From an uncultured Actinomycetota bacterium (GTDB lineage Bacteria > Actinomycetota > Acidimicrobiia > Spongiisociales > UBA4744), in the NCBI GenBank assembly GCA_963723165.1, contig CAVRPP010000003.1:413717-477716 (forward strand): 64,000 nt of DNA, read 5' to 3'. This document shows positions 1 through 64,000 of this stretch, piece by piece. The position numbers and the translations under genes were made by a program. The number at the start of each line of letters is the position of its first letter. Positions within the stretch are counted from its first letter, which is position 1. The notes below the pieces were generated by a model. It was given only the letters and a program-made list of their open reading frames with translations. It had not been told where the DNA came from and ran no database searches.

Positions 1-300
1 TACGAGTCGGACACCGCAGGGTCGGTTGGAGCCCGCCAAAGGTACCGACCCTTCGTTGCTGCCGACAACGCCGCATTCCTACGGTGCGGGACCTGGTTCA
101 TCATGGAGAACAGCTGGCCAGAACCCAGCCGGGACAACGACGGAACCACCCGCGATTGGTTGGGTGTACGGGTCGTATTCGACCACGATTGGCTCACCGG
201 ATTCGCCTGGTTCTCCGGTTCGGTCTGCAACCGGGGGGCGTCGGGAACGTGCTGGTCCGCCGACACCGTCATGCACGTCGAGCCGGACCCGAATCCGTAG
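1..300 (+). CDS. TadE-like Flp-pilus minor pilin (pseudopilin), C-terminal fragment; 5' end lies outside the window
   Basis: Frame 1 is open from nt 1 to the stop at 298-300. The C-terminal motif (LGVRVVFDHDWLTGFAWFSG...MHVEPDPNP) parallels the C-termini of the downstream TadE-like proteins (THQYITGFLSFP...QLEPDVE; THQWFTGLFAST...RLEPRVFS). Confidence 0.45.
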   Translation, partial: YESDTAGSVGARQRYRPFVAADNAAFLRCGTWFIMENSWPEPSRDNDGTTRDWLGVRVVFDHDWLTGFAWFSGSVCNRGASGTCWSADTVMHVEPDPNP

Positions 301-440
301 CGGCTCCCGCTCGCCGGCAGCCGCATCGAGCGGCTCACATCGCTCCTCAGATCCTCAACATTCCGCTAAGGAAACTGGCATTTCTGCCGATGATCCTGGA
401 GTAGTTCGGGTGATGCGCGTCGCGCATTTGGAGCAGTTAT

Positions 441-995
441 ATGCGGAGCCGGTTTGGACAACGCAACGAGCGGGGCGCCACCATTGTCGAATTCGCCGTG
501 GTCTTCCCGCTCATCATCATGCTGGTCATGGGAATCGCCGAATTCAGCCTGGCCTTCAAGGACTGGTTGACGATCAGCCATGCCAGCCGCGAGGGCGCCA
601 GGGCCGGGGCGACCGCCGCCAACGACATCGCCGCCGACATGCAGGTCCTGACCGCCATCGAACAGGCCCTCACCGGAGGCGATTTGCGGGCGATCACCAA
701 TGTGGTGGTTTCCGACCCGGACGGGGGGCCGTCCACCACGTACGCCTATACCGGCAATCCGACCTGCGCATGGGCACCCTGCCCCGATCCCTACGCCGGG
801 GCTCCACCCCTCTACGCGCCTCCCTATGCCGCCCCCAACTACTTGCCGGAGACTCGCGACGTGACCGCTCCCAGCCCGGGCCGGATCAAAGTGTCGATCA
901 CGTTGACGCACCAGTGGTTCACGGGCCTATTTGCCAGCACGTCGGTCTGGACTTCCGACACGATCATGCGCCTCGAGCCGAGGGTGTTCTCATGA
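441..995 (+). CDS. TadE-like protein (Flp pilus assembly minor pilin/pseudopilin family)
   Basis: N-terminus ERGATIVEFAVVFPLIIMLVMGIAEFSLAF matches the TadE N-terminal hydrophobic signature (xVEFALVlPlll...G-EfGr). ATGA start/stop overlap with the next gene. Confidence 0.8.
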   Translation: MRSRFGQRNERGATIVEFAVVFPLIIMLVMGIAEFSLAFKDWLTISHASREGARAGATAANDIAADMQVLTAIEQALTGGDLRAITNVVVSDPDGGPSTTYAYTGNPTCAWAPCPDPYAGAPPLYAPPYAAPNYLPETRDVTAPSPGRIKVSITLTHQWFTGLFASTSVWTSDTIMRLEPRVFS

Positions 996-1594
996 GAAAG
1001 CGGCGCTGGTTCTCTCTCCGGCGGAGGACGAAGTCGGAACGAGGGGCCAGCCTCATCGAAGCGGCTCTCGTAGTCCCGTTGTTGATCCTGCTGGCGTTTG
1101 GAGCCGCAGAGTTTGGATTTGTGTTCCTGGACTTCCTCAATGTCTCCAGCGCCGCTCGAGAGGGCGCCCGGGTGGGCAGCGCCGTCGGCGACGCGGTCGA
1201 CGCCGACACGCTGATCTTGGGGGCGATTGCCGAGGCAACCGCCGATCTGGATAATTCCACAATTGAGGCCATCTGGGTTTTCGAAGCCAAGGCCAACGGT
1301 GACCCGGTCGACAATTGTGTGGTCGACACCTCAACCAACTACTTCACCTGTGCTGGTCCGACGAACAACATCAACATTTACGACTCGGCAGGCAACAAGC
1401 TGATCGGATCCTGGACCGCAACCGGCCGCAGGGTGACCGTCGGGCTCAATTGCCCGGCTGTACCGGCGGAGTGTCCGGACCGCCTCGGCGTACGAGTGGT
1501 ATTCACCCATCAATACATCACCGGATTCCTGTCCTTCCCGACCGGACCGTTCTCAGAGGATGCCGTGTTCCAGCTCGAGCCGGATGTGGAATGA
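992..1594 (+). CDS. TadE-like protein
   Basis: ERGASLIEAALVVPLLILLAFGAAEFGFVFLDFLNVSSAAREGARVG is a TadE-type N-terminus. The start ATG at 992 overlaps the stop of the previous gene, so they look translationally coupled. Confidence 0.75.
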   Translation: MRKRRWFSLRRRTKSERGASLIEAALVVPLLILLAFGAAEFGFVFLDFLNVSSAAREGARVGSAVGDAVDADTLILGAIAEATADLDNSTIEAIWVFEAKANGDPVDNCVVDTSTNYFTCAGPTNNINIYDSAGNKLIGSWTATGRRVTVGLNCPAVPAECPDRLGVRVVFTHQYITGFLSFPTGPFSEDAVFQLEPDVE

Positions 1595-1612
1595 CATGAG
1601 GGGAGCAACGCC

Positions 1613-3145
1613 ATGAGGAAACCGGCCATACGAGACGAGCAAGGTGCGATCCTGCCGTTTGTGGCGCTCGTGCTGGTGCTGCTGCTCGGGTTGGCCTCAT
1701 TCGCCGTCGATCTCGGCTGGTTCTACCTGAACTCGACTCGTATCCAAAGAGCCGCAGAGTCGGCTGCCCTCGCCGGGGTGATCCACATGCCCCAGGCCTA
1801 CGCGACGAAAGCCGAACCCACAGCTTTGCAGGTGGCAGCCAGCAACGGCTACGTCGACGGAGCAGACAACGCTGCCATCACGGTCACCGACGGACTCATC
1901 TGGGGTGAGCCAAACCAGATCGAAGTTGAAATCAGCGACACTGTTGACACCTTCTTGCTGCGCGTGCTCGGAAGGCAGAATCAGACGATCACTCGTAGCG
2001 CCGTCGCCGAATATGTGCCGCCCCTGCCCCTGGGGAGCCCTGAATCGCAGTTCGGGAACAGCTGCGACCCCAATGAGCCCGGCTGCACGGGCCAGCCCAA
2101 CTTCTGGGCGAACATCCACGGTCGATACACCGACACCCGGATGGGTGACGCCTACTCGTCCTACTGCGAGGACGGCCAGGGCAGCGGAAACGCCGGATGC
2201 GGCCAAAACGTCTCATGGAGGAACCCGGCCACGTCGACCAGGGGAGGCGGGTACCTCTACGGGATAGAAGGAACCGCCGGCGTCCAGTTTTCGATTCAAT
2301 TCCTCGACATCGTCCATCACAACATCTCCGGCTCCGAAACCACCAACGACAACTGGCGAACCGGCGACCGCGGGTGCGAGGCGTGGGGCGATAGCAATGC
2401 GGACTGCGGTCAGACGGTGCGGACCACGCTGTATGCCCCGGATCCTTCTCCGCTCAACCTCAACGGCAACATAGCAATCTGCACCAGGGACTGGGCCCCG
2501 GCCCCGCAGGTGCCGGAGAGCGACCCCTATACGTGGGACACCTGGTGCCCGGTCATTCCGCCGTCAGATGGACTCTACGTTCTGCAGATCGAAGCGCTCG
2601 ATCCGCTCGCTTCTCCAAACCCGTCTGCCGACGCTGGCTGGTCGGGGCTCAACCGTTACTCGGTGCGGGCGACCAACGGATCGCGACTCTACGGGCTCGG
2701 CGACATGTCCCTCTACAACAATGCCACCGGCACGACCAGCGACTTCTACCTCGCCGAGGTGAGCGATATCTACTCGGGCAAGGACTTCGTGGTCGAGCTC
2801 TACGATCCCGGCGAAGCCAACCCGGGCGGTTGGGTCGAGATCAAGTCTCCCGCCGGAGCAGGAGTCTGGAATACCTACGCCAGCTGCCGGATGAGCGTGC
2901 GGACCAGCGAGACAGCCTCGTGGTCGAGTCCCACCACTCTGGCTCCCTGCCGCTTCTTTGCAAACAACGACGGCGGAGCCAACGACTACAACGGCGACTG
3001 GATCAAACTGGAGATGACCCTCAGCAGCTACGTCTGCGGCCCCAACTGCTGGTGGAAGCTCAACTACAACTACTCCAACAACGTGAACGACACCACCACC
3101 TGGAAGGCCTACATCGTCGGCAACCCGGTGCACCTCCTCAAGTAG
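1613..3145 (+). CDS. TadG-like Flp pilus assembly protein (Tad_N domain, large W/N/G-rich extracellular region)
   Basis: N-terminus QGAILPFVALVLVLLLGLASFAVDLGWFYLNSTRIQRAAESAALAG matches the TadG N-terminal (Tad_N) signature (AVDxGxxY...aAdaAALAGa). AGGGGAG RBS upstream. Confidence 0.75.
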   Translation: MRKPAIRDEQGAILPFVALVLVLLLGLASFAVDLGWFYLNSTRIQRAAESAALAGVIHMPQAYATKAEPTALQVAASNGYVDGADNAAITVTDGLIWGEPNQIEVEISDTVDTFLLRVLGRQNQTITRSAVAEYVPPLPLGSPESQFGNSCDPNEPGCTGQPNFWANIHGRYTDTRMGDAYSSYCEDGQGSGNAGCGQNVSWRNPATSTRGGGYLYGIEGTAGVQFSIQFLDIVHHNISGSETTNDNWRTGDRGCEAWGDSNADCGQTVRTTLYAPDPSPLNLNGNIAICTRDWAPAPQVPESDPYTWDTWCPVIPPSDGLYVLQIEALDPLASPNPSADAGWSGLNRYSVRATNGSRLYGLGDMSLYNNATGTTSDFYLAEVSDIYSGKDFVVELYDPGEANPGGWVEIKSPAGAGVWNTYASCRMSVRTSETASWSSPTTLAPCRFFANNDGGANDYNGDWIKLEMTLSSYVCGPNCWWKLNYNYSNNVNDTTTWKAYIVGNPVHLLK

Positions 3146-3318
3146 GGAACGCGACTACGGTCCCCGTCTGCACATGCCCGGCCGAGGGTCTGCTCCTTGA
3201 AAACCCACGTCAAGTTTTCTCGCCGACCGCCGATGACTGTTGCGTGGCAGGACCTGCCACAGGCTGGGAGGCTTGATCGAGCACCTTTATTGGGTGGTCG
3301 AATGAGCTGAGGAGTGAC

Positions 3319-3768
3319 ATGAGGTCTCGAGACTCAAAACGACCCGGCCGTTTCTTCTCCGGTGACCGCGGCGCCGCCCTCATGGAAGCTGCGTTGGTCA
3401 TGCCTCTCATGCTGATGCTCACCGTCGGCGTGTGGACCACGGCCCGGGCCTGGAACGTGCACAGCACACTCGACCACGCTGCTCGGGAAGCCGCCCGCTA
3501 CGGAGCGACCGAGGTCCCCTGGGGCGGGACCTCTGCTGCAATCGTGAGAGCCGTTGCCGACCAGGAGCTGCAAGCTTCTGCCATTGTGCCTGCGGATGTC
3601 ACCACCGTCTGCATAGCCGAGGGAAGCGCTCCCTGCGGTTTGGGCGCCATCCCCGATGTCGACCAGGTCGCGGTGCAATTGAGCTGGGACAACTACCGGA
3701 TGGACTTCATCTTCTTCACGATATCCGTTGACCTCAAGGCATCGGCGGTATCCCGCTGGGAGGGCTGA
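3319..3768 (+). CDS. TadE-like protein (paralog of 7746-8255)
   Basis: RGAALMEAALVMPLMLMLTVGVWTTARAWNVHSTLDHAAREAARYGAT. Good RBS (GAGGAG). Confidence 0.8.
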   Translation: MRSRDSKRPGRFFSGDRGAALMEAALVMPLMLMLTVGVWTTARAWNVHSTLDHAAREAARYGATEVPWGGTSAAIVRAVADQELQASAIVPADVTTVCIAEGSAPCGLGAIPDVDQVAVQLSWDNYRMDFIFFTISVDLKASAVSRWEG

Positions 3769-3769
3769 G

Positions 3770-5110
3770 ATGAGGAACCTCATCCACCGGGGCAGAGGAG
3801 AACTCGGCTTCAGCGCTATTTGGACGGCCATCACCGCCTTCTTCGTGGTTGGGGTAGCCGCCCTGGCGGTGGACGTCTCGGGTTTCTACCGGGAAGCAGC
3901 GGCGGAGCAATCCGCTGCGGACATGACGTGCCTCGCCGGGGTGAGGGATCTTCCGCAATCTCCGAGCGACGCCCTTGATCATGCCGTTGCCATTGCCCGA
4001 CAGAACTGGTCCGAGGTGGCAGGTGCACCGGCAACGATCGACCTGGTGGCCAAGACGGCCATCCTCGATAACGGCAGCGGCGACGTCGTGACCATTGTGG
4101 CCGGTTACGGAGGACAGCCAACCAAGATGGCCGTGACCGTCACCCAACAAGCCCCAACCCAATTCGGAAAGGTACTCGGGGCAAACAGCACTCGGATAAC
4201 CCAGGAGGCCTTCTGCAAGGTGCAGGGTCTCCACATCGGTGATCTTCCGTTTGGCGCCATCCCCGGCGGCGGCTTCGACGGTGAACTCCAGACCGGCAGC
4301 CTCTGTGCAAACGGGAACTGCCGGCCCCTGGAATTGCCCCGCGAGGACGGCACCGGCGCCGGCGTCTGGTTCATCCGCAACGTTGCCATAGGTGGGCAGG
4401 CGCAGCTCCTGCCGGTCAAGACCGCAGTACCGCCCGCATCGCTCACCGCGTGCGCTCCGTTCTCCGGGCCGTGCACCATTGTCAATCAGGATCAGGGCGT
4501 CTCCACCGGGCAGCTCTCCGACGGTATCGCCCGGGGCAACGGGGCAGCCGCAGTAGATGGACGATTTGAGAATCCGACCACGAGTTCTGTGTTCAGCAGC
4601 CTGGCGGGCCGAATTCTCGACGGCGACACCCCTGAAGAGATCCTCGATCCCGACTACGTGCTCGGCAGTCCGGGTACGTTCTCCGGAATCACCGGCGGCG
4701 GCCTCGGCAGCCTCGGGCAACCTCCGGGATGGGATGTTGACATACACGGCCTCTGGTCGGGCATCGACCCGGATCGGACCTACTACTACAACGAAACGGT
4801 CGCCAAGTGCGACTCACCGCGGCTGGGCCGCATCCCGATCATCGCTCAGGTCGACTGGGGACCCGGGCAGCCCCTGAACCTGCCGGGCGGTAATAGTGAT
4901 CCGGTGAAGGTGGTCGGCTTCTACCTGATCGCCCTGGAAGATCCCAACGAATCAAGCGACTTCTTGAACCCCTCCGACTCCCTCAAGAACCTGTCGGGGA
5001 AGGTTCTCTGGTTGGGACCGGACGCCAGTTGCAGCGGCACGGGGGGCAAGATAAAGCCCTACCAACCCGGTGACGTCAAGGTGCTGCGCCTGGTCGACGA
5101 AACAGCCTGA
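3770..5110 (+). CDS. TadG-like Flp pilus assembly protein (paralog of the degraded copy at 8252-9864)
   Basis: ELGFSAIWTAITAFFVVGVAALAVDVSGFYREAAAEQSAADMTCLAGV is a Tad_N-type N-terminus. The ATG at 3770 overlaps the stop of the upstream TadE-like gene. Confidence 0.75.
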   Translation: MRNLIHRGRGELGFSAIWTAITAFFVVGVAALAVDVSGFYREAAAEQSAADMTCLAGVRDLPQSPSDALDHAVAIARQNWSEVAGAPATIDLVAKTAILDNGSGDVVTIVAGYGGQPTKMAVTVTQQAPTQFGKVLGANSTRITQEAFCKVQGLHIGDLPFGAIPGGGFDGELQTGSLCANGNCRPLELPREDGTGAGVWFIRNVAIGGQAQLLPVKTAVPPASLTACAPFSGPCTIVNQDQGVSTGQLSDGIARGNGAAAVDGRFENPTTSSVFSSLAGRILDGDTPEEILDPDYVLGSPGTFSGITGGGLGSLGQPPGWDVDIHGLWSGIDPDRTYYYNETVAKCDSPRLGRIPIIAQVDWGPGQPLNLPGGNSDPVKVVGFYLIALEDPNESSDFLNPSDSLKNLSGKVLWLGPDASCSGTGGKIKPYQPGDVKVLRLVDETA

Positions 5111-5291
5111 GCCCGCCGCGGCGGCCGATCTGATCTCCCGACCTGTGTCACATCTGCGTGCATTGACTAGTCAGAACATGCCGACCAGATTCACCACTTC
5201 ATACGACCGCCCTGGGCGTTATGATCACCACAGAACGTAGGCGGAAGAAGATCACGTTCACAACTTGACTCTCAATTGTCAAGAGGGGCTT

Positions 5292-5317
5292 CAGTTGCAG
5301 TTGCAGTTGCAGTTGCA
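5292..5317. repeat. (CAGTTG)4 hexamer microsatellite inside a low-GC intergenic region, overlapping a TGCAACTGCA palindrome
   Basis: CAGTTGCAGTTGCAGTTGCAGTTGCA, followed by GATTCTGCAACTCTGAAAGTGCAG. Lies in the gap between Tad modules II and III. Confidence 0.8.
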
Positions 5318-5364
5318 CAGCGATTCTGCAACTCTGAAAGTGCAGGCTGGGAGGCGGCGTAACA

Positions 5365-5871
5365 GTGCGTTGGGGGCAACGACTTCAAAGCAGAGACGAT
5401 CGAGGGGCATCCCTCGTTGAGTTCGCATTGGTCCTACCTCTCCTGCTGCTCATCCTGTTTGGCATAGCCGAAATCGGTCGGTTCGTGGCCACCAAAGAAG
5501 CGGTCAACACAGCGAGCCGCGAAGCGTCTCGCTATGGATCCGCAACGGGGATCAGCCCTACGGCAACCCCGCCGGTCCCCCGCTTCGCCGATTGCGACGG
5601 GATACGAGAAGCAGCTCGCGAGCTGGCAATCATTGTCACTTTCGATGACGCCGACATCACCATCAACTACGACAACGGAACAACCGGGACCATCATCGAG
5701 ACCTGCCCGGTCGGGGCGCAGGCCGACCCCGACAACATCGCCTTAGGTGATCGAATCGAAGTGACGGTCACCACAACGTTCACTTCGAGCATTCCGTTCA
5801 TCGGCCCGTTCTTGGGAACCATCAACGTGTCCTCAACGGATCGGCGCTCCATATTCGAGGGGTCGATATGA
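5365..5871 (+). CDS. TadE-like protein
   Basis: RGASLVEFALVLPLLLLILFGIAEIGRFVATKEAVNTASREASRYG. GTG start after a GGGAGG RBS. Confidence 0.8.
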   Translation: MRWGQRLQSRDDRGASLVEFALVLPLLLLILFGIAEIGRFVATKEAVNTASREASRYGSATGISPTATPPVPRFADCDGIREAARELAIIVTFDDADITINYDNGTTGTIIETCPVGAQADPDNIALGDRIEVTVTTTFTSSIPFIGPFLGTINVSSTDRRSIFEGSI

Positions 5872-6284
5872 GCGGCCGTTTGAGCGAAAGAGGCGCAGCA
5901 GCCGTCGAGATGGCGTTCGTGCTGCCGCTTCTGCTCCTGCTGGTGCTCGGGATAACCGATTTCTCTCGAGCGCTCCTCACCAATATCACCGTTGTTCAAG
6001 CGGCACAGGAGGGTGCTCTTTTCGCTTCTTACTTTCCAGGCGGCGACGTCCAGCAGCGGGTTGTCGACAGCGTCGACGACATCGCCATAACCCCTGGTGA
6101 TGTGACCAGCGCAGTCGACCTGGTCGCTTGCACGGCGACCGTCACGGTTGACCACGACTACCCGATGATCACTCCGGTGGGCAAGATCTTTCTCGGTGAC
6201 ACCGTCACGCTCTCCCATGCGGTGACGTCGACGATATTCGCCGCGGGTTGTGTACCCGCCACCACAACAACGACGACGCCATGA
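5868..6284 (+). CDS. TadE-like protein
   Basis: RGAAAVEMAFVLPLLLLLVLGITDFSRALLTNITVVQAAQEGALFA. Its start overlaps the previous stop. Confidence 0.75.
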   Translation: MSGRLSERGAAAVEMAFVLPLLLLLVLGITDFSRALLTNITVVQAAQEGALFASYFPGGDVQQRVVDSVDDIAITPGDVTSAVDLVACTATVTVDHDYPMITPVGKIFLGDTVTLSHAVTSTIFAAGCVPATTTTTTP

Positions 6285-6336
6285 ATCAGACGAGGCTGCA
6301 CCCGCAACGGGGGCAAGAGCAGAGGATGGGGATGGA

Positions 6337-7608
6337 ATGAGGAGACTCCACGGAGATGAGAGCGGCGCCGTTCTGGTCGTCGTTGCCGTTGCGATGTTGC
6401 TCGTGTTGGGAGTCGCTGCCTTGAGCGTCGATGGAGGCCGCGGACTCAATGAGGAGCGCGACTCGCAGAACGCCGCAGACCAGGCATCCCTGGCCGCTGC
6501 GTGGGCAGAGTGCAACGGCCGGGATCCTGTGGCGGCCGGCATCGCTTCGGCCGCTGCCAACGGGTTCGATAACAACGGCACAACGAACTCCGTGACGCTC
6601 ACGGACCTGGGCAGCGGTCGATTCGAAGTCGTGGTCTCGTCGACCATCGATGGCGGGTTTGCCAAAACGGTGGGGGCCAACACGATAACCGCCAGTTCCC
6701 AGGCCGTTGCCAGTTGCAGCATCACTACCGGATCGGGCGGTTTTGCCCTATTCGCAGGCTTCACCACGTGCGGGCCTGTCGACCTCAGCCTCACCGGGTC
6801 TTCGCAAACTATCAAAGGCGCGATCCATTCCAACGACCAGTTGAAGATCAACGGCAATGTCGCCTCGCCGAGCGAGGTCTGGGGACCGGTCACGGCCGCG
6901 GTCTCGGTGCAGCACTCCGGGGTCAACTTCTTCGAAACAGACGGGACCCCGTCGGCCCCCGGCACCAACCCAACGCAGGGCGTTGCCCTGGTTCCGCCCT
7001 ATCCGGTCAAGTATAAGATCGGCGACTATGCCCCCGGCTCGACCATCGCCTCCGCCGCCGGCAGCGATTATTTCGATTTCACCACCAACCAGAGCTGGTC
7101 CGATGTCAGTCTCGCCTCAGGCCTCTACTACGTCGACGGCAACGTCAGCCTCAACCGGGTGAGCGGCGAGCATGTAACCATCGTCGCTACGGGGCAGATC
7201 AGCCTGACGGGGACGAATACCGTCAACACCATCGTGGACTCGAGCGATCCGAACTACGGCCCGTACGATCCAAGCGGGCTGGCCCTCTTCAGTACCTACC
7301 GGAACGCAACAGCGTCGTGCAACCGCGATGCCATAACGTGGAGTGGCTCCAATCACGTCTGGAGCGGTATTCAGTATGCGCCCTTCGGCAACATCGATAT
7401 GAGCGGCGCCGACAATTCGACGTTCGACGGCAGCATCATCGCTTACAACATCAAGCTGAGCGGTTCTGCCATCAACATCACCTACAACGACGACTTCGAC
7501 GGCAACCCGAGCCACGGTGATCAACATCGAGGAGTAGCCGCCGGGAGCCTTCAAGTGTGGCAACGACAGCCGAAAACCCCTCATTCCGTCTGGTCATTCT
7601 GCCGATAA
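6337..7608 (+). CDS. TadG-like Flp pilus assembly protein
   Basis: The internal ATG at 6337 (MRRLHGDESGAVLVVVAVAMLLVLGVAALSVDGGRGLNEERDSQNAADQASLAAA) follows GGATGGGGATGGA. The Tad_N motif is present. The upstream part of the ORF overlaps the previous gene and is probably not translated. Confidence 0.7.
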   Translation: MRRLHGDESGAVLVVVAVAMLLVLGVAALSVDGGRGLNEERDSQNAADQASLAAAWAECNGRDPVAAGIASAAANGFDNNGTTNSVTLTDLGSGRFEVVVSSTIDGGFAKTVGANTITASSQAVASCSITTGSGGFALFAGFTTCGPVDLSLTGSSQTIKGAIHSNDQLKINGNVASPSEVWGPVTAAVSVQHSGVNFFETDGTPSAPGTNPTQGVALVPPYPVKYKIGDYAPGSTIASAAGSDYFDFTTNQSWSDVSLASGLYYVDGNVSLNRVSGEHVTIVATGQISLTGTNTVNTIVDSSDPNYGPYDPSGLALFSTYRNATASCNRDAITWSGSNHVWSGIQYAPFGNIDMSGADNSTFDGSIIAYNIKLSGSAINITYNDDFDGNPSHGDQHRGVAAGSLQVWQRQPKTPHSVWSFCR

Positions 7609-7745
7609 CTCTGTAGGTTGTCCGACGCCACGGAGAGTGAGAGTTTGTCTTCATTTCGACCACTCTATGCGGTATCATGCGGTGTGGGTGGAACGATCCC
7701 GACGGACCGAATGGTGGGATCGTTGCAGTCCCCTGGGAGGCAACG

Positions 7746-8255
7746 GTGATACGAGCACGATTTCTGAAGAAGCCACCGCGCCGTGAGCGCGGCGCCGCGC
7801 TCGTTGAGGCCGCCCTCGTGCTCCCGATGTTGTTGATGCTCACCTTTGGCATATGGACCACAGCCCGCGCCTGGAATGTTCACAACGTCCTCGATCACGC
7901 CGCCCGGGAAGCCGCCCGGTATGCCGCGACCACGTCGGATTCGCTCGCCATTCTCGACCCGATCGCTCGCGGCGAAGTTCTGGCCGCCAGCATCCGGTGG
8001 AGCGACGTATCGGGATGCTCGGCGATCATCGAGAGCGGTGCCGTCACTGAGAGCGCAACAACCGGAGGCGGCATCACGGTCGTCGACTCTCCGGTCGGTT
8101 ACTGCATCTCTCTCGGAGGTGGCGCGGGCCAGGACCCGACCACAGATGATCGAGCCCAGGTCAGGCTGGTCGTTCGGGACTTCCGGCTCGATTTCATTCT
8201 GTTCTCCTTCGAGGTCGATCTCACCGCCCAGGCCGTTTCGAGGCTAGAACCATGA
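7746..8255 (+). CDS. TadE-like protein (paralog of 3319-3768)
   Basis: GTG at 7746 sits 6 nt after GGGAGG. RGAALVEAALVLPMLLMLTFGIWTTARAWNVHNVLDHAAREAARYAAT is nearly identical to the N-terminus of the 3319 gene. Confidence 0.8.
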   Translation: MIRARFLKKPPRRERGAALVEAALVLPMLLMLTFGIWTTARAWNVHNVLDHAAREAARYAATTSDSLAILDPIARGEVLAASIRWSDVSGCSAIIESGAVTESATTGGGITVVDSPVGYCISLGGGAGQDPTTDDRAQVRLVVRDFRLDFILFSFEVDLTAQAVSRLEP

Positions 8256-9864
8256 TGTCCCGGCAGATGCACCGGCAGGAGCACGGCATTGCCGCCGTGT
8301 GGACGGCCGTCATCCTGCTGTTTCTCATCGGAGCCACCGCCCTCGCCGTTGATACGTCGGAGTTCTTCCAGCAGGCGCGCAGCCAGCAACGGGCAGTGGA
8401 CCTGGCCTGCCTGGCCGGTGCGGCCGAGTTGCCGGACGAATCCGGCCATGGCGGTCGCAGAAAGCGGCAGATTTCGCCCGGCCCAATCAGCGAGGCCTCA
8501 ACATGATCACTCCCGGCACACCGACCACCCGGGTCGGCAATGTTTCGACCTGGATAGCTGGAGATTTCGTTCTCGAGGTGGAAACCCCGGCCGTGTACAA
8601 CGGGGTTCCGAGCGCAAGCATCATGAGGGTCAGTCTCCGCCAGGAGGCCCCAACCCGGTTCGGGAAAGTTCTCGGCGCCGACAGCACCGGCATCCTGCAG
8701 GAAGCCTATTGCGGAGCATTCACTTCGGTCTCAACCGGGATCTTTCCCGGTCGGCGTCAGCACCGGGTTCCCGGGCGGCATCATCAAGTTCACCGAGAAC
8801 CAATGCAACGATTACCCCTCCACCGCATCCGGCAGCGGCGTCTGCAACTATCTCGAGGTTCCCCGGGTGGACGGACTAGGAGGCGGTGGGAGCAACGAAC
8901 TCACTTTCAACATGATGCTGGGCGCAGACCGGCCCATTACTTGCCTGGCAGCCGCTGCCGATGATCCATGCACCGCGGTCCCAGCTCGGTGCGACTCCGT
9001 CGCAGACGATGTTCCCTGCAACCAGGTGGTCTCGAAGTCGGGCAACATCGCCGGATCCGTGTACGACGGCTTGATCGGAGGCAAGACCGCCACCGACCAC
9101 CTCGGCCGGTTGGCCTACTCGGACGGCCGCACCCCGAACCCGGTCAATCCGCACGAGATGCCAACGAATGTGTGGACCTCGGTAGCCCGACCGACCGGAG
9201 CGCCGTCAGGCACGGTCGTGTGGAATACCAACCTCATGTCGAACCCATCGGACGACCTCGTGGCCAGCTGCAGCCCGGCCGCCTCAACCGCCGACTACTT
9301 CATCGACGATGACACCGACCCGCTGACGCCCAATCCCGAAGACCCGCCGACCACCTGTGACGACGGGGATATCGACGATCAGCCCGTCTACCCGATCCCG
9401 CCCGACATCAGCTATGTGAACCCGCCCCAGTTTGAGATCTCCGAGTACGACTGTCAGCGATCTGCGGCTCATCATCGTGCCTGCCGGAGTCTGGGGACCC
9501 AAGGGCGCCGGGCCCTCCAACCCCCGCCTCTTCACCATCACCGGGTTTGAGATTGCCTACCTCCTGGATCCAATCGTTGAGGACGACACGGACATCTCGG
9601 GACGGCCCGATAGCCGACGACAAGCGACAGGGCAACCATATCGGCGGGCGACACCCGCCTGCTCTGGTGGAACCACCAGAACAACAACGGCGGCAGCTGG
9701 CAGGAGGGCGACGACCGGACCACGAACCTGGCCCAGATGTCCGCCTTCAGCGTGCGGTTTGCTCCCGACGCCTCAGGTCATCGGCGGATGCCCGCTCAAC
9801 CCGGTTCCGCCCGGGCTCGGGGAATCTACTCCCCAGTGAGATCAAGCTGGTAGCAGGCCCTTAA
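8252..9864 (+). pseudogene. TadG-like gene disrupted by at least 3 frameshifts (paralog of 3770-5110)
   Basis: Homology to 3770-5110 runs through four different frames. These are 8252-8506 (Tad_N motif AVDTSEFFQQARSQQRAVDLACLAGAAEL), 8503-8750 (...APTRFGKVLGADSTGILQEAYCGAF... versus ...APTQFGKVLGANSTRITQEAFCKV...), 8744-9470 and 9432-9640 (LFTITGFEIAYLLDPIVEDD versus VKVVGFYLIALEDPNESSD). The shifts fall near 8500, 8745, 9470 and 9640. Confidence 0.55.
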
Positions 9865-9890
9865 TCAGATCGCCGGGTAGATTCGTCGGT

Positions 9891-10771
9891 ATGAAAACCC
9901 TGCCCCACCTCGTTACCGCCCTCATCTCCCCCTTCACCAGATCCGGCCACATCGATCTCGACGCCCACCGCCACAACCTCGAGGCCCTCAACCAACAAGG
10001 AATCAAGGGGTTTCTGATCGGCGGATCGACCGGGAGAAGGACCCTATCTCGAAACCGGCGACCGCCTCTTCCTGGTCGACGCCGCCCGACGTACATTGGG
10101 GAAACGGCCTTTCCTGCTCGCCGGTATCGCCGGCGAATCTTCTCGCTCCGCCCTTGCCCAGACCGAAGAAGCCACCGAGGGCGGTGCCGATGCAGTGCTG
10201 GTGGTGACCCCCACCACGATGGTTCGCGGCAACCACTCAGCAGTGGCCGCGTATCTTCGAAGATCTGGCAGACGCCGCCCGTGTTCCGGTCTTTCTCTAT
10301 TCCGTCCCGGCGGTGACCGGCTACACGCTCCCCGTGGAAACGGCGATCAAACTGTCCCGGCATCCCAACATCACCGGCATGAAGGATTCAGGCGGCGATC
10401 CGGTGGCCATGACTCGTCTTGCAGAGCAAACCGTCGACGACTTCGTCCTGATGACGGGTTCGTCGAAAGCGGTGAGGCTCTGCATGACTGCGGGAGCCCA
10501 TGGAGCCATCACCGCCAGCTCGAACTACCTGCCGGAACTCACCGGCCGGGTGGTGACGGCCGCCCGCAGAAACCTCCTGACCGCCGGCGAACTCCAGTCG
10601 ACACTGACCAGACTCTCGACCGCGGTCGAGGCGTACCGGGTGCCCGGGGTCAAAGCCGCAGCAGGAATGACCGGGCTCCGACCGGGACATCTGCGCAAAC
10701 CGCTCCGACCCGTGCCGCCCAAGGACAAGAGAGCAATCGCAAAGGTGCTGAAAGACGCCGGAATTCTCTAG
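9891..10771 (+). pseudogene. Dihydrodipicolinate synthase (DapA) family gene carrying two +1 frameshifts
   Basis: The N-terminus LVTALISPFTRSGHIDLDAHRHNLEALNQQGIKGFLIGGSTG and the C-terminus (...ITGMKDSGGD...SNYLPELTGRVVTAARRN...) are DapA-like. The reading frame changes at about 10033 (GGGAGAAGG) and about 10258 (TATCTTCG). Removing one base at each site restores ...GSTGEGPYLETGDRLFLVDAA... and ...AAYFEDLADAARVPVFLYSVPAVTGYTLPVETAIKL.... Confidence 0.6.
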
Positions 10772-10921
10772 GCCACACTTCCTCACTTCTTGTGCCTCGC
10801 GCCCAATTCGAACCCGCCTCGCAAGGAACGACGAGGCAACCGCCGCCCTCCGGGCGGTGTTTCGCCCACTGCTACTCTGGCTCCGTCAACACACCGCTGT
10901 GGAGAACAAAGGAGACGTTCG

Positions 10922-11299
10922 ATGGCAGTCAAGTTTCTTTCGGAGGAGTGGGCGAAAGAGGTAACGGATACCTTGCGCGCCCACGAGGACTTCAAGGCAT
11001 CTGCCGACATGAGCGTGCAGTTCGTGGTGAGCGATGCCCCCGACGGCGAAGTGAAGTTCTACCTGGACGCCACCAGCGACGAACCTGTTCAGTCGTTGGG
11101 CGCACTCGATAACGCCGACGTCACCATCACCAGCAATTACGAGACGACCAGCGCCATCTTCAGCGGTGAACTCAACACCCAGATGGCCTTCATGACGGGC
11201 AAGATCAAGGTCAACGGCAACATGGCCAAGTTGATGACCCAGCAGGCTGCTCTGGGCCATTGGGCTTCTGCCGTTGCAGCCCTCGACATCGATTTCTGA
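10922..11299 (+). CDS. SCP2 sterol-binding domain protein
   Basis: MAVKFLSEEWAKEVTDTLRAHEDFKASADMSVQFVVSDAPDGEVKFYLDATSDEP...MAFMTGKIKVNGNMAKLMTQQ is an SCP2-type fold sequence. AAAGGAGA RBS. Confidence 0.7.
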   Translation: MAVKFLSEEWAKEVTDTLRAHEDFKASADMSVQFVVSDAPDGEVKFYLDATSDEPVQSLGALDNADVTITSNYETTSAIFSGELNTQMAFMTGKIKVNGNMAKLMTQQAALGHWASAVAALDIDF

Positions 11300-11313
11300 A
11301 GACCAATAACAAA

Positions 11314-11346
11314 GGGGCGGCCCTGCGTGGACCGCCCCTTTGCTCT
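11314..11346. terminator. GC-rich hairpin between convergent genes (candidate bidirectional terminator)
   Basis: CAAAGGGGCGG-N11-CCGCCCCTTTG forms a perfect 11-bp stem. It lies between the 3' ends of the SCP2 gene (+) and hupB (-). There is no clear U-tract. Confidence 0.45.
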
Positions 11347-11356
11347 GCTTGTCCGG

Positions 11357-11641
11357 TTACTTCTTGCGCTTGGCGACTTCGTCCTTCAGGCCTTTGCCGG
11401 CCGAGAACTTGGGCACAAACTGGGTCTTGATACGGATCGATTCACCGGTCGCAGGATTGATGCCCTTGCGTCCCTGGCGCTTGCGCGACTCGAACGATCC
11501 GAATCCAACGATCTGAACCCGGTCGCCCTTCTTCATCGCCTTGGTGATCGAACCGAAGACGCTGTCGACTGCTACTTTCGCAGCGGCTTTGGTGATGCCG
11601 GCATCGGCCGCAACCTGATCGATCAATTCGCCTTTGTTCAT
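11357..11641 (-). CDS. hupB: HU family DNA-binding protein with a Lys/Ala-rich C-terminal tail
   Basis: MNKGELIDQVAADAGITKAAAKVAVDSVFGSITKAMKKGDRVQIVGFGSFESRKRQGRKGINPATGESIRIK is a canonical HU sequence. The actinobacterial-type basic tail is present. Confidence 0.9.
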   Translation of the reverse strand: MNKGELIDQVAADAGITKAAAKVAVDSVFGSITKAMKKGDRVQIVGFGSFESRKRQGRKGINPATGESIRIKTQFVPKFSAGKGLKDEVAKRKK

Positions 11642-11748
11642 CGGGATACCTCCTCAAAACGGGATAACTACACAGCTGTAACTATACGCCCTCGCTCGTT
11701 GCAAGCGCGCTCGATGAGCGTCCGACCCGGCGCTGAGAGGCGACCGAC

Positions 11749-12684
11749 CTACAGTTCGAGTTGGTGCAGTTCGTCGACCTTCTCTTTCACCGCCGCAGCA
11801 GCCTCGGCCAGAGCCGCGACTTCTTCGTCGGTCAGATCCATGACGACGACTTCCTCAACACCGTTTTTGCCGAGCTTGGCCGGTACACCCAGGTACACAT
11901 CGTTGATGCCGTACTCACCCGAAACCCACGCGCACACCGGCATCATGGCCTTCTCGTCGTTGATAATGGCCGCCACCATCCTGGCAGCCGCCGATGAGGG
12001 GGCGTAGTAGGCGCTGCCGGTCTTGAGTAGAGCGACGATCTCGCCTCCCCCGCCACGGGTCCGATCCAGGATGGCCTGAATCTCTTCCTCGCTGAGATAG
12101 TCGGTGAGCGGCTTGCCGGCCACCGAGCATTGCGACGGGACCGGGACCATCGTCGGACCATGACTTCCCAGAGTCAGAGCGTCAACCTCGAGAATGTCCA
12201 CGCCGGTAGCCTCGGACAGGAAGTGGGCGAGACGGGAACTGTCCAGAATGCCTGCCTGGCCGAGGACCTTGCTATGCGGCAATCCGGAAACCTCAGCCGC
12301 CAGAGTGGTCATCTGATCGAGAGGGTTCGTCACAATGACCAGAGTTGCCTCAGGCGAAAACTTGATGATCTGCTGGGTCACATCCTTGACGATCTTGGCG
12401 TTCACCTCGAGAAGATCCATCCGGCTCATGCCGGGCTTTCTCGGCAATCCCGCCGTGATCACCACGACGTCGCTGCCGGCCGTGTCCGCGTAATCGTTGG
12501 TTCCTACGACCAGTGTCCGATACTTCTCGACGGGACGGGACTGATTCATGTCGAGGGCCAAACCCTGCGGCAGACCTTCGACGATGTCGGTCATCACCAC
12601 CTCGTCGACGATGTCCATCGCTGCCAAACGCTGGGCCGTAGTTGACCCGTATTTGCCCGCCCCGACGACCGTGACCTTGCTCAT
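11749..12684 (-). CDS. mdh: Malate dehydrogenase (LDH-like MDH family)
   Basis: MSKVTVVGAGKYGSTTAQRLA...ITAGLPRKPGMSRMDLLEVNAKIV...LDSSRLAHF. ATG at 12684. The upstream part of the ORF is a spurious extension. Confidence 0.9.
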   Translation of the reverse strand: MSKVTVVGAGKYGSTTAQRLAAMDIVDEVVMTDIVEGLPQGLALDMNQSRPVEKYRTLVVGTNDYADTAGSDVVVITAGLPRKPGMSRMDLLEVNAKIVKDVTQQIIKFSPEATLVIVTNPLDQMTTLAAEVSGLPHSKVLGQAGILDSSRLAHFLSEATGVDILEVDALTLGSHGPTMVPVPSQCSVAGKPLTDYLSEEEIQAILDRTRGGGGEIVALLKTGSAYYAPSSAAARMVAAIINDEKAMMPVCAWVSGEYGINDVYLGVPAKLGKNGVEEVVVMDLTDEEVAALAEAAAAVKEKVDELHQLEL

Positions 12685-12792
12685 ACCCACACTCCTTGGC
12701 TGGTCGGTCCTGTGGGTTAAGGCTAGTCCCGCCACGGTGGCCCTCGGCCGCCGGAGAAGCAAGTTGACCGCCAGTCCTGCTATCAAGGAACC

Positions 12793-13962
12793 GTGCGCCG
12801 TTTGCTCCTCCCTATCTCGTTGATTTCGGCCTTATCGCTGACGGCGTGCGGCCTGCTGCCGGCTGCAACTACCGACAACGGCTCCGTCCAGACGCCCTCA
12901 TCAACCACCCTCGGCATAGATCTGAACATGGACGACCCGGAGTTGCTTCAACGCCTCGGATCCCCGCCTTTCGAAGACGTCACCTGGACGAGAACCATCG
13001 GCGGCATACCCCTGCTGGGAGCTACCGGTTCGGCAGACCAGCGTGAGCTCGAGCTGATCGCTGCGGCTTTTGAGGAAGTTCCAGCAGCCCTGTCGGCAGA
13101 GGGGCAGCCCCGAAACCTCATCCGTATCCAATCGGTCGGCGGTGAGGAAGCCATCGGCAAAGCAGTCGCATTTACCAAGGGACCCGACATCTACCTCGTC
13201 GACCGGACCTTCGCTCCCAACGATGAAGACACCACTCGCCTCGAATTGACCAGGGCTCTCATCCACGAACTCGCCCACGTCGCCCAGTACCGGGCTCTCG
13301 AGGCCACCTACGTCGAGGCGGCACTGGCCGGCGAGGTCGAGCAGGTCGATCCGGCCGCGGGTTCGAGCCTTGTGCAGTCGTTTGCGGCATCGGTCGGTTG
13401 GATCGATCAGAACCCCGACCCCTTGGAGGCCTCGTGGTTTCTCCCCACCACGATCGAGGCCTCAACTGATTACGGGCGGACCGGAGCCGGCGAGGACATG
13501 GCCGAGGCCGTCTCCATGGTCGTGCTTGGACGCTCGAATTGGATTCCTGCCGCGCATACACGATGGGTGGAGCAGTGGCTGGGAAGAGCGTCTGCATCGC
13601 TGGCGAGCGGCAAGCCGTGGGCGCCGGCCGGATCCCGTGAGGTCCTCTCCAAGGATCCGCTCTACGACGAGACCTCACTCACCGCCGGCGCCTTCCGGTT
13701 CGAACACATCGAACCGCTCTACTTCAGCCTCCCGGCAGAAACCAGTCCTCACGCTGGTCTGGCCGCCGAGATTCAGGTCCGGCTGCTGGAGCGCCGTATC
13801 AGTGGCGTGCTTGCCCTCACCGATGACGACCGGTTGCCCCACTACGCCGGTATGTTCACCAGGAAGGACGGGGTGAACCTATGGGTGGAGCTGTGGGACT
13901 TCCGGGAAGCCACGGGATTCAGAACCGCCGATCCGATCCTGACCTACGTCATGCTGTGGTAG
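12793..13962 (+). CDS. Lipoprotein of unknown function with an HExxH motif (possible secreted zinc metallopeptidase-like protein)
   Basis: Signal peptide with lipobox LSLTAC. HELAHVAQY motif. No family was recognised with confidence. Confidence 0.5.
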   Translation: MRRLLLPISLISALSLTACGLLPAATTDNGSVQTPSSTTLGIDLNMDDPELLQRLGSPPFEDVTWTRTIGGIPLLGATGSADQRELELIAAAFEEVPAALSAEGQPRNLIRIQSVGGEEAIGKAVAFTKGPDIYLVDRTFAPNDEDTTRLELTRALIHELAHVAQYRALEATYVEAALAGEVEQVDPAAGSSLVQSFAASVGWIDQNPDPLEASWFLPTTIEASTDYGRTGAGEDMAEAVSMVVLGRSNWIPAAHTRWVEQWLGRASASLASGKPWAPAGSREVLSKDPLYDETSLTAGAFRFEHIEPLYFSLPAETSPHAGLAAEIQVRLLERRISGVLALTDDDRLPHYAGMFTRKDGVNLWVELWDFREATGFRTADPILTYVMLW

Positions 13963-14010
13963 CAGTCAGCAGTCAGCCCATTCTCGTGATAGCTGATAGC
14001 TGATAGCTGG
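13962..14010. repeat. Heptamer tandem repeats (CAGTCAG x2; GATAGCT x3) between convergent genes
   Basis: GCAGTCAGCAGTCAGC ... GATAGCTGATAGCTGATAGCTGG. Confidence 0.7.
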
Positions 14011-14011
14011 A

Positions 14012-14762
14012 CTAACTTCCCACGATCCATGTCCCGGCGACGACGCGATCGAACGCTCCGGCCCCGCTCATTTCGAGGCGGCGGATCCCGGGCAGGGGCC
14101 CTGCCTCCAGGCTGATCCGACCACCCGGCCAAAGCAGCTCAGCCGAATCGGCATCGTGGGCGGCGACTTCGGCGCCCAGTACTTCGACGAAGAACCCAGC
14201 CGTCAGTCCGACGTCGTCAGACACCATCACCACCCGTTCCAGCACCGCCGAGAACGGCTCCCCGGGGCGGCGGCTCGGGCCACCAGCGTCGGCCGGCCGG
14301 CTCACCGGCCCGGGCTGCATCCCAGGCCAGCTCGAACCGCCAGACTTCTGACTCGGCCAGCTGAATCACCGTTCCGTGAGAATCCCGCGGGTGGAGGAAC
14401 GCTTCCCGCCAGTTCGCATCGGACAGGTCGACCCCAACCGGATGCAGCCCGATTTCCTCTAGCCGCTTCAACTCGGCGGCCAGGTCGGGCACCTTGAAGG
14501 TCAGGTGGTGGGGTCCATCTCCGTGACGATCGAGGAACCTGACCAGGAAATCGCTTCGATCGAGGTTCCATGGTTCCAGCAGCTCGACAGTCATGCCCGT
14601 GGTCAGGTCACCGAGCCTGATCTGCATAGCCCGGAACCCGGCCGCGTCGCCGCCGGAGACCAGAGTGGCTCCGAGTTCAGAAATCAGCCGGTCGCGGGGC
14701 GGCACGGCATCCCGAACGGCCAGGGCGACGTGATCGAGATCGCAGCGCCGGTTCGGCTTCAC
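14012..14762 (-). CDS. Two-domain VOC (glyoxalase/bleomycin-resistance/dioxygenase) family protein; the frame changes near 14320, so either a frameshift or two overlapping genes
   Basis: ORF 14217-14762 carries a VOC-like domain (DLDHVALAVRD...HHLTFKVPDLAAELKRLEEIGL). ORF 14012-14320, in another frame, continues a second VOC-like domain. Confidence 0.45.
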
Positions 14763-14764
14763 CT

Positions 14765-15151
14765 TCAGGACGGTTCCGGAGGGGGAATCAGACAGAATTC
14801 GTTTCCGTCGGGATCAGCCACCACCCACAACGAGTACTCGGGTTCGATGACTTCCCGCAACCGGCGGCCCCCCAGCTCCTCGACACGCGTCAACGCCGCC
14901 TCGAGATCCGCAACCTGGAGATCGACATGAGCGCGGTTCTTGCTGGTCTTCTCCTCGTCTGTGCGTTGCAGGACAAGGCTCGGAGCGCCCTCGTGTTGTC
15001 TGCCCAACCACCAGAACTGATGGTGACGGAAGGCAACCTCGACCCCCAGAATCTGCGACCAGAAGGTGCCCCCTCGCTCGAGGTCGGCCACGTCGACAAC
15101 GACGTCGGCAATCACCCCGATGCCCTCTCGCTTCACCTCATCTGCCATCAC
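14765..15151 (-). CDS. VOC family protein (glyoxalase-like)
   Basis: ADVVVDVADLERGGTFWSQILGVEV...AHVDLQVADLEAALTRVEELGG...DPDGNEFCL. Confidence 0.7.
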   Translation of the reverse strand: MMADEVKREGIGVIADVVVDVADLERGGTFWSQILGVEVAFRHHQFWWLGRQHEGAPSLVLQRTDEEKTSKNRAHVDLQVADLEAALTRVEELGGRRLREVIEPEYSLWVVADPDGNEFCLIPPPEPS

Positions 15152-15169
15152 GTCGTCCTCATGAATTCG

Positions 15170-16372
15170 TCACATGCGCTCGACGATGGCGGCGGCGAAC
15201 TCGGAGGTCTTCACTTCCGTTGCCCCTTCCATCAGGCGGGCGAAGTCGTACGTGACGATCTTGTCTTCGATGGTTGCCTCAATGGCGTTGACGATGAGAT
15301 CCGCCACTTCCTGCCATCCGAGGTACCGGAACATCAGCTCTCCCGAAAGAATCACCGAGCCCGGGTTCACCTTGTCCATGCCGGTGTATTTCGGTGCCGT
15401 CCCATGGGTGGCTTCGAAGACCGCGTGGCCGGTGTCGTAGTTGACGTTCCCACCCGGGGCAATGCCGATCCCACCTACCTGGGCCGCCAGCGCATCCGAG
15501 ATGTAGTCACCGTTCAGGTTCATCGTGGCGATCACGTCGTACTCTGCCGGGCGGGTGAGAATCTGCTGGAGAAACGCATCGGCGATCGCATCCTTGACGA
15601 GCAACTTGTCGCCGGCGTCGCCACCCGAGTCCGCCCAGCTGACCGCCACGTCTGAAAACTCTTCGGCAACCAGCTCATATCCCCAGCTGCGGAAGGCTCC
15701 CTCGGTGAACTTCATAATGTTGCCCTTGTGGACCAGCGTGAGCGAGTCCCGCCCGTTGTCGAGGGCGTACCGGATCGCTGCCCGGATAAGACGCTTCGAC
15801 CCTGTTTCGGAAATCGGTTTGATGCCCAGGCCGCTGTCGGGCCGGATGTCCCATCCGTAGGTATCGTGGAGAAACGCAAGCAGTTTCCGGGCATCATCGG
15901 TGCCGGCTTCGAGCTCCTTGCCTGCGTAGACATCCTCGGTGTTCTCCCGAAAGATCACCATGTCGATCAACTCGGGTTGTTTGACAGGAGAAGGAACCCC
16001 CTTGAACCAGCGCACAGGCCGCAGACAAACGTACAGGTCGAGCGTTTGGCGCAAGGCGACGTTGAGGCTCCGGATGCCACCACCGACCGGTGTCGTCAAA
16101 GGACCTTTGATACCGACCAGGTAGGTGCGGAAGGCGTCAACCGTATCGGCCGGGAGCCACTCGCCGGTGTCGTCAAAAGCCTTCTGGCCTGCCAGTACCT
16201 CCATCCAGGCGACCTCACGTTCCCCGCCGTAGGCCTTGGCTACCGCCGCATCGAACACGAGTCGAGCGGCCCGCCAGATATCGGGGCCAATACCGTCCCC
16301 TTCGATGTACGGAAGGATGGGGTCGTCGGGTACCTGTACGCCGGTGGGACCCATCGTGATCGGCGATGCCAT
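15170..16372 (-). CDS. icd: NADP-dependent isocitrate dehydrogenase
   Basis: The full-length translation matches dimeric IDH ([36 protein letters not shown]). Confidence 0.9.
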
Positions 16373-16404
16373 GAGGACTCCTTCGTTGTGTGTTCGTTGA
16401 TCGA

Positions 16405-17259
16405 TTATCCCATGCTGCGTTCAGCAGCTGCCACGGTGTTGCGCATGAGCATCGCCACCGTCATCGGACCGACCCCGCCCGGCACCGGGGTAATAGCACC
16501 GGCGATCTCTTTCACGTCGTCGAAGAGGACATCGCCGACCAGCCCGTCTTCGGTCCGATTGATGCCAACATCGATGACCGTTGCCCCCGGCTTGACGGCA
16601 TCGGGTCCGATCAGGCCGGGGACACCGACGGCTGCCACCAGAATGTCCGCCTCACGGGCAACGGCGGCAATGTCAGGCGTCCGGGAATGGGCGGCGGTGA
16701 CCGTTGCGTCGGTCCCCTTGGCAGCCAGCAGCATCGACAGCGGCCTGCCGACCAGGAATGAACGACCCACGATCACGGCTCTCTTCCCGGACGGGTCGAT
16801 CCCGTAGTGAGACAGAATCCGCATCACTCCCTGCGGCGTGCACGGAACCAGCACAGCCCGTTCCAGAGCCAGCAAACCGAGATTGTACGGATGGAGCCCG
16901 TCGGCATCCTTGTTCGGGTCGATGAGCGACGTCACCCGCTTGTCGTCGAGGTCACCGGGCAGCGGGAGTTGCACCAGGATTCCGTCGACCGCGGGGTCGG
17001 CATTGAGTCGCAGCACCAGAGCCTCAATGTCGGCCTGGCTGGTCCCGGCGTCGAGCTCATGGTGCAGGGAATTGATGCCCACCTTCTCGGCGAGCCGGCG
17101 CTTGCTACGGACATACACATGCGAGGCGGGGTCGTCACCGACCAACACCGTTGCCAACCCGGGGACTTTTGCTTTTCCTGCCAGAGCGGAAACGCGTTCT
17201 GCCACCTCGTCCCGAACCGCTGCCGCCACTGACTTGCCATCCAGTATTAGTGCGCTCAA
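16405..17259 (-). CDS. folD: Bifunctional methylenetetrahydrofolate dehydrogenase/cyclohydrolase
   Basis: [19 protein letters not shown]...[16 protein letters not shown]...[11 protein letters not shown]...[14 protein letters not shown]. Confidence 0.9.
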
Positions 17260-18782
17260 TGTCGGAAATGCCTCCTTCTGGTGAACACCAGGGCGATGCC
17301 TGCCTGTTCGGCAGCGACGATTACTTCTTCATCTCTTTTCGAGCCGCCGGGTTCGACGATGGCCGTCACTCCGGCCTCGGCGAGCATGTCGATCCCGTCT
17401 CGAAAGGGAAAGAACGCGTCGCTGGCGGCAACGGCACCCGCCGCCAGGTCACCGGCGCGCAGTACGGCGCGTTGAGCGGCTCCCACCCGGCTCTGGTCTC
17501 CGGCCCCGACCCCGATGGCTGCTCCGTCGCGGACGATGACCACTGCGTTGGATTTGGTGTGGGCGGCAACGATCCACGCCAGCTCCAGATCGGACCATTC
17601 TTCGGTGGTCGGGCCCCTCGAGGTCATGACCTGCCAATCCTCGCGCCCCTCAACCATGCGGTCACGTGCCTGGGCCACGAACCCACCGTCCAATCGACGC
17701 ATGTCGATGCCACCTGGATGGGGAGCCGGCGCCCGCAAGACCCGCAGATTCTTCTTGCCTGCGAGTTCGCCGGCGGCAGCAGGCGTCACCTCCGGGGCGA
17801 TGACCACCTCAATGAAGAGTTCGGCCATCGCCTCCGCGGTCGGAGCGTCGAGCGGCCGGTTGAGGGCGACCACGCTCCCGAAAGCGGAGAGAGGATCGCA
17901 CTCCCAGGCGGCTTCGAACGCTTCCACCAATGAATCCGACACGGCTACCCCGCTGGCGTTCGTGTGCTTGACGACTACGGCCGCCGGTCCTTCGAACTCC
18001 CACACCAGGCGCCAGGCTGCTTCGGTATCCACGTAATTGTTGAAAGACATCTCTTTGCCCTGCAACTGGACGGCCGAGGTCCACCACCCGTCCTCCCCGG
18101 ACTGTTCATAGGCACCTGCCGTCTGGTGCGGGTTCTCTCCGTAGCGCAGGACCCGCCGCCGTTCCAAAGGAAGGATGAGCCGGGACGGTAATTGGTCGGG
18201 TTCCAACCACCGGAGAATGGCGGCGTCATAACGAGCGGTGCGATAGAAAGCGGTCCGGGCCAGTTCCTTGCGGAGCTCATCGTCGAGGCCGCCATGTTCA
18301 ACCGCCGTCAGGATCTCGGCGTATTGATCGGGAGAGGTCACGACCCCGACATGAGCATGGTTCTTAGCCGCCGCCCGGATCATGGCGGGCCCCCCGATGT
18401 CGATGTTCTCGATGGCCTCCCCGGTGGTCACATCGTCGAGGGCCACAGTTGCCTCGAACGGGTAGAGGTTGACGACCACCAGTTGAAAGGGATGTATCCC
18501 ATGGCGACCCAGATCAGTGCGATGTTCCGGTTTGGACGGGTCGGCCAGTATCCCTCCGTGGATGGAGGGATGGAGCGTCTTGACCCGACCACCGAGGATT
18601 TCGGGAGAGCCCGTCACAGCGGCGACACTGGTCACGTCCAATCCGGCGTCTTCCAGGATCCGGGCCGTCCCGCCCGAAGAGACAATCTCGACTCCGCTTT
18701 CGATCAGGCCGCGAACGAAAGGGACCAGATCGCCCTTGTCGGAAACGGAGATCAACGCCCGGCGAATCGGGATACGCGTCAT
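17256..18782 (-). CDS. purH: Bifunctional AICAR transformylase / IMP cyclohydrolase
   Basis: [19 protein letters not shown]...SSGGTARIL...[13 protein letters not shown]...VVVNLYPFE. Confidence 0.9.
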
Positions 18783-19390
18783 GTCTCCTCCCAGATCACC
18801 CGGCGGCCTTCAACCCGTAAACGCCCGGCGGCAAAGGCCTTGACCACCAGCGGGAACAGGCGATGTTCCTCACTTTGGATGCGGGCGTGGAGCGCCTCTT
18901 CGGTGTCGCCGGGTTCTACCGCAACCGCCCGCTGAGCGATGATCGGCCCGTGGTCCACCTCATCATCGACGAAATGCACAGTTACCCCGGTCACCTTCAC
19001 GCCGTGGGCCAGTGCCGCAGGCACTGCGTGAGCGCCGGGGAAAGCGGGCAAGAGGGCGGGATGGATATTGATGATCCGGTTCGGGTAGCGATCGACGGCG
19101 GCCGGGGAGAGAATGCGCATGAACCCTGCAAGGAGCAGCGCCTCCGCCCCGTACTGCCGGGCGATGTCACAAATAGCGATCGAGAAGGCCTGCCGATCCT
19201 CGAAATCACCCCAGGGAACAACCTCCGCCGGCACGCCGGCGTTTGCGGCCCGGGCCAGAGCTCCAACCCCGGGCCGGTCCGATATGACCACCACGATCCG
19301 GGCGCCAAAATCGGGGTCGGTCCTGGAGGCATCGAGGAGCGATTGCAGGTTGGAGCCAGAACCGGATACCAACACCGCAACGGGCAGCAC
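18779..19390 (-). CDS. purN: Phosphoribosylglycinamide formyltransferase
   Basis: VAVLVSGSGSNLQSL...LLAGFMRIL...INIHPALLPAFPG...VTGVTVHFVDDEVDHGPIIAQ. Overlaps the purH start. Confidence 0.9.
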   Translation of the reverse strand: MLPVAVLVSGSGSNLQSLLDASRTDPDFGARIVVVISDRPGVGALARAANAGVPAEVVPWGDFEDRQAFSIAICDIARQYGAEALLLAGFMRILSPAAVDRYPNRIINIHPALLPAFPGAHAVPAALAHGVKVTGVTVHFVDDEVDHGPIIAQRAVAVEPGDTEEALHARIQSEEHRLFPLVVKAFAAGRLRVEGRRVIWEET

Positions 19391-19456
19391 GCAGACCCTT
19401 CCTGACGTCTCTCAGCGCATACTAGGTCAGCATCGACGCCCGGCAGATCGCCCGAT

Positions 19457-19744
19457 TCAGACCGGGACCGCCACCATCGTGCGCGTGTCGATGGTCTCCA
19501 ACAGCTTCGCCGGTTCGGGTTCGATGGCCTTGCGGTGCTCCGAGGCGTAGTATCGCTCGGAGGCCGACTCGATCCCGTCCTCGCAGCCAACGATCCAGAT
19601 GAACTGGTTCGCCTCCGGGATCGACCAGGCGCCCACCACCTCGAACCCGGCCCTCCGGCGGGCGTCGACGACAGCCGGGAAGATGCCGAGAAACGTCTCC
19701 ATCTCGCCTTCTTTGACCTGGTACATACGCAGCTGATACTCCAT
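19457..19744 (-). CDS. NIPSNAP family protein (~95 aa)
   Basis: MEYQLRMYQVKEGEMETFLGIFPAVVDARRRAGFEVVGAWSIPEANQFIWIVGCEDGIESASERYYASEHRK is a NIPSNAP-like pattern. Only the 3' third of the long ORF 19457-20419 is real; the rest is antisense to the MFS gene. Confidence 0.65.
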   Translation of the reverse strand: MEYQLRMYQVKEGEMETFLGIFPAVVDARRRAGFEVVGAWSIPEANQFIWIVGCEDGIESASERYYASEHRKAIEPEPAKLLETIDTRTMVAVPV

Positions 19745-19762
19745 GAGCCCCTCCCCCGTTCC

Positions 19763-19780
19763 TGACGACTGACGACTGCA
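19763..19780. repeat. Heptamer tandem repeat (TGACGAC x2) in a divergent intergenic region
   Basis: TGACGACTGACGACTGCA. Confidence 0.6.
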
Positions 19781-19831
19781 TACGGTACACCGGCGAACGT
19801 GACGCCAACCAAACACCCCTAATCTGCATCC

Positions 19832-21085
19832 GTGACCGATCGACTTCTCACCCGACCGTTCGTTTTTGCCTGGCTGGCCAACATGGCCCAGGGCATGGCC
19901 TTCACGATGTTCCTCCACTTCCCGGGGTTCTTGAAGGGTCTCGGCGCCGGGGAGGTGGAAATCGGCCTGATCGTCGGTTTGACCGCCGTTGCCTCCATCG
20001 CGGTCCGGCCTTCGGTCGGTCGGGCGATGGATCAGCGTGGCCGGCGACCGGTGATCCTGTTCGGAAACGTCGTCAACGTGGCCGTCCTGGCCCTCTACCT
20101 GACGGTCGGCGAGGTGGGGATCTGGCTCTACGCTGTGCGAATCACCCACGGGTTCGCCGAGGCGCTGCTCTTCACCGCCCTCTTCACGTACGGCGCCGAC
20201 CAGGTTCCTGCCACCCGCCGCACCGAAGGGATTGCCCTCTTCGGGATCTCGGGAATTCTGCCCATCGCCCTCGGGGGGGTATTGGGTGACATCATCCTGG
20301 CCCGCTGGGATTTCGACATCTTCTTTGTCGTCGTACTGGGTTTCGGGATCCTGTCGCTGCTCCTCTCGCTGCCACTTCCCGAATCGCACACGCCTGGAGG
20401 CAGTGGAGAGCAACCCCAACGTTTCCTTGCATCGGTACTGCAGAAGAACCTCCTGCCGCTGTGGTGGGTGACCCTGGTGTTCTCGCTGGCCCTCACGGCG
20501 TATTTCACGTTCCTCAAGACGTTCGTCATCGACACCGGCATCGGATCGGTCGGACTCTTCTTCTCCACCTATGCTGCCACCGCGATTGGGCTGCGCCTTT
20601 TCGCTGCCTGGCTACCCGACCGGGTGGGTCCAAAGCGGGTGCTCTACCCGGCATTGGGTTCGATGGTGCTGGGATTCGTGGTGTTGGCCTCTGCAACCGG
20701 TGCAGGAGCGGTTGCCGTCGCCGGCGTGCTGTGCGGCGCCGGGCACGGGTATGCGTTCCCGATCGTCATGGGCATGGTGGTGTCGCGGGCTGCGGAAGCA
20801 GACCGGGGTTCGGCCATGGCCATCTTCACGGGTCTGTTCGATGTCGGCGCCCTGTTGGGCGGCCCGGCGTTCGGCGCCATCATCCGTTTCGGCAGCTATT
20901 CATCGATGTTTCTGGCTGCGGGCGGTTGGATGCTGGTCGGTGGCATCATCTACGCCTACCTCGATCGATCCAACCCGGTCGCCCCGATCGGCGTGCGGCG
21001 CACACGCCTGGGAGGGACCTCCATGATCCCGGGCGAAAGCGCGGTTGTCGCTATCGATGTCGACCCACCCGGAGGCGACGACTAA
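19832..21085 (+). CDS. MFS transporter
   Basis: About 12 predicted TM helices. MDQRGRRPV motif in loop 2-3. Confidence 0.8.
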   Translation: MTDRLLTRPFVFAWLANMAQGMAFTMFLHFPGFLKGLGAGEVEIGLIVGLTAVASIAVRPSVGRAMDQRGRRPVILFGNVVNVAVLALYLTVGEVGIWLYAVRITHGFAEALLFTALFTYGADQVPATRRTEGIALFGISGILPIALGGVLGDIILARWDFDIFFVVVLGFGILSLLLSLPLPESHTPGGSGEQPQRFLASVLQKNLLPLWWVTLVFSLALTAYFTFLKTFVIDTGIGSVGLFFSTYAATAIGLRLFAAWLPDRVGPKRVLYPALGSMVLGFVVLASATGAGAVAVAGVLCGAGHGYAFPIVMGMVVSRAAEADRGSAMAIFTGLFDVGALLGGPAFGAIIRFGSYSSMFLAAGGWMLVGGIIYAYLDRSNPVAPIGVRRTRLGGTSMIPGESAVVAIDVDPPGGDD

Positions 21086-21302
21086 GGGGGCAACCAACCC
21101 ACCAGCCCACAGCCCTTGCCCCCTCCGACCGATTGCTCACCGCAATCGGCCACCTCCCCCACCTCCGGCCAGGGAGGACGTATTGAACCGGCGCCCCGCC
21201 CCTGCCGGGCCACAACGTGCTCCCCCGGCGCAGACGGGCGAGCTGTCCGAGCAAAGCGAGGACTGAGGGGCAAACAGCGCCTCGATATCCGTTTCCCTCC
21301 CC

Positions 21303-21316
21303 GGTACAAAGTACAA
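21303..21316. repeat. Heptamer tandem repeat (GTACAAA x2)
   Basis: GTACAAAGTACAAAGTG lies between the convergent MFS and DUF2207 genes. Confidence 0.5.
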
Positions 21317-21337
21317 AGTGCGCACGCCGAGGGCGTC

Positions 21338-23146
21338 CTACCAGGCGCCTCCGCCACCGCCGCCGCCTCCTCCTCCTCCGCCGCCGCTGAAGCCACCGCC
21401 GCCACCGGACGAACTGGGCGGGGCGAACGCGCCGGTCAGCGCCGACTGCAATCCGGCCAGGGCGTTGCTGGAATGTCCACCGGAGAACCCGTGGTTTCCG
21501 TACCAGTAGATGTTGCTCCTTTGGGCCAACTCTTCCGGGGCGTGGATACGAGCGGCTTCCAGGACGTCGTCGGCCACTCCGAGGGTGATGGCGTAGACCA
21601 GATACTCATCCCACAGGTCGAGGGCTATAGCCGGTGCCTCATGCAGTCGGCTGAAATCCTGCAGGTAACGTTTGAAAGCCTGCCACCGGACCGCCAGCAA
21701 GGCACCCTGGTCGGAGCGCTTCACCCAACCCGTCTGGCGGAACCCGAAGACGGCCACGATCGCTGCGTTGATGACGAAAGCGCCGACCAACCCGGGCACC
21801 AGGAAGGGCGCCCAACGCGATCCGGCCACAGCGTTCCAAAAGGGGAACAACACGGCAAACATGATGACAAGGCTCCCGATGGCCCAGGCCAGCGGCTTGC
21901 CACCACTCCGATCCAGCAAACCCAACCGGACCTGTTCCTTGCGAGCTTCGCTTTCGAATTTGTCGTACCTAGTGGCGTTGGCCGCGGCGTCGTCGCGAAT
22001 CGCCTGCCGGAACTCGGTAAGCGGAAGCGGTTCATCCGCCAGCACTCGTTCGAGAATCTCCATCACGGGTCGTTCGACGGCCCCGCCGGCAAGACCGACA
22101 TCGGCCAGCCCGATCTCGAGATCGGAAACGTCTTCGCGGCGGAGACCCATCCAGGTTTTCTTCTCGACGGTTACCGGCTGGGCGCGCAGCGCTCCCCGGC
22201 GGATCAGATCGAACATGGTCGCAACGAAGTCTTCGGTGCCGACCGGACCCTGCCGCAGGAGGCCTCCGATCACGGCGGGTGGATGATCCGATGGTGGCTC
22301 TTGCTCGTATTCCCGGTCATAGGCCACAACGGGCTCACGCCCATGACGGAAATAGATGAAAAGCACGGCCACGGTGGCAGGCAGGAAGGCCAATAAGGCG
22401 AGCGTCACCACCAAGAATGTCAGCAGGGTTCGATCCGTCGATGCCTGGCTGTCCTGCGCTTCTTCGTAGCCGAGGATCTCATCCAAGCCGTCCCCGGCTA
22501 TCACCGTCGCTCCGCCGGTTGATTCCAGGTCGGAGCGGGGGAACACAACCCGGAGCTCAACCCACTGGCCGGAGGGGATCCCTTCGGCGGTGAGACTGGG
22601 TGAGACCCCATCGTCGCCCAACGCCGTCGAGCCGTTCACCGAGCGCGGATGCCCCCAGACCAAAACGTCTCCGGAGACCTGGTCGCCGGGAAGATCCATG
22701 GTCGCGAAGAGGTGTCCCAGCGGTTGATCCCACTGATCGCCCCAGACCTTCAGGTTGACGTCGACCACGTCGTCGTAGGCGATTGCCAACCCGAGCAGCC
22801 GATAGCCGACCGTGAACGTGCGGGCCTCGTCGGAAGCCTGGTAATGCCACACCACCCTGACGAAGCCGCCCCGTTGCTCTACCCCGAAGGTCCCGGGATC
22901 GCCCGCGGATCCGAGTTCGGTCGGTGCCCCAGGCTGGTAGACGACACCCCCCTCGACCACCTGAACGTCGACGACCTGCTCTCCGGAACGGAGCGGGATG
23001 TCGCGCCAAGCCCCGGCAAACACCCCGTCGAAGTCATAGGTGATGTGCTCGGTAACCGAAACCGATCCGTCGGACTCAACGACAACCTCCACATCCGTGT
23101 TGGTCAGATTGAAGGACTTGGCCGCCGCCGGGGCAGCCCCGAGCAA
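21338..23146 (-). CDS. DUF2207-family membrane protein with a C-terminal poly-Gly tail
   Basis: Signal-peptide-like N-terminus. The true start is probably upstream of the TTG at 23146, reading ...RLRSLGFVAVLAALFSLLGAAPAAAK, and may overlap the lemA stop. Two TM helices flank a cytoplasmic segment. The C-terminus is GGGGGFSGGGGGGGGGGGGGAW. It is paired with LemA, as is usual. Confidence 0.7.
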   Translation of the reverse strand: MLGAAPAAAKSFNLTNTDVEVVVESDGSVSVTEHITYDFDGVFAGAWRDIPLRSGEQVVDVQVVEGGVVYQPGAPTELGSAGDPGTFGVEQRGGFVRVVWHYQASDEARTFTVGYRLLGLAIAYDDVVDVNLKVWGDQWDQPLGHLFATMDLPGDQVSGDVLVWGHPRSVNGSTALGDDGVSPSLTAEGIPSGQWVELRVVFPRSDLESTGGATVIAGDGLDEILGYEEAQDSQASTDRTLLTFLVVTLALLAFLPATVAVLFIYFRHGREPVVAYDREYEQEPPSDHPPAVIGGLLRQGPVGTEDFVATMFDLIRRGALRAQPVTVEKKTWMGLRREDVSDLEIGLADVGLAGGAVERPVMEILERVLADEPLPLTEFRQAIRDDAAANATRYDKFESEARKEQVRLGLLDRSGGKPLAWAIGSLVIMFAVLFPFWNAVAGSRWAPFLVPGLVGAFVINAAIVAVFGFRQTGWVKRSDQGALLAVRWQAFKRYLQDFSRLHEAPAIALDLWDEYLVYAITLGVADDVLEAARIHAPEELAQRSNIYWYGNHGFSGGHSSNALAGLQSALTGAFAPPSSSGGGGGFSGGGGGGGGGGGGGAW

Positions 23147-23205
23147 CGAGAACAGGGCCGCGAGAACCGCGACAAAACCGAGAGAGCGGAGCCTGCCGAT
23201 CCGTC

Positions 23206-23754
23206 TCAGAAACGTACCTCCGGCGCCTGCTCTGCCTCTTCGGGGGCGTCGAAGAACGGTTTCACCGAGAACCCGGTCAAAGCCGCAACCATGTTGGACG
23301 GCACCGTCTGCACCTTGTTGTTGAACGTCAGCACGGAATCGTTGTAGATCTGTCGTGACACGGCAATCTTGTTCTCGGTCTCGGACAGCTGCGCCTGCAG
23401 TTCAGAGAAGTTCTGGCTGGCTTTCAGATCCGGATACGCCTCGGCGAGCGCAAAGAGTTGCCGCAACGCTCCCGTGAGGAAGTTCTCGGCTTGCGCCTGC
23501 TCCTCAACGGTCCCTGCGGATAGTGCCCGATTTCTCGCTTCGACGACCTGCTCGAACGTCGACTTCTCATGCGACGCATAACCCTTGACCGTTTCGACCA
23601 GATTAGGGATCAGGTCGTAGCGCCGTTTCAGCTGAACATCGACCTGCGCCCAGGCGTTGTCCACCCGGTTCCGTAGTTTGACCAGGCTGTTGTAGATGCC
23701 GACGATCGCCAGCACCAGGACGACGACCACGACACCGGCAATCACATAACCCAC
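23206..23754 (-). CDS. LemA family protein
   Basis: N-terminal TM helix, then [54 protein letters not shown], which is a LemA signature. Confidence 0.85.
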
Positions 23755-23812
23755 ACATCCCCCTCGGTTCGACTCGTGCCGAGTCTAGGGATCGCGGCGA
23801 TCGGGGAACAGG

Positions 23813-25096
23813 TTGGGAACCCTACAATTTGCGGTCGTGCAAACCTTGTCCAAGCTCCGCACCTTCACCGGCGATTCCCGCCGATTCCTTGCGTCTGCGT
23901 TCCTGTGGGGCTTTGCCTTTTCGGTCACGTGGCTGTACCTCAACTTCCTGTTTGAGAACCTCGGCTTTTCCGATTCACTGGTTGGCGCCGCCAACGCTAT
24001 CCCCAACATGGTCGCCATAATCCTTGCCCTGCCGGTCGCCCGGCTGGCCGGGCGACTCGGGTTCATTCGCTCACTCCGGATCGCGGCGGTGGTGGCCGGG
24101 ACCGGACTGGTGGTGCTCGGGTTCGTCGAACAGACCGCGTTGGTGATCCTGGCCGTGGTGCTGGTGGGCGTGGGTGGGATGGCGTTCTGGGTGGTCCCTT
24201 CCCCGTTGATGACCGCCCTGGAACCTGCCGCCAACCGAACCTATTTGTTTTCGGCCCAGTTCGCCGCCCACCTGGTCGCCGGTTTCCTCGGAAGTCTGAT
24301 CGGCGGTCAGATGCCTGCAATCTTCGCCCGCCTGGCCGACATCGACCCGAAGAGCCTCCAGGCGATCCAATGGACCGTCGTTCTGTCGGGACTGCTTTAC
24401 ATGCTGGCGGCAGTCCCGCTACGGAGCGTCACCGAGGTCAGACCGGACGAGCCCGGTCACGGAGCGCTCTGGCACATCCCTCGCGCCGCCCGCCCCATCT
24501 TCTTGAAACTGCTGGCGCCCAACGCTCTGATCGGCCTCGGAGCGGGACTGATCATCCCCTTCCTGAACATCTTCGTGGAAGGCAAATTCGGGGTGGACTT
24601 CTCCACTCTCGGAGCCGTTTTCGCCTGGTCACAATTGGGCATGGCGCTGGCGGTGATGACCCAGCCGCTCATCGCTGCCCGGCTCGGCAAAGTCGCCAGC
24701 ATCGTGCTGGTCCAAGCGCTGTCACTTCCGTTCATCGCCATGCTCGGCTTCTCGAGCAGTTTCGCCGCCGTGGCCATTGCCCTGTTCGTCAGGTCGGCGC
24801 TGATGAACGCAGCCAATCCGATCTACGCCGCATTCACGATGGAGCAGGTCAAGGAAGGATGGCGTCCCTCGCTGGCCGCCGCCGAGAACATGGTGTGGGC
24901 CGCCGGGTGGGTCGTAGGACCGATCGCCTCCGGCCTGGTGCGGGAGAGGTTCGGCTTCGACACCGGGTTTCTCGTCCTTTTCGCGGCCATGCTTGGGCTC
25001 TACGCCGCCGGAATCACCTACTCGTGGCTGGTGCTGCGGCCCCTCGAAAAGGCTTCTGAAGAACGACTTGACTCAACCGATCCGCAGGGCCTCTAG
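23813..25096 (+). CDS. MFS transporter
   Basis: 12 TM helices. ARLAGRLGFIRSL loop motif. Confidence 0.75.
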   Translation: MGTLQFAVVQTLSKLRTFTGDSRRFLASAFLWGFAFSVTWLYLNFLFENLGFSDSLVGAANAIPNMVAIILALPVARLAGRLGFIRSLRIAAVVAGTGLVVLGFVEQTALVILAVVLVGVGGMAFWVVPSPLMTALEPAANRTYLFSAQFAAHLVAGFLGSLIGGQMPAIFARLADIDPKSLQAIQWTVVLSGLLYMLAAVPLRSVTEVRPDEPGHGALWHIPRAARPIFLKLLAPNALIGLGAGLIIPFLNIFVEGKFGVDFSTLGAVFAWSQLGMALAVMTQPLIAARLGKVASIVLVQALSLPFIAMLGFSSSFAAVAIALFVRSALMNAANPIYAAFTMEQVKEGWRPSLAAAENMVWAAGWVVGPIASGLVRERFGFDTGFLVLFAAMLGLYAAGITYSWLVLRPLEKASEERLDSTDPQGL

Positions 25097-25701
25097 CCGA
25101 AGCGTCCGGCGGCGGCCTGCCAGATCAACACTCCCCCAAGCAACACCAGCAACGCTCCGCTACCGGCGAGGATCCGCCGGTACCAGACCAGGCTCAGAAC
25201 ACCCCGGCCGTAGGCCACCCCCCACGCCAGGAAGAGCTTGCTCCCGACCAGCAGACCGTAGAAACCCAGCAGGAAAGCGGCGGCCGGGCCGGATCCTTTG
25301 TCCCAGGCGGACACGAGAAGCGGCCCACCGACGCCCAACCAGAACAGCCAGGGGTGCGGACTGAGGATGTTGGTGATGAATCCGCGCCGGAGATCCCGAC
25401 TCCCGACCTGCCGGCTTTCGAATGAGGCGCGGGGAGCCTTCCGATAGGTATCGACTCCCAGCACTCCCACGAACAATCCTCCGGCGACCGCCACGTAGGG
25501 CAGAACCCCGGTGGGAAAGACACCGACTGCGAGCACGCTGAGCGCCACCACCGGCAGGTCGGACAACAGTGGGGCGATAGCCACCCGCACGCCTGCGGCC
25601 ACTCCCCGTTGCAGGGCGGTGGTCACCACGAGGGCGCTGAGCGGTCCGGGGCTGATACCGGCAGCGAAGCCGAGCGATATGCCGAGCAGCAGCTCAGACA
25701 C
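25093..25701 (-). CDS. LysE family translocator (amino-acid exporter)
   Basis: MSELLLGISLGFAAGISPGPLSALVVTTALQRGVAAG is a LysE/RhtB N-terminal motif. 6 TM helices. Confidence 0.7.
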   Translation of the reverse strand: MSELLLGISLGFAAGISPGPLSALVVTTALQRGVAAGVRVAIAPLLSDLPVVALSVLAVGVFPTGVLPYVAVAGGLFVGVLGVDTYRKAPRASFESRQVGSRDLRRGFITNILSPHPWLFWLGVGGPLLVSAWDKGSGPAAAFLLGFYGLLVGSKLFLAWGVAYGRGVLSLVWYRRILAGSGALLVLLGGVLIWQAAAGRFG

Positions 25702-25742
25702 GGGCGCAGCCGGCTACCGGCGAGCTTCGAGCCTTCGCCGGA

Positions 25743-26618
25743 TCATCCCAATGCATCTGCCATGGCACGGCCGATCTGGGTGGGGTCGTCGAGTACCACC
25801 GCCCCGGCTATCCGCAGGGCCTCCATCTTGGCCTGGGCAGTTCCCTTCGATCCGGAGATTATGGCGCCGGCATGGCCCATCTTCTTCCCGGCGGGTGCGG
25901 TGACCCCGGCCACATAGGCAACAACAGGTTTGGTGACATGCTCGTCGATGTAGGCCGCAGCTTGTTCTTCTGCGTCTCCACCGATCTCTCCGATCATCAC
26001 GATGCCCTCGGTGTCCGGATCGGCCTGGAAGCGAGACAGCACATCGATGAAGTTCGTGCCGGGAACCGGATCGCCGCCGATGCCGATACACGTGGTCTGC
26101 CCTATGCCCAACATGGTCAGTTCGTGCACTGCCTGGTAGGTGAGAGTGCCCGAGCGCGACACAACTCCAACGTTGCCGGGAAGGGTGATCTCATCGGGCA
26201 TGATGCCCACGTTCGACTTACCGGGCGAGATCAAGCCAGGGCAATTGGGGCCGATCAGCACCGTGCCGGGACTCGTTTGCCTGACGTAGTTGTATACGCG
26301 GGCTTCGTCCTGCGCCGGGATCCCCTCGGTGATGCAGACGATCACGGCGCACCCGGCGGCGGCTGCCTCCATGATGGCGTCGGAAGCGAAGGGCGGAGGC
26401 ACAAAGATCAACGATGTGTTCGCTCCGGTCCCCTCGACGGCCTGAGCCACGGTGTCGAAAATCGGGATACCGGCTACTTCCTCGCCCCCTTTCCCGGGCC
26501 GGGTGCCGGCCACAACGTTGGTGCCGTAGGCCCGATTCCGGAGAGCATGGAACTGGCCCTCCTTGCCGGTCAAGCCTTGCACGACGACCTTTGTTGATGT
26601 GTCGATGAGAATCGCCAT
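25743..26618 (-). CDS. sucD: Succinyl-CoA synthetase alpha subunit
   Basis: [24 protein letters not shown]...SRSGTLTYQ...[12 protein letters not shown]...[11 protein letters not shown] at 26618. The longer upstream ORF extension is spurious. Confidence 0.9.
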
Positions 26619-26619
26619 G

Positions 26620-27771
26620 TCAGACCCCCTCCCCTTTCGCCAGTGCAACGGCCTTCTCCGCCGCTTCTCGCATGGTGGCGGCCGGAATGAGCTGCTCCGA
26701 TTCAACCCTGGTGAGGATCTCCCGGCCTTCGGTGGCGTTGGTGCCGTCCAGCCTAACGACGATAGGCCAGGGCAGCTCCAGATGCTCAAACGCTTCGAGG
26801 ATGCCCTGGGCGACCAGGTCGCACCGGGTGATGCCGCCGAAGATATTGATAAGCACACTCTTGACGGATGGGTCCTGCATGAGGATTTCAAGCGCAGAGG
26901 TGATCGTGTCGGCGCCGGCACCGCCACCCACATCGAGGAAATTGGACGCCTTGCCCCCAACGAGCGAAACCACATCGAGCGTCGACATGACCAACCCGGC
27001 ACCATTGCCGATGATGCCAACGTCACCGTCGAGTTTGATGAAGTTCAGATCTCGTTCCTTGGCCATCTTCTCAACCGGCGGGACGACATGTTCGTCGGCA
27101 AGCGCCGGGAAATCGGGATGGCGGAAAAACCCGTTCTCGTCGAGAGCGACCTTGGCGTCGAGGGCAACAACGCTGCCTTCTTCGGTGAGGATGAGCGGAT
27201 TGACCTCAACCAGGTCGCAGTCGAACTCGACGAACGCCTGATAGAGCTTCTTCAGGAGGGCAACGGCCCCGCGGGCAGCCTCGGCGTCGAGCTTGGCTCG
27301 ATAGACCATCTCCGTCGCTTGCCAGTTGGTGAGCCCCATGACCGGATCGATATAGACCTTGACGACGGCTTCCGGCTGGGTGGCCGCCACCTCTTCGATG
27401 TCCACGCCACCTTTGGCGCTGATCATGCCCAGGTGTTTCTTGGCCGAACGATCCAGGGTGAAGGAGGCGTAATACTCGGCTTTGATGTTTGAGGCGCTCT
27501 CCACCCACACCTTGTGAACGGTGTGGCCTTTGATGTCCATTCCGAGGATGGCCAGAGCATGTTCATGGGCTTCGTGCGGGTTCTCAGCGAGTTTGATGCC
27601 TCCCGCCTTGCCGCGCCCACCCACCTGCACCTGGGCTTTCACCACAACCCGCCCACCGATTTCCTCGGCCGCTCGCTGGGCTTCGGTCGGTGAGGTGGCC
27701 ACACGCCCGTCCGGCACCGGCACCCCGATGCGGGCGAACAACGATTTCCCCTGATACTCCAGTAGATCCAC
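26620..27771 (-). CDS. sucC: Succinyl-CoA synthetase beta subunit
   Basis: [20 protein letters not shown]...[18 protein letters not shown]...[12 protein letters not shown]...GGITRCD. Confidence 0.9.
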
Positions 27772-27780
27772 GATCTCTCC

Positions 27781-28179
27781 TCAGCGTTTTGGAATGTGGG
27801 CTTCCACCCAATCGGTGATTTCGCTCAAAGGTGTCCCGGGGGTGAAGATCCCGACCAGACCCGCCTCGAGCAGCGCCGCCGAATCCTGCTGGGAGATGAT
27901 CCCCCCTCCGAACACGACAATGTCGGCCGCGTCCCGCTCCTTTAGAAGCTCGACGACTTTCGGAAACAGCGTCATGTGAGCACCGGAAAGCACCGAGAGA
28001 CCGATACCGTTGACATCTTCCTGGATGGCCGTCTCGACGATCTGCTCGGGCGTTTGATGCAACCCTGAGTAGATCACCTCATTGCCTGCATCGCGAAGCG
28101 CCCGGGCGATGACTTTGGCGCCCCGGTCGTGTCCGTCCAGTCCCGGCTTGGCAATGAGGATCCTGCGCGGCATAGCCAC
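27781..28179 (-). CDS. Stand-alone cobalamin (B12)-binding domain protein; methylmalonyl/isobutyryl-CoA mutase small-subunit-like
   Basis: ILIAKPGLDGHDRGAKVIARALRDAGNEVIYSGLHQTPEQIVETAIQEDVNGIGLSVLSGAH has the DxHxxG B12-binding motif and is closely similar to IcmB/MCM C-terminal domains. Confidence 0.8.
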   Translation of the reverse strand: MAMPRRILIAKPGLDGHDRGAKVIARALRDAGNEVIYSGLHQTPEQIVETAIQEDVNGIGLSVLSGAHMTLFPKVVELLKERDAADIVVFGGGIISQQDSAALLEAGLVGIFTPGTPLSEITDWVEAHIPKR

Positions 28180-28327
28180 CGGAGGTTACCGCAATCCCGA
28201 TGCGCGAGATCCCCGAAGACGGTTTTGGCGTCCAGAAGATGGATTATTCGCCCTTATCGGACGCCAAAACGGAAGAATTGGGGGCCGCTACGGTTGTAAA
28301 TACCAGATTCAACGCAAGGGAGACCGC

Positions 28328-29437
28328 ATGTCCAATATCCACGGGGTGGCAGCTCAGGGTCAGAGCATCTGGATGGACGAAATCTCGAGACAACTACTCG
28401 AACCGGAGGGTCTGGCCGCAATGGTCGACGGTTCCGCCGTCACCGGGGTGACCTCAAATCCAACCATCTTTGCCAATTCCATCGTACGGTCGGCCGACTA
28501 CGACGCGGCTCTGCAGGAACTGGTCGACCGTGACGCAGACACCATCGAGATCTACACCGCGCTGGTGACCAGGGACATTCGTGACGCGTGCGACGCACTC
28601 AAGCCGGTGTGGCAAGACAAGGGCGGTGCCGATGGGTTTGTCTCCGTTGAGGTCTCCCCTCTGCTGGCCAACGAGACCGAGGAGACGATCCAGGAAGCCC
28701 GCGACTGGTGGAAACGGGTCGACCGGCCCAACCTGCTGATCAAGGTGCCGGCCACCCCGGCCGGAATCCCGGCCGTCAGACGGCTGATCGGTGAAGGCAT
28801 CTCGGTCAACGTCACCCTGATCTTCTCGCTGGAGCGGTACCAGGAAGTGATGGACGCCTACCTGGACGGCCTGGAGACCTACGCCCGCACCGGCGGCGAT
28901 CTCTCCCGGATCAACTCGGTCGCCTCTTTCTTCGTGTCGCGGGTCGACTCCGAAGTGGACCAAAGGCTCAAGAGCATTGGAACGACAGCAGCCATGGCTC
29001 TTCGGGGCAAAGCTGCAATCGCCAACGCCCGGGCGGCGTACGGTCTCTTTCTCGAGACCTTCTCCGGCGAGCGCTGGGAAGCCCTTTTGGGGCAAGGCGC
29101 TCGGATCCAACGCCCGTTGTGGGCATCGACCAGCACGAAGGACCCCGCCTATCCGGACACCATGTATGTCGATCAATTAGTGGTCGCCGACACCGTCAAC
29201 ACGGTCCCGGTCAAGACGATCGAGGCCTACCAGGATCATGGCAACCCGGAGCCACCAGTGTTCGGGGGGCCGGAGATCGCTGAGGCACGTGCAACCCTTG
29301 CGCAGCTGGCAGCTGTGGGGATCGACTACGAAGACCTAGTGCAAGTGCTCGAGGATGAGGGAGTCGAGAAGTTTGCAGTCTCTTACCGGGAACTGCTCGA
29401 ATCGATCGATCAGAAACGCCTGGCTATCAAGGGATAG
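28328..29437 (+). CDS. tal: Transaldolase
   Basis: MSNIHGVAAQGQSIWMDEISR...GVTSNPTIF...LLIKVPAT...VNVTLIFS. The ORF extension 28082-28327 is spurious. Confidence 0.85.
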   Translation: MSNIHGVAAQGQSIWMDEISRQLLEPEGLAAMVDGSAVTGVTSNPTIFANSIVRSADYDAALQELVDRDADTIEIYTALVTRDIRDACDALKPVWQDKGGADGFVSVEVSPLLANETEETIQEARDWWKRVDRPNLLIKVPATPAGIPAVRRLIGEGISVNVTLIFSLERYQEVMDAYLDGLETYARTGGDLSRINSVASFFVSRVDSEVDQRLKSIGTTAAMALRGKAAIANARAAYGLFLETFSGERWEALLGQGARIQRPLWASTSTKDPAYPDTMYVDQLVVADTVNTVPVKTIEAYQDHGNPEPPVFGGPEIAEARATLAQLAAVGIDYEDLVQVLEDEGVEKFAVSYRELLESIDQKRLAIKG

Positions 29438-29458
29438 CTCTCACCAGGCTCGGCCGGA

Positions 29459-31099
29459 TCAACCCCCGTTGAGCGGAATCGAGCCGTCGGTGCGGTGGTA
29501 CTGGTCGTGAGCGGCGATGAGCGGTTCCCACTCGGGATGATCCACATCGACGGCCACCAGATGGCGGCTGCGCGGTCCGCCGTCCCGGTCGAATGATCGT
29601 GCCTGGCGTATGAGCTTCGCCGAGGCATCGTCGATCCTCCGGTGTTGGGCGAGATGCTCCTCCCACGAGACACACACAAACACCTCGGTGATCCGGTGCG
29701 GGTCTTCGCTGTTCCGGTAGAGCCGCCACCGGTACGCACCCGTTCGTAGGCGTACGTTGCGGACCTCGCTCATCAGCTCAACGAATTCCTCCAGATCGGC
29801 GCGGTCGATCTGCCAGGTGTTGGCGATCATCACCGGTCCTCCCTCCGTATCAACGTGGGGCGGGGCGGGCCGATCTTCCGTGTACTCAGGCGTGTCGATC
29901 TCGTCCAGCGAGGGAACCCGGAACCGAGGCGCTGCTAGGCCCAGAGCTATCGCAACCGTCGAGAAGGCAACCATTGCCCCACCGGCCCCGATGCCGTCGG
30001 CCAAAACCCCCGACATGATCGATCCGATTGGATAGACACCTGAGAAAGCCAGCAGGTAAAGGCTCATTGCCCGACCGCGGATCCAATCCGGGGCCATCAT
30101 CTGGCTGCTTGCATTGAGCGTGGTGAGGGTCAGCACCCAGCAGGCGCCCGCCACCAGCATCCCGAGGACGGCGACTGGTGCCGACGGGGCGAGTCCGACT
30201 GAGATCCCCGCTGCCCCGAAAACAACGATGGTGACCGGCACCGACCGCGCTCCCAACCGTCCGACCACCCGCGGGCGGATCAGGGCTCCGATCAAAGCTC
30301 CGGCCCCCATGAAGCCCAGCAGGATCCCGTACATGGTCTCCGAGCCGCCCAATTCGCTCGTTCGGTTGGGCAAGGTGGCTTGCACTGCCGAAGAGCTGAT
30401 CGCAAACAGGGAAACCAGGGCCAGCAACCGGCGAAACGCTGGAGTGAATTGGGCGTACCGGATCGATTGACCGATAGCGTTCGTCATCGATGTGTGTTCC
30501 GGTACCGAGAGGGCCAGCCGACTCCCGATCACCGCGATCACGGCTATGACGGCTACATAGGAGACGGCGTTGAGGCCAAACCCCAACTGGGGGCCCGCCG
30601 TAGCAACGATCACTCCACCCAGGGCCGGCCCAACCGCCCGGGCGACATTGAATCCTGCCGAGTTGAGGGCCACGGCGCTGGCGACCATTCCTCGTGGTAC
30701 AAGATCGGGGACCAGAGCTTGCCAGGCAGGCAGGTTGAACGCCATCCCCACTCCCATCACCAACCCCAACCCGAGCAGCAACCCCGGCGTGATCAGATCG
30801 GTGGCCGTGAGAATCGCCATAGCGGCGGCGGCCGAGCCCATCAGGGACTGGGCGACCAGCATCACCTTGGTCCGATCGATGGTGTCGGCCACCACCCCGG
30901 AAATGAGCGCTAGAAACAAAAGGGGTAGAAGGTTGGCAGCCACCATCAGCCCCACCCAGGTGGCGGAGGAGTTGGTGAGTTCCTTCATCAACCAGGCGGC
31001 CGCCACCGTCTGCAGAAACGAGCCGACATTCGAGAAGAGAGCGGCGAGCCAGATAGCGCGGTAGTACGGCAGCCGCAGCGGAGCGATGGCTTGTGACAT
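29459..31099 (-). CDS. MFS transporter (EntS/enterobactin-exporter-like) fused to a C-terminal ABM/Dabb-like cytoplasmic domain
   Basis: 12 TM helices (residues 1-~400). The tail ...MIANTWQIDRADLEEFVELMSEV...YRWRLYRNSEDPHRITEVFVCVSWEEHLAQH resembles the ABM (antibiotic biosynthesis monooxygenase) fold signature. Confidence 0.7.
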   Translation of the reverse strand: MSQAIAPLRLPYYRAIWLAALFSNVGSFLQTVAAAWLMKELTNSSATWVGLMVAANLLPLLFLALISGVVADTIDRTKVMLVAQSLMGSAAAAMAILTATDLITPGLLLGLGLVMGVGMAFNLPAWQALVPDLVPRGMVASAVALNSAGFNVARAVGPALGGVIVATAGPQLGFGLNAVSYVAVIAVIAVIGSRLALSVPEHTSMTNAIGQSIRYAQFTPAFRRLLALVSLFAISSSAVQATLPNRTSELGGSETMYGILLGFMGAGALIGALIRPRVVGRLGARSVPVTIVVFGAAGISVGLAPSAPVAVLGMLVAGACWVLTLTTLNASSQMMAPDWIRGRAMSLYLLAFSGVYPIGSIMSGVLADGIGAGGAMVAFSTVAIALGLAAPRFRVPSLDEIDTPEYTEDRPAPPHVDTEGGPVMIANTWQIDRADLEEFVELMSEVRNVRLRTGAYRWRLYRNSEDPHRITEVFVCVSWEEHLAQHRRIDDASAKLIRQARSFDRDGGPRSRHLVAVDVDHPEWEPLIAAHDQYHRTDGSIPLNGG

Positions 31100-31305
31100 G
31101 GTCCCCGAGTGTAGGAAGCGCTCGACTCTTCGGGTTCACGAACACGATTGGGGGGCCGCCCGCCTCGGATCGCTGGTGCTCCCGCCCAATCGCAAAACGG
31201 ATCCACTCGGTGACCGATGCCTCTATGCCCCGGAAGTCCATTGGCATACGGTTGTCGTACGGAACGCCGACCGACCCGTTTCACTGGTAAAGCACGGAGG
31301 GCCGC

Positions 31306-31779
31306 GTGTCGGTACAAGACACGTACATCGACTCGTTCACCGAGTTTGTGGAGAGCGCAGAACCGAGGTTGCGGCGGGCCCTGGTGGCTCGTTACGGCTA
31401 CCAGGAAGGCAGAGAAGCGGTGGCAGAGGCCCTCGCCTATGCATGGGAGCACTGGGAGCGGGTCGCCGGTATGGAAAACCCGGTTGGCTACCTCTACCGA
31501 GTGGGACGCACCCGGGGAACCTGGGGATTTCGGCGACCGGTGCAACTCCCCCGCGCGGAGGCTTCGGCCGACCCGTCCTGGTTCGAGCCGGCGCTCCCCG
31601 CGGCAGTTGAGCACCTCCCGAGCAAACAACGGACCGCCGTGATGCTCGTCAAAGCCCACGGCTACACGTACGACGAAGCCGCCGACGTCATGGGCATTGC
31701 CCGGACCTCGGTTCAGAAACATGTTGAGCGGGCCCTGCAGAAACTCCGCAAAACCCTTGAGGTGACAAGCGATGCATGA
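31306..31779 (+). CDS. ECF-type RNA polymerase sigma factor
   Basis: GTG start 5 nt after GGAGG. Region 2 (YLYRVGRTR) and region 4 HTH (SKQRTAVMLVKAHGYTYDEAADVMGIARTSVQKHVERALQKLR) are present. Confidence 0.7.
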   Translation: MSVQDTYIDSFTEFVESAEPRLRRALVARYGYQEGREAVAEALAYAWEHWERVAGMENPVGYLYRVGRTRGTWGFRRPVQLPRAEASADPSWFEPALPAAVEHLPSKQRTAVMLVKAHGYTYDEAADVMGIARTSVQKHVERALQKLRKTLEVTSDA

Positions 31780-33238
31780 CCTTGACGATCAACTCCGCGA
31801 GTTCGGTTCATTCGTAGATGACGCCGTCGAAACCGTGCGAGCGACGGAGGTCACGATCCCTCACGCCACGCCGGTTCACCAACCGCCGCGGCACCGCCTA
31901 GCGATCGCCGGCGCAGCCGCCGCCGTGGTCGTGCTATTCATCGCTGCCGCGGTTGTGCTTGGCCCCTTCGGGTCGGAAGCGCCCTATGTGGAGGAACCGA
32001 TCACGGCTTCTATCACAACCACCACGAGCGAGGCTGCGGCTCCGGCATCGCCGGCGATGTCGTGGACCCGCGTCGAGTCGGATGCGTTCGGTGGTTCCGA
32101 CGACCAGTTGATCAGAGACATCGCGATCGGCGGACCCGGGTTGGTGGCCGTCGGAGCAGACGGCTCGGGTGGCGATCTGGATGCCGCCGTGTGGTACTCG
32201 ACCGACGGGCGCGTTTGGACGAGAGTCCCGCACGACGAGCTGGTCTTCGGAGGACCCGGAGACCAATACCCGATGGCAGTGGCGGCAGGCGGGCCGGGGT
32301 TCGTGGCTGTAGGAGATGACAGCACGCCGGATGGAACAGCCGGCATCACGGCCGTTTGGACCTCTGAGGATGGGATCACCTGGAGCCGAGTTCTCCACGA
32401 CGAAAGTGCTTTCGGCGGCGAGGAACAAGTCAACGTCTTCATGAAGGATGTCACCGCTTTCGGGTCGGGTCTCGTGGCCGTGGGGTTGGAATGGAGGGAC
32501 AGCCAGGCAGACGCGGTGGCTTGGACCTCTCCCGACGGGATCATCTGGGAGCGAGTCCCGCCCAACGAGACGGTATTCGGTGGGCCCCACGATCAGGCCA
32601 TGTGGGCAGTGGTGCCAGCCGGACCCGGACTGGTAGCGGTCGGACAAGGCGGTAACATCTTCAACGCTGGCCCCGACCAACCGGCGGCCGTTTGGGTGTC
32701 GACCGACGGGCGCGACTGGTCCCGGGTGCCCGACCAGGCAGCGCTCCTCAGCGGATTCTCACAGCAAGGTGGCGAAGGCCCTGCAGGGTTCACCGGGGAT
32801 TGGGCCCGCATGGACGATGTGGCGATCGGCGGTTCCGGCGTTGTGGCGGTTGGCCGAGTCGGCAGATGTGAGGTTCAGTGCGATGAAGACGGCGCCGCCT
32901 GGACCTCCACCGACGGTATCACCTGGCAACGGAGCCTCGTCGAAACAGTCGACGGTGTCCGAATCGACGACATGTGGGCGGTGGCCACCCTCGATGATGT
33001 GCAAGTCGGTGTCGGCAACGGCTCGGACAGCAACGGGGAATTCGGACCAGCCGTGGCATGGACATCGAACGACGGAGGCGACACCTGGAGTCGAGTTCCC
33101 CACAGCGGCACCACCTTTGGAAAGATCTCCGAAGGGCCCAACTTAATGTTTGCTGCGGTCGAGTTCGGACCCGATCTGATCGTGGTGGGGAGTTGGGGAT
33201 CGAATGCCGCGGTGTGGATAGCAACCATCGAAGAGTGA
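31772..33238 (+). CDS. Putative anti-sigma factor: single-pass membrane protein with an extracytoplasmic BNR (Asp-box) repeat beta-propeller-like domain
   Basis: Start overlaps the sigma gene stop (ATGCATGA). A TM helix at residues ~52-75. There are at least 7 repeats of the S-x-D-G-x-x-W-x-R-V type (YSTDGRVWTRV, TSEDGITWSRV, TSPDGIIWERV, VSTDGRDWSRV, TSTDGITWQRS, TSNDGGDTWSRV). Confidence 0.55.
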   Translation: MHDLDDQLREFGSFVDDAVETVRATEVTIPHATPVHQPPRHRLAIAGAAAAVVVLFIAAAVVLGPFGSEAPYVEEPITASITTTTSEAAAPASPAMSWTRVESDAFGGSDDQLIRDIAIGGPGLVAVGADGSGGDLDAAVWYSTDGRVWTRVPHDELVFGGPGDQYPMAVAAGGPGFVAVGDDSTPDGTAGITAVWTSEDGITWSRVLHDESAFGGEEQVNVFMKDVTAFGSGLVAVGLEWRDSQADAVAWTSPDGIIWERVPPNETVFGGPHDQAMWAVVPAGPGLVAVGQGGNIFNAGPDQPAAVWVSTDGRDWSRVPDQAALLSGFSQQGGEGPAGFTGDWARMDDVAIGGSGVVAVGRVGRCEVQCDEDGAAWTSTDGITWQRSLVETVDGVRIDDMWAVATLDDVQVGVGNGSDSNGEFGPAVAWTSNDGGDTWSRVPHSGTTFGKISEGPNLMFAAVEFGPDLIVVGSWGSNAAVWIATIEE

Positions 33239-33263
33239 GTGGCCCCCAAGAAGGAGGGCAACG

Positions 33264-33833
33264 ATGAAGAAACTGATGATGATGCTGGTAGTTATCGCAC
33301 TGCTGATGTCGTTTCCGGTTGCGGCGGTGGCAAAGAAACCGGCACAACCGCCGGGCCAGGAGCCGTTCCCAGGTCTGACATGTCAGGCGTGGTTCGAGTC
33401 TCATGATGATACCTTGTGGCAAGTTGGCATCCCAGGCGATTTCCCAGTCGACGACGGCGATTTCCGGGTGACCTTGACCCCGGCTCAACCTGCAGCGTGC
33501 ATAGATGTGACATCAGCAGTGGCAGGTGTGTGGAATTTCGAGATTGATGCTGTAAAGGTGGCGTCGTTCAACATGCAGATCAAGGACAGCGTTCCGGGCG
33601 ACATGTGCTGGCGTGACGCGTGGAGTAACAAGAAGGCGAACCTCCCCGACTTGCTGAGCACGCCCGAGATACCCATAGCAACGATCAACGCCTGCCCAGG
33701 AGATGACTTCACAGACGGTGGCTATGCCGAGCCCAAACCAAGCATCGACCACCCCCTGGTCTTTGGGGTGGCCTACTCCCCGGAGAGGCGCGCCGAAAAC
33801 AGCAGCCTGACTATCACCGTGACTCTTCCGTAA
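33264..33833 (+). CDS. Secreted hypothetical protein (cleavable signal peptide; locally lower GC)
   Basis: MKKLMMMLVVIALLMSFPVAAVA signal peptide. 4 Cys residues. No family recognised. Confidence 0.5.
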   Translation: MKKLMMMLVVIALLMSFPVAAVAKKPAQPPGQEPFPGLTCQAWFESHDDTLWQVGIPGDFPVDDGDFRVTLTPAQPAACIDVTSAVAGVWNFEIDAVKVASFNMQIKDSVPGDMCWRDAWSNKKANLPDLLSTPEIPIATINACPGDDFTDGGYAEPKPSIDHPLVFGVAYSPERRAENSSLTITVTLP

Positions 33834-33990
33834 CCGCAGATCCTCTAGATCGCCGTCGGATTGCGGGTGGTACGACCACGGGCGGAACGGGGATTCGAGC
33901 CGGATGGGAGAAGGCGACCGTCGCAGGCCGGCTGGCCAGCCGGTTCGGCCTCCACCCTCTCCGCTTCGCTGCCTGCCGGCAGCTCCGCGC

Positions 33991-34010
33991 CTCTCCCGCC
34001 GGCGGGAGAG
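33991..34010. terminator. Perfect 20-nt palindrome between convergent genes (candidate bidirectional terminator)
   Basis: CTCTCCCGCC|GGCGGGAGAG lies between the 3' ends of the secreted-protein gene and pcrA. Confidence 0.4.
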
Positions 34011-34052
34011 GCTGGGATTCACCCCCTCAATCTGCTGCCGTCCGCTACCTTC

Positions 34053-36296
34053 TCACGCCTTCTTCAGCGGCGCCCAGGCCAGCAACAACCGCTTCTGGCC
34101 TTGCTGGTCGAACTCGACGGTAGCTTCGGCCCGATCACCGGTGCCGGTGATCTCAAGCACCACACCCGTCCCCCACTTGTTGTGGAGCACCCGGTCCCCC
34201 GGCACGATCTCCGATGCGTCGACGGTCGGATGGGCGTTGGTCGGCTCGCTCTCGTATTTGGCTCGTCGCTGCCGCTTGTCGATCTTGGTCACCAATTCCT
34301 CGGGGATCTCGGAGAGGAAGCGGCTCGGCGGGTTGTAGTTGGTACCGCCCCACAGCATGCGGCTCCAGGCGTTGGTCATGAAGAGACGGTCCTGGGCCCT
34401 GGTGATCCCGACGTAACAGAGGCGCCGTTCCTCTTCGAGCTCCGAGGGGTCCCCAAGGGACCGCACATGGGGAAAGACCCCGTCGTCGAGTCCGATCATG
34501 AAGATGATCGGAAACTCGAGGCCCTTGGCGTTGTGCAAGGTCATCAGGGTGACGGTGGCAGACCCTTCTTCGAGTTCGTCGATATCCGCGACCAGACTGA
34601 TCGACTCCAGAAACAGCTCCAGACGGCGCAGTCCATCGAGATCGTCCCAGGCCTCGTCACCGATGATCGAACCTTCAGCGCCGATCTCGTACTCCTCTGC
34701 GACCGTGCCCAATTCCCGAACGTTCTCGACTCGCCCCAGCGCCTCGATCGTTTGTTCGACCTGGAGTTCCGCTAGGTATCCGGTGGACTCGAGGACTGCC
34801 TCAACAGCAACCTTGGGCCCATCTTCGGCCTTGGCACGCAAGACGTCGATCAGGGCCAGGAACTCCTTCACCTGTTTGCGGGCCCGGGCGGACAGATTCG
34901 GTGCGTCGTCGACCTGCTGCAGGCCATCGTGAAACGACACACCGAGACCTTGGGCAAACCGGTCGAGGTGGCCGAGCGAGGTGGCGCCCAGCCCTCGCTT
35001 GGGGACGTTGATGACCCGCTTGAGGGCAACCTGATCGTCCGGGTTGACCAGCACCCGCAGGTAGGCCAGCACGTCCTTGACTTCCCGCCGGTCGTAGAAC
35101 TTGACGCCGCCCACGACCGCATACGGGATGCCGTACCGGACGAAGACCTCTTCGAGCACGCGGCTCTGGGCGTTGGTCCGATAGAAGACGGCGATATCCG
35201 AAGCCAACCGGCCTTCGTCCTCGAGGGCGTTGATCTGCTCTGCGACGAAAGCTGCCTCATCGCGTTCATCCTCGGCCTCGTAACGGTTCAGCAGCTCACC
35301 CCGTCCTCGATCGGTCCAGAGGTGCTTGGGTTTTCGCTCATCGTTGTTGGCGATGACCGAATTGGCAGCCTCCAGAATGACCTCCGTCGACCGGTAGTTC
35401 TGACCGAGAACCACGACCCGGGCGTCCGGGTAGTCACTTTCGAAGTCGAGGATGTTGCGGATGTCGGCGCCGCGAAACCTGTAGATGGACTGGTCGCTGT
35501 CACCAACCACGCACAGATTGCGATGCTGAGCAGTGAGTTGTCTCACCAGCGTGTACTGGGCGCGGTTCGTGTCCTGATACTCATCGACCAGGACATACTG
35601 AAAACGACGCTGGTAGTGGTCCAAAACGTCAGGAAAGGCTCCGAACAACTCAACGGTGATCATCAGGAGATCGTCGAAGTCCATCGCGGAGGCTTCCAGC
35701 AGGCGCTGCTGATACAACCGGTAGACATCGGCCACTTGCTCGTGATAGAACCCGGTCCCCTGCTGGGCGAAGGACTCGTAGTCGATCAGTTCGTTCTTGG
35801 CGTCGGAGATGGCCGCCCGGATATTGCGCGGGGGAAACCGCTTGGGGTCCATGTCGAGATCACGCACGCACATCGTGGCCAACCGGAGGGCGTCGGCATC
35901 GTCATAGATGGAGAACGACGAGCGGTAGCCGAGGCGAGGTGCTTCTCGCCGCAGGATGCGAGCACAGGCACTGTGGAAAGTCGAAACCCACATCGCCCGT
36001 ACGGCCCCACCGACCAACCTCTCGACCCGTTCCTTCATCTCGTTGGCAGCTTTGTTGGTGAAGGTGATGGCCAGAATGGATTGAGGCGGAACACCCAGAT
36101 CCCGGATGAGGTGCGCGATCCGGTAGGTCAATACTCTCGTTTTCCCGGATCCGGCGCCGGCCACGACCAGCACCGGGCCTTCGGTGGCGGCAACTGCCTC
36201 GCGCTGGACGGGATTCAAAGAGTCGAACAGCGGCGATTGGGCAGGGTCGGCTTCAACCGCAAACAGGGCGTCGTCGGATGAGGCGAAGGATTGCAC
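34053..36296 (-). CDS. pcrA: ATP-dependent DNA helicase PcrA/UvrD
   Basis: LNPVQREAVAATEGPVLVVAGAGSGKTRVLTYRIAHL (Walker A and motif I). Full set of UvrD motifs. 747 aa. Confidence 0.9.
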   Translation of the reverse strand: MQSFASSDDALFAVEADPAQSPLFDSLNPVQREAVAATEGPVLVVAGAGSGKTRVLTYRIAHLIRDLGVPPQSILAITFTNKAANEMKERVERLVGGAVRAMWVSTFHSACARILRREAPRLGYRSSFSIYDDADALRLATMCVRDLDMDPKRFPPRNIRAAISDAKNELIDYESFAQQGTGFYHEQVADVYRLYQQRLLEASAMDFDDLLMITVELFGAFPDVLDHYQRRFQYVLVDEYQDTNRAQYTLVRQLTAQHRNLCVVGDSDQSIYRFRGADIRNILDFESDYPDARVVVLGQNYRSTEVILEAANSVIANNDERKPKHLWTDRGRGELLNRYEAEDERDEAAFVAEQINALEDEGRLASDIAVFYRTNAQSRVLEEVFVRYGIPYAVVGGVKFYDRREVKDVLAYLRVLVNPDDQVALKRVINVPKRGLGATSLGHLDRFAQGLGVSFHDGLQQVDDAPNLSARARKQVKEFLALIDVLRAKAEDGPKVAVEAVLESTGYLAELQVEQTIEALGRVENVRELGTVAEEYEIGAEGSIIGDEAWDDLDGLRRLELFLESISLVADIDELEEGSATVTLMTLHNAKGLEFPIIFMIGLDDGVFPHVRSLGDPSELEEERRLCYVGITRAQDRLFMTNAWSRMLWGGTNYNPPSRFLSEIPEELVTKIDKRQRRAKYESEPTNAHPTVDASEIVPGDRVLHNKWGTGVVLEITGTGDRAEATVEFDQQGQKRLLLAWAPLKKA

Positions 36297-36372
36297 GGGT
36301 CGATGGTACCTGCCTGCTCCTGCCTAATCACACGCGTGTAACCGCAGGCAGGAAGTCCCGCGATCCGGATGG

Positions 36373-37251
36373 TCAGCGGACGGTGACTTCGACCGATCCG
36401 TCGGGCCGCACGACCCGACCTTCTTCCTCATCGGCCGTCGGATCAGGTGGTGACGTCCGCATCGTGAAGCAGAAGCGGCTTCCGGTCGGGAACCGATGCT
36501 CGTACCAGAGGTCGCCGCCCATCGCCCGCGCCAGTCGCAGAGCGATCGGGAGACCCAGCCCTATCCCCTTGTCGGAACGGGCGTCGCCTTTCGAAAGCTG
36601 CTCGAAATGGGTGAACACCCGATCGACATCCTCCTCCGGGATCCCCGGGCCGTTATCGGAAACCACGACGAGATAGAACTCTCCGTAGGGACTGCCCTCG
36701 ACGAGGACCTGGTCGCCGCCGTACTTGTGAGCGTTCTCCACCAGATTCCGCAGCACCTGCTGGACCCGCCGCTCGTCGGCAAACACCGAAACACCCCCGG
36801 GAATGGCCACAGCGGCTTCGCGGGCCGTTCCCGGAGGCAGGATCGCATTGGTCACATCGTGAGCGACTTCGGACAGGTCAAACATCCCCAAGTCCAGCCT
36901 GAGCCTGCCCGCTTCGAGCCTGGGGATCACCAGTACGTCCTCAACCAGCTCGGAGAGGTGTACGGCTTGTTTGTTGATGATGGTCAGGAATTCATCGACC
37001 TCTTCGCCGGGCAGGTTCTTCCACGATTCGAGGAGGGTATCGGTGAATCCGGCGATCGAAGTCAAAGGGGTTCGCAGCTCATGGCTGACCATAGAAACGA
37101 ACTCGTTCTTCATCCGCCTGGCGCGATCGGCCGACTGGGTAGCGAATTGCTCCCGCCCCCGGGCTGCCCGAACCGCCCGGATGGCGGCAACGACGGCAAC
37201 CAACGCTGCCACTACGGCACTGCCACCTATCAGTTCAGGCAGGTGCTCCAT
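36373..37251 (-). CDS. Sensor histidine kinase (HisKA + HATPase_c), one N-terminal TM helix
   Basis: H-box VSHELRTPLTSI. N-box VLRNLVENAHKYG. G-boxes DNGPGIP / GLGLPIA. Confidence 0.8.
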   Translation of the reverse strand: MEHLPELIGGSAVVAALVAVVAAIRAVRAARGREQFATQSADRARRMKNEFVSMVSHELRTPLTSIAGFTDTLLESWKNLPGEEVDEFLTIINKQAVHLSELVEDVLVIPRLEAGRLRLDLGMFDLSEVAHDVTNAILPPGTAREAAVAIPGGVSVFADERRVQQVLRNLVENAHKYGGDQVLVEGSPYGEFYLVVVSDNGPGIPEEDVDRVFTHFEQLSKGDARSDKGIGLGLPIALRLARAMGGDLWYEHRFPTGSRFCFTMRTSPPDPTADEEEGRVVRPDGSVEVTVR

Positions 37252-37378
37252 AACGCTTCAGCCTCCAGCTGAGCAGCCGGTTTGCTGCCCATATGAGCTA
37301 TCGACAGGTATCCCGGCGAGGTTGAGCCGTTCGAACCGACTCCCCCGCGTCGGCGGGCAGAGAATGGGTGCCCGGCGA

Positions 37379-38377
37379 CTAGGAATCTGGATCCCCGTAC
37401 AGGGAGGACAGGCTGAGGCGGGCTTCCTGCTCCAGGAGCTTCTGATGGTGATAGGCGGAATCGACAACCGCCGCCAACGGGAATTCCACCATTCGCAGCG
37501 TCCGCGCCACCTGGGGGGTGAAGATCCCCGGCCGTCGCGAACCGATGGCCAGGATGCCGAGCACCTGCCCGCGAGATCGCAAAGCCATGGCGAAAAAGGA
37601 AGGCCATCCGCCGCCCGCATCAGCGTCGGAGAACTCCTGGCTGCCGGAGCGCCACACTCCCAACTCCTCCGGACTGACCGAAATGGAAGCTAGCTGCTCG
37701 AGGTGACCGGCGGCCAGGGCACGGAAGTGATCGAAATCCGGCCTGGAAAGGGGGGTATCGACGCGGATCGCCAGGCGCCGCTCCGCAGCCAGCGCAATCC
37801 CGGCCAGGTCGTAGTCGACGAAGCGGCGGAGGATCAACAGCGATTCCTGCACCGTCGTTGGCAAATCCATGGCGCGAGTTGCCATGGTCACGATGTCATT
37901 GACGATGGTGGCATCGAAGAGTTTGCGGTCCAGAAGCTCTGTTACCCGGGCCAGCACGTCCACCTGGTCGAGTTGCTGAGCCTCGACTTCGCCGGTCGTC
38001 AATTCCGACAGGGCTCGCGTTGCCCGGGCTGTGCGGATCGCTGCCAGCAATTCCTCCCCGAGCGACTCCTTGGTCAAGTAGCCGTCCGCACCCGATTTCT
38101 CCGACCAGTAGCGGTCCTCGGCAGAGTCGAGAGCGGTCAAGATCAGAATCGGTATGTGGGCAACCGACCAGTCTTCTTTGATCAGGCGACACGCCACATA
38201 GCCGCTCATACGAGGCATCTTGATGTCGAGGAGCACCAGGTCCGGCGGTTCTGAGTAAAACTTCTGAATCGCCTCGATGCCGTCCTCAGCAGTGGTTACC
38301 TCATAGCCGGCCTCGCGGAGCAGCGATCCCACTGCCGCTCTGATGACCGGACTGTCGTCGGCAACCAGGATCCTCAC
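37379..38377 (-). CDS. Response regulator: receiver domain fused to a GAF-like domain
   Basis: MRILVADDSPVIRAAV...DLVLLDIKMPRMSGY...ILTA is a REC domain carrying the Asp. The C-terminal half has a GAF-like pattern. Confidence 0.7.
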   Translation of the reverse strand: MRILVADDSPVIRAAVGSLLREAGYEVTTAEDGIEAIQKFYSEPPDLVLLDIKMPRMSGYVACRLIKEDWSVAHIPILILTALDSAEDRYWSEKSGADGYLTKESLGEELLAAIRTARATRALSELTTGEVEAQQLDQVDVLARVTELLDRKLFDATIVNDIVTMATRAMDLPTTVQESLLILRRFVDYDLAGIALAAERRLAIRVDTPLSRPDFDHFRALAAGHLEQLASISVSPEELGVWRSGSQEFSDADAGGGWPSFFAMALRSRGQVLGILAIGSRRPGIFTPQVARTLRMVEFPLAAVVDSAYHHQKLLEQEARLSLSSLYGDPDS

Positions 38378-40554
38378 CGGTTCACCTCGGTTCGTTCGCC
38401 GGGTTGGGGCACGCTGCGCATGTCGAGCAGAGAATTGAGGGTGGTCGCCAGTAAACCCTGCCGGAGGTCGGCTTTGTCGAGGTAGGCGTTGACTCCAGCC
38501 GCCCAGGCTCTGGCCTGGTCCTTCTCTTCGGCAACTGCCGAAACCATCACTACCGGGAGAGAGGGGAGGATGTTGCGAACGGCTTGAACCAACTCGACAC
38601 CGTCCGAACCCGGCATGGCGTAGTCAACGACGAGCGCATCGAAGCTCTCCTCCTGAAGCTTGGCCAGACCTTCCTCGGCGTCGGCTGCCACCAGAGTCTC
38701 AAATCCTTGACCTGTCAGAACCGAGCCGACCAGCTGACGGGCTCCGGCCGAGTCGTCCACCACCAGTACCCGCGGTCGCGACATGACCGGGGTCGGCAGC
38801 GATCGTACGCGGTCACCCAGGCGATTAGGTTCGACGACGACGACCACATCTCCCCCGCCGAGCACGGCTGCGCCGGTCAGATGCGGGGTTCCGGCCAGCA
38901 CCGGACCCAGACCTTTGACGGCCACCTGGCGTCTGCCCACGATCCGGGGCACCGTGACGGCTACAAGACCGGACCGGGTAGCCAATACGAGGACTTCGTT
39001 GACCGGTTCGGTCTCCGGGAGGCCAACGGCCGATGCGAAAGACGAAATCGGCAGGCGTTGTCCCTGGTGGATGAGCTCCATCCGTTCTTTCCCGGGCCGT
39101 ACTTCGGCCCCTGCCAGAGCGAATGCGGCCACGACGGCCGCCGCCGGGACGCCCCACTGACGTTCCTCAGCGGCCAGGAGCAACATATCCTGCAGCGCCC
39201 ATGAGGCCGGGAGCGTCAGCATCACCGACGTACCAAGGCCCGGACGTGACTCCACCGTGATCCCGCCGTTCAACATCTCAGCCGTTTCGGCGACGAGCGC
39301 GAGGCCTGCTCCGTCGCCACTCAGATCGGTTGCTTCGATCGACGTCGAAAATCCTCCGCCGTAGAGAAGCCGGGTGAGTTCGCTTTCCGAAGTTTCTTCA
39401 TCAGCTGGGATCAATCCCCGTTGAGCAGCGGACCGTCGTACTTCCTCCCAATCGATCCCGGAACCATCGTCCTCAACTGTGATGATGAGGTTGTTCTTGG
39501 TGACTTGAGCCCGGACGGCCAGGGTGGCCGAAGCGGATTTTCCTGCGGCTTCCCGCACCTCCGGCGCCTCAACGCCGTGATCAATTGCGTTTACCAACAG
39601 GTGTCGCAACGGTTCTCGGAGATGCTCGATGATCTGGCGGTCTACCTCGACCTCGTCGCCCGCCAGCTCAAATCTGATTTGCTTCCCCGTACGACGGCTC
39701 AAGTAACGGACGAACTGGTGGAATGTGTCGGTGATCTCCGACAGAGGAGCCGCAACCAGCTGCAATGCCCGCATCTGCAGATCCTCAACGGCCAGATCCA
39801 GGGTCTCAACCGCAGATTCCCAACTGGTGGCCAGGGATGCAACCTCTCGCGGATTACTCGAAACAGCGAAGCGAAGAGCTTGAACTGCGGAAGCCAGCGC
39901 AGCTGCGTCGAGCCGTACTTCCGCGGCCCGATTGATCAAGCGGTAGAGCCGGGTGGTCTCGACCCGCGTGGCCGGGCCCACCAGACCGGACTCAACGGAG
40001 GAAAGCAGGCCACCGAGATCGAGAAGCTCGGGGCTTCCCATTTCCGGGACCGGACGAGCCGGAGCGGGGGACGGGGGCGATGGTTGCACCGTCGGGGCAG
40101 CCTCGGCCGGTGGCGGGGGCATTGCCTCTGCCCGGTGTGGGGCGGCCGCAGGTCGGGTCGGGGGTGCTTCCGGAGCGCCGAGGAAATGTTCCAGCGCCTC
40201 CACGGCGCTGCGCAGGCCCGCAGGCCGTCCGTTGATTCCTTCGTCCATGGCCCCGAGAAACTCTGCGGAAACGGCCCGCAATAGTTCACCGAGCTCGGAA
40301 CTCGGTGCCAGAACGCCCTCAGAGATATCCCTCCACGTAGCTTCCAGCACCCGGGCGGCTTCGCCCATTTCAACAAACCCCATGACCCGCGAAGACCCCT
40401 TGATCGTGTGGGCGTCGCGAAACAAGATCGAAAACAGGTCGGTATCCAGTTGACCGGCCGACATCGCGGTCGATCCCTCCACCAGATTTGCCGACCGCTG
40501 CGCAACTTCTTCGCGGAATATCGCCAGGAGCTCTGCGTCGTTGCCCAACTCCAA
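38374..40554 (-). CDS. CheA-like hybrid histidine kinase (Hpt, dimerisation, HATPase, CheW-like domain, C-terminal receiver)
   Basis: Hpt motif FRDAHTIKGSSRVMGF. HATPase motifs HLLVNAIDHG and DDGSGID. A CheW-like domain follows. The C-terminal REC is VLVVDDSAGARQLV...DALVVDYAMPGSDG. Confidence 0.8.
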   Translation of the reverse strand: MELGNDAELLAIFREEVAQRSANLVEGSTAMSAGQLDTDLFSILFRDAHTIKGSSRVMGFVEMGEAARVLEATWRDISEGVLAPSSELGELLRAVSAEFLGAMDEGINGRPAGLRSAVEALEHFLGAPEAPPTRPAAAPHRAEAMPPPPAEAAPTVQPSPPSPAPARPVPEMGSPELLDLGGLLSSVESGLVGPATRVETTRLYRLINRAAEVRLDAAALASAVQALRFAVSSNPREVASLATSWESAVETLDLAVEDLQMRALQLVAAPLSEITDTFHQFVRYLSRRTGKQIRFELAGDEVEVDRQIIEHLREPLRHLLVNAIDHGVEAPEVREAAGKSASATLAVRAQVTKNNLIITVEDDGSGIDWEEVRRSAAQRGLIPADEETSESELTRLLYGGGFSTSIEATDLSGDGAGLALVAETAEMLNGGITVESRPGLGTSVMLTLPASWALQDMLLLAAEERQWGVPAAAVVAAFALAGAEVRPGKERMELIHQGQRLPISSFASAVGLPETEPVNEVLVLATRSGLVAVTVPRIVGRRQVAVKGLGPVLAGTPHLTGAAVLGGGDVVVVVEPNRLGDRVRSLPTPVMSRPRVLVVDDSAGARQLVGSVLTGQGFETLVAADAEEGLAKLQEESFDALVVDYAMPGSDGVELVQAVRNILPSLPVVMVSAVAEEKDQARAWAAGVNAYLDKADLRQGLLATTLNSLLDMRSVPQPGERTEVNR

Positions 40555-40636
40555 GTTGAACCTCTTTCACTTTGAACGGTCGCCTGTTCGGCATTACAGA
40601 TATCGGTCGACCACTCGAGCTACTTGAGAGAAAGGG

Positions 40637-42208
40637 CTATTCCCACTCAATCGTGGCGGGGGGTTTTGACGAGACGTCATAAGCGACCCGGTTGATGCCC
40701 GGCACCTCGTTGATCACACGGCTGGAAATCCGCTCCAAGACGTCGTAAGGCAACCGGGCCCAGTCCGCCGTCATGGCGTCATCGCTGGTCACGGCCCGGA
40801 CGATCAACGGGTACGCGTAGGTTCGTCCGTCCCCCTGCACACCAACGGTCTTGATGGCCGGAAGCACTGCGAACGATTGCCAGAGTTGGCGATAGAGGCC
40901 GGCCCGGCGCACCTCCTCCAGGACGATGCTGTCGGCGGCGGCCAGCAGTTCGAGCCGTTCCCGGGTGACTTCGCCAATGATGCGAACAGCCAGACCGGGA
41001 CCCGGAAACGGTTGACGCCAGACGATCTCTTCTGGCAACCCCAGCTCGCTCCCGATCGCCCGCACCTCGTCCTTGAAGAGGTCACGAAGCGGTTCCACCA
41101 GCTCGAACTTCATGTCTTCGGGAAGGCCGCCGACGTTGTGGTGACTCTTGATCCTTGCCGCGTCTTTCGTGCCCGACTCGATGATGTCGGGATACAGAGT
41201 TCCCTGCACGAGGAAGTTCGTGTCGGTCAGGTCGGCGGCTACTTCTTCGAACACGCGAATGAAGGTCTCGCCGATGATCTTCCGTTTCGACTCCGGATCC
41301 GTTACACCCGCCAGTGCTGCGAGAAACCGATCTTGCGCCTGGACATGAACCAGGTTGATCTGGAAGGTGCGCCGGAAGGTGTCCTCGACCTGCGCGGCTT
41401 CGTCGGCCCGCAGCAGCCCATGATCGATGAACACACACGTCAGCTGATCACCAACCGCATGGTGAACAAGAGCGGCGGCGACCGATGAGTCGACTCCACC
41501 GGACAGTCCGCACATCACCTTCTCCGATCCCACCTGCCGCCGGATGGCGTCCACGGACTGTTCGATGATCGAATGATGGGTCCAATTCGGTCGGAGCCGG
41601 CAAGCGTCGAACAGGAAATGCTTGAGGATTTCGGTACCGCGCGGTGTGTGCGCCACCTCAGGATGAAACTGAACGCCGTAGGTGCGCCGGGTCCGATTCT
41701 CCATGGCCGCTACCGGGGATCCGGCCGTTGAGGCGACCACCTGGAAGCCCGGTGGCGCCTCGACCACCGCGTCGCCATGGCTCATCCACACATCCTGGGT
41801 TTCCGGGAGTTCGGCGAACAGGCCTCCTCCGTCGGAAACGGTCAGCTCGGTCTTGCCGTATTCGGCGCTACCGGTGCGGGCAACCCGGCCACCCAGGCTA
41901 TGAGCGAGCAGTTGGTGGCCGTAACAGATTCCGAGCATCGGGATCTCGAGGTCCAGGATGTCCGGATCGATGTCGTACGCATCGTCGGCATAGACCGAGG
42001 CCGGTCCTCCCGACAGGATCAGGCCGGCAGGGCGCCGGGCTATGATCTCGGCCGCCGTGATATCGCGGGGCACGATTTCCGAGAGCACATGGGCTTCCCT
42101 CACCCGCCTTGCGATCAGCTGGGCGTACTGCGCTCCGAGGTCGACGACGAGGACCCGGTCGAAGTCTCCGGTCGAAGCTTGTCCAAAGGAACCGTCCCGG
42201 GTCGTCAC
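40637..42208 (-). CDS. guaA: GMP synthase (glutamine-hydrolysing)
   Basis: GATase domain ([10 protein letters not shown]). ATP-PPase SGGVDSSV P-loop. C-terminal dimerisation domain. Confidence 0.9.
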
Positions 42209-42214
42209 GAGTTG

Positions 42215-43372
42215 CTACCCCATCCCGACCCGTTGCGAGCGCTGCAGCGTCTTGCCCTCTGTTTGCAGCGAAGGAGCAATCATCACCTCTGCCTTCTGGA
42301 ACTCCTTCACGTCGGCATAACCGGTGGTGGCCATCGACATGCGCAGGCCCCCGAAGAGGTTCCGACGCCCGTCGTTCTCGTGGGCCGGGCCGACGAGAAT
42401 CTCTTCGAGGGTGCCGAGATTCCCAACCTGAACTCTCGCCCCCCGGGGGAGGGTCGGATGGAACGTTGCCATACCCCAGTGGGCTCCGCGGCCGGGCGCT
42501 TCTGCCGCCCCCGCCAGCGGGGACCCAATCATCACGGCATCCGCACCGCAGGCAATCGCTTTCGAAACGTCACCGCCCGTGCGCATCCCCCCGTCGGCAA
42601 TGACATGCACGTACCGCCCGGTCTCATCGAGGTAGCGGATACGGGCCCCGGCCGCATCGGCAATGGCGGTGGCCTGGGGCACCCCCACCCCGAGGACTGC
42701 CCGGGTTGTACAGGCCGCCCCGGGCCCGACCCCGACCAGTACCGCAACAGCGCCGGTCCGCATCAGATGGAGCGCAGTTGAGTAGGACGCGCACCCGCCG
42801 ACGATCACCGGCAACGCAAAGCCGGCAATGAATTCCTTGAGATTCAGCGGCTCGCGACGCGTAGAGACGTGTTCGGCCGAGACAACGGTCCCCTGAACGA
42901 CCAAGATATCAAGTCCGGCCTCGACCGTGAGTGACGCATACGAGTCCACGTGCTGAGGCGTCAGACTGCCGGCAACCACCACCCCGCCGTCCTGGATCTC
43001 TTTGATGCGGCGTCCGATCAGATCTTCTTTGATCGGTTCCTGATAGATCTCCTGCATGCGCAGCGTGGCCTTGTCCGCCGGCAGTTCCGCGATTTCCTCG
43101 AAGTAGGGCTCAGGATTCTCATACCGGGTCCACAGGCCCTCCAGATTGAGGACCCCGAGACCACCGAGGTTCCCGATCTCAATAGCCGTTGCCGGGCTGA
43201 TGGCAGAGTCCATCGCAGAACCAACCATGGGAAGCCGAAAACGGAACGCGTCCATGTGCCAGGAGATGTCCACATCGTCGGGGTCGCGGGTGCGCCGGCT
43301 GGGAACAATGGCGATGTCGTCGAACCCGTACGCCTGCCTGCCCGACTTGCCGATGCCGATGTCGATTTCCAT
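42215..43372 (-). CDS. IMP dehydrogenase family protein (GuaB3-like, no CBS pair)
   Basis: [31 protein letters not shown]...GVLNLEGL...[29 protein letters not shown]. The probable start is the internal ATG at 43372. Confidence 0.8.
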
Positions 43373-43486
43373 CAGAATCCTCCGCCATTCAGGGAAACCC
43401 TCACGGTAGCCCGCTTCCATCGCAGTGCTAAGTCGCCGGGCAGTCGCCGCCCATCATCTGACAGATGGCTCATCCGGGCGCAGGAC

Positions 43487-43514
43487 AAACTGGAAACTGG
43501 AAACTGTGAACTAC
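43487..43514. repeat. Heptamer tandem repeat (AAACTGG x2-3, ACTG core) in the guaB3 / CPBP divergent region
   Basis: AAACTGGAAACTGGAAACTGTGAACTAC. Confidence 0.7.
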
Positions 43515-43582
43515 TCTTCTTTCCCGTGAACTTACCGCCCCTATCCGCCCCGCCCTCGTTTCGCTGGAGATTCAGCGACTTC

Positions 43583-44287
43583 GTGTTTGTGTGGTTGGCC
43601 GGGCTGATTGCATCATTTGCCGGGACCGCCATCGGTATTGCCCTGGGGGTGGGAGGATCGCTTGAAGACCTGGCGGTCGGCATCCCCCCCGAACTGCTGT
43701 TTTGGGTGGCGCTGCCTGCCCAGTTCTTTGGAATGCTCCTCGCGCTCGCCTGGGTGAGCCAAAGACGGGGTTCCGGCAGCTTCGCCACCGATTTCGGCCT
43801 CACGATCCGTCCCCGCGATGCAAGCTTCATCCTCCTGGGGATGGTGCTGCTCGTCGCCCTGGCCTTCGCCCTCACACCTCTGGCCGAGTTGCTGGGCGCC
43901 GACGAAACCCCACAGATAACGACCGAGGCCATCTCGCGGGTCGTGGACCTCCCCACTCAGATCATGATTGTGCTCACCGTCGCCGTCGCCACCCCCGTCG
44001 TCGAAGAACTGACGTTCCGGGGTTTGCTGCTCCGATACCTCGAGGAGCGCATGAACCCCCGCCGGGCGCTGATTCTGTCGGCTGCCCTTTTCGGGGCATT
44101 TCACGTGCTCGGGGCCAACGGCACCGCCGGGGCCACCATTGCCATGGTGCAGACGTTCCTGGCAGGACTGGTTCTGGCCTATGTAACGCAGAAGTCGGGA
44201 AGACTGAGCCGTGCCATCTTCGTCCACGGCGGATTCAATCTCGTAACCATCCTGGTCCTGTTCCTCTTCCCCGATCTAGCGGTCTAG
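43583..44287 (+). CDS. CPBP family intramembrane metalloprotease (CAAX protease/Abi-like)
   Basis: EELTFRGLL and FGAFH motifs. 6-7 TM helices. The start is uncertain (GTG at 43583 or 43589). The long upstream ORF part overlaps guaB3 and is rejected. Confidence 0.7.
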   Translation: MFVWLAGLIASFAGTAIGIALGVGGSLEDLAVGIPPELLFWVALPAQFFGMLLALAWVSQRRGSGSFATDFGLTIRPRDASFILLGMVLLVALAFALTPLAELLGADETPQITTEAISRVVDLPTQIMIVLTVAVATPVVEELTFRGLLLRYLEERMNPRRALILSAALFGAFHVLGANGTAGATIAMVQTFLAGLVLAYVTQKSGRLSRAIFVHGGFNLVTILVLFLFPDLAV

Positions 44288-44342
44288 CCAGCCCGCCCGG
44301 GCGTCCCATCCTTGCAGCAGACGGCCCACGCAACCGACATAG

Positions 44343-45350
44343 TTACCCTTCGGTACCCAATCGGGCGTCGAAGCCGAGCTTCTTGCGGACTGAAGCCATC
44401 TCGCCCTCCGCCCTCATCCGGGCGTCGAGAGCGCCTTTGACCATGATCCTGGTTATCTCTTCATCCTCGAGGGCCTTGAATGCCAACCGGATGGGGCTGA
44501 GACCCTCAACCACCGCTTCCGCGACGGTCACTTTGAAGTGGCCGTATTGCGTGTCGTGGTACTCCCGGACGAGATCGTCGACCGGGCGGCCGGTGAAAAG
44601 CGACAGGATGTCGAGCAGGTTGGAGATGCCGGGCTTCTTTTCCCGGTCGTACAGTATTTCGCTCCCCGAGTCGGTCACTGCCGCCTTGAACCGGGAACGG
44701 ATGGTGTCCGGATCATCCAGTAAGAGAACCCGGCTGTTGGCATCGTCATCGGACTTCGACATCTTTGAGGTCGGATCCTTCAAGGACATGATCCGGGCGC
44801 CGATCTCGGGGGTGATCTGCTCCGGAAGTGGAAACTCGTCGCCAAATCGGGAGTTGAATCGCTCGGCCAGGTCCCGCGCCAGTTCCAGATGCTGGGTCTG
44901 GTCGTCACCGACGGGGACGGCATGAGCCTTGTGGACCAGGATGTCGGCAGCCATGAGCACGGGATAGGCGTATAAACCAAGGTTCTTCCCGGCCTTGTCT
45001 GCCTTCTCTTTGAACTGCGTCATGCGGTTGAGAGCTCCGAGAGATGTGATGGTGCTCAGCATCCACGAGAGCTCGGCGTGCTGGGGCACCTGACTCTGGA
45101 AGTACAGCAACGACCTAGCCGGATCCACTCCGACGGCGAGCAGGAGCTTGGCCGTGTTCAACCGGTTCTGATGGAGGGCAACCGGATCGTACGGAACAGT
45201 GATGGCATGGAGGTCGACGACACAGTAGATGGCGTCGTATCCGTCCTGCAGCTTCACCCAGTTGCGCAGTGCTCCCAGGTAGTTGCCGATATGAATGTCC
45301 CCGGTCGGTTGAATGCCCGAGAACACGGTCTTCTTGTCGCTCACCTTCAT
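44343..45350 (-). CDS. trpS: Tryptophanyl-tRNA synthetase
   Basis: FSGIQPTGDIHIGNYLGAL (HIGH region). KMSKS present (TSKMSKS). Confidence 0.9.
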   Translation of the reverse strand: MKVSDKKTVFSGIQPTGDIHIGNYLGALRNWVKLQDGYDAIYCVVDLHAITVPYDPVALHQNRLNTAKLLLAVGVDPARSLLYFQSQVPQHAELSWMLSTITSLGALNRMTQFKEKADKAGKNLGLYAYPVLMAADILVHKAHAVPVGDDQTQHLELARDLAERFNSRFGDEFPLPEQITPEIGARIMSLKDPTSKMSKSDDDANSRVLLLDDPDTIRSRFKAAVTDSGSEILYDREKKPGISNLLDILSLFTGRPVDDLVREYHDTQYGHFKVTVAEAVVEGLSPIRLAFKALEDEEITRIMVKGALDARMRAEGEMASVRKKLGFDARLGTEG

Positions 45351-45562
45351 CTCCTCAAAGAAAACGTCGGGGCCCCTCGGCCTCCGGCGCACTCGTTCGG
45401 GCGGGCCTCAATCGCCCGCCCTCCGTTCGAACCACATGATTCCCAGAGGCTAATGCAAAGACGGGCGATCCCCACCACGCCCCGCTGGATCTGCGACGCC
45501 GACGGCGGCCCCGCCCGGTGGGATCGACAGTCCGGTCGGGAACCAGGACTTGCTGCTCGCTG

Positions 45563-46945
45563 TCAGGTTGCAGCGGCGGAATTGCCGCCGCCAGGGAATA
45601 GCGTCTTTCGTGAGTCCCAGAAAACAGCACCCAGGATGATGAGCCCACCGACGCCGATGATCCATTTCAGGTACTGATCCTCGAAAGCTTCGCCGCAAGA
45701 AGCGCACTCCCTATTGACGGGAATGGCGCCGATTCTCCCGTTGGCCACAGGCGCAGTGAGATTGGAGTCAACGATGGAGGTCGACGTCGTTTCTGCGGGT
45801 ATGAGTGCCATGTCTGTAGGGGTGTGATCCGTCCCATGACAGCTCGTGCAATCAACCCGACCGAGATGAGGACTATGACAAACAACACACTCCGCATCAA
45901 CAGCCGTAGGGGTGTGATCCGTCCCATGACAGCTCGTGCAATCAACCCGACCGAGATGAGGACTATGACAAACAACACACTCCGCATCAACAGCCGTAGG
46001 GGTGTGATCCGTCCCATGACAGCTCGTGCAATCAACCCGACCGAGATGAGGACTATGACAAACAACACACTCCGCATCAACAGCCGTAGGGGTGTGATCC
46101 GTCCCATGACAGCTCGTGCAATCAACCCGACCGAGATGAGGACTATGGCAAGCAACACACTCCGCATCAACAGCCGTAGGGGTGTGATCCGTCCCATGAC
46201 AGCTCGTGCAATCAACCCGACCGAGATGAGGACTATGACAAACAACACACTCCGCATCAACAGCCGTAGGGGTGTGATCCGTCCCATGACAGCTCGTGCA
46301 ATCAACCCGACCGAGATGAGGACTATGACAAACAACACACTCCGCATCAACAGCCGTAGGGGTGTGATCCGTCCCATGACAGCTCGTGCAATCAACCCGA
46401 CCGTTGTGAGAGATGTGGCAAGCAACACACTCCGCATCAACAGCCGTAGGGGTGTGATCCGTCCCATGACAGCTCGTGCAATCAACCCGACCGTTGTGAG
46501 AGATGTGGCAAGCAACACACTCCGCATCAACAGCCGTAGGGGTGTGATCCGTCCCATGACAGCTCGTGCAATCAACCCGACCGTTGTGAGAGATGTGGCA
46601 AGCAACACACTCCGCATCAACAGCCGTAGGGGTGTGATCCGTCCCATGACAGCTCGTGCAATCAACCCGACCGTTGTGAGAGATGTGGCAAGCAACACAC
46701 TCCGCATCAACAGCCGTAGGGGTGTGATCCGTCTCATGACAGCTCGTGCAATCAGCCCGACCGTTGTGAGAGGTGTGGCAAGCGACACACGCGAAATCAG
46801 CAGGTCCGGGATCCTGGCGAGGACCTCTACTCAGTTGGACGGCCAAGTCACCGCCCGGTATGTCGGCGAGTACCGTCGGCTGGCCAAAAAGTAAGAAGCC
46901 AAGGCCAGCCAGCAGGATGGAGCCGATGGTGAGGCGCTTGTTCAC
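45563..46945 (-). CDS. Membrane-anchored tandem-repeat Cys/His-rich protein with 22 CxxCH motifs (candidate giant multihaem c-type cytochrome, or a novel metal-binding repeat protein)
   Basis: N-terminal signal peptide MNKRLTIGSILLAGLGFLLFGQPTVLA. Eleven 30-aa repeats (DAECV[AV]CH[IS][SP]H[NL]GRVDCTSCHGTDHTPTAV), each with 2 CxxCH. C-terminal TM helix KWIIGVGGLIILGAVFW. This is the only frame with start, signal peptide and TM anchor. Other long ORFs on both strands are periodicity artefacts. Confidence 0.6.
   Translation of the reverse strand: MNKRLTIGSILLAGLGFLLFGQPTVLADIPGGDLAVQLSRGPRQDPGPADFACVACHTSHNGRADCTSCHETDHTPTAVDAECVACHISHNGRVDCTSCHGTDHTPTAVDAECVACHISHNGRVDCTSCHGTDHTPTAVDAECVACHISHNGRVDCTSCHGTDHTPTAVDAECVACHISHNGRVDCTSCHGTDHTPTAVDAECVVCHSPHLGRVDCTSCHGTDHTPTAVDAECVVCHSPHLGRVDCTSCHGTDHTPTAVDAECVACHSPHLGRVDCTSCHGTDHTPTAVDAECVVCHSPHLGRVDCTSCHGTDHTPTAVDAECVVCHSPHLGRVDCTSCHGTDHTPTAVDAECVVCHSPHLGRVDCTSCHGTDHTPTDMALIPAETTSTSIVDSNLTAPVANGRIGAIPVNRECASCGEAFEDQYLKWIIGVGGLIILGAVFWDSRKTLFPGGGNSAAAT
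45815..46810. repeat. Eleven near-identical 90-nt in-frame tandem repeats inside the CxxCH gene, falling into two subfamilies
   Basis: Units start at 45821, 45911, ... 46721. Units toward the gene's 3' end (45821-46360) carry CCGAGATGAGGACTATGACAAACAAC (CVVCHSPHLGRV). Units toward its 5' end (46361-46810) carry CCGTTGTGAGAGATGTGGCAAGCAAC (CVACHISHNGRV). Only a few substitutions separate units. Confidence 0.9.
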
Positions 46946-47503
46946 TTGTTTGTCCCCAGGCAGTCATCGCCGGTACTGCCGGTTGGAACAGGAGACTCAC
47001 GGTATCACCGCGGGAGGAATCTCCCATGCCGGCCGTCTCACCGGACGCGGAACCCCATTGTTCGACTACGCCACCAACCTTCGTTCACCCTCACACTAGC
47101 GATTCGACAAACCGTCCCCGACCGTGAGAGTGACCCGGAAGGGCCGGTCGGGGAACGCGCACCCCCAAACATGATTGGCACAGCATCCGAAACCGCGGCC
47201 CCACCCCCAGCACCCCATGTGCCGTTATGTGCGGGTGTCCGGGCCCAAAGACCCTCGCTGTCCCAGCCCATGTTTCACCACGATCCGGATAACGGCGGTC
47301 GATTGCGTTCATTTCGAGTACTAGCGGGACCGTCTCACCTGGAACGATCGATGCCCTGCCAGAACCGGGAGCCCCGCACTAGAAGTGCCGTTATGTGCGT
47401 CCCGTGGGTCGAATGGCCCTACCCTCCAGATCGACCTTCCTTGCACTCTTGGAAGCATTATTGACCGGGCTGAGGGCATGGCAGGTGAGGAGGTAACGAC
47501 GCA

Positions 47504-47938
47504 ATGGAGATTGTCTGGGGTGTCGTCCTGATTGTTCTGGGTTTGCTGGCCTGGGGAGGGCAAGGTTTGTCCTATTTCGCTCCCAGCACCGCAGAGAAGC
47601 TGCATCTCACGGAGGGGGAAGAGAAGGTCGAGCCGGTTTTCTGGGCTGATGGCCAAGGTGAAGCGCTCTGGGACTTCTTGACCCTCTGGATCCTGGTGGT
47701 GGCAGGAGTCCTCCTCCTGTTGGATCACGACGCCTGGCCCTATTTCGGTCTGGTCGGCGGAAGCGTCTACGTCTACTTCGCAGGGAGAGGAATCCTCACC
47801 CGACTGGAGATGCAACGCAGCGGATTCCGCATAGGTGACCCAGGCAACGTCCGCCTCGGACTCATCATGCTCGCTGTATGGGGGGTGGTCGGTCTGATCA
47901 CCATCGTCACCGCAGCCACCACTTTCTCCGGCTCATGA
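47504..47938 (+). CDS. Hypothetical small membrane protein (144 aa, 4 TM)
   Basis: Hydrophobic segments MEIVWGVVLIVLGLLAWGG, LWDFLTLWILVVAGVLLLL, LIMLAVWGVVGLITIV. Paralog of the next gene. Confidence 0.5.
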   Translation: MEIVWGVVLIVLGLLAWGGQGLSYFAPSTAEKLHLTEGEEKVEPVFWADGQGEALWDFLTLWILVVAGVLLLLDHDAWPYFGLVGGSVYVYFAGRGILTRLEMQRSGFRIGDPGNVRLGLIMLAVWGVVGLITIVTAATTFSGS

Positions 47939-47966
47939 GCGACCCGTCAAGCAGAAGGTAGCAACC

Positions 47967-48401
47967 GTGGAAGTGACGACAGCGACCTGGCTGATAGCAA
48001 TTGCTGGACTTGTTCTGATACTCCTCCTTGGTGCGTTCCAGTTCGTGGCCGTGTTACGCCCCCGGTCCGATTGGACGGTCCAAAACGTTTACGGAGGTGA
48101 CCCGAACAGCACCGACCCCAAGGCGTACTTCGCCTACAACCAGGGGTACGCCTGGGCCGACGTATTCCTCTGGGCACCGATCCAAATCGCAGGCAGCATC
48201 GGCATGCTCCTTGGCGAGCGGTGGGGTTTTCTACTCGCCCTTGTCGCCTCTGTCCCATACGTATACACAGCCATCACCATCTACATCTGGGATCGCGACC
48301 TCGGTTCCCGCAAGAACACAATCGGCGGCTGGGTGCTCTGGGGGATCTGGCCGGTATTCGGACTCATCCAGGGTATCTACAGCCTTCTCAGACTCCTCTA
48401 A
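47967..48401 (+). CDS. Hypothetical small membrane protein (144 aa), paralog of 47504-47938
   Basis: Same length and TM topology as the upstream gene, with a conserved YVY motif region. Confidence 0.5.
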   Translation: MEVTTATWLIAIAGLVLILLLGAFQFVAVLRPRSDWTVQNVYGGDPNSTDPKAYFAYNQGYAWADVFLWAPIQIAGSIGMLLGERWGFLLALVASVPYVYTAITIYIWDRDLGSRKNTIGGWVLWGIWPVFGLIQGIYSLLRLL

Positions 48402-48469
48402 CCAAAACACCCGCTACCACCGAAACCGATCCGGTTTTCTGACCCCCTATCTCTCTTCCCCCGGTACTG

Positions 48470-48498
48470 TTGACGCCGGCACCTCGATGCGTCATACT
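48470..48498 (+). promoter_or_regulatory. Candidate sigma-A type promoter for the cimA leader (-35 TTGACG, 17-nt spacer, -10 CATACT)
   Basis: TTGACG-N17-CATACT. The predicted transcription start is about 7-9 nt downstream, coinciding with the leader ATG at 48507, i.e. a leaderless leader peptide. Confidence 0.35.
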
Positions 48499-48506
48499 GC
48501 TCCGCC

Positions 48507-48542
48507 ATGTACGCACCTGCAGCCATCATCATTATCGTGTAG
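48507..48542 (+). CDS. Leader peptide MYAPAAIIIIV (4 consecutive Ile codons followed by Val)
   Basis: ATG TAC GCA CCT GCA GCC ATC ATC ATT ATC GTG TAG. It sits immediately upstream of a hairpin and an intrinsic terminator preceding cimA. Confidence 0.55.
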   Translation: MYAPAAIIIIV

Positions 48543-48595
48543 CGCACACGGATAGCCGTGTGCGCCCGACCCTTCGCCCCGCGAAGGGTTTTTTG
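48542..48595 (+). promoter_or_regulatory. Transcription attenuator: 10-bp hairpin (GCGCACACGG-ATAG-CCGTGTGCGC) followed by an intrinsic terminator (CCCTTCG-CCCG-CGAAGGG + TTTTTT)
   Basis: The terminator has a GC stem and a T6 tract at 48589-48594, about 17 nt before the cimA RBS (GGGAGAG). An alternative pairing exists: CGTGT at the leader's Val/stop with ACACG in the first hairpin's left arm. Confidence 0.55.
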
Positions 48596-48611
48596 TACCC
48601 GGGAGAGCACC

Positions 48612-50189
48612 ATGAAGACCGAAATCTACGACACCACCCTTCGCGACGGTTCGCAGCAGGAAGGAATCTCGCTGACGGTCGGCGACAAGTTGCGCATCGC
48701 CTCCCTGCTCGACGAGCTGGGAGTCGACTACGTCGAGGGCGGGTGGCCGGGCGCCAACCCCAAAGACGACGAATTCTTCCATCGTGCCAAGAAGGAACTT
48801 GATTTTGCCACTGCCACACTGGTCGCGTTCGGATCGACCCGTCGACCTCGCGGCACGGTGGCCGATGACCCCCAACTGCAGGCCTTGCTGGCCGCCGAAA
48901 CGGAGATTATCTGCATCGTCGGGAAATCGTGGGACTACCACGTACTCGAAGCGCTCCGGACCGACCTCGATGAGGGAGTCCGCATGGTCGAAGAGTCGAT
49001 AAATTACCTCCGCAGCCACGATCGGCGGGTGTTCTTCGATGCCGAGCACTTCTTCGACGGCTTCCGGACCAATCCCGAATTCGCCGTCAGGGTCTTGCAG
49101 GCCGCGACCGATGCGGGAGCCGAGCGCCTGGTTTTGTGCGATACCAACGGGGGGACGCTTCCGTCGCAAATCCTGACGACCATCGGCCGGATCCAGGAAG
49201 CACTGCCGGACGGCCAGCTGGGCGTCCACTTCCACGACGATGTCGGGTGTGCAGTGGCCAGCTCGCTGATTGCGGTCGATGCCGGAGTGCGCCAGGTGCA
49301 GGGGTGCATCAACGGCTATGGAGAACGGACCGGCAACGCAGACCTTTCGACCCTCATTCCCGATCTGGCTCTCAAGATGGGCCTCCCGGTGCTTCCCGAA
49401 GGCCGGCTCGAGCTCCTCGGGCCGGTGGCCCACCACATTGCCGAGGTTGTGAACATCGCCCTCGACCCGCACCATCCCTATGTCGGGACCTCGGCCTTCA
49501 CCCACAAAGCCGGGCTCCACACCTCGGCTTTGGCTCGCAAGTCGGACGCCTATGAGCACGAGGACCCGGCCCAGGTGGGTAACCACACCAGGATGGTCGT
49601 TTCGGAACTGGCCGGCCGGGCCAGTGTTCTCTCTGAGGCAAAGAACCTCGGACTCGAGGTCGACGCCGACGCGGCTGTTCGCATTCTGGAGCAGGTCAAG
49701 GATCTCGAACACAAGGGATATCACTTCGAGGCTGCCGATGGATCCTTTGAGCTGCTCATGCGGAGAGCCCTCGGGTGGGAACAAGAATTCTTCGAGCTGG
49801 AGTCGTTCCGGGTGTTCACCGACCGGCGCGCCAACGAGGAGATCGTGGCGGAAGCAACGGTCAAGGTGCTCGTAGGAGGCAATCGCGTAGTCACGACCGG
49901 CGAAGGGGTTGGACCGGTCCATGCCCTTGACCAGGCCTTGCGGGCGGCGCTCCGCGAGGCCTATCCGGACATCGATAGGCTCCGCCTGACCGATTACCGG
50001 GTACGAGTCCTTGATTCCTCGCACGGGACGGGAGCGATGGTCCGGGTGTTGCTGGAAACCTCCGCTGAGGACGAATCGTGGGGCACGATCGGGGTCCATG
50101 AGAATGTCATAGAAGCCTCGTGGGACGCCCTGACCGAAGGCCTCATCGTCGGACTGCTCCGTCGGCGAGACGCCAACCCTCCCTTATAG
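48612..50189 (+). CDS. cimA: (R)-citramalate synthase (LeuA-family, CimA clade)
   Basis: MKTEIYDTTLRDGSQQEGISLTVGDKLRIASLLDELGVDYVEGGWPGANPKD...AFGSTRR... is collinear and highly similar to characterised CimA (Geobacter/Leptospira type). A C-terminal regulatory domain is present. Confidence 0.85.
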   Translation: MKTEIYDTTLRDGSQQEGISLTVGDKLRIASLLDELGVDYVEGGWPGANPKDDEFFHRAKKELDFATATLVAFGSTRRPRGTVADDPQLQALLAAETEIICIVGKSWDYHVLEALRTDLDEGVRMVEESINYLRSHDRRVFFDAEHFFDGFRTNPEFAVRVLQAATDAGAERLVLCDTNGGTLPSQILTTIGRIQEALPDGQLGVHFHDDVGCAVASSLIAVDAGVRQVQGCINGYGERTGNADLSTLIPDLALKMGLPVLPEGRLELLGPVAHHIAEVVNIALDPHHPYVGTSAFTHKAGLHTSALARKSDAYEHEDPAQVGNHTRMVVSELAGRASVLSEAKNLGLEVDADAAVRILEQVKDLEHKGYHFEAADGSFELLMRRALGWEQEFFELESFRVFTDRRANEEIVAEATVKVLVGGNRVVTTGEGVGPVHALDQALRAALREAYPDIDRLRLTDYRVRVLDSSHGTGAMVRVLLETSAEDESWGTIGVHENVIEASWDALTEGLIVGLLRRRDANPPL

Positions 50190-50233
50190 TCAGGAAGGTT
50201 CGCGAGAAGGGAACCGGCGTGAACGTTCCGCAC

Positions 50234-51637
50234 ATGACTGCTGATGAGTTTCGGCGGCGGGGCCGAGAGATCATTGATTGGCTCGCTGATTACATGGAGC
50301 GAGTTGAGGAGTACCCGGTGCTCTCGCAGGTCAAACCGGGCGACATTCGTGCTTTGCTGCCCGAACACCCGCCCGCCGCGGGCGAGCCATTCGCCCGGGT
50401 CATGGGCGACCTCGACCGGGTCGTCATGCCCGGGATCACCCACTGGCAATCGCCCTCCTTCTTTGCCTATTTCAATGCCAACGCTTCCGGACCGGCGATT
50501 CTCGGGGATCTGGTTTCCTCCGGTCTCGGAGTACAGGGGATGCTGTGGGCAACCAGTCCCGCTTGCACCGAGCTCGAAACCGTGGTGATGGATTGGCTGG
50601 TGGAGATGCTGGAACTGCCCCCTGCGTTCCTGTCGTCCGGGGCCGGAGGCGGGGTCATCCAAGATTCGGCCTCCAGCGCCACGCTTACGGCCATAATCGC
50701 GGCTCGGGAGGCGGCCACGGAGCGAACCACCAACCACACCGGGACTGTAGGCAACCTCGTTGCCTACACCTCGACCCAGGCGCACTCGTCTATCGAGAAG
50801 GGGATTCGCATCGCCGGGATCGGCACCGACAACCTCCGTTCAGTCGAGGTGGACTCCGCCTTCGCGATGCTCCCCGCGGCCCTGGAAGAAGCCATCGAGG
50901 AGGATCTGGCTGCAGGCCTTCGGCCCTTCTTCGTCTGCGCCACCATCGGAACCACCTCGTCAACGGCCATCGATCCGGTTCGGGCCATCGGCGAAATCTG
51001 CCGCCGGTACGGTCTGTGGCTGCACGTCGATGCGGCGCTGGCCGGGACGGCGGCACTGTTGCCCGAGATGCGCTGGATCCACGATGGAGTCGAACTCGCT
51101 GACAGCTACGTATTCAATCCCCACAAGTGGATGCTGACCAACTTCGATTGCACGGCCTTCTATGTAGCCGACCGAACACCGCTCATCGGAGCGCTCAGCG
51201 TGCTGCCGGAGTACCTTCGCAACGAAGCTTCGGCCTCCGGAGCGGTGATCGACTACCGGGACTGGCACATCCCGCTTGGCCGCCGTTTCCGGGCACTGAA
51301 GCTCTGGTTCGTCATCCGCCATTACGGGATTGAAGGTCTTCAGGCCTTCGTGTCCGAACACATGCGGTTGGCCAAGCTCTTCGCCTCCTGGGTGGATGCC
51401 GAACCCGAGTTCGAACTGGCTGCCCCAACGCCGGTCAATCTCGTCTGCTTTCGCCACACCGGCGGGGACGACGTCAACCAGCGCATCATGGACCGGGTCA
51501 ACCAGTCCGGCGAGATGTATTTCACCCATTCCAGGCTCGACGGAAAGCTCACCTTGAGACTGTCGATCGGACAGACCCACACCGCCGAGCCGCACGTCGC
51601 GAAGGCATGGGAGCTGATCCGGGAAGCGGCTGAATAG
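50234..51637 (+). CDS. Pyridoxal-phosphate dependent group II decarboxylase (aromatic-L-amino-acid / tyrosine decarboxylase-like)
   Basis: MTADEFRRRGREIIDWLADYMERVEEYPV...ITHWQSPSFFAYF...SSATLTAIIAARE...FNPHKWMLTNFDC has the PLP-Lys motif N-P-H-K. Confidence 0.85.
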   Translation: MTADEFRRRGREIIDWLADYMERVEEYPVLSQVKPGDIRALLPEHPPAAGEPFARVMGDLDRVVMPGITHWQSPSFFAYFNANASGPAILGDLVSSGLGVQGMLWATSPACTELETVVMDWLVEMLELPPAFLSSGAGGGVIQDSASSATLTAIIAAREAATERTTNHTGTVGNLVAYTSTQAHSSIEKGIRIAGIGTDNLRSVEVDSAFAMLPAALEEAIEEDLAAGLRPFFVCATIGTTSSTAIDPVRAIGEICRRYGLWLHVDAALAGTAALLPEMRWIHDGVELADSYVFNPHKWMLTNFDCTAFYVADRTPLIGALSVLPEYLRNEASASGAVIDYRDWHIPLGRRFRALKLWFVIRHYGIEGLQAFVSEHMRLAKLFASWVDAEPEFELAAPTPVNLVCFRHTGGDDVNQRIMDRVNQSGEMYFTHSRLDGKLTLRLSIGQTHTAEPHVAKAWELIREAAE

Positions 51638-51685
51638 ACCTCGATTGCTCAACCGCGCTCCGATGCCTGGCGACACGGATGCGCT

Positions 51686-52280
51686 TTATGGATCGAAGAG
51701 GTCGCGGGGCGGAAGGCGAGTCACCGGTGGTTCCAGCCCGACCAACTGCCGGACCATGTGGGCGGTTGCACCCCACAGGACCTCTCCTTCGATGTCGAAA
51801 AACCAGACCTTGTGGTTCCGCCACATCTCAAAGCGCCAGTTGAGCGGCTCGGCGAAGATGTCGACGGCCGGTTCGAGAATCTTGTCCACCTCGCGGGGAG
51901 ACGGCATCAACTCCGGTATCCCGTTGATCCACCCGACTACCGGAACGACCAGCAGCGAGTATTCGATCGTATGAATGGCCGGCAGGAACCCGAGCACTTC
52001 AACCGACGCCGGGTTCAACCCAACTTCCTCTTCGGCTTCTCGCAGGGCTGTTCCGACCGGGCCCCCATCGCCCGTGTCCGGGCGCCCTCCGGGAAAGGCC
52101 AGGTGGCCTGCGTGGGTAGGCATGGTCATGGGTCGTTTCGTCAGAATCACCCGGGTCACGCCACCCCCGTCGTCGTAGAGGGGCACCAGCACCGCAGCCT
52201 GCGGCAATTCACCCGGTGGTGGGGGCTCACTCTGGATCCCCGGAAACCGGCCCAAGATATCGTTCACCCGAACATGGTAC
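51686..52280 (-). CDS. NUDIX hydrolase (CoA pyrophosphatase-like)
   Basis: Nudix box GGRPDTGDGGPVGTALREAEEEVGL. Start uncertain; the ORF extends to 52336. Confidence 0.7.
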
Positions 52281-52302
52281 GACGCCGATAGTCTGAGCGG
52301 AC

Positions 52303-52917
52303 ATGGATGACCTCTCGACCGACCCACGATTCTCACGCCGGTTCATGTTGCGACCGTTCAAACGTCGCGACGCCGACGATATGACCGAGGCCGTGCAGGC
52401 ATCCCAACTCGAACTCAACGAGTGGCTGCCGTGGGCTCATCTCGGCTACACGAAGGGAGATGCCACCACCTACATCCGCGACAGCATCAAGTCCTGGCGG
52501 GAAGAACGCGCCTACGACCTGGCGATCAGGAAGACCGATGAACCGGGTCGTCACATCGGCAACATCTCAGTGTGGTTCGTCTCCCGATCATTCAAAACCG
52601 GCGAGGTCGGGTACTGGGTGCGTACGGACGAAACCTCTCGAGGAGTCGCTACCGAAGTGACGGCCCGGGCGCTGCAGATGGCATTCGAAGAACTCAAGAT
52701 GCACCGGGTGATTCTTCGGATCGCCACCGGGAACCGCGCCAGCGAACGGGTCGCAGAGAAGCTCGGGTTCTTCCGGGAGGGGATTCTGCGCGAGGAGATC
52801 AAGGTTCGTGGCAAATGGCTCGACCACTCGGTCTGGGGTCTGCTCGAACATGAGTACAAGAAGAACCGGGGCAGGTACCAGGACCTCATCGGGGCAACAG
52901 ATCAAGCCGTCGAATAG
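52303..52917 (+). CDS. GNAT family N-acetyltransferase (RimJ/RimL-like)
   Basis: FMLRPFKRRDADDMTEAV...IGNISVWFVSRSFKTGEVGYWV...ILRIATGNRASERVAEKLGF. Confidence 0.8.
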   Translation: MDDLSTDPRFSRRFMLRPFKRRDADDMTEAVQASQLELNEWLPWAHLGYTKGDATTYIRDSIKSWREERAYDLAIRKTDEPGRHIGNISVWFVSRSFKTGEVGYWVRTDETSRGVATEVTARALQMAFEELKMHRVILRIATGNRASERVAEKLGFFREGILREEIKVRGKWLDHSVWGLLEHEYKKNRGRYQDLIGATDQAVE

Positions 52918-52932
52918 TGAAGACGTTATTCG

Positions 52933-53178
52933 TTATTCTTCATTCGTTGCTCGTGCCTCGTGGTTTCGCTTCCAGCGGCTGATGGCCGACCAGCGGGACA
53001 AGACGGAGCCGGGGATGACGCCCAACAGGTGGACCGGGAGAAAGTACTCGAGCGGTGGGTTGCCACCCGAAAACTTGACCACCAACCACACAACCCACAC
53101 CAGAAGACCCAGCAGGATCAGCCGGCGACCGATCCGCTCGAGGTTTGAAGCGTCGGCTCTCTTGATGGTGGCGGTCAC
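52933..53178 (-). CDS. Hypothetical small membrane protein
   Basis: An 81-aa ORF with a TM segment LILLGLLVWVVWLVVKF. Weak call. Confidence 0.35.
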   Translation of the reverse strand: MTATIKRADASNLERIGRRLILLGLLVWVVWLVVKFSGGNPPLEYFLPVHLLGVIPGSVLSRWSAISRWKRNHEARATNEE

Positions 53179-53271
53179 GGAGACATTATGTCAGGTCGAT
53201 GCAGACCGAATGCCGACACAACGCACCGTCGGACCAGGGAAAGACGAGCAACCAAGAACGCCCGTACACAA

Positions 53272-53298
53272 AGGAGCGGGACCCCGAAGGGCCCCGCT
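53272..53298. terminator. GC-rich hairpin downstream of groEL
   Basis: GAGCGGG-ACCCCGAAGGGC-CCCGCTC forms a 7-bp GC stem about 30 nt after the groEL stop (minus strand). Confidence 0.35.
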
Positions 53299-53324
53299 CT
53301 CTCGATTCGACTCTCGGTTGTGAC

Positions 53325-54972
<1,648 letters not shown>

Positions 54973-55263
54973 TTAGGCGATGATCGCGAGCAGGTCGCGA
55001 GAAGAGAGGATCAGATACTCCTGGCCCTCGAACTTGATCTCGGTGCCCCCGTACTTGGAGTAGACGACCGTGTCGCCTTCCTTGACGTCCATCGGGGTGC
55101 GTTCTCCCTGGTCGTTGACCTCTCCGGGCCCAACGGCCAACACCTCACCCAACTGTGGCTTCTCTTTGGCCGTATCGGGTATTACCAGACCAGACGCGGT
55201 GCGAGCATCTTGATCATCCTTGGCCTTGACGACCACACGATCGCCCAATGGCTTCAATTTCAT
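54973..55263 (-). CDS. groS: Co-chaperonin GroES
   Basis: [47 protein letters not shown]. Confidence 0.9.
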
Positions 55264-55287
55264 AGCGGAGCCCCTCCTTCACTCGGG

Positions 55288-55344
55288 TTAGCACTCCATG
55301 GCTCTGAGTGCCAGATTCTAGCACTCACCCATACAGAGTGCTAA
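55288..55344. promoter_or_regulatory. Two tandem CIRCE (HrcA) operators upstream of groES
   Basis: TTAGCACTC-N9-GAGTGCCAG (55288-55314) and CTAGCACTC-N9-GAGTGCTAA (55318-55344). The consensus is TTAGCACTC-N9-GAGTGCTAA. Confidence 0.75.
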
Positions 55345-55408
55345 CCGGGGTTTCGCGGGCTTGAAGTAGCCGGTAGCCAATAGCCAGTGAACGCAAACCA
55401 TCTTCGCG

Positions 55409-55469
55409 AACTGGGAACTGGGAACCGGGACCCGGGAACTGGAGACTGACAACTGACGACTGGAACTAC
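55409..55469. repeat. Array of about eight 7-nt units with an ACTG core (ACTGGGA ACTGGGA ACCGGGA CCCGGGA ACTGGAG ACTGACA ACTGACG ACTGGAA)
   Basis: Periodic 7-mer array between corA's 3' end and the groES promoter. The ending (...CTACGTCTTCTTTC) resembles that of the 43487 array (...CTACTCTTCTTTCC). Confidence 0.75.
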
Positions 55470-56551
55470 GTCTTCTTTCGGTCCGGGTCTTCGACCAACC
55501 ACTGCAGGACTCCCCGCACCGGGGTGGTAGTGACGTGGAAGAGGCCGGCCAGGCCCCGACCAACGACCCGATCGACTCTCGGCAGACGCGGGCCACCGAT
55601 GAACCCCCGCCTGGAGAAGTACACCCACAGCCCGACCGAGAAAACGACCATGACACCGAGCAAGGCGAAATATGCCCACGGCTGGTCGAGTTCCGGCATG
55701 TTCACGAAGTTCATACCGTAGATTCCGGCGAGCAGGGACAGCGGCAGAATGATTGCCGAGAATACGGTCAGGACCTTCATAACCTCGTTGGTACGTTCCG
55801 CCACGGAGCTCCGGTAGGTCTCGAGCACAGAGGCGAGCAGGGCGCGAGCCATGTCGAGCGACTCAACGACCCGAAAACAATCGTCGTAGACGCTGTCGAG
55901 TCGCCGCCGGGCCCGGTCGTCGATGCCCGGCATCCCTTCATGCATCAAGGCACGCACCATGTCACGCTCGGGCGCCAGTACCCGTCGCAAGACGATGGCG
56001 TCACGTCGAAAGGCCTGCACCATCCCGACGACGTGGGGATCTCCTGCAACCGAACGTGACTCGAGGTCGGATATCTGAGCTTCGAGACCATCGACCAGTT
56101 GCAACGACCGCCTGGCGGCCGCTTCGAGAATGCCCGCCAGCAAGGTGTCCGGGCTGAGCGAGGAGAGGGTGTCCGCTTGCCGGAGCCGTTCGTGAGTCCA
56201 GGCAACGCCCGGGATGGGCGTTCGGTGGAAGGTGATGAGATACCGTTCGGATACGAACCCGTCCAGCTCTGCGGTGCTCACCCGATCATCGACCAGCGCC
56301 GGGCTGTGCGATGAAAAGAACACGTGATCGTCGTAGTCGTCGGCCTTGGGGAATTCGCTGACGTTTTGCACGTCTTCCAGGCCTTCCCCCTCCAGTCCAA
56401 AAAGCCGTCCGATTTCCTCGACGACTTCACGATCGACCGAGTCAACATCGAGCCAGAACCAGTCCTCCCCGCCGACCTCATTGCCGAGATCGTGCAGAGC
56501 CGGTTCTGAGAAGCGGTGCCGACCGTTGCTCACGGTCATCAAATGCATCAT
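55466..56551 (-). CDS. corA: CorA family magnesium/cobalt transporter
   Basis: Two C-terminal TM helices with the YGMNF signature (GIYGMNFVNMPEL). Confidence 0.85.
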   Translation of the reverse strand: MMHLMTVSNGRHRFSEPALHDLGNEVGGEDWFWLDVDSVDREVVEEIGRLFGLEGEGLEDVQNVSEFPKADDYDDHVFFSSHSPALVDDRVSTAELDGFVSERYLITFHRTPIPGVAWTHERLRQADTLSSLSPDTLLAGILEAAARRSLQLVDGLEAQISDLESRSVAGDPHVVGMVQAFRRDAIVLRRVLAPERDMVRALMHEGMPGIDDRARRRLDSVYDDCFRVVESLDMARALLASVLETYRSSVAERTNEVMKVLTVFSAIILPLSLLAGIYGMNFVNMPELDQPWAYFALLGVMVVFSVGLWVYFSRRGFIGGPRLPRVDRVVGRGLAGLFHVTTTPVRGVLQWLVEDPDRKKT

Positions 56552-56596
56552 GCGGACCCGATTATCGGGTCAGAGGCGGTCAAGACCGGGGATTTC

Positions 56597-56629
56597 GCAA
56601 CCAGCAACCAGAGACAAGAGACCAGAGAC
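56597..56629. repeat. Heptamer periodic array (GCAACCA GCAACCA GAGACAA GAGACCA GAGAC) flanked by an inverted repeat AGACCGG...CCGGTCT
   Basis: Between the corA 5' end and the DUF1295 gene 3' end. Confidence 0.65.
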
Positions 56630-56689
56630 TTTGACCGGTCTGGATGGATTTGACCAGCGAAGCAGTCTGGAAGCTGGTGGCTGCGGCCG

Positions 56690-57466
56690 TCAGGCTTTCT
56701 TCGGTCCTGGAAAGAACCCGTTGGTGGTGCGCACGTACTCTGCGTAGCCCTCGCAGGTCTTGCCGAGCTTCTTCTCGAGCAGGGCGGCACCGGAGACACG
56801 CATGAGAAGTACGGTCATCAACAGCGGCCCGGGGAACGACCACCATCCGCCGGCTCCGAGGGCGAAGAGGAAGAAGCCCCACCACACCATGAAGTCGCCG
56901 AAGTAGTTGGGATGGCGGGTGTACGCCCACACGCCCTGATCCATGACCTTGCCCTGGTTGGATGGGTCCGCTTTGAAGCGAGACAGCTGGAAATCGCCGA
57001 CCGCCTCGAAGGAGAATCCGATTACCCAGACCACCAGGCCCGCATAGTCGAGTATTCCCCAAGCATTGGTTCCATCAACAGCCCCCAGCAACGGGAGCGA
57101 GACGATCCACGCAAGAATGGCTTGCAGCCAGAACACGGTGAAGAGGCTCTTGACGGGGAACCGGGGACCTTGCCTCTTCCGCATTGCCTGGTAGCGATAG
57201 TCCTCTCCCTTCCCGGCGTTTCGCCAAAACAGGTAGATGGAGAGCCGCACGCCCCAGATGAAGAGCAGGCCGAGCACTACCGCCGGACGGGCGCTGTATT
57301 CGTTGTCGCTGGCAAATCGATAGGTTGCTCCGAGCGTGATGAAGACGAGGGGCCAGAACGGATCGATGATGCTGGCGTCTTTGCGGATGAGGCTCACGAT
57401 CCACACGATGGTCACGAGACCGGCCGCCGCTCCCAACCCCAGGAAGTAGGCACCTATGTCGAACAC
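56690..57466 (-). CDS. DUF1295 / steroid 5-alpha-reductase-like membrane protein
   Basis: Multi-TM. RHPNYFGDFMVWWGF motif. Confidence 0.65.
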   Translation of the reverse strand: MFDIGAYFLGLGAAAGLVTIVWIVSLIRKDASIIDPFWPLVFITLGATYRFASDNEYSARPAVVLGLLFIWGVRLSIYLFWRNAGKGEDYRYQAMRKRQGPRFPVKSLFTVFWLQAILAWIVSLPLLGAVDGTNAWGILDYAGLVVWVIGFSFEAVGDFQLSRFKADPSNQGKVMDQGVWAYTRHPNYFGDFMVWWGFFLFALGAGGWWSFPGPLLMTVLLMRVSGAALLEKKLGKTCEGYAEYVRTTNGFFPGPKKA

Positions 57467-57521
57467 AACCCCTCCTTCGAAGCCCGTCCGCCGCTAATCC
57501 CCACGATGACAACCGACCAGA

Positions 57522-58643
57522 TCACGAAAGCGATTGCCGTTGCATCCACCGGGTGATATCGCTCGCCGTCACGACGCCGACCAGTCTTCCGTCCTCTACC
57601 ACAATCACGCGTTGACCCGACTCGCTCAACCTGGTCAGGACCTCCTCGGCAGATGTATCGGCACCAACCGCGTCCTCCGGTTGCAGCACCTGCATCGTCT
57701 CGGAAACACGCAGCTCGCCCCAGCGGCTACGAGGGACCTCGCCGAGTTGTTTCAACGAGATCAAGCCCCGCACCCGGCCTTCCTGGAGCACCGGGAAGGT
57801 GGAGACGTTGTTCGCCATGAAATGATCGTCGAACACTTGCTGCAGCGTCAGATTGCCGTCGACGGCGAGTGGGGTGCGGGTCATGACCTGGGCGGCGACT
57901 ACACCGCTGAGACCCTCTTTCACCGTCAACTGGGCGAGGGTCGACCCGGCAGCCTGGAACAGGAACCACCCCAGCACAATCCACCACAACCCGCCGAAGT
58001 CTCTCCGGAAGAAGACACTCAGCACACCAACGGCAATCATCAACCCGGCGATGATGCGTCCCCCGTTGCCTGCCACCCGGGTGGCGCGCCGGTAATCACC
58101 GGTCGCCTTCCACACAATCGACCTGAGCACGCGGCCGCCGTCGAGCGGGAACCCGGGCAGCAGGTTGAATCCTCCCAGGAGGAGATTGATCCATCCCATC
58201 CGCGCAAAGAGTTGCTCAAAGACGGATCGGTCTGCGATCAAGGCCGCCAGGCCGAGGAACGCCCCGGCCAGCACAAAGGACGAAGCCGGCCCGGCGATGG
58301 TGATCACGAACTCATCCTGCGGGTTGGCGGCCTCCGATTCGATCTCCGAGACTCCGCCAAACACGAACAATCGGATTCTTCGTACGGATGTGCCTCGCCG
58401 GACCGCGACCAGCGAGTGGCTCAGTTCGTGGATCAGCACGCTTCCGAAGAAGAGGAAAGCACCGAACAGAGCGGCCACCCACAGGGCCGGGTCCCCCAGG
58501 GGTTCCATCAAACCGCGCCCCATGGCATCGACCAGGTCCGCCCAAAAGAAGAAGACGATCAGGAAGAAGATGACCAGCCAGGACGTATCGACGACGATGG
58601 GGATACCGCCGACCCGGCCGATCCGGAGACCGCCTCCGTTCAT
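57522..58643 (-). CDS. Site-2 protease family (M50) zinc metalloprotease with tandem CBS domains
   Basis: HELSHSL (HExxH in a TM helix). LPGFPLDGGRV motif. C-terminal CBS pair. Confidence 0.8.
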   Translation of the reverse strand: MNGGGLRIGRVGGIPIVVDTSWLVIFFLIVFFFWADLVDAMGRGLMEPLGDPALWVAALFGAFLFFGSVLIHELSHSLVAVRRGTSVRRIRLFVFGGVSEIESEAANPQDEFVITIAGPASSFVLAGAFLGLAALIADRSVFEQLFARMGWINLLLGGFNLLPGFPLDGGRVLRSIVWKATGDYRRATRVAGNGGRIIAGLMIAVGVLSVFFRRDFGGLWWIVLGWFLFQAAGSTLAQLTVKEGLSGVVAAQVMTRTPLAVDGNLTLQQVFDDHFMANNVSTFPVLQEGRVRGLISLKQLGEVPRSRWGELRVSETMQVLQPEDAVGADTSAEEVLTRLSESGQRVIVVEDGRLVGVVTASDITRWMQRQSLS

Positions 58644-59656
58644 CAGACGTCGAGTGACATCGACGGATCGACCTGCCCGTCCCAGGATGTGTACGTACCC
58701 TGGGACAACCAGTGCGATCCGGCGGCGCCGATCATGGCGGCGTTGTCGGTGCAGAGCAACGGCGATGGAAGCAGCAGCGTGACGCCGCGGCGGTCGGCCT
58801 CTTCCTGCATACGCAACCGCAGCCGCCGATTGGCCAGGACTCCCCCACCTCCGCCCACTACCCGGACCCCGGTATCGTCGACGGCGTTGAACGTCTTCGT
58901 GACCAGCACATCGACTATCGCTTCCTGCACGGAAGCTGCCACGTCGGCCAACGGCGGGAGCTGGTTGGAACTCGATGACTTCTTGATGAAGGTAACGACC
59001 GAAGTCTTCAGCCCTGAGAAGGACAGGTTGTAGCGATCGTCGGGAAGAGCGCGCGGGAATCGAACCGCCGCGGGATCACCCTTGAGCGATGCCTCGTCGA
59101 TGGCCGGGCCGCCCGGGTATCCGAGCCCCATGAATCGAGCCACTTTGTCGAACGCCTCACCCGAAGCATCATCGATGGTGCGCCCCAGTACCTCGTAGTC
59201 GCCCCAGTCCCGCACATGGACGATCTGGCTGTGACCGCCCGAGGCGAGAACAACAACTGCGGGAGGCACAAACTCGTCATATTCCAGCCGCGGCGCAAAC
59301 AGGTGGCCTTCCATATGGTCGACGCCGACAAAGGGCAGCTGACGCGCCCAGGCTGTAGCTTTGCCAAATGAGAAGCCGACCAGCAACGCCCCGACCAGGC
59401 CCGGCCCCTGTGTCGCCGCTATTCCATCGAGATCGTCGGGATGGACCCCGGCGTCACTCAAGGCCCGGTGTGTGAGAGCCCGGATTGATTCCACGTGAGC
59501 CCTGGCAGCCACCTCCGGCACGACCCCCCCGAAGCGGGCGTGCAGGTCGACCTGGGAAGACAGAACGTTGGACAGGGCCCGCGTCCCGCGCACGACTGCC
59601 ACGGCAGTCTCGTCGCAGCTCGTTTCGAAGGCGAGAACGGTCGGCTCGATTGTCAT
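58643..59656 (-). CDS. tsaD: tRNA N6-adenosine threonylcarbamoyltransferase
   Basis: [16 protein letters not shown]...[12 protein letters not shown]...VLASGGHSQ. Confidence 0.9.
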
Positions 59657-60162
59657 GAAAGGCTGCTCCTGATTTCACTGAGGCGACGACCGAATGCCGG
59701 CTGATCGATCTCGTGGACCCACATGATGAGAGCATCTTCGTCGCCGTAGTAGCTCTTGCGAACACCCACCGGCGCCATCCCGAACCTCCGGTAGAGCTCC
59801 TGGGCCGAGTGATTGGAGGAACGCACCTCGAGGGTGAGATGCTGCGCTCCGCCGGCGAGAGCAGCATCGATCAAGCGCAGCATCAAGCGAGTGCCGAGTT
59901 TCTGGCCGCGGGCTTCCGGGGTGACGGCAATGGTCGTAACGTGAGCTTCATCCAACACCTGAAGCAGCCCCGCATAACCTGCCACCTCACCCGGGTCGTC
60001 GATAGCCACGAAGTAGGAGCGACCGGGTTGCTCCAGTTCATCTCGAAAGACGGTTTCCGACCAGGGCAGCGGAAACGTCGAGCTTTCCAGGCGATGAACG
60101 CCAGGAATGTCCGAGGCGAGCATCAGTCGGATTTCCATCACGTCGGTGACGATTCCGCCCAT
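59653..60162 (-). CDS. rimI: Ribosomal-protein-alanine N-acetyltransferase
   Basis: GNAT fold. [17 protein letters not shown]. Positioned between tsaB and tsaD. Confidence 0.85.
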
Positions 60163-60857
60163 GGACCCTCCTCCCGGAAGTTCTTCCAGCTGATGGTCAC
60201 GTCGGGTTCGCGCAGGTACAGAGGCCTCACTTCGTCGGCGTGAGGAAAGTCTTCTCGCTCAACACGGCCCACCGCTAATTCGAGCATCGCCTCAGCGGCC
60301 GGGAATTGTGGTCGGCCGGTCTTGACCCGGTGCAGCCCCCGGAAGAAATTCTCGTTGAGTGACGCCCAGTCTCCAACCACCAGTGCGTCCTCCGGGTCCG
60401 ATTGCAGCATGGCCCGGAACCGCTCCACCGTCACCAACTGCCCGGGACCGTCTTTGACCACGCCACCCGGCAAAGGCCGGTAGGACGCCACGGCGAGCTC
60501 GCCGCGGCGAACGTCCACCACAGACCAGATGTGACGGCGGTGCGTTGACGCCCGCAAAGCAATTACGTCCAGTGAAATCAGGGGCACGAGGGGGACTCCC
60601 AGTGCCGACGCCAATCCTTGCGCTGTGGACAGGCCCACCCGGAGGCCCGTGTAGAGCCCCGGACCCACGTCGATCACTATGGCGTCCAGTTCATGGGGTC
60701 GCCACCCCACCTGGTCAAAACAGAAGTCGAGGGCCGACACGATGAAGGCGCCGTGGCCACGCCGATCCACCCGATCGGCCGCAGCCACAACGTCACGCCC
60801 ATTCCCCAGCGCAATGGAACTGGCCGGGGTGGCCGTCTCAATGGCCAGCAGCCTCAT
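60138..60857 (-). CDS. tsaB: tRNA threonylcarbamoyladenosine biosynthesis protein TsaB (YeaZ)
   Basis: MRLLAIETATPASSIAL...IVIDVGPGLYTGLRVGLSTAQGLA. Confidence 0.85.
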   Translation of the reverse strand: MRLLAIETATPASSIALGNGRDVVAAADRVDRRGHGAFIVSALDFCFDQVGWRPHELDAIVIDVGPGLYTGLRVGLSTAQGLASALGVPLVPLISLDVIALRASTHRRHIWSVVDVRRGELAVASYRPLPGGVVKDGPGQLVTVERFRAMLQSDPEDALVVGDWASLNENFFRGLHRVKTGRPQFPAAEAMLELAVGRVEREDFPHADEVRPLYLREPDVTISWKNFREEGPWAESSPT

Positions 60858-61312
60858 TCGGTCATCTCCTTCAGAGACCTGGTCTCCCAGGCACCATGGC
60901 CAACGAGACGTACGATCCGATCGGCAGGCCCGGTTACTTCGATATCTACGGTCAGGTGATCATCCGGCATCGCTGCGGCAACCGCATTGCCCCACTCGAC
61001 GATCAGAACCCCGTCGCGTGACCCTTCGAAGAGGTCGAGATCATCGAGCTCGTTGAGCGACCCGACCCGGTACACGTCGGCGTGAGTCAACGGCGTGAAC
61101 CCGCCCGTGTAACGACGCACCAGCATGAAGCTGGGACTGATCACGGGTTCTTCAATACCCAGGCCTTCGGCCAAACCCCCGGCCAGGGCAGTCTTCCCCG
61201 CACCGAGCTCGCCGACCAGCAGAATGACATCGCCGGGTCCGAGAAAGCTGGCCAGCCGGCGACCGATCGCCCGGGTTTCGACCTCGCTCGCGGAGTGGAG
61301 TTCAACCGTCAT
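60854..61312 (-). CDS. tsaE: tRNA threonylcarbamoyladenosine biosynthesis ATPase TsaE (YjeE)
   Basis: P-loop GELGAGKTALAGG. SPSFMLV motif. Confidence 0.85.
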   Translation of the reverse strand: MTVELHSASEVETRAIGRRLASFLGPGDVILLVGELGAGKTALAGGLAEGLGIEEPVISPSFMLVRRYTGGFTPLTHADVYRVGSLNELDDLDLFEGSRDGVLIVEWGNAVAAAMPDDHLTVDIEVTGPADRIVRLVGHGAWETRSLKEMTE

Positions 61313-61935
61313 CGGAAAAGCCCTAGTTGCTCAATGCCATGCTCTGGCTCTGTTTCCAGTTGGGAACCGGCTCGAGCGTCCAACGTTGCCTTCATCAGGG
61401 CGAAATCCTCTTGCATCGAAGCCAGGACCGAAGCCGAGCCCCGCAGGGCGGCGGCCGGGTGGAAAGTGGGAATGACGATACGGTTCCACCACGGATAGGC
61501 CCGACCTCGCAGCCGGGTGATCCCTCGTTCTTCTTTGAGCAGCAACTTCGTGGCGAAGTTGCCCAGGGTCATGACAACGGCCGGGTCGATGAGCCGGATC
61601 TGTCCGGCCAGATAGTCCTTGCATGCGGCAATCTCATCGGGGCGGGGATCGCGGTTGCCTGGTGGGCGGCACTTGACGACGTTGGCGATGTACACGTCGG
61701 ACCGATCGAATCCGATCTCCGATAGGAGCCGGTTGAGGAGTTGGCCCGCAGCCCCAACAAATGGAAGGCCCTGGAGGTCTTCGTTTCTCCCTGGGCCCTC
61801 GCCGACGAACATCACCTCCGCTTGCGGGTTGCCATCGCCAAAGACGACGGTGGTGCGCGTGCTCGACAGCCCGCACGCAGTGCAACCGGACGCCTGACCG
61901 GCCATGATTTTGAGTTCCTGTGCCGCTGTTGTCTC
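61309..61935 (-). CDS. Uracil-DNA glycosylase, family 4
   Basis: CTACGL...MFVGEGPGRNEDLQGLPFVGAAGQLL...HPAA. The ORF extends to 62010; the likely start is the ATG at 61935. Confidence 0.8.
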   Translation of the reverse strand, partial: ETTAAQELKIMAGQASGCTACGLSSTRTTVVFGDGNPQAEVMFVGEGPGRNEDLQGLPFVGAAGQLLNRLLSEIGFDRSDVYIANVVKCRPPGNRDPRPDEIAACKDYLAGQIRLIDPAVVMTLGNFATKLLLKEERGITRLRGRAYPWWNRIVIPTFHPAAALRGSASVLASMQEDFALMKATLDARAGSQLETEPEHGIEQLGLFR

Positions 61936-61945
61936 TGACATTCTC

Positions 61946-62875
61946 TTACCCGGAGTCCAAACCTGCCGCCTCCTGCAACGCTGCCTCGATGGCACGACCC
62001 GTTGCGACAAATGCGGCTTCGCCGATCAGATCAGGCGAAGCCTCCACGTCGCCGCAGGAGACTGCAAAAGCGGCATCGCCATCATATCGAGTATGGCCCG
62101 GTCGGAGGCACACGGCCAGGGCATCGTGGGTTCGCACGGCCACCCGCAGCAAGTCGTTCCGACCGAGGCGGGCGTTGGTAGCAACCACCACCAGGGTGGT
62201 GTTGGTAGCCGGGTCTGGAAGCAAGGCCGGCGGTCCGGGGATGAGAGAGCCTCCGGTCAACGGCTCGCCTTCCAGCGTGAAGACGTCTCCGACGGCGTTG
62301 ACCACGGCGAGGGCCCCGACCAGAGCTCCTTCGACCGACACTGAAGCCGACCCCAGGCCTCCTTTGGTGATGGCTTCCATTCCCCGCCACCCGGCGACCG
62401 TCGCACCGGTGCCGGCGCCAACGCTGCCCATCACCACCGGATCGCCGGACGCCGCTCGCGCCGCCGCGGCACCTTCAGCAGGTCCGGGCCGAACGCTCGG
62501 ATCCCCGACGAATAGGTCGAAGATCACAGCCGTCGGAACGATAGGAACCGGCCCGACGAGGGTTTGATGACCCCGGCCGGCGGCTTCAAGCTCGGCGACG
62601 ACGCCGTCGGCCGCGGCTAACCCAAAAGCACTCCCCCCGGTCAGAAGGATCGCCTGGATCGTCTCGACCCGCATCCCGGGGGCCAGCAACGCCGTTTCGC
62701 GGCTGCCGGGGGCCGCTCCGCGGATCTCTACTGCGGCGACGTTCGGCTCCGGCAAGGTCAATACGGTGCAACCGGTCATGGCGACTGGATCAGTCCAGTG
62801 GCCCACTTCGATGCCGGGGATGGACGTGATGGTCAAGGCACATACCGTCGCGGCAACCGGGGTCCGATCTGACAC
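61946..62875 (-). CDS. P1/S58 family peptidase (DmpA-like L-aminopeptidase)
   Basis: GIEVGHWTD...TGCTVL...TGGSAFGLAAADGV is a DmpA/ArgJ-like fold signature. Confidence 0.7.
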   Translation of the reverse strand: MSDRTPVAATVCALTITSIPGIEVGHWTDPVAMTGCTVLTLPEPNVAAVEIRGAAPGSRETALLAPGMRVETIQAILLTGGSAFGLAAADGVVAELEAAGRGHQTLVGPVPIVPTAVIFDLFVGDPSVRPGPAEGAAAARAASGDPVVMGSVGAGTGATVAGWRGMEAITKGGLGSASVSVEGALVGALAVVNAVGDVFTLEGEPLTGGSLIPGPPALLPDPATNTTLVVVATNARLGRNDLLRVAVRTHDALAVCLRPGHTRYDGDAAFAVSCGDVEASPDLIGEAAFVATGRAIEAALQEAAGLDSG

Positions 62876-63933
62876 ACAACCTCATACGAAATGGTGTCGA
62901 GGTGTTCTGCCCACTGATCCGCACTGACCTCCTCGGTCCCCTGCGAACCGAGCAGCACCACCTCGTCGCCCACTTCGACCGGGTCATCGCCGACATCGAC
63001 CACAACCTGATCCATGGTGACCGTTCCCGCCAGGGGGTGACGCTTGCCTCTGATCAGCACATCGCCGCCGTGCGCCCCCAACGCTCGCGGCAGGCCATCT
63101 GCGTAACCGACCGGAACGGTGGCGACGTGAGCGTCAACCGGGAGGGCTTTGCGACGACCGTACGACGGTCTTGTCCCGGCGGGGAGGTGTCGCACCATGG
63201 AAACATGGGAGACCACCCGCATGGCCGGCCGGAGGTCGAGTTCCGGCACGAGGCCGGGTGCGGGCCGCTGCCCGTAGATCCCGATTCCGACTCGCACCAT
63301 GTCGAGCCGGGCCTCGGGGTAGAGCAATGTCGCCGCCGTATTGGCAGCATGTCGTAGGGGAACCTCAACACCGGCTTTGCGGAGCGTCTCGATGAAACCA
63401 TTGAAGGTGTCCAATTGTCTTCTCGTGAAAACGGCATCTTCTTCTGCCACTGCGAAGTGGGTCCAGACGCCTTCGAGTTGGAGGTGTCGATTGGCCTCGA
63501 TGGCGGCCACCAATTCCCTGGCGTCCGCAACGGCAGCCCCAACTCGATGCATGCCGGTGTCCACTTTCAGGTGGGTAGCCAACGGCCGCTTGGCTACGCC
63601 ACTGAGCGCTTTGACGAATCCCGATGTGTATACGGTCGGGATCAGATCCCAGGCGACCACCTCGGCCGCCGACTGGTCGGGAGGTTCGGAGAGCAAGAGA
63701 ATCGGGGCTTCGATCCCCGCCTCCCGAAGGCGGATGGCTTCCTCCACCAATGCCACGGCCAGCATGGGGGCTCCCGCCTCGACCGCAGCTTCGGCCACCG
63801 GGACATCCCCGTGCCCGTACGCGTCGGCTTTGACCACTGCGCAGAGCCGGGCGGGAGCGGCGATACCGGCCAGCAGGCGGACGTTGTGCGCGATCGCTGC
63901 GAGATCGATCTCGACCCAGGACGGTCTCACCAT
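62833..63933 (-). CDS. alr: Alanine racemase
   Basis: VVKADAYGHG carries the PLP-binding Lys. Full-length match. Confidence 0.9.
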   Translation of the reverse strand: MVRPSWVEIDLAAIAHNVRLLAGIAAPARLCAVVKADAYGHGDVPVAEAAVEAGAPMLAVALVEEAIRLREAGIEAPILLLSEPPDQSAAEVVAWDLIPTVYTSGFVKALSGVAKRPLATHLKVDTGMHRVGAAVADARELVAAIEANRHLQLEGVWTHFAVAEEDAVFTRRQLDTFNGFIETLRKAGVEVPLRHAANTAATLLYPEARLDMVRVGIGIYGQRPAPGLVPELDLRPAMRVVSHVSMVRHLPAGTRPSYGRRKALPVDAHVATVPVGYADGLPRALGAHGGDVLIRGKRHPLAGTVTMDQVVVDVGDDPVEVGDEVVLLGSQGTEEVSADQWAEHLDTISYEVVCQIGPRLPRRYVP

Positions 63934-64000
63934 GCGAATCTCCCAATTTCGGTGGCCAGTCGTTCCGCAGTCACCGTACCGCGTTGAGCTACCGCTGAAC

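Follow-up and report, generated by a model that had tools for sequence, protein, structure and literature searches.

The closest described parallel to the locus reported here is the Tad-like Kil pilus of Myxococcus xanthus, for which four KilL/KilM/KilN 'Tip' complexes of TadE/F/G type have been proposed to be interchangeable on one filament, tip1-4 being reported as restricted to Myxococcota (Herrou et al. 2025, PMC12075869). Other systems inform the placement of such minor pilins. For the TadG of Aggregatibacter, a role as membrane anchor was proposed. Neither TadE nor TadF was detected in pili sheared from Micrococcus luteus, and a pilus-base structure was preferred in that study (PMC4322843). 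Two- or three-protein complexes of minor (pseudo)pilins are found in the GspK-GspI-GspJ tip of the T2SS and in the PilY1 and minor-pilin priming complexes of type IVa pili, the filament being capped by the largest subunit, which lacks Glu5. ComZ, a competence pilin of Thermus thermophilus, is associated with the pilus tip (PDB 6qvi; PMC6561018).

Here we analyse a 64-kb stretch of DNA (the window) from an uncultured soil member of the Acidimicrobiia (Actinomycetota), the first 10 kb of which hold four complete pilin cassettes and one that is cut off. Like the Kil loci, this array comprises several paralogous cassettes of TadE-, TadF- and large TadG-type genes per genome (here at least five) away from the machinery, a large G-type pilin with a variable C-terminal domain that has no close solved homolog, and cysteine-rich extracellular domains. 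It differs in that it belongs to a monoderm actinomycete, which is not known to be predatory, that the cassettes stand head to tail at a fixed site, up to about eight of them, whereas Myxococcus has four dispersed clusters, that their formats vary (E-E-G, E-G and E-G-E) and that no T3SS* partner is known; the comparison covers gene organisation and protein features.

With canonical tad loci the array shares the Pfam families, a G|xxxxE[FS]-type site in TadE/F proteins of about 150 residues, and a TadG that matches PF13400 and has one N-terminal helix. In a canonical locus, however, each gene occurs once and lies within the machinery operon, tadA, tadB and tadC adjoining the TadE/TadF genes, whereas here at least seven E and at least four G genes lie detached from any such setting, and the small Rv3654c-like protein encoded in actinobacterial tad operons is dwarfed by the G proteins. 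The GspK-GspI-GspJ and PilY1 complexes resemble the cassettes in composition and in their Glu5-less largest subunit, but the array belongs to the Tad (T4c) filament class, no sequence homology to them was detected, and multiplicity and tandem arrangement are not T2SS features. The predicted fold of one array protein, G3, matches ComZ; no sequence similarity between the two was found, and ComZ belongs to the T4aP/competence system of a diderm.

Gene layout and protein families

The array and its downstream flank are laid out as follows, with all cassette genes from E0 to G4 on the + strand.

E0, 1-300, +: last 99 codons of a TadE-like gene, final gene of module 0 (upstream, E-G-E)
E1, 441-995, +: TadE-type minor prepilin, 184 aa, leader ...NERG|ATIVEF, module I, PF07811 54 bits
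E2, 992-1594, +: TadE-type minor prepilin, 200 aa, leader ...SERG|ASLIEA, module I, PF07811 46 bits
G1, 1613-3145, +: large TadG-type pilin, 510 aa, leader ...DEQG|AILPF without Glu5, module I, PF13400 38.4 bits
E3, 3319-3768, +: TadE-type minor prepilin, 149 aa, module II, PF07811 52.8 bits
G2, 3770-5110, +: large TadG-type pilin, 446 aa, module II, paralog of G4, PF13400 20.1 bits
E4, 5365-5871, +: TadE-type minor prepilin, 168 aa, GTG start, module III, PF07811 54.5 bits
E5, 5868-6284, +: TadE-type minor prepilin, 138 aa, module III, PF07811 53.8 bits
G3, 6337-7608, +: large TadG-type pilin with predicted beta-solenoid domain, module III, PF13400 36.5 bits
E6, 7746-8255, +: TadE-type minor prepilin, 169 aa, module IV, PF07811 57.5 bits
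G4, 8252-9864, +: large TadG-type pilin, module IV, frame interrupted in the assembly
dapA-like (DHDPS) gene, 9891-10771, +: conserved downstream boundary of the array, located by tblastn with the DHDPS proteins of L004 and L005
SCP2-family gene, 10922-11299, +: PF02036, conserved flank downstream of the array
HU, 11357-11641, -: next after the SCP2-family gene
mdh, 11749-12786, -: after HU

An earlier note on this DNA had described (TadE)1-2-TadG modules that looked translationally coupled, counting at least seven TadE-like and four TadG-like genes. Gene calls together with Pfam matches and homologs confirm the count within 1-9864 (six complete TadE-like genes, one cut by the edge, and four TadG-like genes), and the layout and likely coupling hold, with ATGA or 4-nt overlaps at E1/E2, E4/E5 and E6/G4 and a spacing of 1 nt at E3/G2 readable in the sequence. 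The partial TadE-like gene that the note placed at the left edge is real, and it can now be assigned as the final gene of a fifth module of E-G-E type: orthologs of E0 with 69-86% identity lie within E-G-E modules of L007-L012, and E0 is 49% (L005) and 43% (L004) identical to the third gene of such modules. An identical JGI contig (L001) extends E0 by 159 nt, with the N-terminus still outside that contig; E0 has no Pfam match because the window holds only its C-terminus.

The family assignments hold as well. At Pfam gathering scores of 22.9 bits for PF07811 (TadE) and 22.3 bits for PF13400 (Tad), all six complete E genes match PF07811 (46-57 bits), and G1, G3 and a frame-corrected G4 (25.0 bits) match PF13400. 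G2 falls slightly under the cut-off, but it has 62 database homologs (E <= 0.001), several of them named TadG by their source or carrying a precomputed PF13400 match. In NCBIfam, the E proteins are weakly similar to Rv3655c-type and the G N-termini to Rv3654c-type pseudopilins. Each of the six complete E genes encodes a class III leader of the form G|xxxxE, in which Gly is residue -1 and Glu residue +5, and behind it a hydrophobic helix; in 304 of the 321 E-type ORFs of Acidimicrobiia loci the G-x4-E motif and helix are preceded by [ED][RK]. Orthologs of E1 (79-90% identity) and E6 (80-97%) are close; E5 has them in L006 (96%) and L012 (75%), and E4 reaches at least 60% identity only in L012 (81%).

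Among 161 G-type ORFs, 97% keep Gly(-1), while position +5 is L, W or F and never Glu, so that an otherwise pilin-like N-terminus lacks Glu5 as in GspK-type tip-capping subunits. Their C-terminal regions fall into about six sequence families. They are not the free-floating hypervariable regions that the earlier note's emphasis on divergence might suggest: G1 has 464 homologs, matching over the full length at 45-87% identity, and across the class the family is conserved from end to end at 42-89% identity. G1 has ten Cys, each 90-100% conserved among 56 aligned sequences, which fits an extracellular, disulfide-bonded protein. The monomer models consist of alpha1, a pilin head and a distal domain; in the AF2 model of G1 (pLDDT 87.9), the alpha1 helix spans residues 13-56, a pilin-like head extends to about 134 and a beta-rich region covers 164-509. 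The predicted distal domain of G1 consists of tandem beta-sandwiches, CBM-like, with no close solved structure found for the predicted fold, and that of G3 is a predicted beta-solenoid resembling ComZ and ice-binding proteins. A vWA domain, which the earlier note had proposed to look for, was not found in the G proteins with Pfam, and Tad_C in G1 stays below threshold (18.2 against 22.1 bits); in many TadG proteins of proteobacteria, the C-terminus carries one of these domains.

The array across Acidimicrobiia and its link to tad operons

We compared 78 species-level (GTDB) Acidimicrobiia MAG loci anchored on G1. They share one frame, whiB / sdhCAB / E-E-G (with further modules) / dapA-like (DHDPS) / SCP2 / mdh, and contain about one to eight large G-type ORFs per locus; the G1 family is the core, present in every array found with the G1-family probe. 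The array is a class-wide, positionally fixed feature and not a peculiarity of one genome. Within the window's genus (SdhA 94-96% identical), arrays have 3, 4, 5 or 6-7 modules, and the third slot holds unrelated cassettes among congeneric genomes.

The window itself lacks Tad machinery, as the earlier note had stated. A Pfam scan of most ORFs of at least 140 residues between 10.8 and 60.9 kb returned no match to T2SSE, T2SSF, peptidase A24, Flp or RcpC, and a tblastn search of all 64 kb gave no genuine match to Acidimicrobiia CpaB, TadZ, TadA, TadB, TadC or a candidate pilin. In the closest relatives, the stretch of 5 kb past whiB holds TatA, a sigma/anti-sigma pair and other genes, with no tad operon. 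Across the 78 G1-anchored loci, the array has no filament machinery closer than 10 kb, and no peptidase A24 gene occurs in the scanned window ORFs or in any related locus retrieved. This absence, together with the similarity of the modelled G3 fold to ComZ, which hints at DNA binding, would suit cassettes that serve another type IV-filament-like device without Tad machinery, such as a secretion or DNA-uptake pseudopilus. We regard this as very improbable: both the TadE/Tad Pfam families and the G|xxxxE[AF] site are peculiar to minor pilins of Tad type, no other T2SSE-type ATPase occurs in any related locus retrieved, and filament machinery near the array, where seen, is a tad operon. In some lineages such an operon lies 6-8 kb from the array on the same contig, across whiB-sdhCAB. 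L104 (contig Ga0255047_10000040) has a complete one 6 kb from an array module, with cpaB (RcpC/SAF), tadZ (ParA-like), tadA (T2SSE), tadB and tadC (both T2SSF), along with small pseudopilins and a candidate pilin of 60 aa that has the G|xxxxE site; the linkage also occurs in L083, L086, L069, L025, L101, L103 and L129.

The canonical Acidimicrobiia tad operon includes its own small TadE/TadG-like pseudopilins, so the array proteins are additional, and we assume that they enter the same filament. The presence of these pseudopilins is also in keeping with a different role for the array, in which all modules are used at once as parts of the cell envelope, the G proteins being held in the membrane by an uncleaved N-terminal helix, as surface binding proteins or pilus anchors, and the E proteins forming a base or wall-spanning pseudopilus. 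The lack of Glu5 in the G proteins, the anchor role proposed for Aggregatibacter TadG and the M. luteus observations (PMC4322843) point the same way. We nevertheless find this role unlikely. The G proteins conserve the [DE][RK]G leader and Gly(-1) as the E proteins do, although an uncleaved anchor would have no use for them; absence of Glu5 is a hallmark of tip subunits such as GspK; the predicted fold of G3 resembles a tip pilin; and the gain and loss of modules between congeneric genomes fits accessory alternatives better than obligatory parts.

Age and integrity of the modules

The earlier note had spoken of a tandem amplification. Its finding that modules II and IV are paralogs stands, as E3 and E6 share 44% identity with near-identical N-termini, and G2 is 34% identical to an intact G4 ortholog (L3_G532). 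To judge from their sequences, however, the modules are old, diverged paralogs: the E paralogs are at most about 48% identical, and similarity among G1, G2 and G3 is confined to the N-terminal ~130 residues. High-identity repeated DNA is absent from the array, the best pair being 149 nt at 76%, which argues against both assembly duplication and recent amplification. Phase or antigenic switching, also raised by the note, finds no footing in the array, where no recombinogenic or inverted repeats were found and dN/dS against an ortholog is 0.08-0.12 in each module.

In this assembly, G4 does not form a single ORF. Against its orthologs in L003 and L006, which are intact (532-535 aa), tblastn and DNA alignments place eight frameshifting insertions at about 8439, 8458, 8743, 9456, 9608-9611, 9633, 9775 and 9823. 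In G3, the final ~33 codons are thrown out of frame by one additional base at 7509; the true product is about 401 aa and ends ...VINIEE. Two more additional bases (10032 and 10254) break the dapA-like gene, bringing the frameshifting insertions from 7509 to 10254 to eleven. The window has other breaks too, one at 14258 in the glyoxalase gene and another in a groEL adjoining groES, which is split. The earlier note missed the G3 and G4 frameshifts, the fifth module upstream of position 1 and the class-wide fixed position of the array.

So many breaks might suggest that the multiplicity of cassettes is itself an artefact or a stage of decay, with mis-assembled duplicates, a possibility the note had allowed for, or redundant paralogs becoming pseudogenes. 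That is extremely unlikely. There is no near-identical DNA between modules, and L012, an independent Illumina MAG, has the same five-module order with intact genes. Compared with L006, every break is an insertion in the window, and for G4 the comparison with L003 shows the same. The breaks in G3 and G4 are most likely long-read assembly errors, because the frame-corrected G4 (528 aa) has no internal stop and a dN/dS of 0.12, like intact genes, while its orthologs are intact; the likewise split groEL next to groES points to long-read consensus errors.

Probable alternative tips for one pilus

Interchangeable-tip cassettes have a precedent in the Kil system of Myxococcus, and by analogy the array is best read as a set of alternative pilus-tip cassettes. 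We think it probable that this tandem array of at least five cassettes of Tad (type IVc, Flp) minor pilins provides alternative tips for one pilus; among the uses proposed by the earlier note, alternative tips assembled by one machinery would agree best with the anatomy, with both structure models and with the comparative data.

Each cassette would supply one or two small TadE/TadF-type prepilins with the class III leader [DE][RK]G|A-x-x-x-E, and one large TadG-type pilin with the same leader and Gly but a hydrophobic residue for Glu5, predicted to consist, in order, of a long alpha1 helix, a pilin head and an extracellular domain of 250-400 residues. To judge from the leader, a TadV-type peptidase would cleave these proteins, and the two or three products of one cassette might then pack together by their alpha1 helices as a priming complex. 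Because the Flp filament would grow beneath it, this complex would end up at the pilus tip, with the Glu5-less G protein presumably the topmost subunit, like GspK in the GspK-I-J complex. Since cassettes differ in their G domain, different domains would be placed on the tip, CBM-like tandem beta-sandwiches by G1 and a ComZ- or ice-binding-protein-like beta-solenoid by G3, and one machine, probably encoded elsewhere in the window's genome, could in this way acquire several binding specificities.

More tentatively, the array at the sdh operon-mdh site may represent a previously undescribed, exchangeable and class-wide system in which one monoderm Tad pilus can be fitted with up to about eight unrelated tip domains, cassettes being gained, lost or swapped within a genus around G1 as a universal core tip with a fold unlike solved structures. 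If this is true, such customising of the pilus tip might serve attachment to polysaccharides or particles, DNA capture or cell-cell contact.

Gene content and reading frames

The array holds 11 genes, all on the + strand, at positions 1-9864 of the window. In the list below, E stands for the small TadE-type and G for the large TadG-type pilin genes, numbered along the window.

Genes of the array
1-300, + strand: E0, module 0, C-terminal fragment
441-995, + strand: E1, module I
992-1594, + strand: E2, module I
1613-3145, + strand: G1, module I
3319-3768, + strand: E3, module II
3770-5110, + strand: G2, module II
5365-5871, + strand: E4, module III
5868-6284, + strand: E5, module III
6337-7608, + strand: G3, module III
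7746-8255, + strand: E6, module IV
8252-9864, + strand: G4, module IV

Neighbouring genes of one module either share an overlap (ATGA or 4 nt) or lie 1-52 nt apart, and the gaps between modules measure ~140-250 nt. The gene calls bear out the counts and coordinates of the earlier note. Its assignment to TadE and TadG was checked against Pfam and largely stands: E1-E6 match TadE (PF07811) with scores of 46-57 bits (cut-off 22.9), and G1 (38.4 bits), G3 (36.5 bits) and the frame-corrected G4 (25.0 bits) match Tad (PF13400) above its cut-off of 22.3, with G2 slightly under it at 20.1 bits. NCBIfam returned Rv3655c/Rv3654c-type matches below threshold only. Every complete E protein carries a class III leader that ends in [ED][RK]G; A-x-x-x-E and a hydrophobic helix come next. 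A promoter and terminator scan gave counts not above those of shuffled controls.

E0 is orthologous, at 43-49% identity, to the third gene in the E-G-E modules of other genomes, which implies a fifth module just upstream of position 1. The content of that region was deduced from the orthologous loci L012 and L007-L009, in which sdhB is followed by E-G-E and then by E-E-G. L012 (JAOTUY010000008.1), an independent Illumina MAG, has orthologs of all 11 genes in identical order, preceded by sdhB and by the E-G of the fifth module.

G4 is not a single open reading frame: relative to its intact orthologs in the related loci L003 (532 aa) and L006 (535 aa) it carries 8 frameshifting insertions, which span 8439-9823. 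An insertion at 7509 throws the final ~33 codons of G3 out of frame, the dapA-like gene downstream of the array is broken by 2 insertions (10032 and 10254) and a glyoxalase gene by 1 (14258); one of the window's insertions is 4 nt long and the others are single-base. The groEL gene at 53325-54951, which adjoins groES, is split into pieces of 395 aa and 165 aa. Compared with L006, every mapped break is an insertion on the window's side, and the same holds for those of G4 compared with L003. Insertions only, with reading frames conserved on both sides, suggest consensus errors, and we read the breaks in this way because the nearest relatives derive from a long-read metagenome project ('contig_NNNN' names, MFD isolate labels). 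The breaks clustered at 7.5-10.3 kb are probably long-read consensus errors, and so, as a practical point, are the 'pseudogenes' of this stretch. That G4 and the dapA-like gene have become pseudogenes was considered and judged unlikely; the corrected G4 has no internal stop and a dN/dS of 0.12 against L003 (intact genes, 0.08-0.11).

A conserved frame with exchanged cassettes

Full-length homologs of G1 number in the hundreds (45-87% identity), and those that are named come from MAGs of Acidimicrobiia or other Actinomycetota and from one unclassified 'bacterium' bin. Scanning one genome per GTDB species with a G1-family probe yielded 78 loci, uncultured MAGs throughout, which were annotated with profile HMMs built for this analysis and with reference proteins; we assign them to Acidimicrobiia on G1-family content and shared synteny, some record titles carrying other phylum labels. 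Almost all share one frame: whiB (- strand), sdhC-A-B (+ strand), a G1-family E-E-G module, zero to ~7 further modules (E-E-G, E-G-E or E-G), the dapA-like gene, SCP2, sometimes another module, then mdh (- strand) and nadC. In the 38 loci whose flanks are complete, large G-type ORFs number 1 in 2 loci, 2 in 16, 3 in 13, 4 in 3, 5 in 2, and 6 and 7 in one locus each; indels in the long-read MAGs make these counts approximate. L053 is slightly shorter, was kept out of this tally, and has 8.

The tandem amplification described in the earlier note is not a recent event. The longest repeated DNA comprises 149 nt at 76%, in the N-termini of E3 and E6, on which ground recent duplication or assembly collapse was rejected; the E paralogs are at most ~48% identical to one another, and the mutual resemblance of G1, G2 and G3 is confined to the N-terminal ~130 residues. 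The further idea of phase or antigenic switching finds no footing, with recombinogenic repeats absent and dN/dS at ~0.1. A search for phase-variation or recombination machinery found neither inverted repeats nor a recombinase, and its sole repeat element was a (CAGTTG)4 microsatellite 5' of E4. This perfect (CAGTTG)x4.3 tract (5292-5317) lies 48 nt 5' of where E4 starts, within the 254 nt that precede the variable module III. The tract is not conserved at the orthologous place in L012, and might conceivably influence expression.

SdhA is 94-96% identical across the window's genus, and array content nonetheless differs.

Module content of the array in related loci
L012 and the window: modules 0, I, II, III, IV
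L007-L009: modules 0, I, IV
L003: modules I, II, an unrelated E-G523, IV
L002: module I duplicated, II, other ORFs, IV
L006: modules III (without E4), IV; unrelated DNA to the left

Module I is universal among the loci gathered with the G1-family probe. Modules II-IV, at an identity of at least 40%, occur in only 2-6 of 82 loci. By their C-terminal regions, 176 G-type ORFs sort into about six sequence families, three of which are present in the window. The window matches the closely related contig L006 (CAMYKI010000047.1) at 90.6% over 11.8 kb, the homology beginning abruptly within the 3' part of E4 (window 5746, L006 6857); to the left, L006 has a sigma/anti-sigma pair and an MFS transporter in place of modules 0-II. 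The boundary at 5746 reflects either a breakpoint of rearrangement within the array or a chimeric contig.

Tad machinery in the window and its relatives

The earlier note's view that the 64-kb window lacks Tad machinery is upheld. A Pfam scan of most ORFs of at least 140 residues between 10.8 and 60.9 kb found no pilus-machinery family, and tblastn of the whole window with Acidimicrobiia CpaB, TadZ, TadA, TadB, TadC and the candidate pilin gave no real match. The genes 3' of the array include SCP2, HU, mdh, icd, folD, purH/N, sucCD and tal, together with uvrD, a CheA-like kinase cluster, guaA/B, trpS, leuA, groES/EL and tsaD. A Walker A pattern (GK[ST]T) revealed no ATPase in any locus, though it would miss the Acidimicrobiia TadA (GAGKTS); ATPases were checked for by tblastn with this TadA and the whole operon of the related locus L104, and the window was again negative. 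Flp-like small ORFs were found neither in the inter-module gaps nor in L001-L084.

Several other features of the window deserve mention. The kinase cluster (36373-40554, - strand) is a chemosensory-type module in a region without flagellar or pilus genes; it comprises a histidine kinase (36373-37251), a response-regulator protein (37379-38377) and, at 38374-40554, a CheA-like hybrid kinase containing Hpt, HATPase, CheW and receiver domains. A 460-aa ORF at 45563-46945 (- strand), in a region of G+C below its surroundings, has a signal-like N-terminus, ~11 tandem 30-aa repeats (CVACHISHNGRVDCTSCHGTDHTPTAVDAE) in which 22 CXXCH motifs lie, and a C-terminal hydrophobic segment, and is a candidate repetitive multihaem c-type cytochrome. 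Two ORFs of coding-type composition, 12793-13962 (+ strand, 389 aa) and 31772-33238 (+ strand, 488 aa), have no Pfam match at E <= 1e-5; the first is conserved beside mdh in L006, where it shows a faint eCIS_core match, and the second comes after an ECF-type sigma factor gene, of whose product it may encode the anti-sigma partner.

In some relatives the machinery lies close to the array. L086, a locus reached via a G2 homolog, has an RcpC/CpaB gene with the beginning of a TadZ-like gene ~8 kb upstream of its array; L069, L083 and L025 have this pair as well, and in L083 a T2SSE ATPase gene (92.8 bits) comes directly after it. Probing JGI metagenomes with this TadA gave 80 loci, among them L104 (Ga0255047_10000040), with a full operon of cpaB (SAF/RcpC), tadZ (CbiA/ParA-like), tadA (T2SSE), tadB and tadC (both T2SSF). 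Directly after tadC, a 60-aa ORF (L104 13063-13245) has the leader ...TDDRG|LNTAELMGNAALAIAALVVIWG (...DDRG|LNTAEL); it matches no Pfam model, Flp_Fap included, and is a candidate for the major Flp-type pilin of Acidimicrobiia. Three small proteins follow, two with weak TadE or Tad matches. An array module encoding a 172-aa E protein and a 549-aa G protein (PF13400) lies 6 kb from this operon and divergent from it, with whiB and sdhCAB in between, and the same linkage is found in L101, L103 and L129. Array and tad operon are neighbours in one Acidimicrobiia clade, and their presence on common contigs implies that array-bearing Acidimicrobiia possess a monoderm-type tad operon. In the closest relatives of the window, other genes and not a tad operon occupy the few kb past whiB.

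Proposed minor-pilin cassettes and the Kil precedent

In type IV filaments, the Glu at position +5 of the mature pilin (Glu5) pairs with the adjacent subunit's N-terminus, and the filament cap is a subunit without Glu5, such as GspK. The leader [ED][RK]G|A-[TSA]-L-V-E is found in 304 of 321 E-type ORFs, in agreement with the TadV-type site for TadE/TadF (cited in PMC4322843). The 161 G-type ORFs keep [DE][RK]G, with Gly in 97%, and have Leu, Trp or Phe at +5. Sequence searches of the PDB gave no matches. Going by predicted monomer folds, different cassettes display different folds on a common type of pilin stalk.

An array of Tad minor-pilin cassettes is the best-supported explanation. The analysis shows the gene families, motifs, monomer folds (as predicted), purifying selection, positional conservation, cassette turnover and, in relatives, tad-operon linkage. 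From each cassette, two or three proteins would form a priming or tip complex, in which the G subunit, lacking Glu5, would expose a cassette-specific domain. We infer that the proteins are cleaved, form heteromers and sit at the pilus tip, and that the cassettes serve as alternatives and not jointly; the ligands, too, are inferred. The main rival holds that the E and G proteins are envelope-anchored or a basal structure and that the modules are used together, which would suit the separate small pseudopilins of the tad operon and the failure to find TadE/F in sheared pili of M. luteus (PMC4322843), but sits poorly with the conserved cleavage-site Gly and ComZ/GspK-like features of the G proteins and with modules II-IV being accessory and swappable.

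The cassette reading has its closest precedent in the Kil pilus of Myxococcus, in which four KilL/M/N (TadE/F/G-type) clusters, encoded apart from the Kil machinery, provide interchangeable tips (PMC12075869). The array differs in standing in tandem at one conserved site, a tidier genetic arrangement, with a universal core and fast-turning accessory cassettes. Already known are the TadE and TadG families and the concept of multiple Tad tips. A full-text literature search on Tad pili in Acidimicrobiia returned nothing specific, and on this basis three features appear undescribed: a tandem, positionally fixed array of up to ~8 cassettes in a monoderm class, a universal core cassette whose 500-aa pilin is without a solved relative, and rapid cassette exchange inside a genus.

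To our knowledge, little is understood of how Tad pili acquire specific functions, above all in monoderm bacteria, and the Kil pilus of predatory Myxococcus (2025) is the sole worked example of interchangeable Tad tips. Targets for structural and binding studies are the ComZ-like G3 family and the G1 family, which has hundreds of members and is without a solved relative. Because the array is tandem and at one conserved site, cassette content is easy to survey in metagenomes and to correlate with habitat. The findings suggest that a Kil-like principle is at work in an abundant, uncultured class of Actinomycetota.

Follow-up and report, generated by a model that had tools for sequence, protein, structure and literature searches.

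ECF sigma/anti-sigma pairs are a major mechanism of bacterial signaling, and most groups have no known sensor domain or signal. In the Escherichia coli rpoE-rseA-rseB operon (σE / RseA / RseB), which is autoregulated by its own sigma, an ECF sigma is followed by a single-pass, N-in anti-sigma factor and an exported protein, RseB, that binds the anti-sigma factor's extracytoplasmic domain and modulates its proteolysis. Here, we describe an Acidimicrobiia locus whose three products (ORF1, ORF2 and ORF3) follow the same order, and for which we propose the same autoregulation from a conserved upstream motif. RseA, however, has a class I four-helix domain of ~90 aa and a small unstructured periplasmic domain, whereas ORF2 has 41 cytoplasmic residues and a 390-aa propeller; ORF3 resembles an RseB-like modulator in its position and predicted export signal but has no detectable sequence or fold similarity to RseB.

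Other described systems share individual features with the locus. Class II anti-sigma factors contact σ4 and σ2 through a cytoplasmic helical segment of <50 aa (PMC7406223). The 41-aa segment of ORF2 is of class II size, as in CnrY, which acts with CnrH in Cupriavidus metallidurans; yet no sequence similarity to CnrY was detected, the ORF2 segment has a single confidently predicted helix, and CnrY, whose periplasmic part is tiny, works with CnrX as sensor, whereas in ORF2 a large putative sensor domain belongs to the protein itself. Clostridium thermocellum SigI/RsgI, as described in one report (PMC10328401), are polysaccharide-sensing pairs whose anti-sigma factor bears an extracellular binding domain, and like our system they comprise multiple paralogous pairs per genome, with a single-pass anti-sigma factor and a modular extracellular binding domain; in both, pairs exchange their sensor domains as modules. 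In contrast, σI lies outside the ECF sigmas, RsgI brings conserved domains of its own, N-terminal and periplasmic autoproteolytic, and RsgI sensors are CBMs with known glycan ligands, while no ligand is indicated for the ORF2 propeller. Bacteroides hybrid two-component sensors with periplasmic β-propellers (e.g. PDB 3ott) differ in their output, a histidine kinase and response regulator rather than a sigma factor, and their propellers belong to the Reg_prop family, with no sequence relationship to ORF2. DUF6242/BamH-type Bacteroidota propellers (PDB 9his_H, 9hjm_H) provide the best PDB sequence match to ORF2 (E 5e-4, ~27 repeat-motif residues) and, with Asp-box propellers, appear among its Foldseek fold matches, but the likeness is confined to the W-x-S-x-D-G-x-x-W repeat, with ORF2 below the Pfam threshold, and those proteins are outer-membrane BAM accessory lipoproteins whereas ORF2 is membrane-anchored in a monoderm. 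Finally, ECF219, ECF221 and ECF222 are Actinobacteria-specific groups listed with uncharacterised "putative anti-σ factors" in the ECF reclassification (Casas-Pastor et al. 2021, PMC7826278); they share with our locus an actinobacterial ECF sigma and a transmembrane protein at +1, and the absence of σ2.1 that the same paper reports for some ECF219 subgroups fits the short ORF1 sigma with its poorly recognised σ2. The main text of that paper makes no mention of propellers, BNR domains or Acidimicrobiia, and our literature search found no paper joining anti-sigma factor, BNR and ECF.

The locus is uncharacterised yet recognisable as a variation on the theme of ECF sigma and anti-sigma factors. 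Its three genes form one operon, encoding an ECF-type sigma, a membrane propeller protein and a small secreted protein (Table 1). The original prediction, made from the letters of the window (the whole 64-kb stretch of DNA analysed), had the sigma gene stop overlapping the ORF2 start, and this is so: the TGA at 31777-31779 and the ATG at 31772 share 8 nt inside ATGCATGA. ORF2 and ORF3 are 25 nt apart, and a strong ribosome-binding site, AAGGAGG, lies within this gap; neither a promoter-like site nor a terminator was found between the two genes with the motif PWM or in promoter/terminator scans. Between 31000 and 34200, no σ70-type promoter was found, and the single site resembling an intrinsic terminator lies on the wrong strand, inside ORF3. 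An Rfam scan of the whole window found nothing.

Table 1. Features of the three-gene operon and its upstream region (positions in the window)
Feature	Position	Strand	Basis or detail
Bipartite motif, candidate autoregulated promoter	31251-31293	+	family conservation and PWM
Box 1, GTTGTCGTACG	31251-31261	+	conserved upstream of family sigma genes
Box 2, CGTTTCACTGGTAAAGC	31277-31293	+	conserved upstream of family sigma genes
Shine-Dalgarno-like GGAGGG, 5' of sigma GTG	31295-31300	+	read from sequence
ORF1, sigma gene	31306-31779	+	157 aa, GTG start
ORF1 product: ECF-type sigma, clear σ4, divergent σ2	31306-31779	+	Pfam, NCBIfam and PDB sequence matches
ORF2, membrane protein	31772-33238	+	488 aa
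ORF2 cytoplasmic N-terminus, proposed sigma-binding segment (aa 1-41)	31772-31894	+	AF2, family motif
ORF2 transmembrane helix (aa 42-63), N-in	31895-31960	+	hydropathy, AF2, charges
ORF2 Thr/Ala/Pro-rich extracytoplasmic linker (aa 64-95)	31961-32056	+	AF2, low pLDDT
ORF2 seven-bladed Asp-box-type β-propeller (aa 96-488) and stop	32057-33238	+	AF2 model
ORF3 ribosome-binding site AAGGAGG, 6 nt before ATG	33251-33257	+	read from sequence
ORF3, secreted protein	33264-33833	+	189 aa
ORF3 signal peptide (aa 1-23), MKKLMMMLVVIALLMSFPVAAVA	33264-33332	+	hydropathy 2.69; site between AVA and KK
ORF3 mature part: Pro-rich N-terminus, then jelly-roll-like β-sandwich	33333-33833	+	AF2

ORF1 is an ECF-type sigma factor, much as had been predicted. 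Pfam recognises its σ4 through Sigma70_r4_2 (1.4e-15; 57.1 bits, cutoff 25.7) and Sigma70_r4 (41.4 bits, cutoff 24.1), and the closest PDB sequences are the ECF sigmas SigR, SigE and SigH, with the σ4 region aligning. Among the ECF models of NCBIfam, TIGR02983 aligns residues 9-152 with positions 6-159 of 162, scoring 66 bits where the cutoff is 141, and TIGR02937 (sigma70-ECF) scores 42.8, only 0.1 bit short of its cutoff of 42.9. The Pfam scan gave no Sigma70_r2 (σ2) match; the sigma family has a strongly conserved σ2-like block, EALAYGWEHWDRV..M.NP.GYLY.VGR, which ~35 residues join to σ4 in a two-domain protein that lacks σ1.1 and σ3.

The search for an ECF-type promoter that the original prediction called for yielded a conserved motif 5' of the sigma gene, with neither textbook ECF spacing nor a site before ORF3. 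This bipartite motif lies 13-55 nt upstream of the gene, and both boxes, spaced 31-34 nt apart, occur in 18 of the 19 family sigma upstream regions. When a PWM is derived from 16 loci that include neither the window nor its near-identical ortholog, its top match over both strands of the whole window falls at this very motif (score 22.8, against maxima of 12.6-18.2 in a set of only 10 mononucleotide shuffles). The spacing of the boxes is at odds with the textbook ECF -35/-10 layout, and we rejected a textbook GGAAC-N16/17-CGT promoter since GGAAC is present, yet only 11 nt from CGTT. The candidate promoter at 31251-31293 probably drives the operon.

ORF2 is a single-pass membrane protein, as originally proposed: it has one strong hydrophobic segment at residues ~43-63 (Kyte-Doolittle 2.86), where AF2 also models a helix (42-63), and the flanks show a positive-inside pattern, R/H/R preceding the helix and acidic residues coming after it. 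The following linker is predicted to be disordered (pLDDT <50 at residues 64-86) and varies in length among homologs. On the cytoplasmic side, AF2 models a helix at residues 3-18 and a low-confidence helix of four residues at 24-27; the first carries a motif, (D/E)L..Q(L/I/V)R.(Y/F), that is common to 20 partners of this sigma type. ORF2 has both the +1 position and the transmembrane helix by which a putative anti-σ factor is recognised in the ECF reclassification (PMC7826278). The class I anti-sigma domain is N-terminal, has four helices and spans about 101 ± 33 aa (PMC7406223), and the 41-aa cytoplasmic part of ORF2 is too short to be of this class (ZAS, RskA, RseA and RsiW types). No anti-sigma model of Pfam or NCBIfam, including zf-HC2 and RskA, matches ORF2 at E ≤ 1, and its sequence, read directly, has no HxxxCxxC motif.

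Two observations connect ORF2 to its sigma factor. The sigma and propeller genes overlap, by 4-17 nt, in 34 of 34 pairs from related loci (19/19 in the first set). Over 33 pairs, moreover, similarity in the first 30 residues of the propeller protein correlates with similarity of the sigma factors (Spearman 0.55; partial correlation controlled for the propeller 0.55, a value that 0 of 2000 permutations reached), and shows no such relation to similarity of the propellers themselves (Spearman -0.02). At L083, a syntenic locus, identity is 57% for the propeller but only 22% for the sigma, and the N-terminus has been replaced; propeller paralogs without a sigma gene lack an ORF2-type N-terminal segment. 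Part of this co-variation could stem from mere proximity on the DNA, as recombination with breakpoints in the linker would keep the sigma gene and the N-terminal segment together. The conserved gene overlap and the co-variation make an anti-sigma role for ORF2 plausible, with its N-terminus as the putative sigma-binding element.

The extracytoplasmic domain of ORF2 had been expected to form a propeller, and AF2 models it as seven blades, with pLDDT about 90, in a circle of four-stranded antiparallel sheets; the top Foldseek fold matches of the model are all propellers. The "at least 7" repeats of the original prediction come down to six S-x-D-G motifs, of which five are S-x-D-G-x-x-W, one residue under the canonical Asp-box, S-x-D-x-G-x-T-W, and one is a canonical SNDGGDTW (residue 432), while a degenerate "SWTRV" strand at residues 96-100, without S-x-D-G, closes blade 7. 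Nor did the expected BNR assignment hold, as Pfam BNR (PF02012), BNR_2 (PF13088) and sialidase models have no match in ORF2 at E ≤ 1. Since sialidase catalytic motifs are missing as well, the suggestion that the propeller binds glycans is a guess; neither sequence nor genomic context offered a clue to the ligand. PF19755 (DUF6242) has no Pfam match in ORF2, and PF25852 (DUF6242_C) has faint precomputed matches in ORF2 homologs. We rejected Pfam/NCBIfam matches of ORF2 and ORF3 to AP5B1_barrel, BamI (17.8 bits) and hit_Bd0108 as sub-threshold noise, and those of homologs to F5_F8_type_C, DUF4096, MMU163 and DUF7354 as short spurious stretches over the repeat motif. An index search returned ~3000 homologs of the propeller. 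The retrieved loci contain 98 propeller ORFs, of which 31 are sigma-coupled and 58 have no upstream sigma gene, about half of the latter with lipoprotein-like N-termini; with about two-thirds of its paralogs uncoupled, the propeller is therefore not an intrinsically signaling domain.

ORF3 was correctly predicted to be a secreted protein with four Cys, judging by its hydrophobic, signal-like N-terminus and cleavage-type site between AVA and KK. The signal peptide, which contains no lipobox Cys, is kept in homologs. The family alignment retains each of the four Cys positions, although fragmentary sequences in two rows leave only two of these positions formally invariant throughout. AF2 models nine β-strands with a pLDDT of 75 overall and 82-94 in the core. 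ORF3 matches no Pfam or NCBIfam family, and Foldseek against the PDB gave no match at E ≤ 0.001; fold matches to picornavirus VP1, YPM, PliG and collagen-binding domains are generically jelly-roll/CBM-like, and we assign no family from them. Profile matches to giant cadherin-like/Ig-like proteins (P0209, P0276) were rejected as partial and summed over repeats. The ORF3 family comprises 149 representative clusters.

Genes of this family directly follow sigma-propeller pairs in loci L001, L003, L083 (twice) and L087, and on three short contigs, L085, L086 and L088, they come directly after a propeller gene; homologs stand in the equivalent position in L001, L003, L083/84, L085 and L086. In at least six divergent cassettes, an ORF3-family gene follows the sigma-propeller pair. 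One of these is related at the profile level only (HHalign 98.5%, E 1.5e-15), and others are 32-35% identical beside propellers that are only 27-39% identical. The trio recurs in related genomes, often in tandem, with runs of two or three cassettes in L002, L083 and L087. The original prediction had allowed that orthologs might show the downstream gene to be unrelated to the sigma operon; the opposite was found, and the gene is a conserved member of the cassette.

We propose, with a probability of roughly 0.6, that the operon is driven by the upstream motif and encodes a sigma factor, a type II membrane anti-sigma factor with a non-catalytic propeller sensor, and a secreted protein of the same module. 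In this model, the 41-residue cytoplasmic N-terminus of ORF2, with its one amphipathic helix, would bind and sequester the sigma factor, while the seven-bladed, non-catalytic Asp-box propeller would act as the extracytoplasmic sensor and ORF3 would be the module's secreted, disulfide-bonded β-sandwich protein. A signal at the cell surface, which could be either a ligand bound by the propeller or an altered interaction of the propeller with secreted ORF3, would free the sigma factor, most likely through destabilisation or proteolysis of ORF2, and the freed sigma would transcribe its own operon. ORF3 may serve as a co-sensor or modulator, like RseB for RseA, or may be a plain output of the regulon. 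A bolder extension, which we regard as unlikely, makes the trio a self-contained, fast-diversifying surface-signaling cassette of Acidimicrobiia: ORF3 would be the propeller's co-receptor or ligand, the ~16-residue helix would define a new minimal class of ECF anti-sigma factors, and tandem arrays with swapping of "sigma + helix" against "propeller + secreted protein" would equip every cell with its own set of orthogonal channels.

The most serious competitor to an anti-sigma role, doubtful in our view but less so than this extension, casts ORF2 as a sigma-dependent surface protein with a structural, adhesive or binding function and ORF3 as a second exported product, with the sigma factor regulated at another point or purely at the level of transcription. 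A sigma's own targets are common members of ECF operons, the 58 sigma-free homologs, about half of them with lipoprotein-like N-termini, indicate that the propeller works outside signaling, and the cytoplasmic segment of ORF2 is very short and matched no anti-sigma model. A mere membrane anchor would not, however, be expected to carry a helix motif that is specific to the sigma type and co-varies with the sigma factor, and both the overlap in every pair and the lack of the N-terminal segment in sigma-free paralogs also speak for the anti-sigma reading. It is far less probable that ORF2 works as an enzyme tethered to the membrane, be it a sialidase, some other glycoside hydrolase or lyase, or a catalyst of the CylK type, with a gene that follows a sigma gene by chance. 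Asp-box motifs are typical of sialidases and GH74/GH93 enzymes, and a PDB profile search with ORF2 reaches sialidases at E 0.02-0.4. Sialidases, though, have six blades, a FRIP motif, an Arg triad and a Tyr/Glu nucleophile pair, whereas the ORF2 model has seven blades, no FRIP motif was found in ORF2, and the Pfam models of such enzymes did not match. All 49 invariant columns across 25 homologs are repeat-structural W/S/D/G/V/A residues plus the R of the repeated W-x-R-V, and nothing in them looks like a single active site; among the fold matches, identity to any enzyme is 8-14%. The N-terminal domain of CylK has no counterpart in ORF2.

The remaining alternative concerns ORF3, which the original prediction took for a possible horizontally acquired effector; that it is a recent foreign gene functionally unrelated to the sigma operon now seems the least probable reading of all. 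Its GC content is indeed low (57.7% against 62.6% for the window, in the lowest 2.4% of 570-nt windows), but its GC3 of 0.69, at the low end, is inside the range of the other genes (0.68-0.81). GC falls furthest in the codons of the signal peptide (48%), and as the deficit falls on codon position 1 and the signal peptide, it reflects the amino-acid composition of ORF3. Neither are its Lys codons AT-rich, as had been stated: three AAA and six AAG are in the same proportion as in 23 reference genes of the window (29% AAA). Homologs in other cassettes equal or exceed their neighbours in GC3 (0.76-0.82), and the synteny of ORF3-family genes directly 3' of sigma-propeller pairs or propellers in several divergent cassettes contradicts horizontal acquisition and largely refutes this alternative.

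What this analysis offers at present is a well-delimited hypothesis rather than a discovery. It delimits a large family, with many copies per genome, in the poorly studied and mostly uncultured Acidimicrobiia, and the family is unusual in its very short putative anti-sigma segment, its regular seven-bladed Asp-box propeller and its co-inherited secreted partner. Should the minimal helix prove to inhibit the sigma factor, a compact type of anti-sigma factor would be gained, which would be useful for understanding sigma-anti-sigma specificity and for the design of synthetic switches that are orthogonal to one another. Should ORF3 prove to bind the propeller, the family would reveal, in monoderm bacteria, a new principle of modulation akin to that of RseB.

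All three open reading frames lie on the plus strand exactly where the original prediction had placed them (see table), and the stop codon of the sigma factor gene does overlap the start of ORF2, the gene for the propeller membrane protein, within ATGCATGA. ORF3, which encodes a small secreted protein, follows after a 25-nt gap and has an AAGGAGG ribosome-binding site; the three proteins come from one 505,787-bp NCBI/ENA contig, and none bears a name. In the family, 18 of 19 sigma genes are preceded by two boxes, cTTGTSGTA and a CTTTtAtGGGTGAGAG-like sequence, lying 31-34 nt apart, a spacing that differs from the textbook ECF -35/-10 layout, with the second box ending about 12-47 nt ahead of the sigma start codon. 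A two-box position weight matrix built from 16 loci, with the window and a near-identical ortholog left out, finds its top match on both strands of the whole 64-kb window directly upstream of the sigma gene. This site scores 22.8, and ten shuffles peaked at 12.6-18.2; the next-ranked matches (18.2 and 18.1) fall inside the shuffle range. Because no such site stands ahead of ORF3, and neither a σ70-like promoter nor a terminator was found between the operon genes, the arrangement fits a single auto-regulated transcript for all three genes, with a candidate promoter at 31251-31293.

Coordinates of the operon, its surroundings and related cassettes (L-numbers, related loci from other genomes)
Feature	Location	Strand	Remarks
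MFS_3 transporter and intergenic region	window:29459-31305		546 aa; 206 bp
Sigma gene	31306-31779	+	157 aa, GTG start
ORF2	31772-33238	+	488 aa
ORF3	33264-33833	+	189 aa
Histidine kinase and response-regulator protein	window:36373-38377	-	292 aa; 332 aa
Tandem cassette array	L002:5535-10632		two pairs
Tandem cassette array	L083:1-6525 (same in L084)		two full cassettes and a sigma fragment
Tandem cassette array	L087:1-6258		three consecutive cassettes
Split ORF3 homolog	L002:10116-10632		70-aa and 52-aa genes
Lipoprotein third gene	L005:5539-6027		SnoaL_2 (NTF2-like), Pfam 3.9e-10
Lipoprotein third gene	L041:1136-1570		SnoaL_2 (NTF2-like), Pfam 2.4e-07
Lipoprotein third gene	L007:2290-2916		no Pfam match
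Lipoprotein third gene	L024:5292-5786		other cassettes: also L027, L035, L047

From its sequence, we take the first protein of the operon to be an ECF-type sigma factor with a divergent σ2 region. Its σ4 region matches Pfam Sigma70_r4_2 (1.4e-15), σ2 has no Pfam Sigma70_r2 match, and the closest solved sequences, the ECF sigmas SigR, SigE and SigH, are related via σ4 only. The NCBIfam model for the actinobacterial SigE family (TIGR02983) spans the whole protein at 66 bits, under its cutoff, and the general ECF model (TIGR02937) reaches 42.8 against a cutoff of 42.9; with this near miss and the missing Sigma70_r2 match, automated pipelines may annotate σ4 alone or overlook the protein as a sigma factor. 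A σ2-like block, EALAYGWEHWDRV..M.NP.GYLY.VGR, is strongly conserved among sixteen members of the family. Fragments from JGI in the same cluster carry the name 'sigma24 family protein'.

The structural observation made earlier for ORF2 is largely right. The protein has a single strongly hydrophobic segment at residues 43-63, and AlphaFold2 run with 25 homologs (mean pLDDT 82.8, pTM 0.77) models residues 3-18 as a helix and 42-63 as a transmembrane helix. In the same model a Thr/Ala/Pro linker (64-95) is disordered and residues 96-488 fold into seven blades of four strands each (pLDDT about 90), with blade 7 completed by strand 96-100. The charges (R/H/R ahead of the transmembrane segment and acidic residues behind it) indicate an N-in orientation, and thus a propeller outside the cell. 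At least seven S-x-D-G-type repeats had been claimed; the repeats are real, but their count is six, five S-x-D-G-x-x-W and one canonical S-x-D-x-G-x-T-W box, with an N-terminal 'SWTRV' as a degenerate seventh element. Mean identity between blades is 39%, and PHDE-type loops form a ring between them.

The proposed glycan-sensing function, on the other hand, finds no support: ORF2 has no Pfam BNR or sialidase match at E <= 1 and is not a demonstrable member of those families, no FRIP motif was found in it, and no glycan-utilisation genes lie near the operon. Since all 49 invariant columns of the family alignment are repeat-structural W/S/D/G/V/A or the R of W-x-R-V, and since FRIP is missing, the domain is a regular, probably non-catalytic Asp-box-type seven-bladed propeller. 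Precomputed annotations of most homologs (P0008, P0020 and others) list PF25852 (DUF6242_C), mostly as 'faint'. The operon's neighbours encode housekeeping functions (succinyl-CoA ligase β, a B12-binding domain protein, transaldolase, an MFS_3 transporter and PcrA), along with a histidine kinase and a response regulator, and synteny is kept in L002 and L083/84. The transporter ('transmembrane secretion effector') is transcribed divergently from the sigma operon, a neighbourhood kept in L002, where an extra 218-aa gene missing from the window stands between transporter and sigma gene. The histidine kinase and the response-regulator protein lie just past PcrA; the kinase has HisKA and HATPase_c domains and no more than a short hydrophobic stretch at its N-terminus.

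The indexed search returned about 3000 relatives of ORF2, and those with a name come almost all from Acidimicrobiia MAGs; among species-representative genomes, 80 loci were located, many of them sharing one MAG. Among 98 propeller ORFs in loci L001-L086, 31 are sigma-coupled, 58 sigma-free and 9 truncated. As so few are coupled, and as 27 of the 58 sigma-free forms have lipobox-like N-termini, the propeller is an exported module of general use in Acidimicrobiia, with a subset of copies recruited into sigma signalling. The sigma-free forms have no N-terminal cytoplasmic segment, which makes this segment specific to the sigma-coupled ones. Cassettes of sigma and propeller genes, with or without a gene for a small exported protein, also occur in tandem arrays (see table).

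The segment bears on whether ORF2 acts as an anti-sigma factor, a reading that is plausible and now better supported, if indirectly, than when it was first proposed. In 34 of 34 recovered sigma-propeller pairs (19 of 19 in the first set), the partner's start overlaps the sigma stop by 4-17 nt. The helix motif (D/E)L..Q(L/I/V)R.(Y/F) is common to twenty partners of sigmas of the same type as the window's, and partners of other ECF types carry different N-termini. Across 33 pairs, similarity in the first 30 residues of the partner follows sigma similarity (Spearman 0.55, and again 0.55 as a partial correlation with the propeller controlled for; reached in 0 of 2000 label permutations) and not propeller similarity (-0.02). 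Between sigma and propeller similarity there is next to no correlation (0.11). Linkage alone could explain part of this co-variation, since the N-terminus is encoded right next to the sigma gene. The pattern is plainest in L083. When L083:3931-6525 is compared with window:31306-33833, the propellers are 57% and the ORF3 homologs 46% identical, the sigmas only 22%, and the N-terminal 30 residues of the L083 propeller protein are unrelated to those of ORF2, at the same PcrA-adjacent position. Here, it seems, a 'sigma + N-terminal helix' module was swapped against a conserved 'propeller + ORF3' module. Class I anti-sigma domains comprise four helices and about 101 aa, and class II (CnrY-like) domains two helices in under 50 aa (PMC7406223). 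A class I domain is ruled out in ORF2, whose cytoplasmic part is only 41 aa; its size fits class II, with one helix alone confidently predicted. Encoded at +1 and equipped with a transmembrane helix, ORF2 would count as a 'putative anti-σ factor' under the operational criteria of the ECF reclassification (PMC7826278).

ORF3 had been proposed to be a horizontally acquired effector of low GC content. Its GC is indeed low (57.7%, where the window as a whole has 62.6%; only 2.4% of stretches of equal size lie as low), but its GC3 of 0.69 is ordinary, other genes spanning 0.68-0.81. The supposedly AT-rich Lys codons are not so (AAA:AAG 3:6, on a par with the window's 29% AAA), and GC falls to 48% in the codons of the signal peptide; the dip is thus real but modest, and is mostly a matter of amino-acid composition. 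A foreign origin is rejected, given the GC3 of the homologs in their own genomes (0.76-0.82) and the family's conserved position after propeller genes. ORF3-family genes directly follow the propeller gene in L001 and L003 (41-42% identity), in L083/L084 and the short contig L085 (P0128, 46%) and in L086 (P0121, 94%). In L002 the homolog after the second tandem pair is split across frames, either a pseudogene or an indel error of long-read assembly. A different sigma-propeller pair in L083 is followed by a 195-aa relative recognised at profile level only (HHalign 98.5%, E 1.5e-15), and L087 and L088 carry relatives 32-35% identical behind propellers only 27-39% identical to ORF2. This distribution makes ORF3 a conserved partner within the cassette.

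The predicted signal peptide and four cysteines of ORF3 are both present; the signal-like segment ends AVA|KK, and the four Cys positions are conserved throughout the family alignment. ORF3 matches no Pfam or NCBIfam family. AlphaFold2 models it as a β-sandwich (pLDDT 75, core 82-94), for which Foldseek returned generic jelly-roll/CBM-like folds only, none at E <= 0.001. Its profile matches 149 clusters among 1.84 billion representatives (E <= 1e-3), almost all of about 110-250 aa, the exceptions being some fragments and two surface proteins of giant size. The latter, P0209 (2848 aa) and P0276 (1192 aa), match partially in multiple stretches and are built of cadherin-like (Cadherin_4, FG-GAP) or bacterial Ig-like (Big_13, Big_6) repeats. 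There are hints that part of ORF3 resembles cadherin/Ig-like β-sandwich repeats, too weak for homology.

In other paralogous cassettes the third gene encodes a lipoprotein outside the ORF3 family (see table). SnoaL-like domains are otherwise known from some ECF sigmas, to which they are fused as regulatory extensions. Since these cassettes carry a different exported third gene, with SnoaL_2 in the L005 and L041 copies, an exported third component seems to be a general trait. That ORF3 binds the membrane-anchored propeller is an attractive possibility, because a secreted protein in a monoderm diffuses off unless held at the surface.

The operon is like rpoE-rseA-rseB in gene order and topology, and its cytoplasmic ORF2 segment is similar in size to those of class II anti-sigmas (CnrY). 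Its many paralogous pairs, with their modular sensors outside the cell, recall SigI/RsgI, and its use of a propeller as transmembrane sensor recalls Bacteroides hybrid two-component systems. ORF2 itself fails membership of both the class I anti-sigma domains and the BNR/sialidase families. We found no description of ECF anti-sigma factors with a propeller or BNR ectodomain in the literature, our coverage of which is incomplete. The putative minimal anti-sigma helix, the putative propeller-ORF3 partnership and the modular, tandemly amplified cassettes are all worth following.

Follow-up and report, generated by a model that had tools for sequence, protein, structure and literature searches.

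In the Che3 system of Rhodospirillum centenum, the CheA-receiver hybrid CheA3~REC passes phosphate to the receiver domain of another kinase, CheS3, and its own receiver is a phosphate sink (PMC3868531). The reported or predicted targets of the sigma-28 (FliA/SigD/WhiG) regulons of Actinomycetota include chemotaxis and type IV pilus genes, and the promoter consensus is T(A/C)AA or CTCA, a spacer of 16–17 nt and a GCCGATAA-like element (PMC8325347, PMC12871210); the main text of PMC12871210 makes no mention of Acidimicrobiia. Flagellar gene clusters are frequent in certain actinobacterial classes, Acidimicrobiia being one of them, and non-FlgFG lineages typically have F5 chemotaxis systems (PMC10746217).

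The cluster described here lies in a 64 kb stretch of DNA (the window) and consists of three signalling genes flanked by pcrA and guaA:

38374-40554, minus strand, cheA~REC, an ORF of 726 aa
37379-38377, minus strand, REC-GAF, an ORF of 332 aa
36373-37251, minus strand, the membrane-anchored HisKA kinase gene, an ORF of 292 aa
34053-36296, pcrA, flank of the cluster
40637-42208, guaA, flank of the cluster

The three signalling ORFs are intact, and each catalytic His, Asp and ATP-binding residue is kept. Their positions and strand agree exactly with the initial annotation, as do the housekeeping neighbours. The genes had also been described as overlapping, which is correct for cheA and REC-GAF (the REC-GAF start lies on the cheA stop, a 4-nt overlap that is the most frequent layout among REC-GAF-bearing loci) but not for REC-GAF and the kinase gene, which lie 127 nt apart. 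Between the genes, no intrinsic terminators are predicted.

Like Che3, the cluster combines a CheA-receiver hybrid with a second HisKA-type kinase (PMC3868531). Further likenesses, which for the window are proposals, would be a CheA receiver acting as a sink, phosphorylation by CheA of a receiver that controls the second kinase, and a non-flagellar function. In Che3, however, the receiver is part of the second kinase itself (REC-PAS-HK), whereas REC-GAF and the kinase of the window are separate proteins and the kinase has neither a sensor nor a receiver domain; Che3 also encodes MCP3, two CheW proteins, CheB, CheR and CheY3, none of which has a counterpart near the window cluster.

The three products had initially been read as a CheA-type kinase with Hpt, HATPase, CheW-like and C-terminal receiver domains, a receiver fused to a GAF-like domain, and a membrane HisKA/HATPase kinase, and domain searches and models bear out all three assignments. 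In CheA~REC, Pfam identifies Hpt (residues 8-94), HATPase_c (312-450), CheW (457-580) and Response_reg (596-695) domains, the match to P3-P4-P5 of T. maritima CheA has E=1e-52, and the AF2 model gives the order P1, disordered linker, P3, P4, P5 and REC. The linker between P1 and P3 is Pro/Ala-rich, P3 is the dimerisation hairpin, and a P2 domain is absent. The phosphosites are His49 in P1/Hpt and Asp644 in the C-terminal receiver. All 79 CheA~REC sequences keep His49, the residues of the N/G1/G2 boxes and the Asp/Ser/Lys of the receiver unchanged. The CheW-like P5 is as conserved (0.66) as the catalytic P4 (0.67), which argues for a coupling partner persisting somewhere.

REC-GAF has a strong Response_reg match (E=7e-26; phosphosite Asp51). 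Its own GAF match falls under the threshold (E=0.006), and the GAF assignment comes from GAF_2 matches in 17 of 24 orthologues (best E=1e-11) together with the fold, the AF2 model (pLDDT 85) aligning from end to end with the REC-GAF module of the dual-sensor kinase 6OAQ (Foldseek E=4e-13). The REC domain, the linker helix and the C-terminal helix with its terminal ..LEQEARLSLSSL are conserved, and the GAF core is the variable, least conserved portion. The dual-sensor REC-GAF-HK kinase (6OAQ/6OAP/6OB8) has a REC-GAF fold like the one predicted here and a long final helix that would lead towards the kinase in the fused protein, but the identity is only 17–18%, the window REC-GAF is a separate polypeptide, and the window kinase starts with a membrane anchor instead of continuing the REC-GAF helix. 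There is no sign of a bilin or other ligand.

The small kinase contains HisKA (47-115) and HATPase_c (159-265) domains and a single N-terminal hydrophobic helix (mean Kyte-Doolittle hydropathy 2.28, residues 6-24), a segment that recurs in nearly all of the kinase orthologues listed. After about 5 extracytoplasmic residues the chain is predicted to cross the membrane as one helix and to continue with a short charged helix, HisKA and HATPase_c; it has no sensor domain. The H-box, VSHELRTPLTSIAGF, includes an HExxT phosphatase motif, and DHp conservation is 0.83. Across 73 species, with or without REC-GAF, the recognition helix does not vary, and the partner of the kinase must therefore be common to both groups of clades; the CheA receiver is its sole co-inherited receiver. 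We infer only from this co-inheritance which way phosphoryl groups would pass between the small kinase and the receivers.

Up to 541 species genomes contain a relative, and the best 80 were inspected. In the Acidimicrobiia loci that could be assessed, the upstream neighbour is guaA (68 of 68) and the downstream neighbour is pcrA (50 of 50). Four gene sets occupy this slot: CheA with the kinase (45 of 64 assessable loci), CheA with REC-GAF and the kinase (17), CheA with REC-GAF (2) and, in more distant lineages, CheA alone. CheA~REC is the constant member. Some lineages lack the kinase and some lack REC-GAF, so both are dispensable for CheA function. The fixed arrangement in every assessable locus rules out a che operon fragment broken off in one particular genome.

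The closest relatives outside the slot belong to full operons with MCP, CheW and CheR (and CheB in two of three), which identifies the window cluster as a reduced chemosensory system. In these Wsp-like or alternative-cellular-function operons (L093, L089) the kinase is 34–35% identical and also has Hpt, P3, P4, P5 and REC without P2. One of them, L089, has the order MCP-CheW-CheA~REC-REC-GAF-CheR, with a homologous REC-GAF, 38% identical to that of the window over its full length, directly after the kinase gene. REC-GAF is the ancestral operon partner of CheA~REC, and the cluster is, judged by these sequence relationships, derived from a complete operon of the L089 type. MCP, CheW and CheR are encoded in the Wsp-like operons, some of which add CheB or a GGDEF output; in the window cluster all of these components have been lost or have moved elsewhere, and a sensorless membrane kinase has been gained.

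The claim that no MCP, CheW, CheB or CheR lies nearby withstood wider searching. Queries for MCP, CheW, CheR and the CheB catalytic domain gave no tblastn match in the window and 83 loci (1.46 Mb), Pfam scans of about 60 window ORFs found none of the four, and none is present within 10 kb of the cluster in 80 related genomes; the same queries recover the MCP and CheW of the positive control L089 but missed its CheR, and the CheR negative rests mainly on Pfam. The window contains no further receivers or histidine kinases (tblastn) and no flagellar genes, and no output domain or target is identifiable in the three proteins.

Sigma-28-type promoter motifs are present at the cluster and in a Tad pseudopilin array of the window:

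40600..40628, minus strand, sigma-28 (FliA/WhiG)-type predicted promoter motif of cheA, CTCAA-N16-ACCGATAT
37298..37326, minus strand, second, weaker sigma-28-like motif, of the kinase gene, CTCAA-N16-GTCGATAG
7580..7608, plus strand, sigma-28-like motif of the Tad array, CTCA-N17-GCCGATAA, before the TadE-like gene 7677-8255
3210..3236, plus strand, second, tentative sigma-28-like Tad motif, TCAA-N15-GCCGATGA, 83 nt before the TadE-like gene 3319-3768

The cheA motif begins 9 nt past the stop codon of guaA, and about 45 nt lie between its end and the TTG start codon of cheA. A TCAA/TTCA-N16-GCCGATAA-like element (GCCGATnn) occupies the same position before cheA in 65 of 71 assessable species loci, and the regions upstream of control genes contain a sigma-28-type motif in 0–6 of 56–69 loci. 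Such a motif is also present in L087 and L091, which are more distant, and, as a further likeness, before the outgroup operon L089. The kinase-gene motif is the only CTCAAY-N16-18-CGATW match in the window; its CTCAA element has a comparable position in about 18 of 20 loci having both REC-GAF and the kinase and is missing there from most loci that lack REC-GAF. The cluster appears to be transcribed from a predicted sigma-28 (FliA/WhiG-family) promoter, and the 64 kb window itself contains no sigma-28/WhiG sigma factor gene. The cheA motif was assessed against the consensus of the Actinomycetota regulons (PMC8325347, PMC12871210) and fits it; the predicted targets in the window differ in being a receptor-less CheA cluster and Tad pseudopilins.

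With moderate confidence, we interpret the cluster as a reduced, vertically inherited Che-like phosphorelay, fixed between guaA and pcrA in Acidimicrobiia and apparently driven by sigma-28, that would operate as follows. CheA would autophosphorylate at His49 and transfer phosphoryl groups to Asp51 of the translationally coupled REC-GAF, the output, which would switch as a dimeric helical-spine module, and to its own receiver at Asp644, which would be a sink or provide feedback. The sensorless kinase/phosphatase would act on the CheA receiver as a reset or second input, and a multi-step relay among the three proteins is plausible. The strong constraint on P5 makes it probable that CheA remains coupled to a CheW/receptor-type partner whose gene lies elsewhere. 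The module would be co-expressed with other sigma-28 targets, seemingly including, in these genomes, the Tad pseudopilin genes, which suggests a likely role in a motility or surface-appendage programme.

The Pil-Chp system controls type IVa pili, and it is possible, if doubtful, that the Tad (type IVc) pilus is the output here, with the relay controlling its assembly or activity. The motif at 7580..7608 is a possible co-regulated partner of the cluster, and comparable motifs precede TadE genes in L084, L085 and L086, making four genomes with the window and representing both clades; about one relaxed match per 64 kb is expected by chance. Type IV pilus genes are under WhiG control in Rubrobacter and are predicted to be so in other Actinomycetota (PMC8325347, PMC12871210), and the array and cheA share a contig, 20–28 kb apart, in three genomes. 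However, this proximity, which the initial annotation had considered suggestive, carries no weight: a distance of 25–28 kb is no evidence in itself, since core synteny is conserved throughout the 50 kb (sdh, dapA, mdh, icd, folD, purHN, sucCD, tal). Independent though indirect evidence for the proposed Tad link comes from the sigma-28-type motifs at cheA, at the kinase gene and in the Tad arrays of four genomes, but a shared sigma factor does not amount to a regulatory link between relay and pilus. Moreover, the nearby Tad genes are pseudopilins only, with no secretion ATPase or platform genes found there, and the best Tad motif of the window overlaps the stop codon of the preceding ORF.

It is unlikely that CheA has become receptor-independent, in genomes without MCP or CheW, being set through its own receiver by the membrane kinase, or by P5 bound to a non-canonical partner, with REC-GAF as sole output. 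Such a CheA would suit the controlled search negatives for MCP and CheW in the window and within 10 kb in 80 genomes, the successively smaller gene sets ending at CheA~REC alone and the invariant kinase recognition helix, which would fit an unchanging partner, for instance the CheA receiver, but P5 is conserved as expected if canonical coupling persists, the CheA-alone lineages have no local input and need one from elsewhere in any case, and the frequent flagellar clusters of Acidimicrobiia and the typical occurrence of F5 systems in non-FlgFG lineages also speak against it (PMC10746217). Those clusters and the conserved P5 would suit an ordinary accessory kinase of flagellar chemotaxis, one that plugs into the receptor arrays of a complete F5-type che/flagellar regulon elsewhere and tunes flagella, and late flagellar and chemotaxis genes are classic sigma-28 targets (PMC8325347, PMC12871210). 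We nonetheless regard this as improbable: the CheA~REC hybrid, the missing P2, the REC-GAF partner and the lack of a single-domain CheY resemble alternative-function systems, as do the closest relatives, Wsp-like and other CheA~REC-hybrid operons; F5 CheA has an additional CheW domain, unlike the cluster CheA; and the window has no flagellar genes, its sigma-28-like motifs outside the cluster lying in the Tad array, before a GNAT gene and within sucD. A link to the housekeeping flanks, for example a GAF domain that senses a guanine nucleotide and a relay that tunes guaA/guaB3 or pcrA, is scarcely credible. It would accord with the invariant adjacency to guaA and pcrA in all assessable loci and with the lack of predicted terminators, yet the cluster has its own conserved predicted promoter right after the guaA stop codon, the three proteins contain no DNA-binding or other output domain aimed at guaA/guaB3/pcrA, the poorly conserved GAF core argues against a conserved ligand pocket, and most lineages with the same flanks lack REC-GAF.

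The initial annotation had overlooked the promoter motif, the conservation across the clade and the variation in gene content. The leader of the kinase gene contains one further feature:

37263..37297, minus strand, small hairpin in the predicted kinase 5′ UTR, partially pairing with the Shine-Dalgarno GGAGG

This putative hairpin is a weak candidate of the close clade only, with 11 predicted pairs (8 sequences) and one A-U to G-C compensation in 3 sequences.

The three minus-strand open reading frames described in the initial annotation were found at exactly the positions it gave, and the cluster is bordered, as it had stated, by pcrA and guaA.

38374-40554, minus strand: cheA~REC, a CheA-type kinase with a fused receiver (REC); 726 aa, with Hpt, HATPase_c, CheW-like and receiver domains, all above Pfam thresholds
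37379-38377, minus strand: REC-GAF, a receiver-GAF protein; 332 aa, with a strong receiver domain and a sub-threshold GAF match of its own (Pfam, E=0.006)
36373-37251, minus strand: a HisKA/HATPase kinase; 292 aa, in which one hydrophobic helix at the N-terminus is followed by about 25 charged residues and the H-box

For the first of these, the proposed CheA-type composition (Hpt, HATPase, CheW-like and C-terminal receiver) is confirmed by Pfam, and the product matches the P3-P4-P5 region (dimerisation, ATPase and CheW-like domains) of Thermotoga maritima CheA with E=1e-52. In its AlphaFold2 model (pLDDT 77.6) P1 (Hpt) is a bundle of helices, joined by a disordered linker rich in Pro and Ala to the P3 hairpin, after which come P4, a P5 made entirely of beta structure and the receiver; a P2 domain is absent from both the Pfam domains and the model. 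The Hpt (P1), P3, P4 and P5 domains that characterise CheA in a Che-like minimal core are thus all present. His49, the N, G1 and G2 boxes, and Asp600/601/644, Ser672 and Lys694 are invariant in about 75 species, and P5 is as well conserved as P4 (0.66 vs 0.67). In all components of the cluster the phospho-acceptor His and Asp residues and the ATP-binding boxes expected of a two-component phosphorelay are conserved.

The genes had been described as overlapping, which is true of cheA~REC and REC-GAF (the 4-nt overlap of the REC-GAF start with the cheA stop is the commonest arrangement) but not of REC-GAF and the kinase gene, which are 127 nt apart. The GAF-like assignment likewise needs qualification: the window protein itself falls below the Pfam cutoff, but GAF_2 is matched by 17 of 24 orthologues and the whole of the predicted structure (pLDDT 85) aligns with the REC-GAF sensor module of 6OAQ, a dual-sensor histidine kinase of known structure. 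Asp7/8/51, Thr81 and Lys103 are invariant in the alignment (about 75 species for catalytic residues). Conservation is seen in the receiver, in the linker helix and in the C-terminal helix (..LEQEARLSLSSL), and the GAF core is variable, which suggests that REC-GAF works as a helical-spine switch and not through a conserved ligand pocket.

The third product has the HisKA and HATPase domains and the one hydrophobic helix of the membrane kinase originally proposed, and an N-terminal hydrophobic segment is present in nearly all of the orthologues listed. Since this helix is the only feature besides HisKA and HATPase, the kinase is membrane-anchored and without a sensor domain. The H-box and the N, G1 and G2 boxes are conserved, and the H-box includes an HExxT motif, which in HisKA kinases is associated with phosphatase activity. 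The recognition helix VSHELRTPLTSIAGF is invariant with or without REC-GAF in the locus; as this holds in both clades, the partner must be common to both, and the sole receiver co-inherited with the kinase is that of CheA. The proposed partner follows from this co-inheritance and not from the specificity residues, which were compared by eye with those of HK853/RR468 and PhoR/PhoB. A hairpin in the 5' UTR of the kinase gene was set aside, one compensatory pair in 8 close sequences being too thin a support.

All of the CheA homologues come from Acidimicrobiia metagenome-assembled genomes. One genome per species was scanned, of which up to 541 have a relative, and the best 80 of these were examined. 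Among them guaA is directly upstream in 68/68 assessable loci, pcrA is downstream in 50/50, and the order trpS-Rce1-guaB3-guaA-cluster-pcrA is retained throughout. The contents of the slot between guaA and pcrA vary: CheA~REC with the kinase is found in 45 of the 64 assessable loci, CheA~REC with both REC-GAF and the kinase (the window type) in 17/64, and CheA~REC with REC-GAF in 2/64, and lineages at 37-39% identity have CheA~REC alone. CheA~REC is therefore the constant element, and REC-GAF and the kinase are accessory.

In L018 (8727-12089) and L021 (15975-19265), loci from other genomes, pcrA encodes about 1100 aa, vs about 745 aa elsewhere, with an intein-like insertion after the DEAD-box region. 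In the related locus L027 an extra stand-alone Hpt (P1-only) open reading frame (7936-8319) lies upstream of a full cheA~REC, and REC-GAF is present and the kinase gene absent. Repeat-rich inserts are located downstream of cheA in L077 (12000-13770; complete chromosome OZ244166.1), where the insert is 1.8 kb and has a repeated peptide-coding unit, and in L087 (12430-12600), with short CGTCTCA/CGTCGCA-type tandem repeats.

The initial annotation had noted that MCP, CheW, CheB and CheR are lacking locally, and this stands: six-frame searches and Pfam analysis of about 60 open reading frames revealed no MCP, CheW, CheR or CheB catalytic domain in the window. In the 64 kb window, and in 80 genomes up to 10 kb to either side of the locus, tblastn detected neither an MCP signalling domain nor CheW, and in the window it detected no other receiver or histidine kinase. 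The MCP, CheW and CheR queries were E. coli sequences, together with an MCP tip consensus. As a positive control they recover the MCP and CheW of L089, an out-of-slot relative, but miss its CheR, so that the CheR negative in related loci is a weak one. As Wuichet and Zhulin are cited in PMC3868531, the Che-like minimal core consists of CheA, CheW and MCP, with CheR and CheB auxiliary. Acidimicrobiia belong to those actinobacterial classes in which flagellar gene clusters are frequent, and the non-FlgFG lineages typically have F5 chemotaxis systems (PMC10746217); receptors and CheW may well be encoded elsewhere in the genome. The phrase 'orphan CheA' occurs in no paper that we found, the literature matches being only to 'chemosensory'.

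The relatives outside the slot point to an origin. When 1.84 billion representative proteins were searched, the bit scores graded from the slot family into generic CheA~REC hybrids, and three of the nearest out-of-slot relatives, which were examined, are all in complete chemosensory operons, arranged MCP-CheW-CheA~REC-REC-GAF-CheR in L089, MCP-CheB-CheR-CheA~REC-REC-(Hpt-REC-GGDEF)-CheW in the Wsp-like L093, and REC-CheV-CheR-CheW-CheA~REC-CheB at the third, the P0417 locus. Over its whole length the L089 REC-GAF shares 38% identity with the window protein, and because this homologue sits beside CheA~REC there, the CheA~REC/REC-GAF pair is ancestral. The cluster in the window is a chemosensory system whose receptor, coupling and adaptation genes were lost or relocated and which acquired a sensorless kinase.

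The cluster shares with Wsp-type systems just the CheA~REC hybrid; these also have an MCP, CheW, CheR, CheB and a REC-GGDEF output, and in contrast to L093 no GGDEF, MCP, CheW, CheR or CheB is found near the cluster. The Pil-Chp system is built on a multi-Hpt kinase, ChpA, with PilG/PilH receivers and PilI/PilJ (CheW/MCP), whereas the window kinase has a single Hpt and 726 aa and neither CheW nor MCP is nearby; ChpA-sized multi-segment proteins occur solely among distant matches at about 30% identity. In the Che3 cascade of R. centenum a second kinase carries the receiver that CheA phosphorylates; the window's second kinase is without a receiver, and its receiver-GAF protein is a separate gene that is missing from 45/64 loci. 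The most fitting description of the cluster, which is intact and deeply conserved, is a new and reduced variant among alternative-function chemosensory systems.

Cross-locus comparison of intergenic spacers brought a promoter motif to light. The flagellar sigma-28 consensus is TAAA at -35 and GCCGATAA at -10 (PMC8325347), and the actinobacterial WhiG2 and WhiG1 consensus sequences are T(A/C)AA-N16-GCCGATAA and CTCA-N16-17-GCCGAACT, respectively (PMC12871210). The criteria taken from these papers are a -35 of T(A/C)AA or CTCA, a 16-17 nt spacer, and a -10 of GCCGATAA with a central CGA, all within 200 nt of a start codon (PMC12871210, PMC8325347). The predicted sigma-28 promoter upstream of cheA has these sequence features and agrees with all three consensus sequences, and a weaker match precedes the kinase gene.

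40628-40600, minus strand: sigma-28-type motif upstream of cheA, CTCAA-N16-ACCGATAT
37326-37298, minus strand: weaker sigma-28-like motif upstream of the kinase gene, CTCAA-N16-GTCGATAG, the sole such match in the window

The form T(C/T)(A/C)A-N16-GCCGAT(A/G)N is present in 65 of 71 assessable species, immediately behind the guaA stop and about 50-67 nt before the cheA start, and 19 of the 65 motif-bearing species have a perfect GCCGATAA. Under the same criteria, the 320 nt upstream of control genes (56-69 loci) gave 0 for guaA, 1 each for guaB3 and trpS, and 6 for pcrA; a strict scan of 80 loci gave 41/75 matches upstream of cheA. Of the 20 loci with both REC-GAF and the kinase, about 18 have the CTCAA of the kinase gene at a comparable position, where most loci without REC-GAF lack it. 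The motif is also found upstream of cheA in distant lone-CheA lineages and of the MCP gene in the outgroup operon, and sigma-28 control therefore looks ancestral. The association of the cluster with a sigma-28-type promoter in Acidimicrobiia is previously unreported.

A generic sigma-70 scan of 33.5-45.6 kb returned no promoter matches, terminator-like sites in the same interval are no more frequent than expected by chance, and Rfam and tRNA scans of the window gave no matches. There is no sigma-28-type gene in the window, the sole sigma factor being of the ECF type (31306-31779). Lying 5 kb downstream, it was considered as a regulator of the cluster and rejected, as it is within an insertion absent from the close relative L001 and the motif is of the sigma-28 and not the ECF type. 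This insertion (31306-33833, plus strand), between pcrA and an MFS_3 transporter gene, contains three genes, encoding the ECF-type sigma factor, a 488-aa protein with an N-terminal hydrophobic segment, many 'W.S.DG..W' repeats and no Pfam match, and a 189-aa protein with a hydrophobic N-terminal segment that is possibly a signal peptide.

The Tad pilin array reported near the start of the window is real, with seven TadE/TadG-type genes that have significant Pfam matches and one weak TadG-like open reading frame (441-8255). Between it and the cluster lie about 28 kb of central-metabolism genes. Its proximity, which had been thought suggestive, carries no weight by itself, because core synteny is conserved over the entire block in both clades. 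Relaxed sigma-28-like matches in the window number nine (seven distinct sites), vs about 1.2 matches expected by chance, and three are in the Tad array.

3210-3236, 7550-7576 and 7580-7608: sigma-28-like matches in the Tad array

Four others (two sites) are the predicted cheA and kinase promoters, one is upstream of a GNAT gene and one is inside sucD. In each of the Tad arrays of three other genomes, one such motif precedes a TadE gene by 43-142 nt, and WhiG controls type IV pilus genes in Rubrobacter, as is predicted for several other actinobacterial families (PMC8325347, PMC12871210). Given these motifs and this precedent, it is a reasonable hypothesis that the cluster is co-regulated with the Tad pseudopilins; such co-regulation is not evidence that the relay controls the pilus.

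The motif was also observed at other positions. In the related locus L086 a perfect sigma-28-type motif, TCAA-N16-GCCGATAA (12429-12456, plus strand), lies next to the Tad array, upstream of uncharacterised small genes, one of them with a faint DUF732 match. In the window, TTCA-N17-GCCGATAG (52263-52291, plus strand) ends 12 nt before the start of the GNAT acetyltransferase gene (52303-52917) and is kept in the close relatives L004, L005, L006 and L046.

A mechanism can be proposed in which phosphorylated CheA would feed both REC-GAF, taken as the output, and its own receiver, as a sink or feedback element, with the sensorless kinase/phosphatase acting on the CheA receiver and P5 still coupling to a partner encoded elsewhere. 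A different, further-reaching reading, of a class-wide CheA~REC that operates without MCP or CheW, is gated through its own receiver by the kinase/phosphatase, signals through REC-GAF to Tad pili and is expressed under a WhiG/FliA-type sigma factor, strikes us as unlikely. Were the receptor-independent reading true, a chemosensory array would here have been reduced naturally, step by step, to a minimal kinase; if receptors are truly absent, P5 must have a new partner, which would be of interest to the chemotaxis field. With the complete MCP-CheW-CheA-REC-GAF-CheR operon at one end and CheA~REC on its own at the other, the series could reveal which parts of a chemosensory kinase stay useful when no receptor array is encoded locally. 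Acidimicrobiia occur widely, hardly any have been cultured and their signalling is little known; this cluster ranks among the regulatory modules that they inherit most stably. The predicted sigma-28-type promoter provides a handle on the timing of its expression, and brings a class outside the PMC12871210 survey into the diversification proposed for the actinobacterial WhiG/FliA regulon.

The three focal genes are intact. Elsewhere in the window groEL (53130-54951, minus strand) has a frameshift near 53770, such that the open reading frame at 53764-54951 encodes the N-terminal 395 aa and the rest is in another frame, reflecting either an assembly error or a pseudogene. A TadG-like gene (8289-9864, plus strand) is split into three open reading frames in three frames, corresponding to a single 531-aa one in the related locus L084, and dapA (9891-10771, plus strand) into 141-aa and 152-aa open reading frames; several frameshifts in one window suggest long-read assembly errors. 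Between trpS and leuA (45563-48401), where L001 is empty, there are a 460-aa open reading frame with weak, compositionally driven Cys-rich Pfam matches (Zn_ribbon_11, Cytochrom_c3_2) and two adjacent ones of 144 aa each (47504-47938 and 47967-48401) with no Pfam match. Finally, a 389-aa protein with an eCIS_core domain match is encoded among central-metabolism genes (12793-13962, plus strand), and in the same place in L084.
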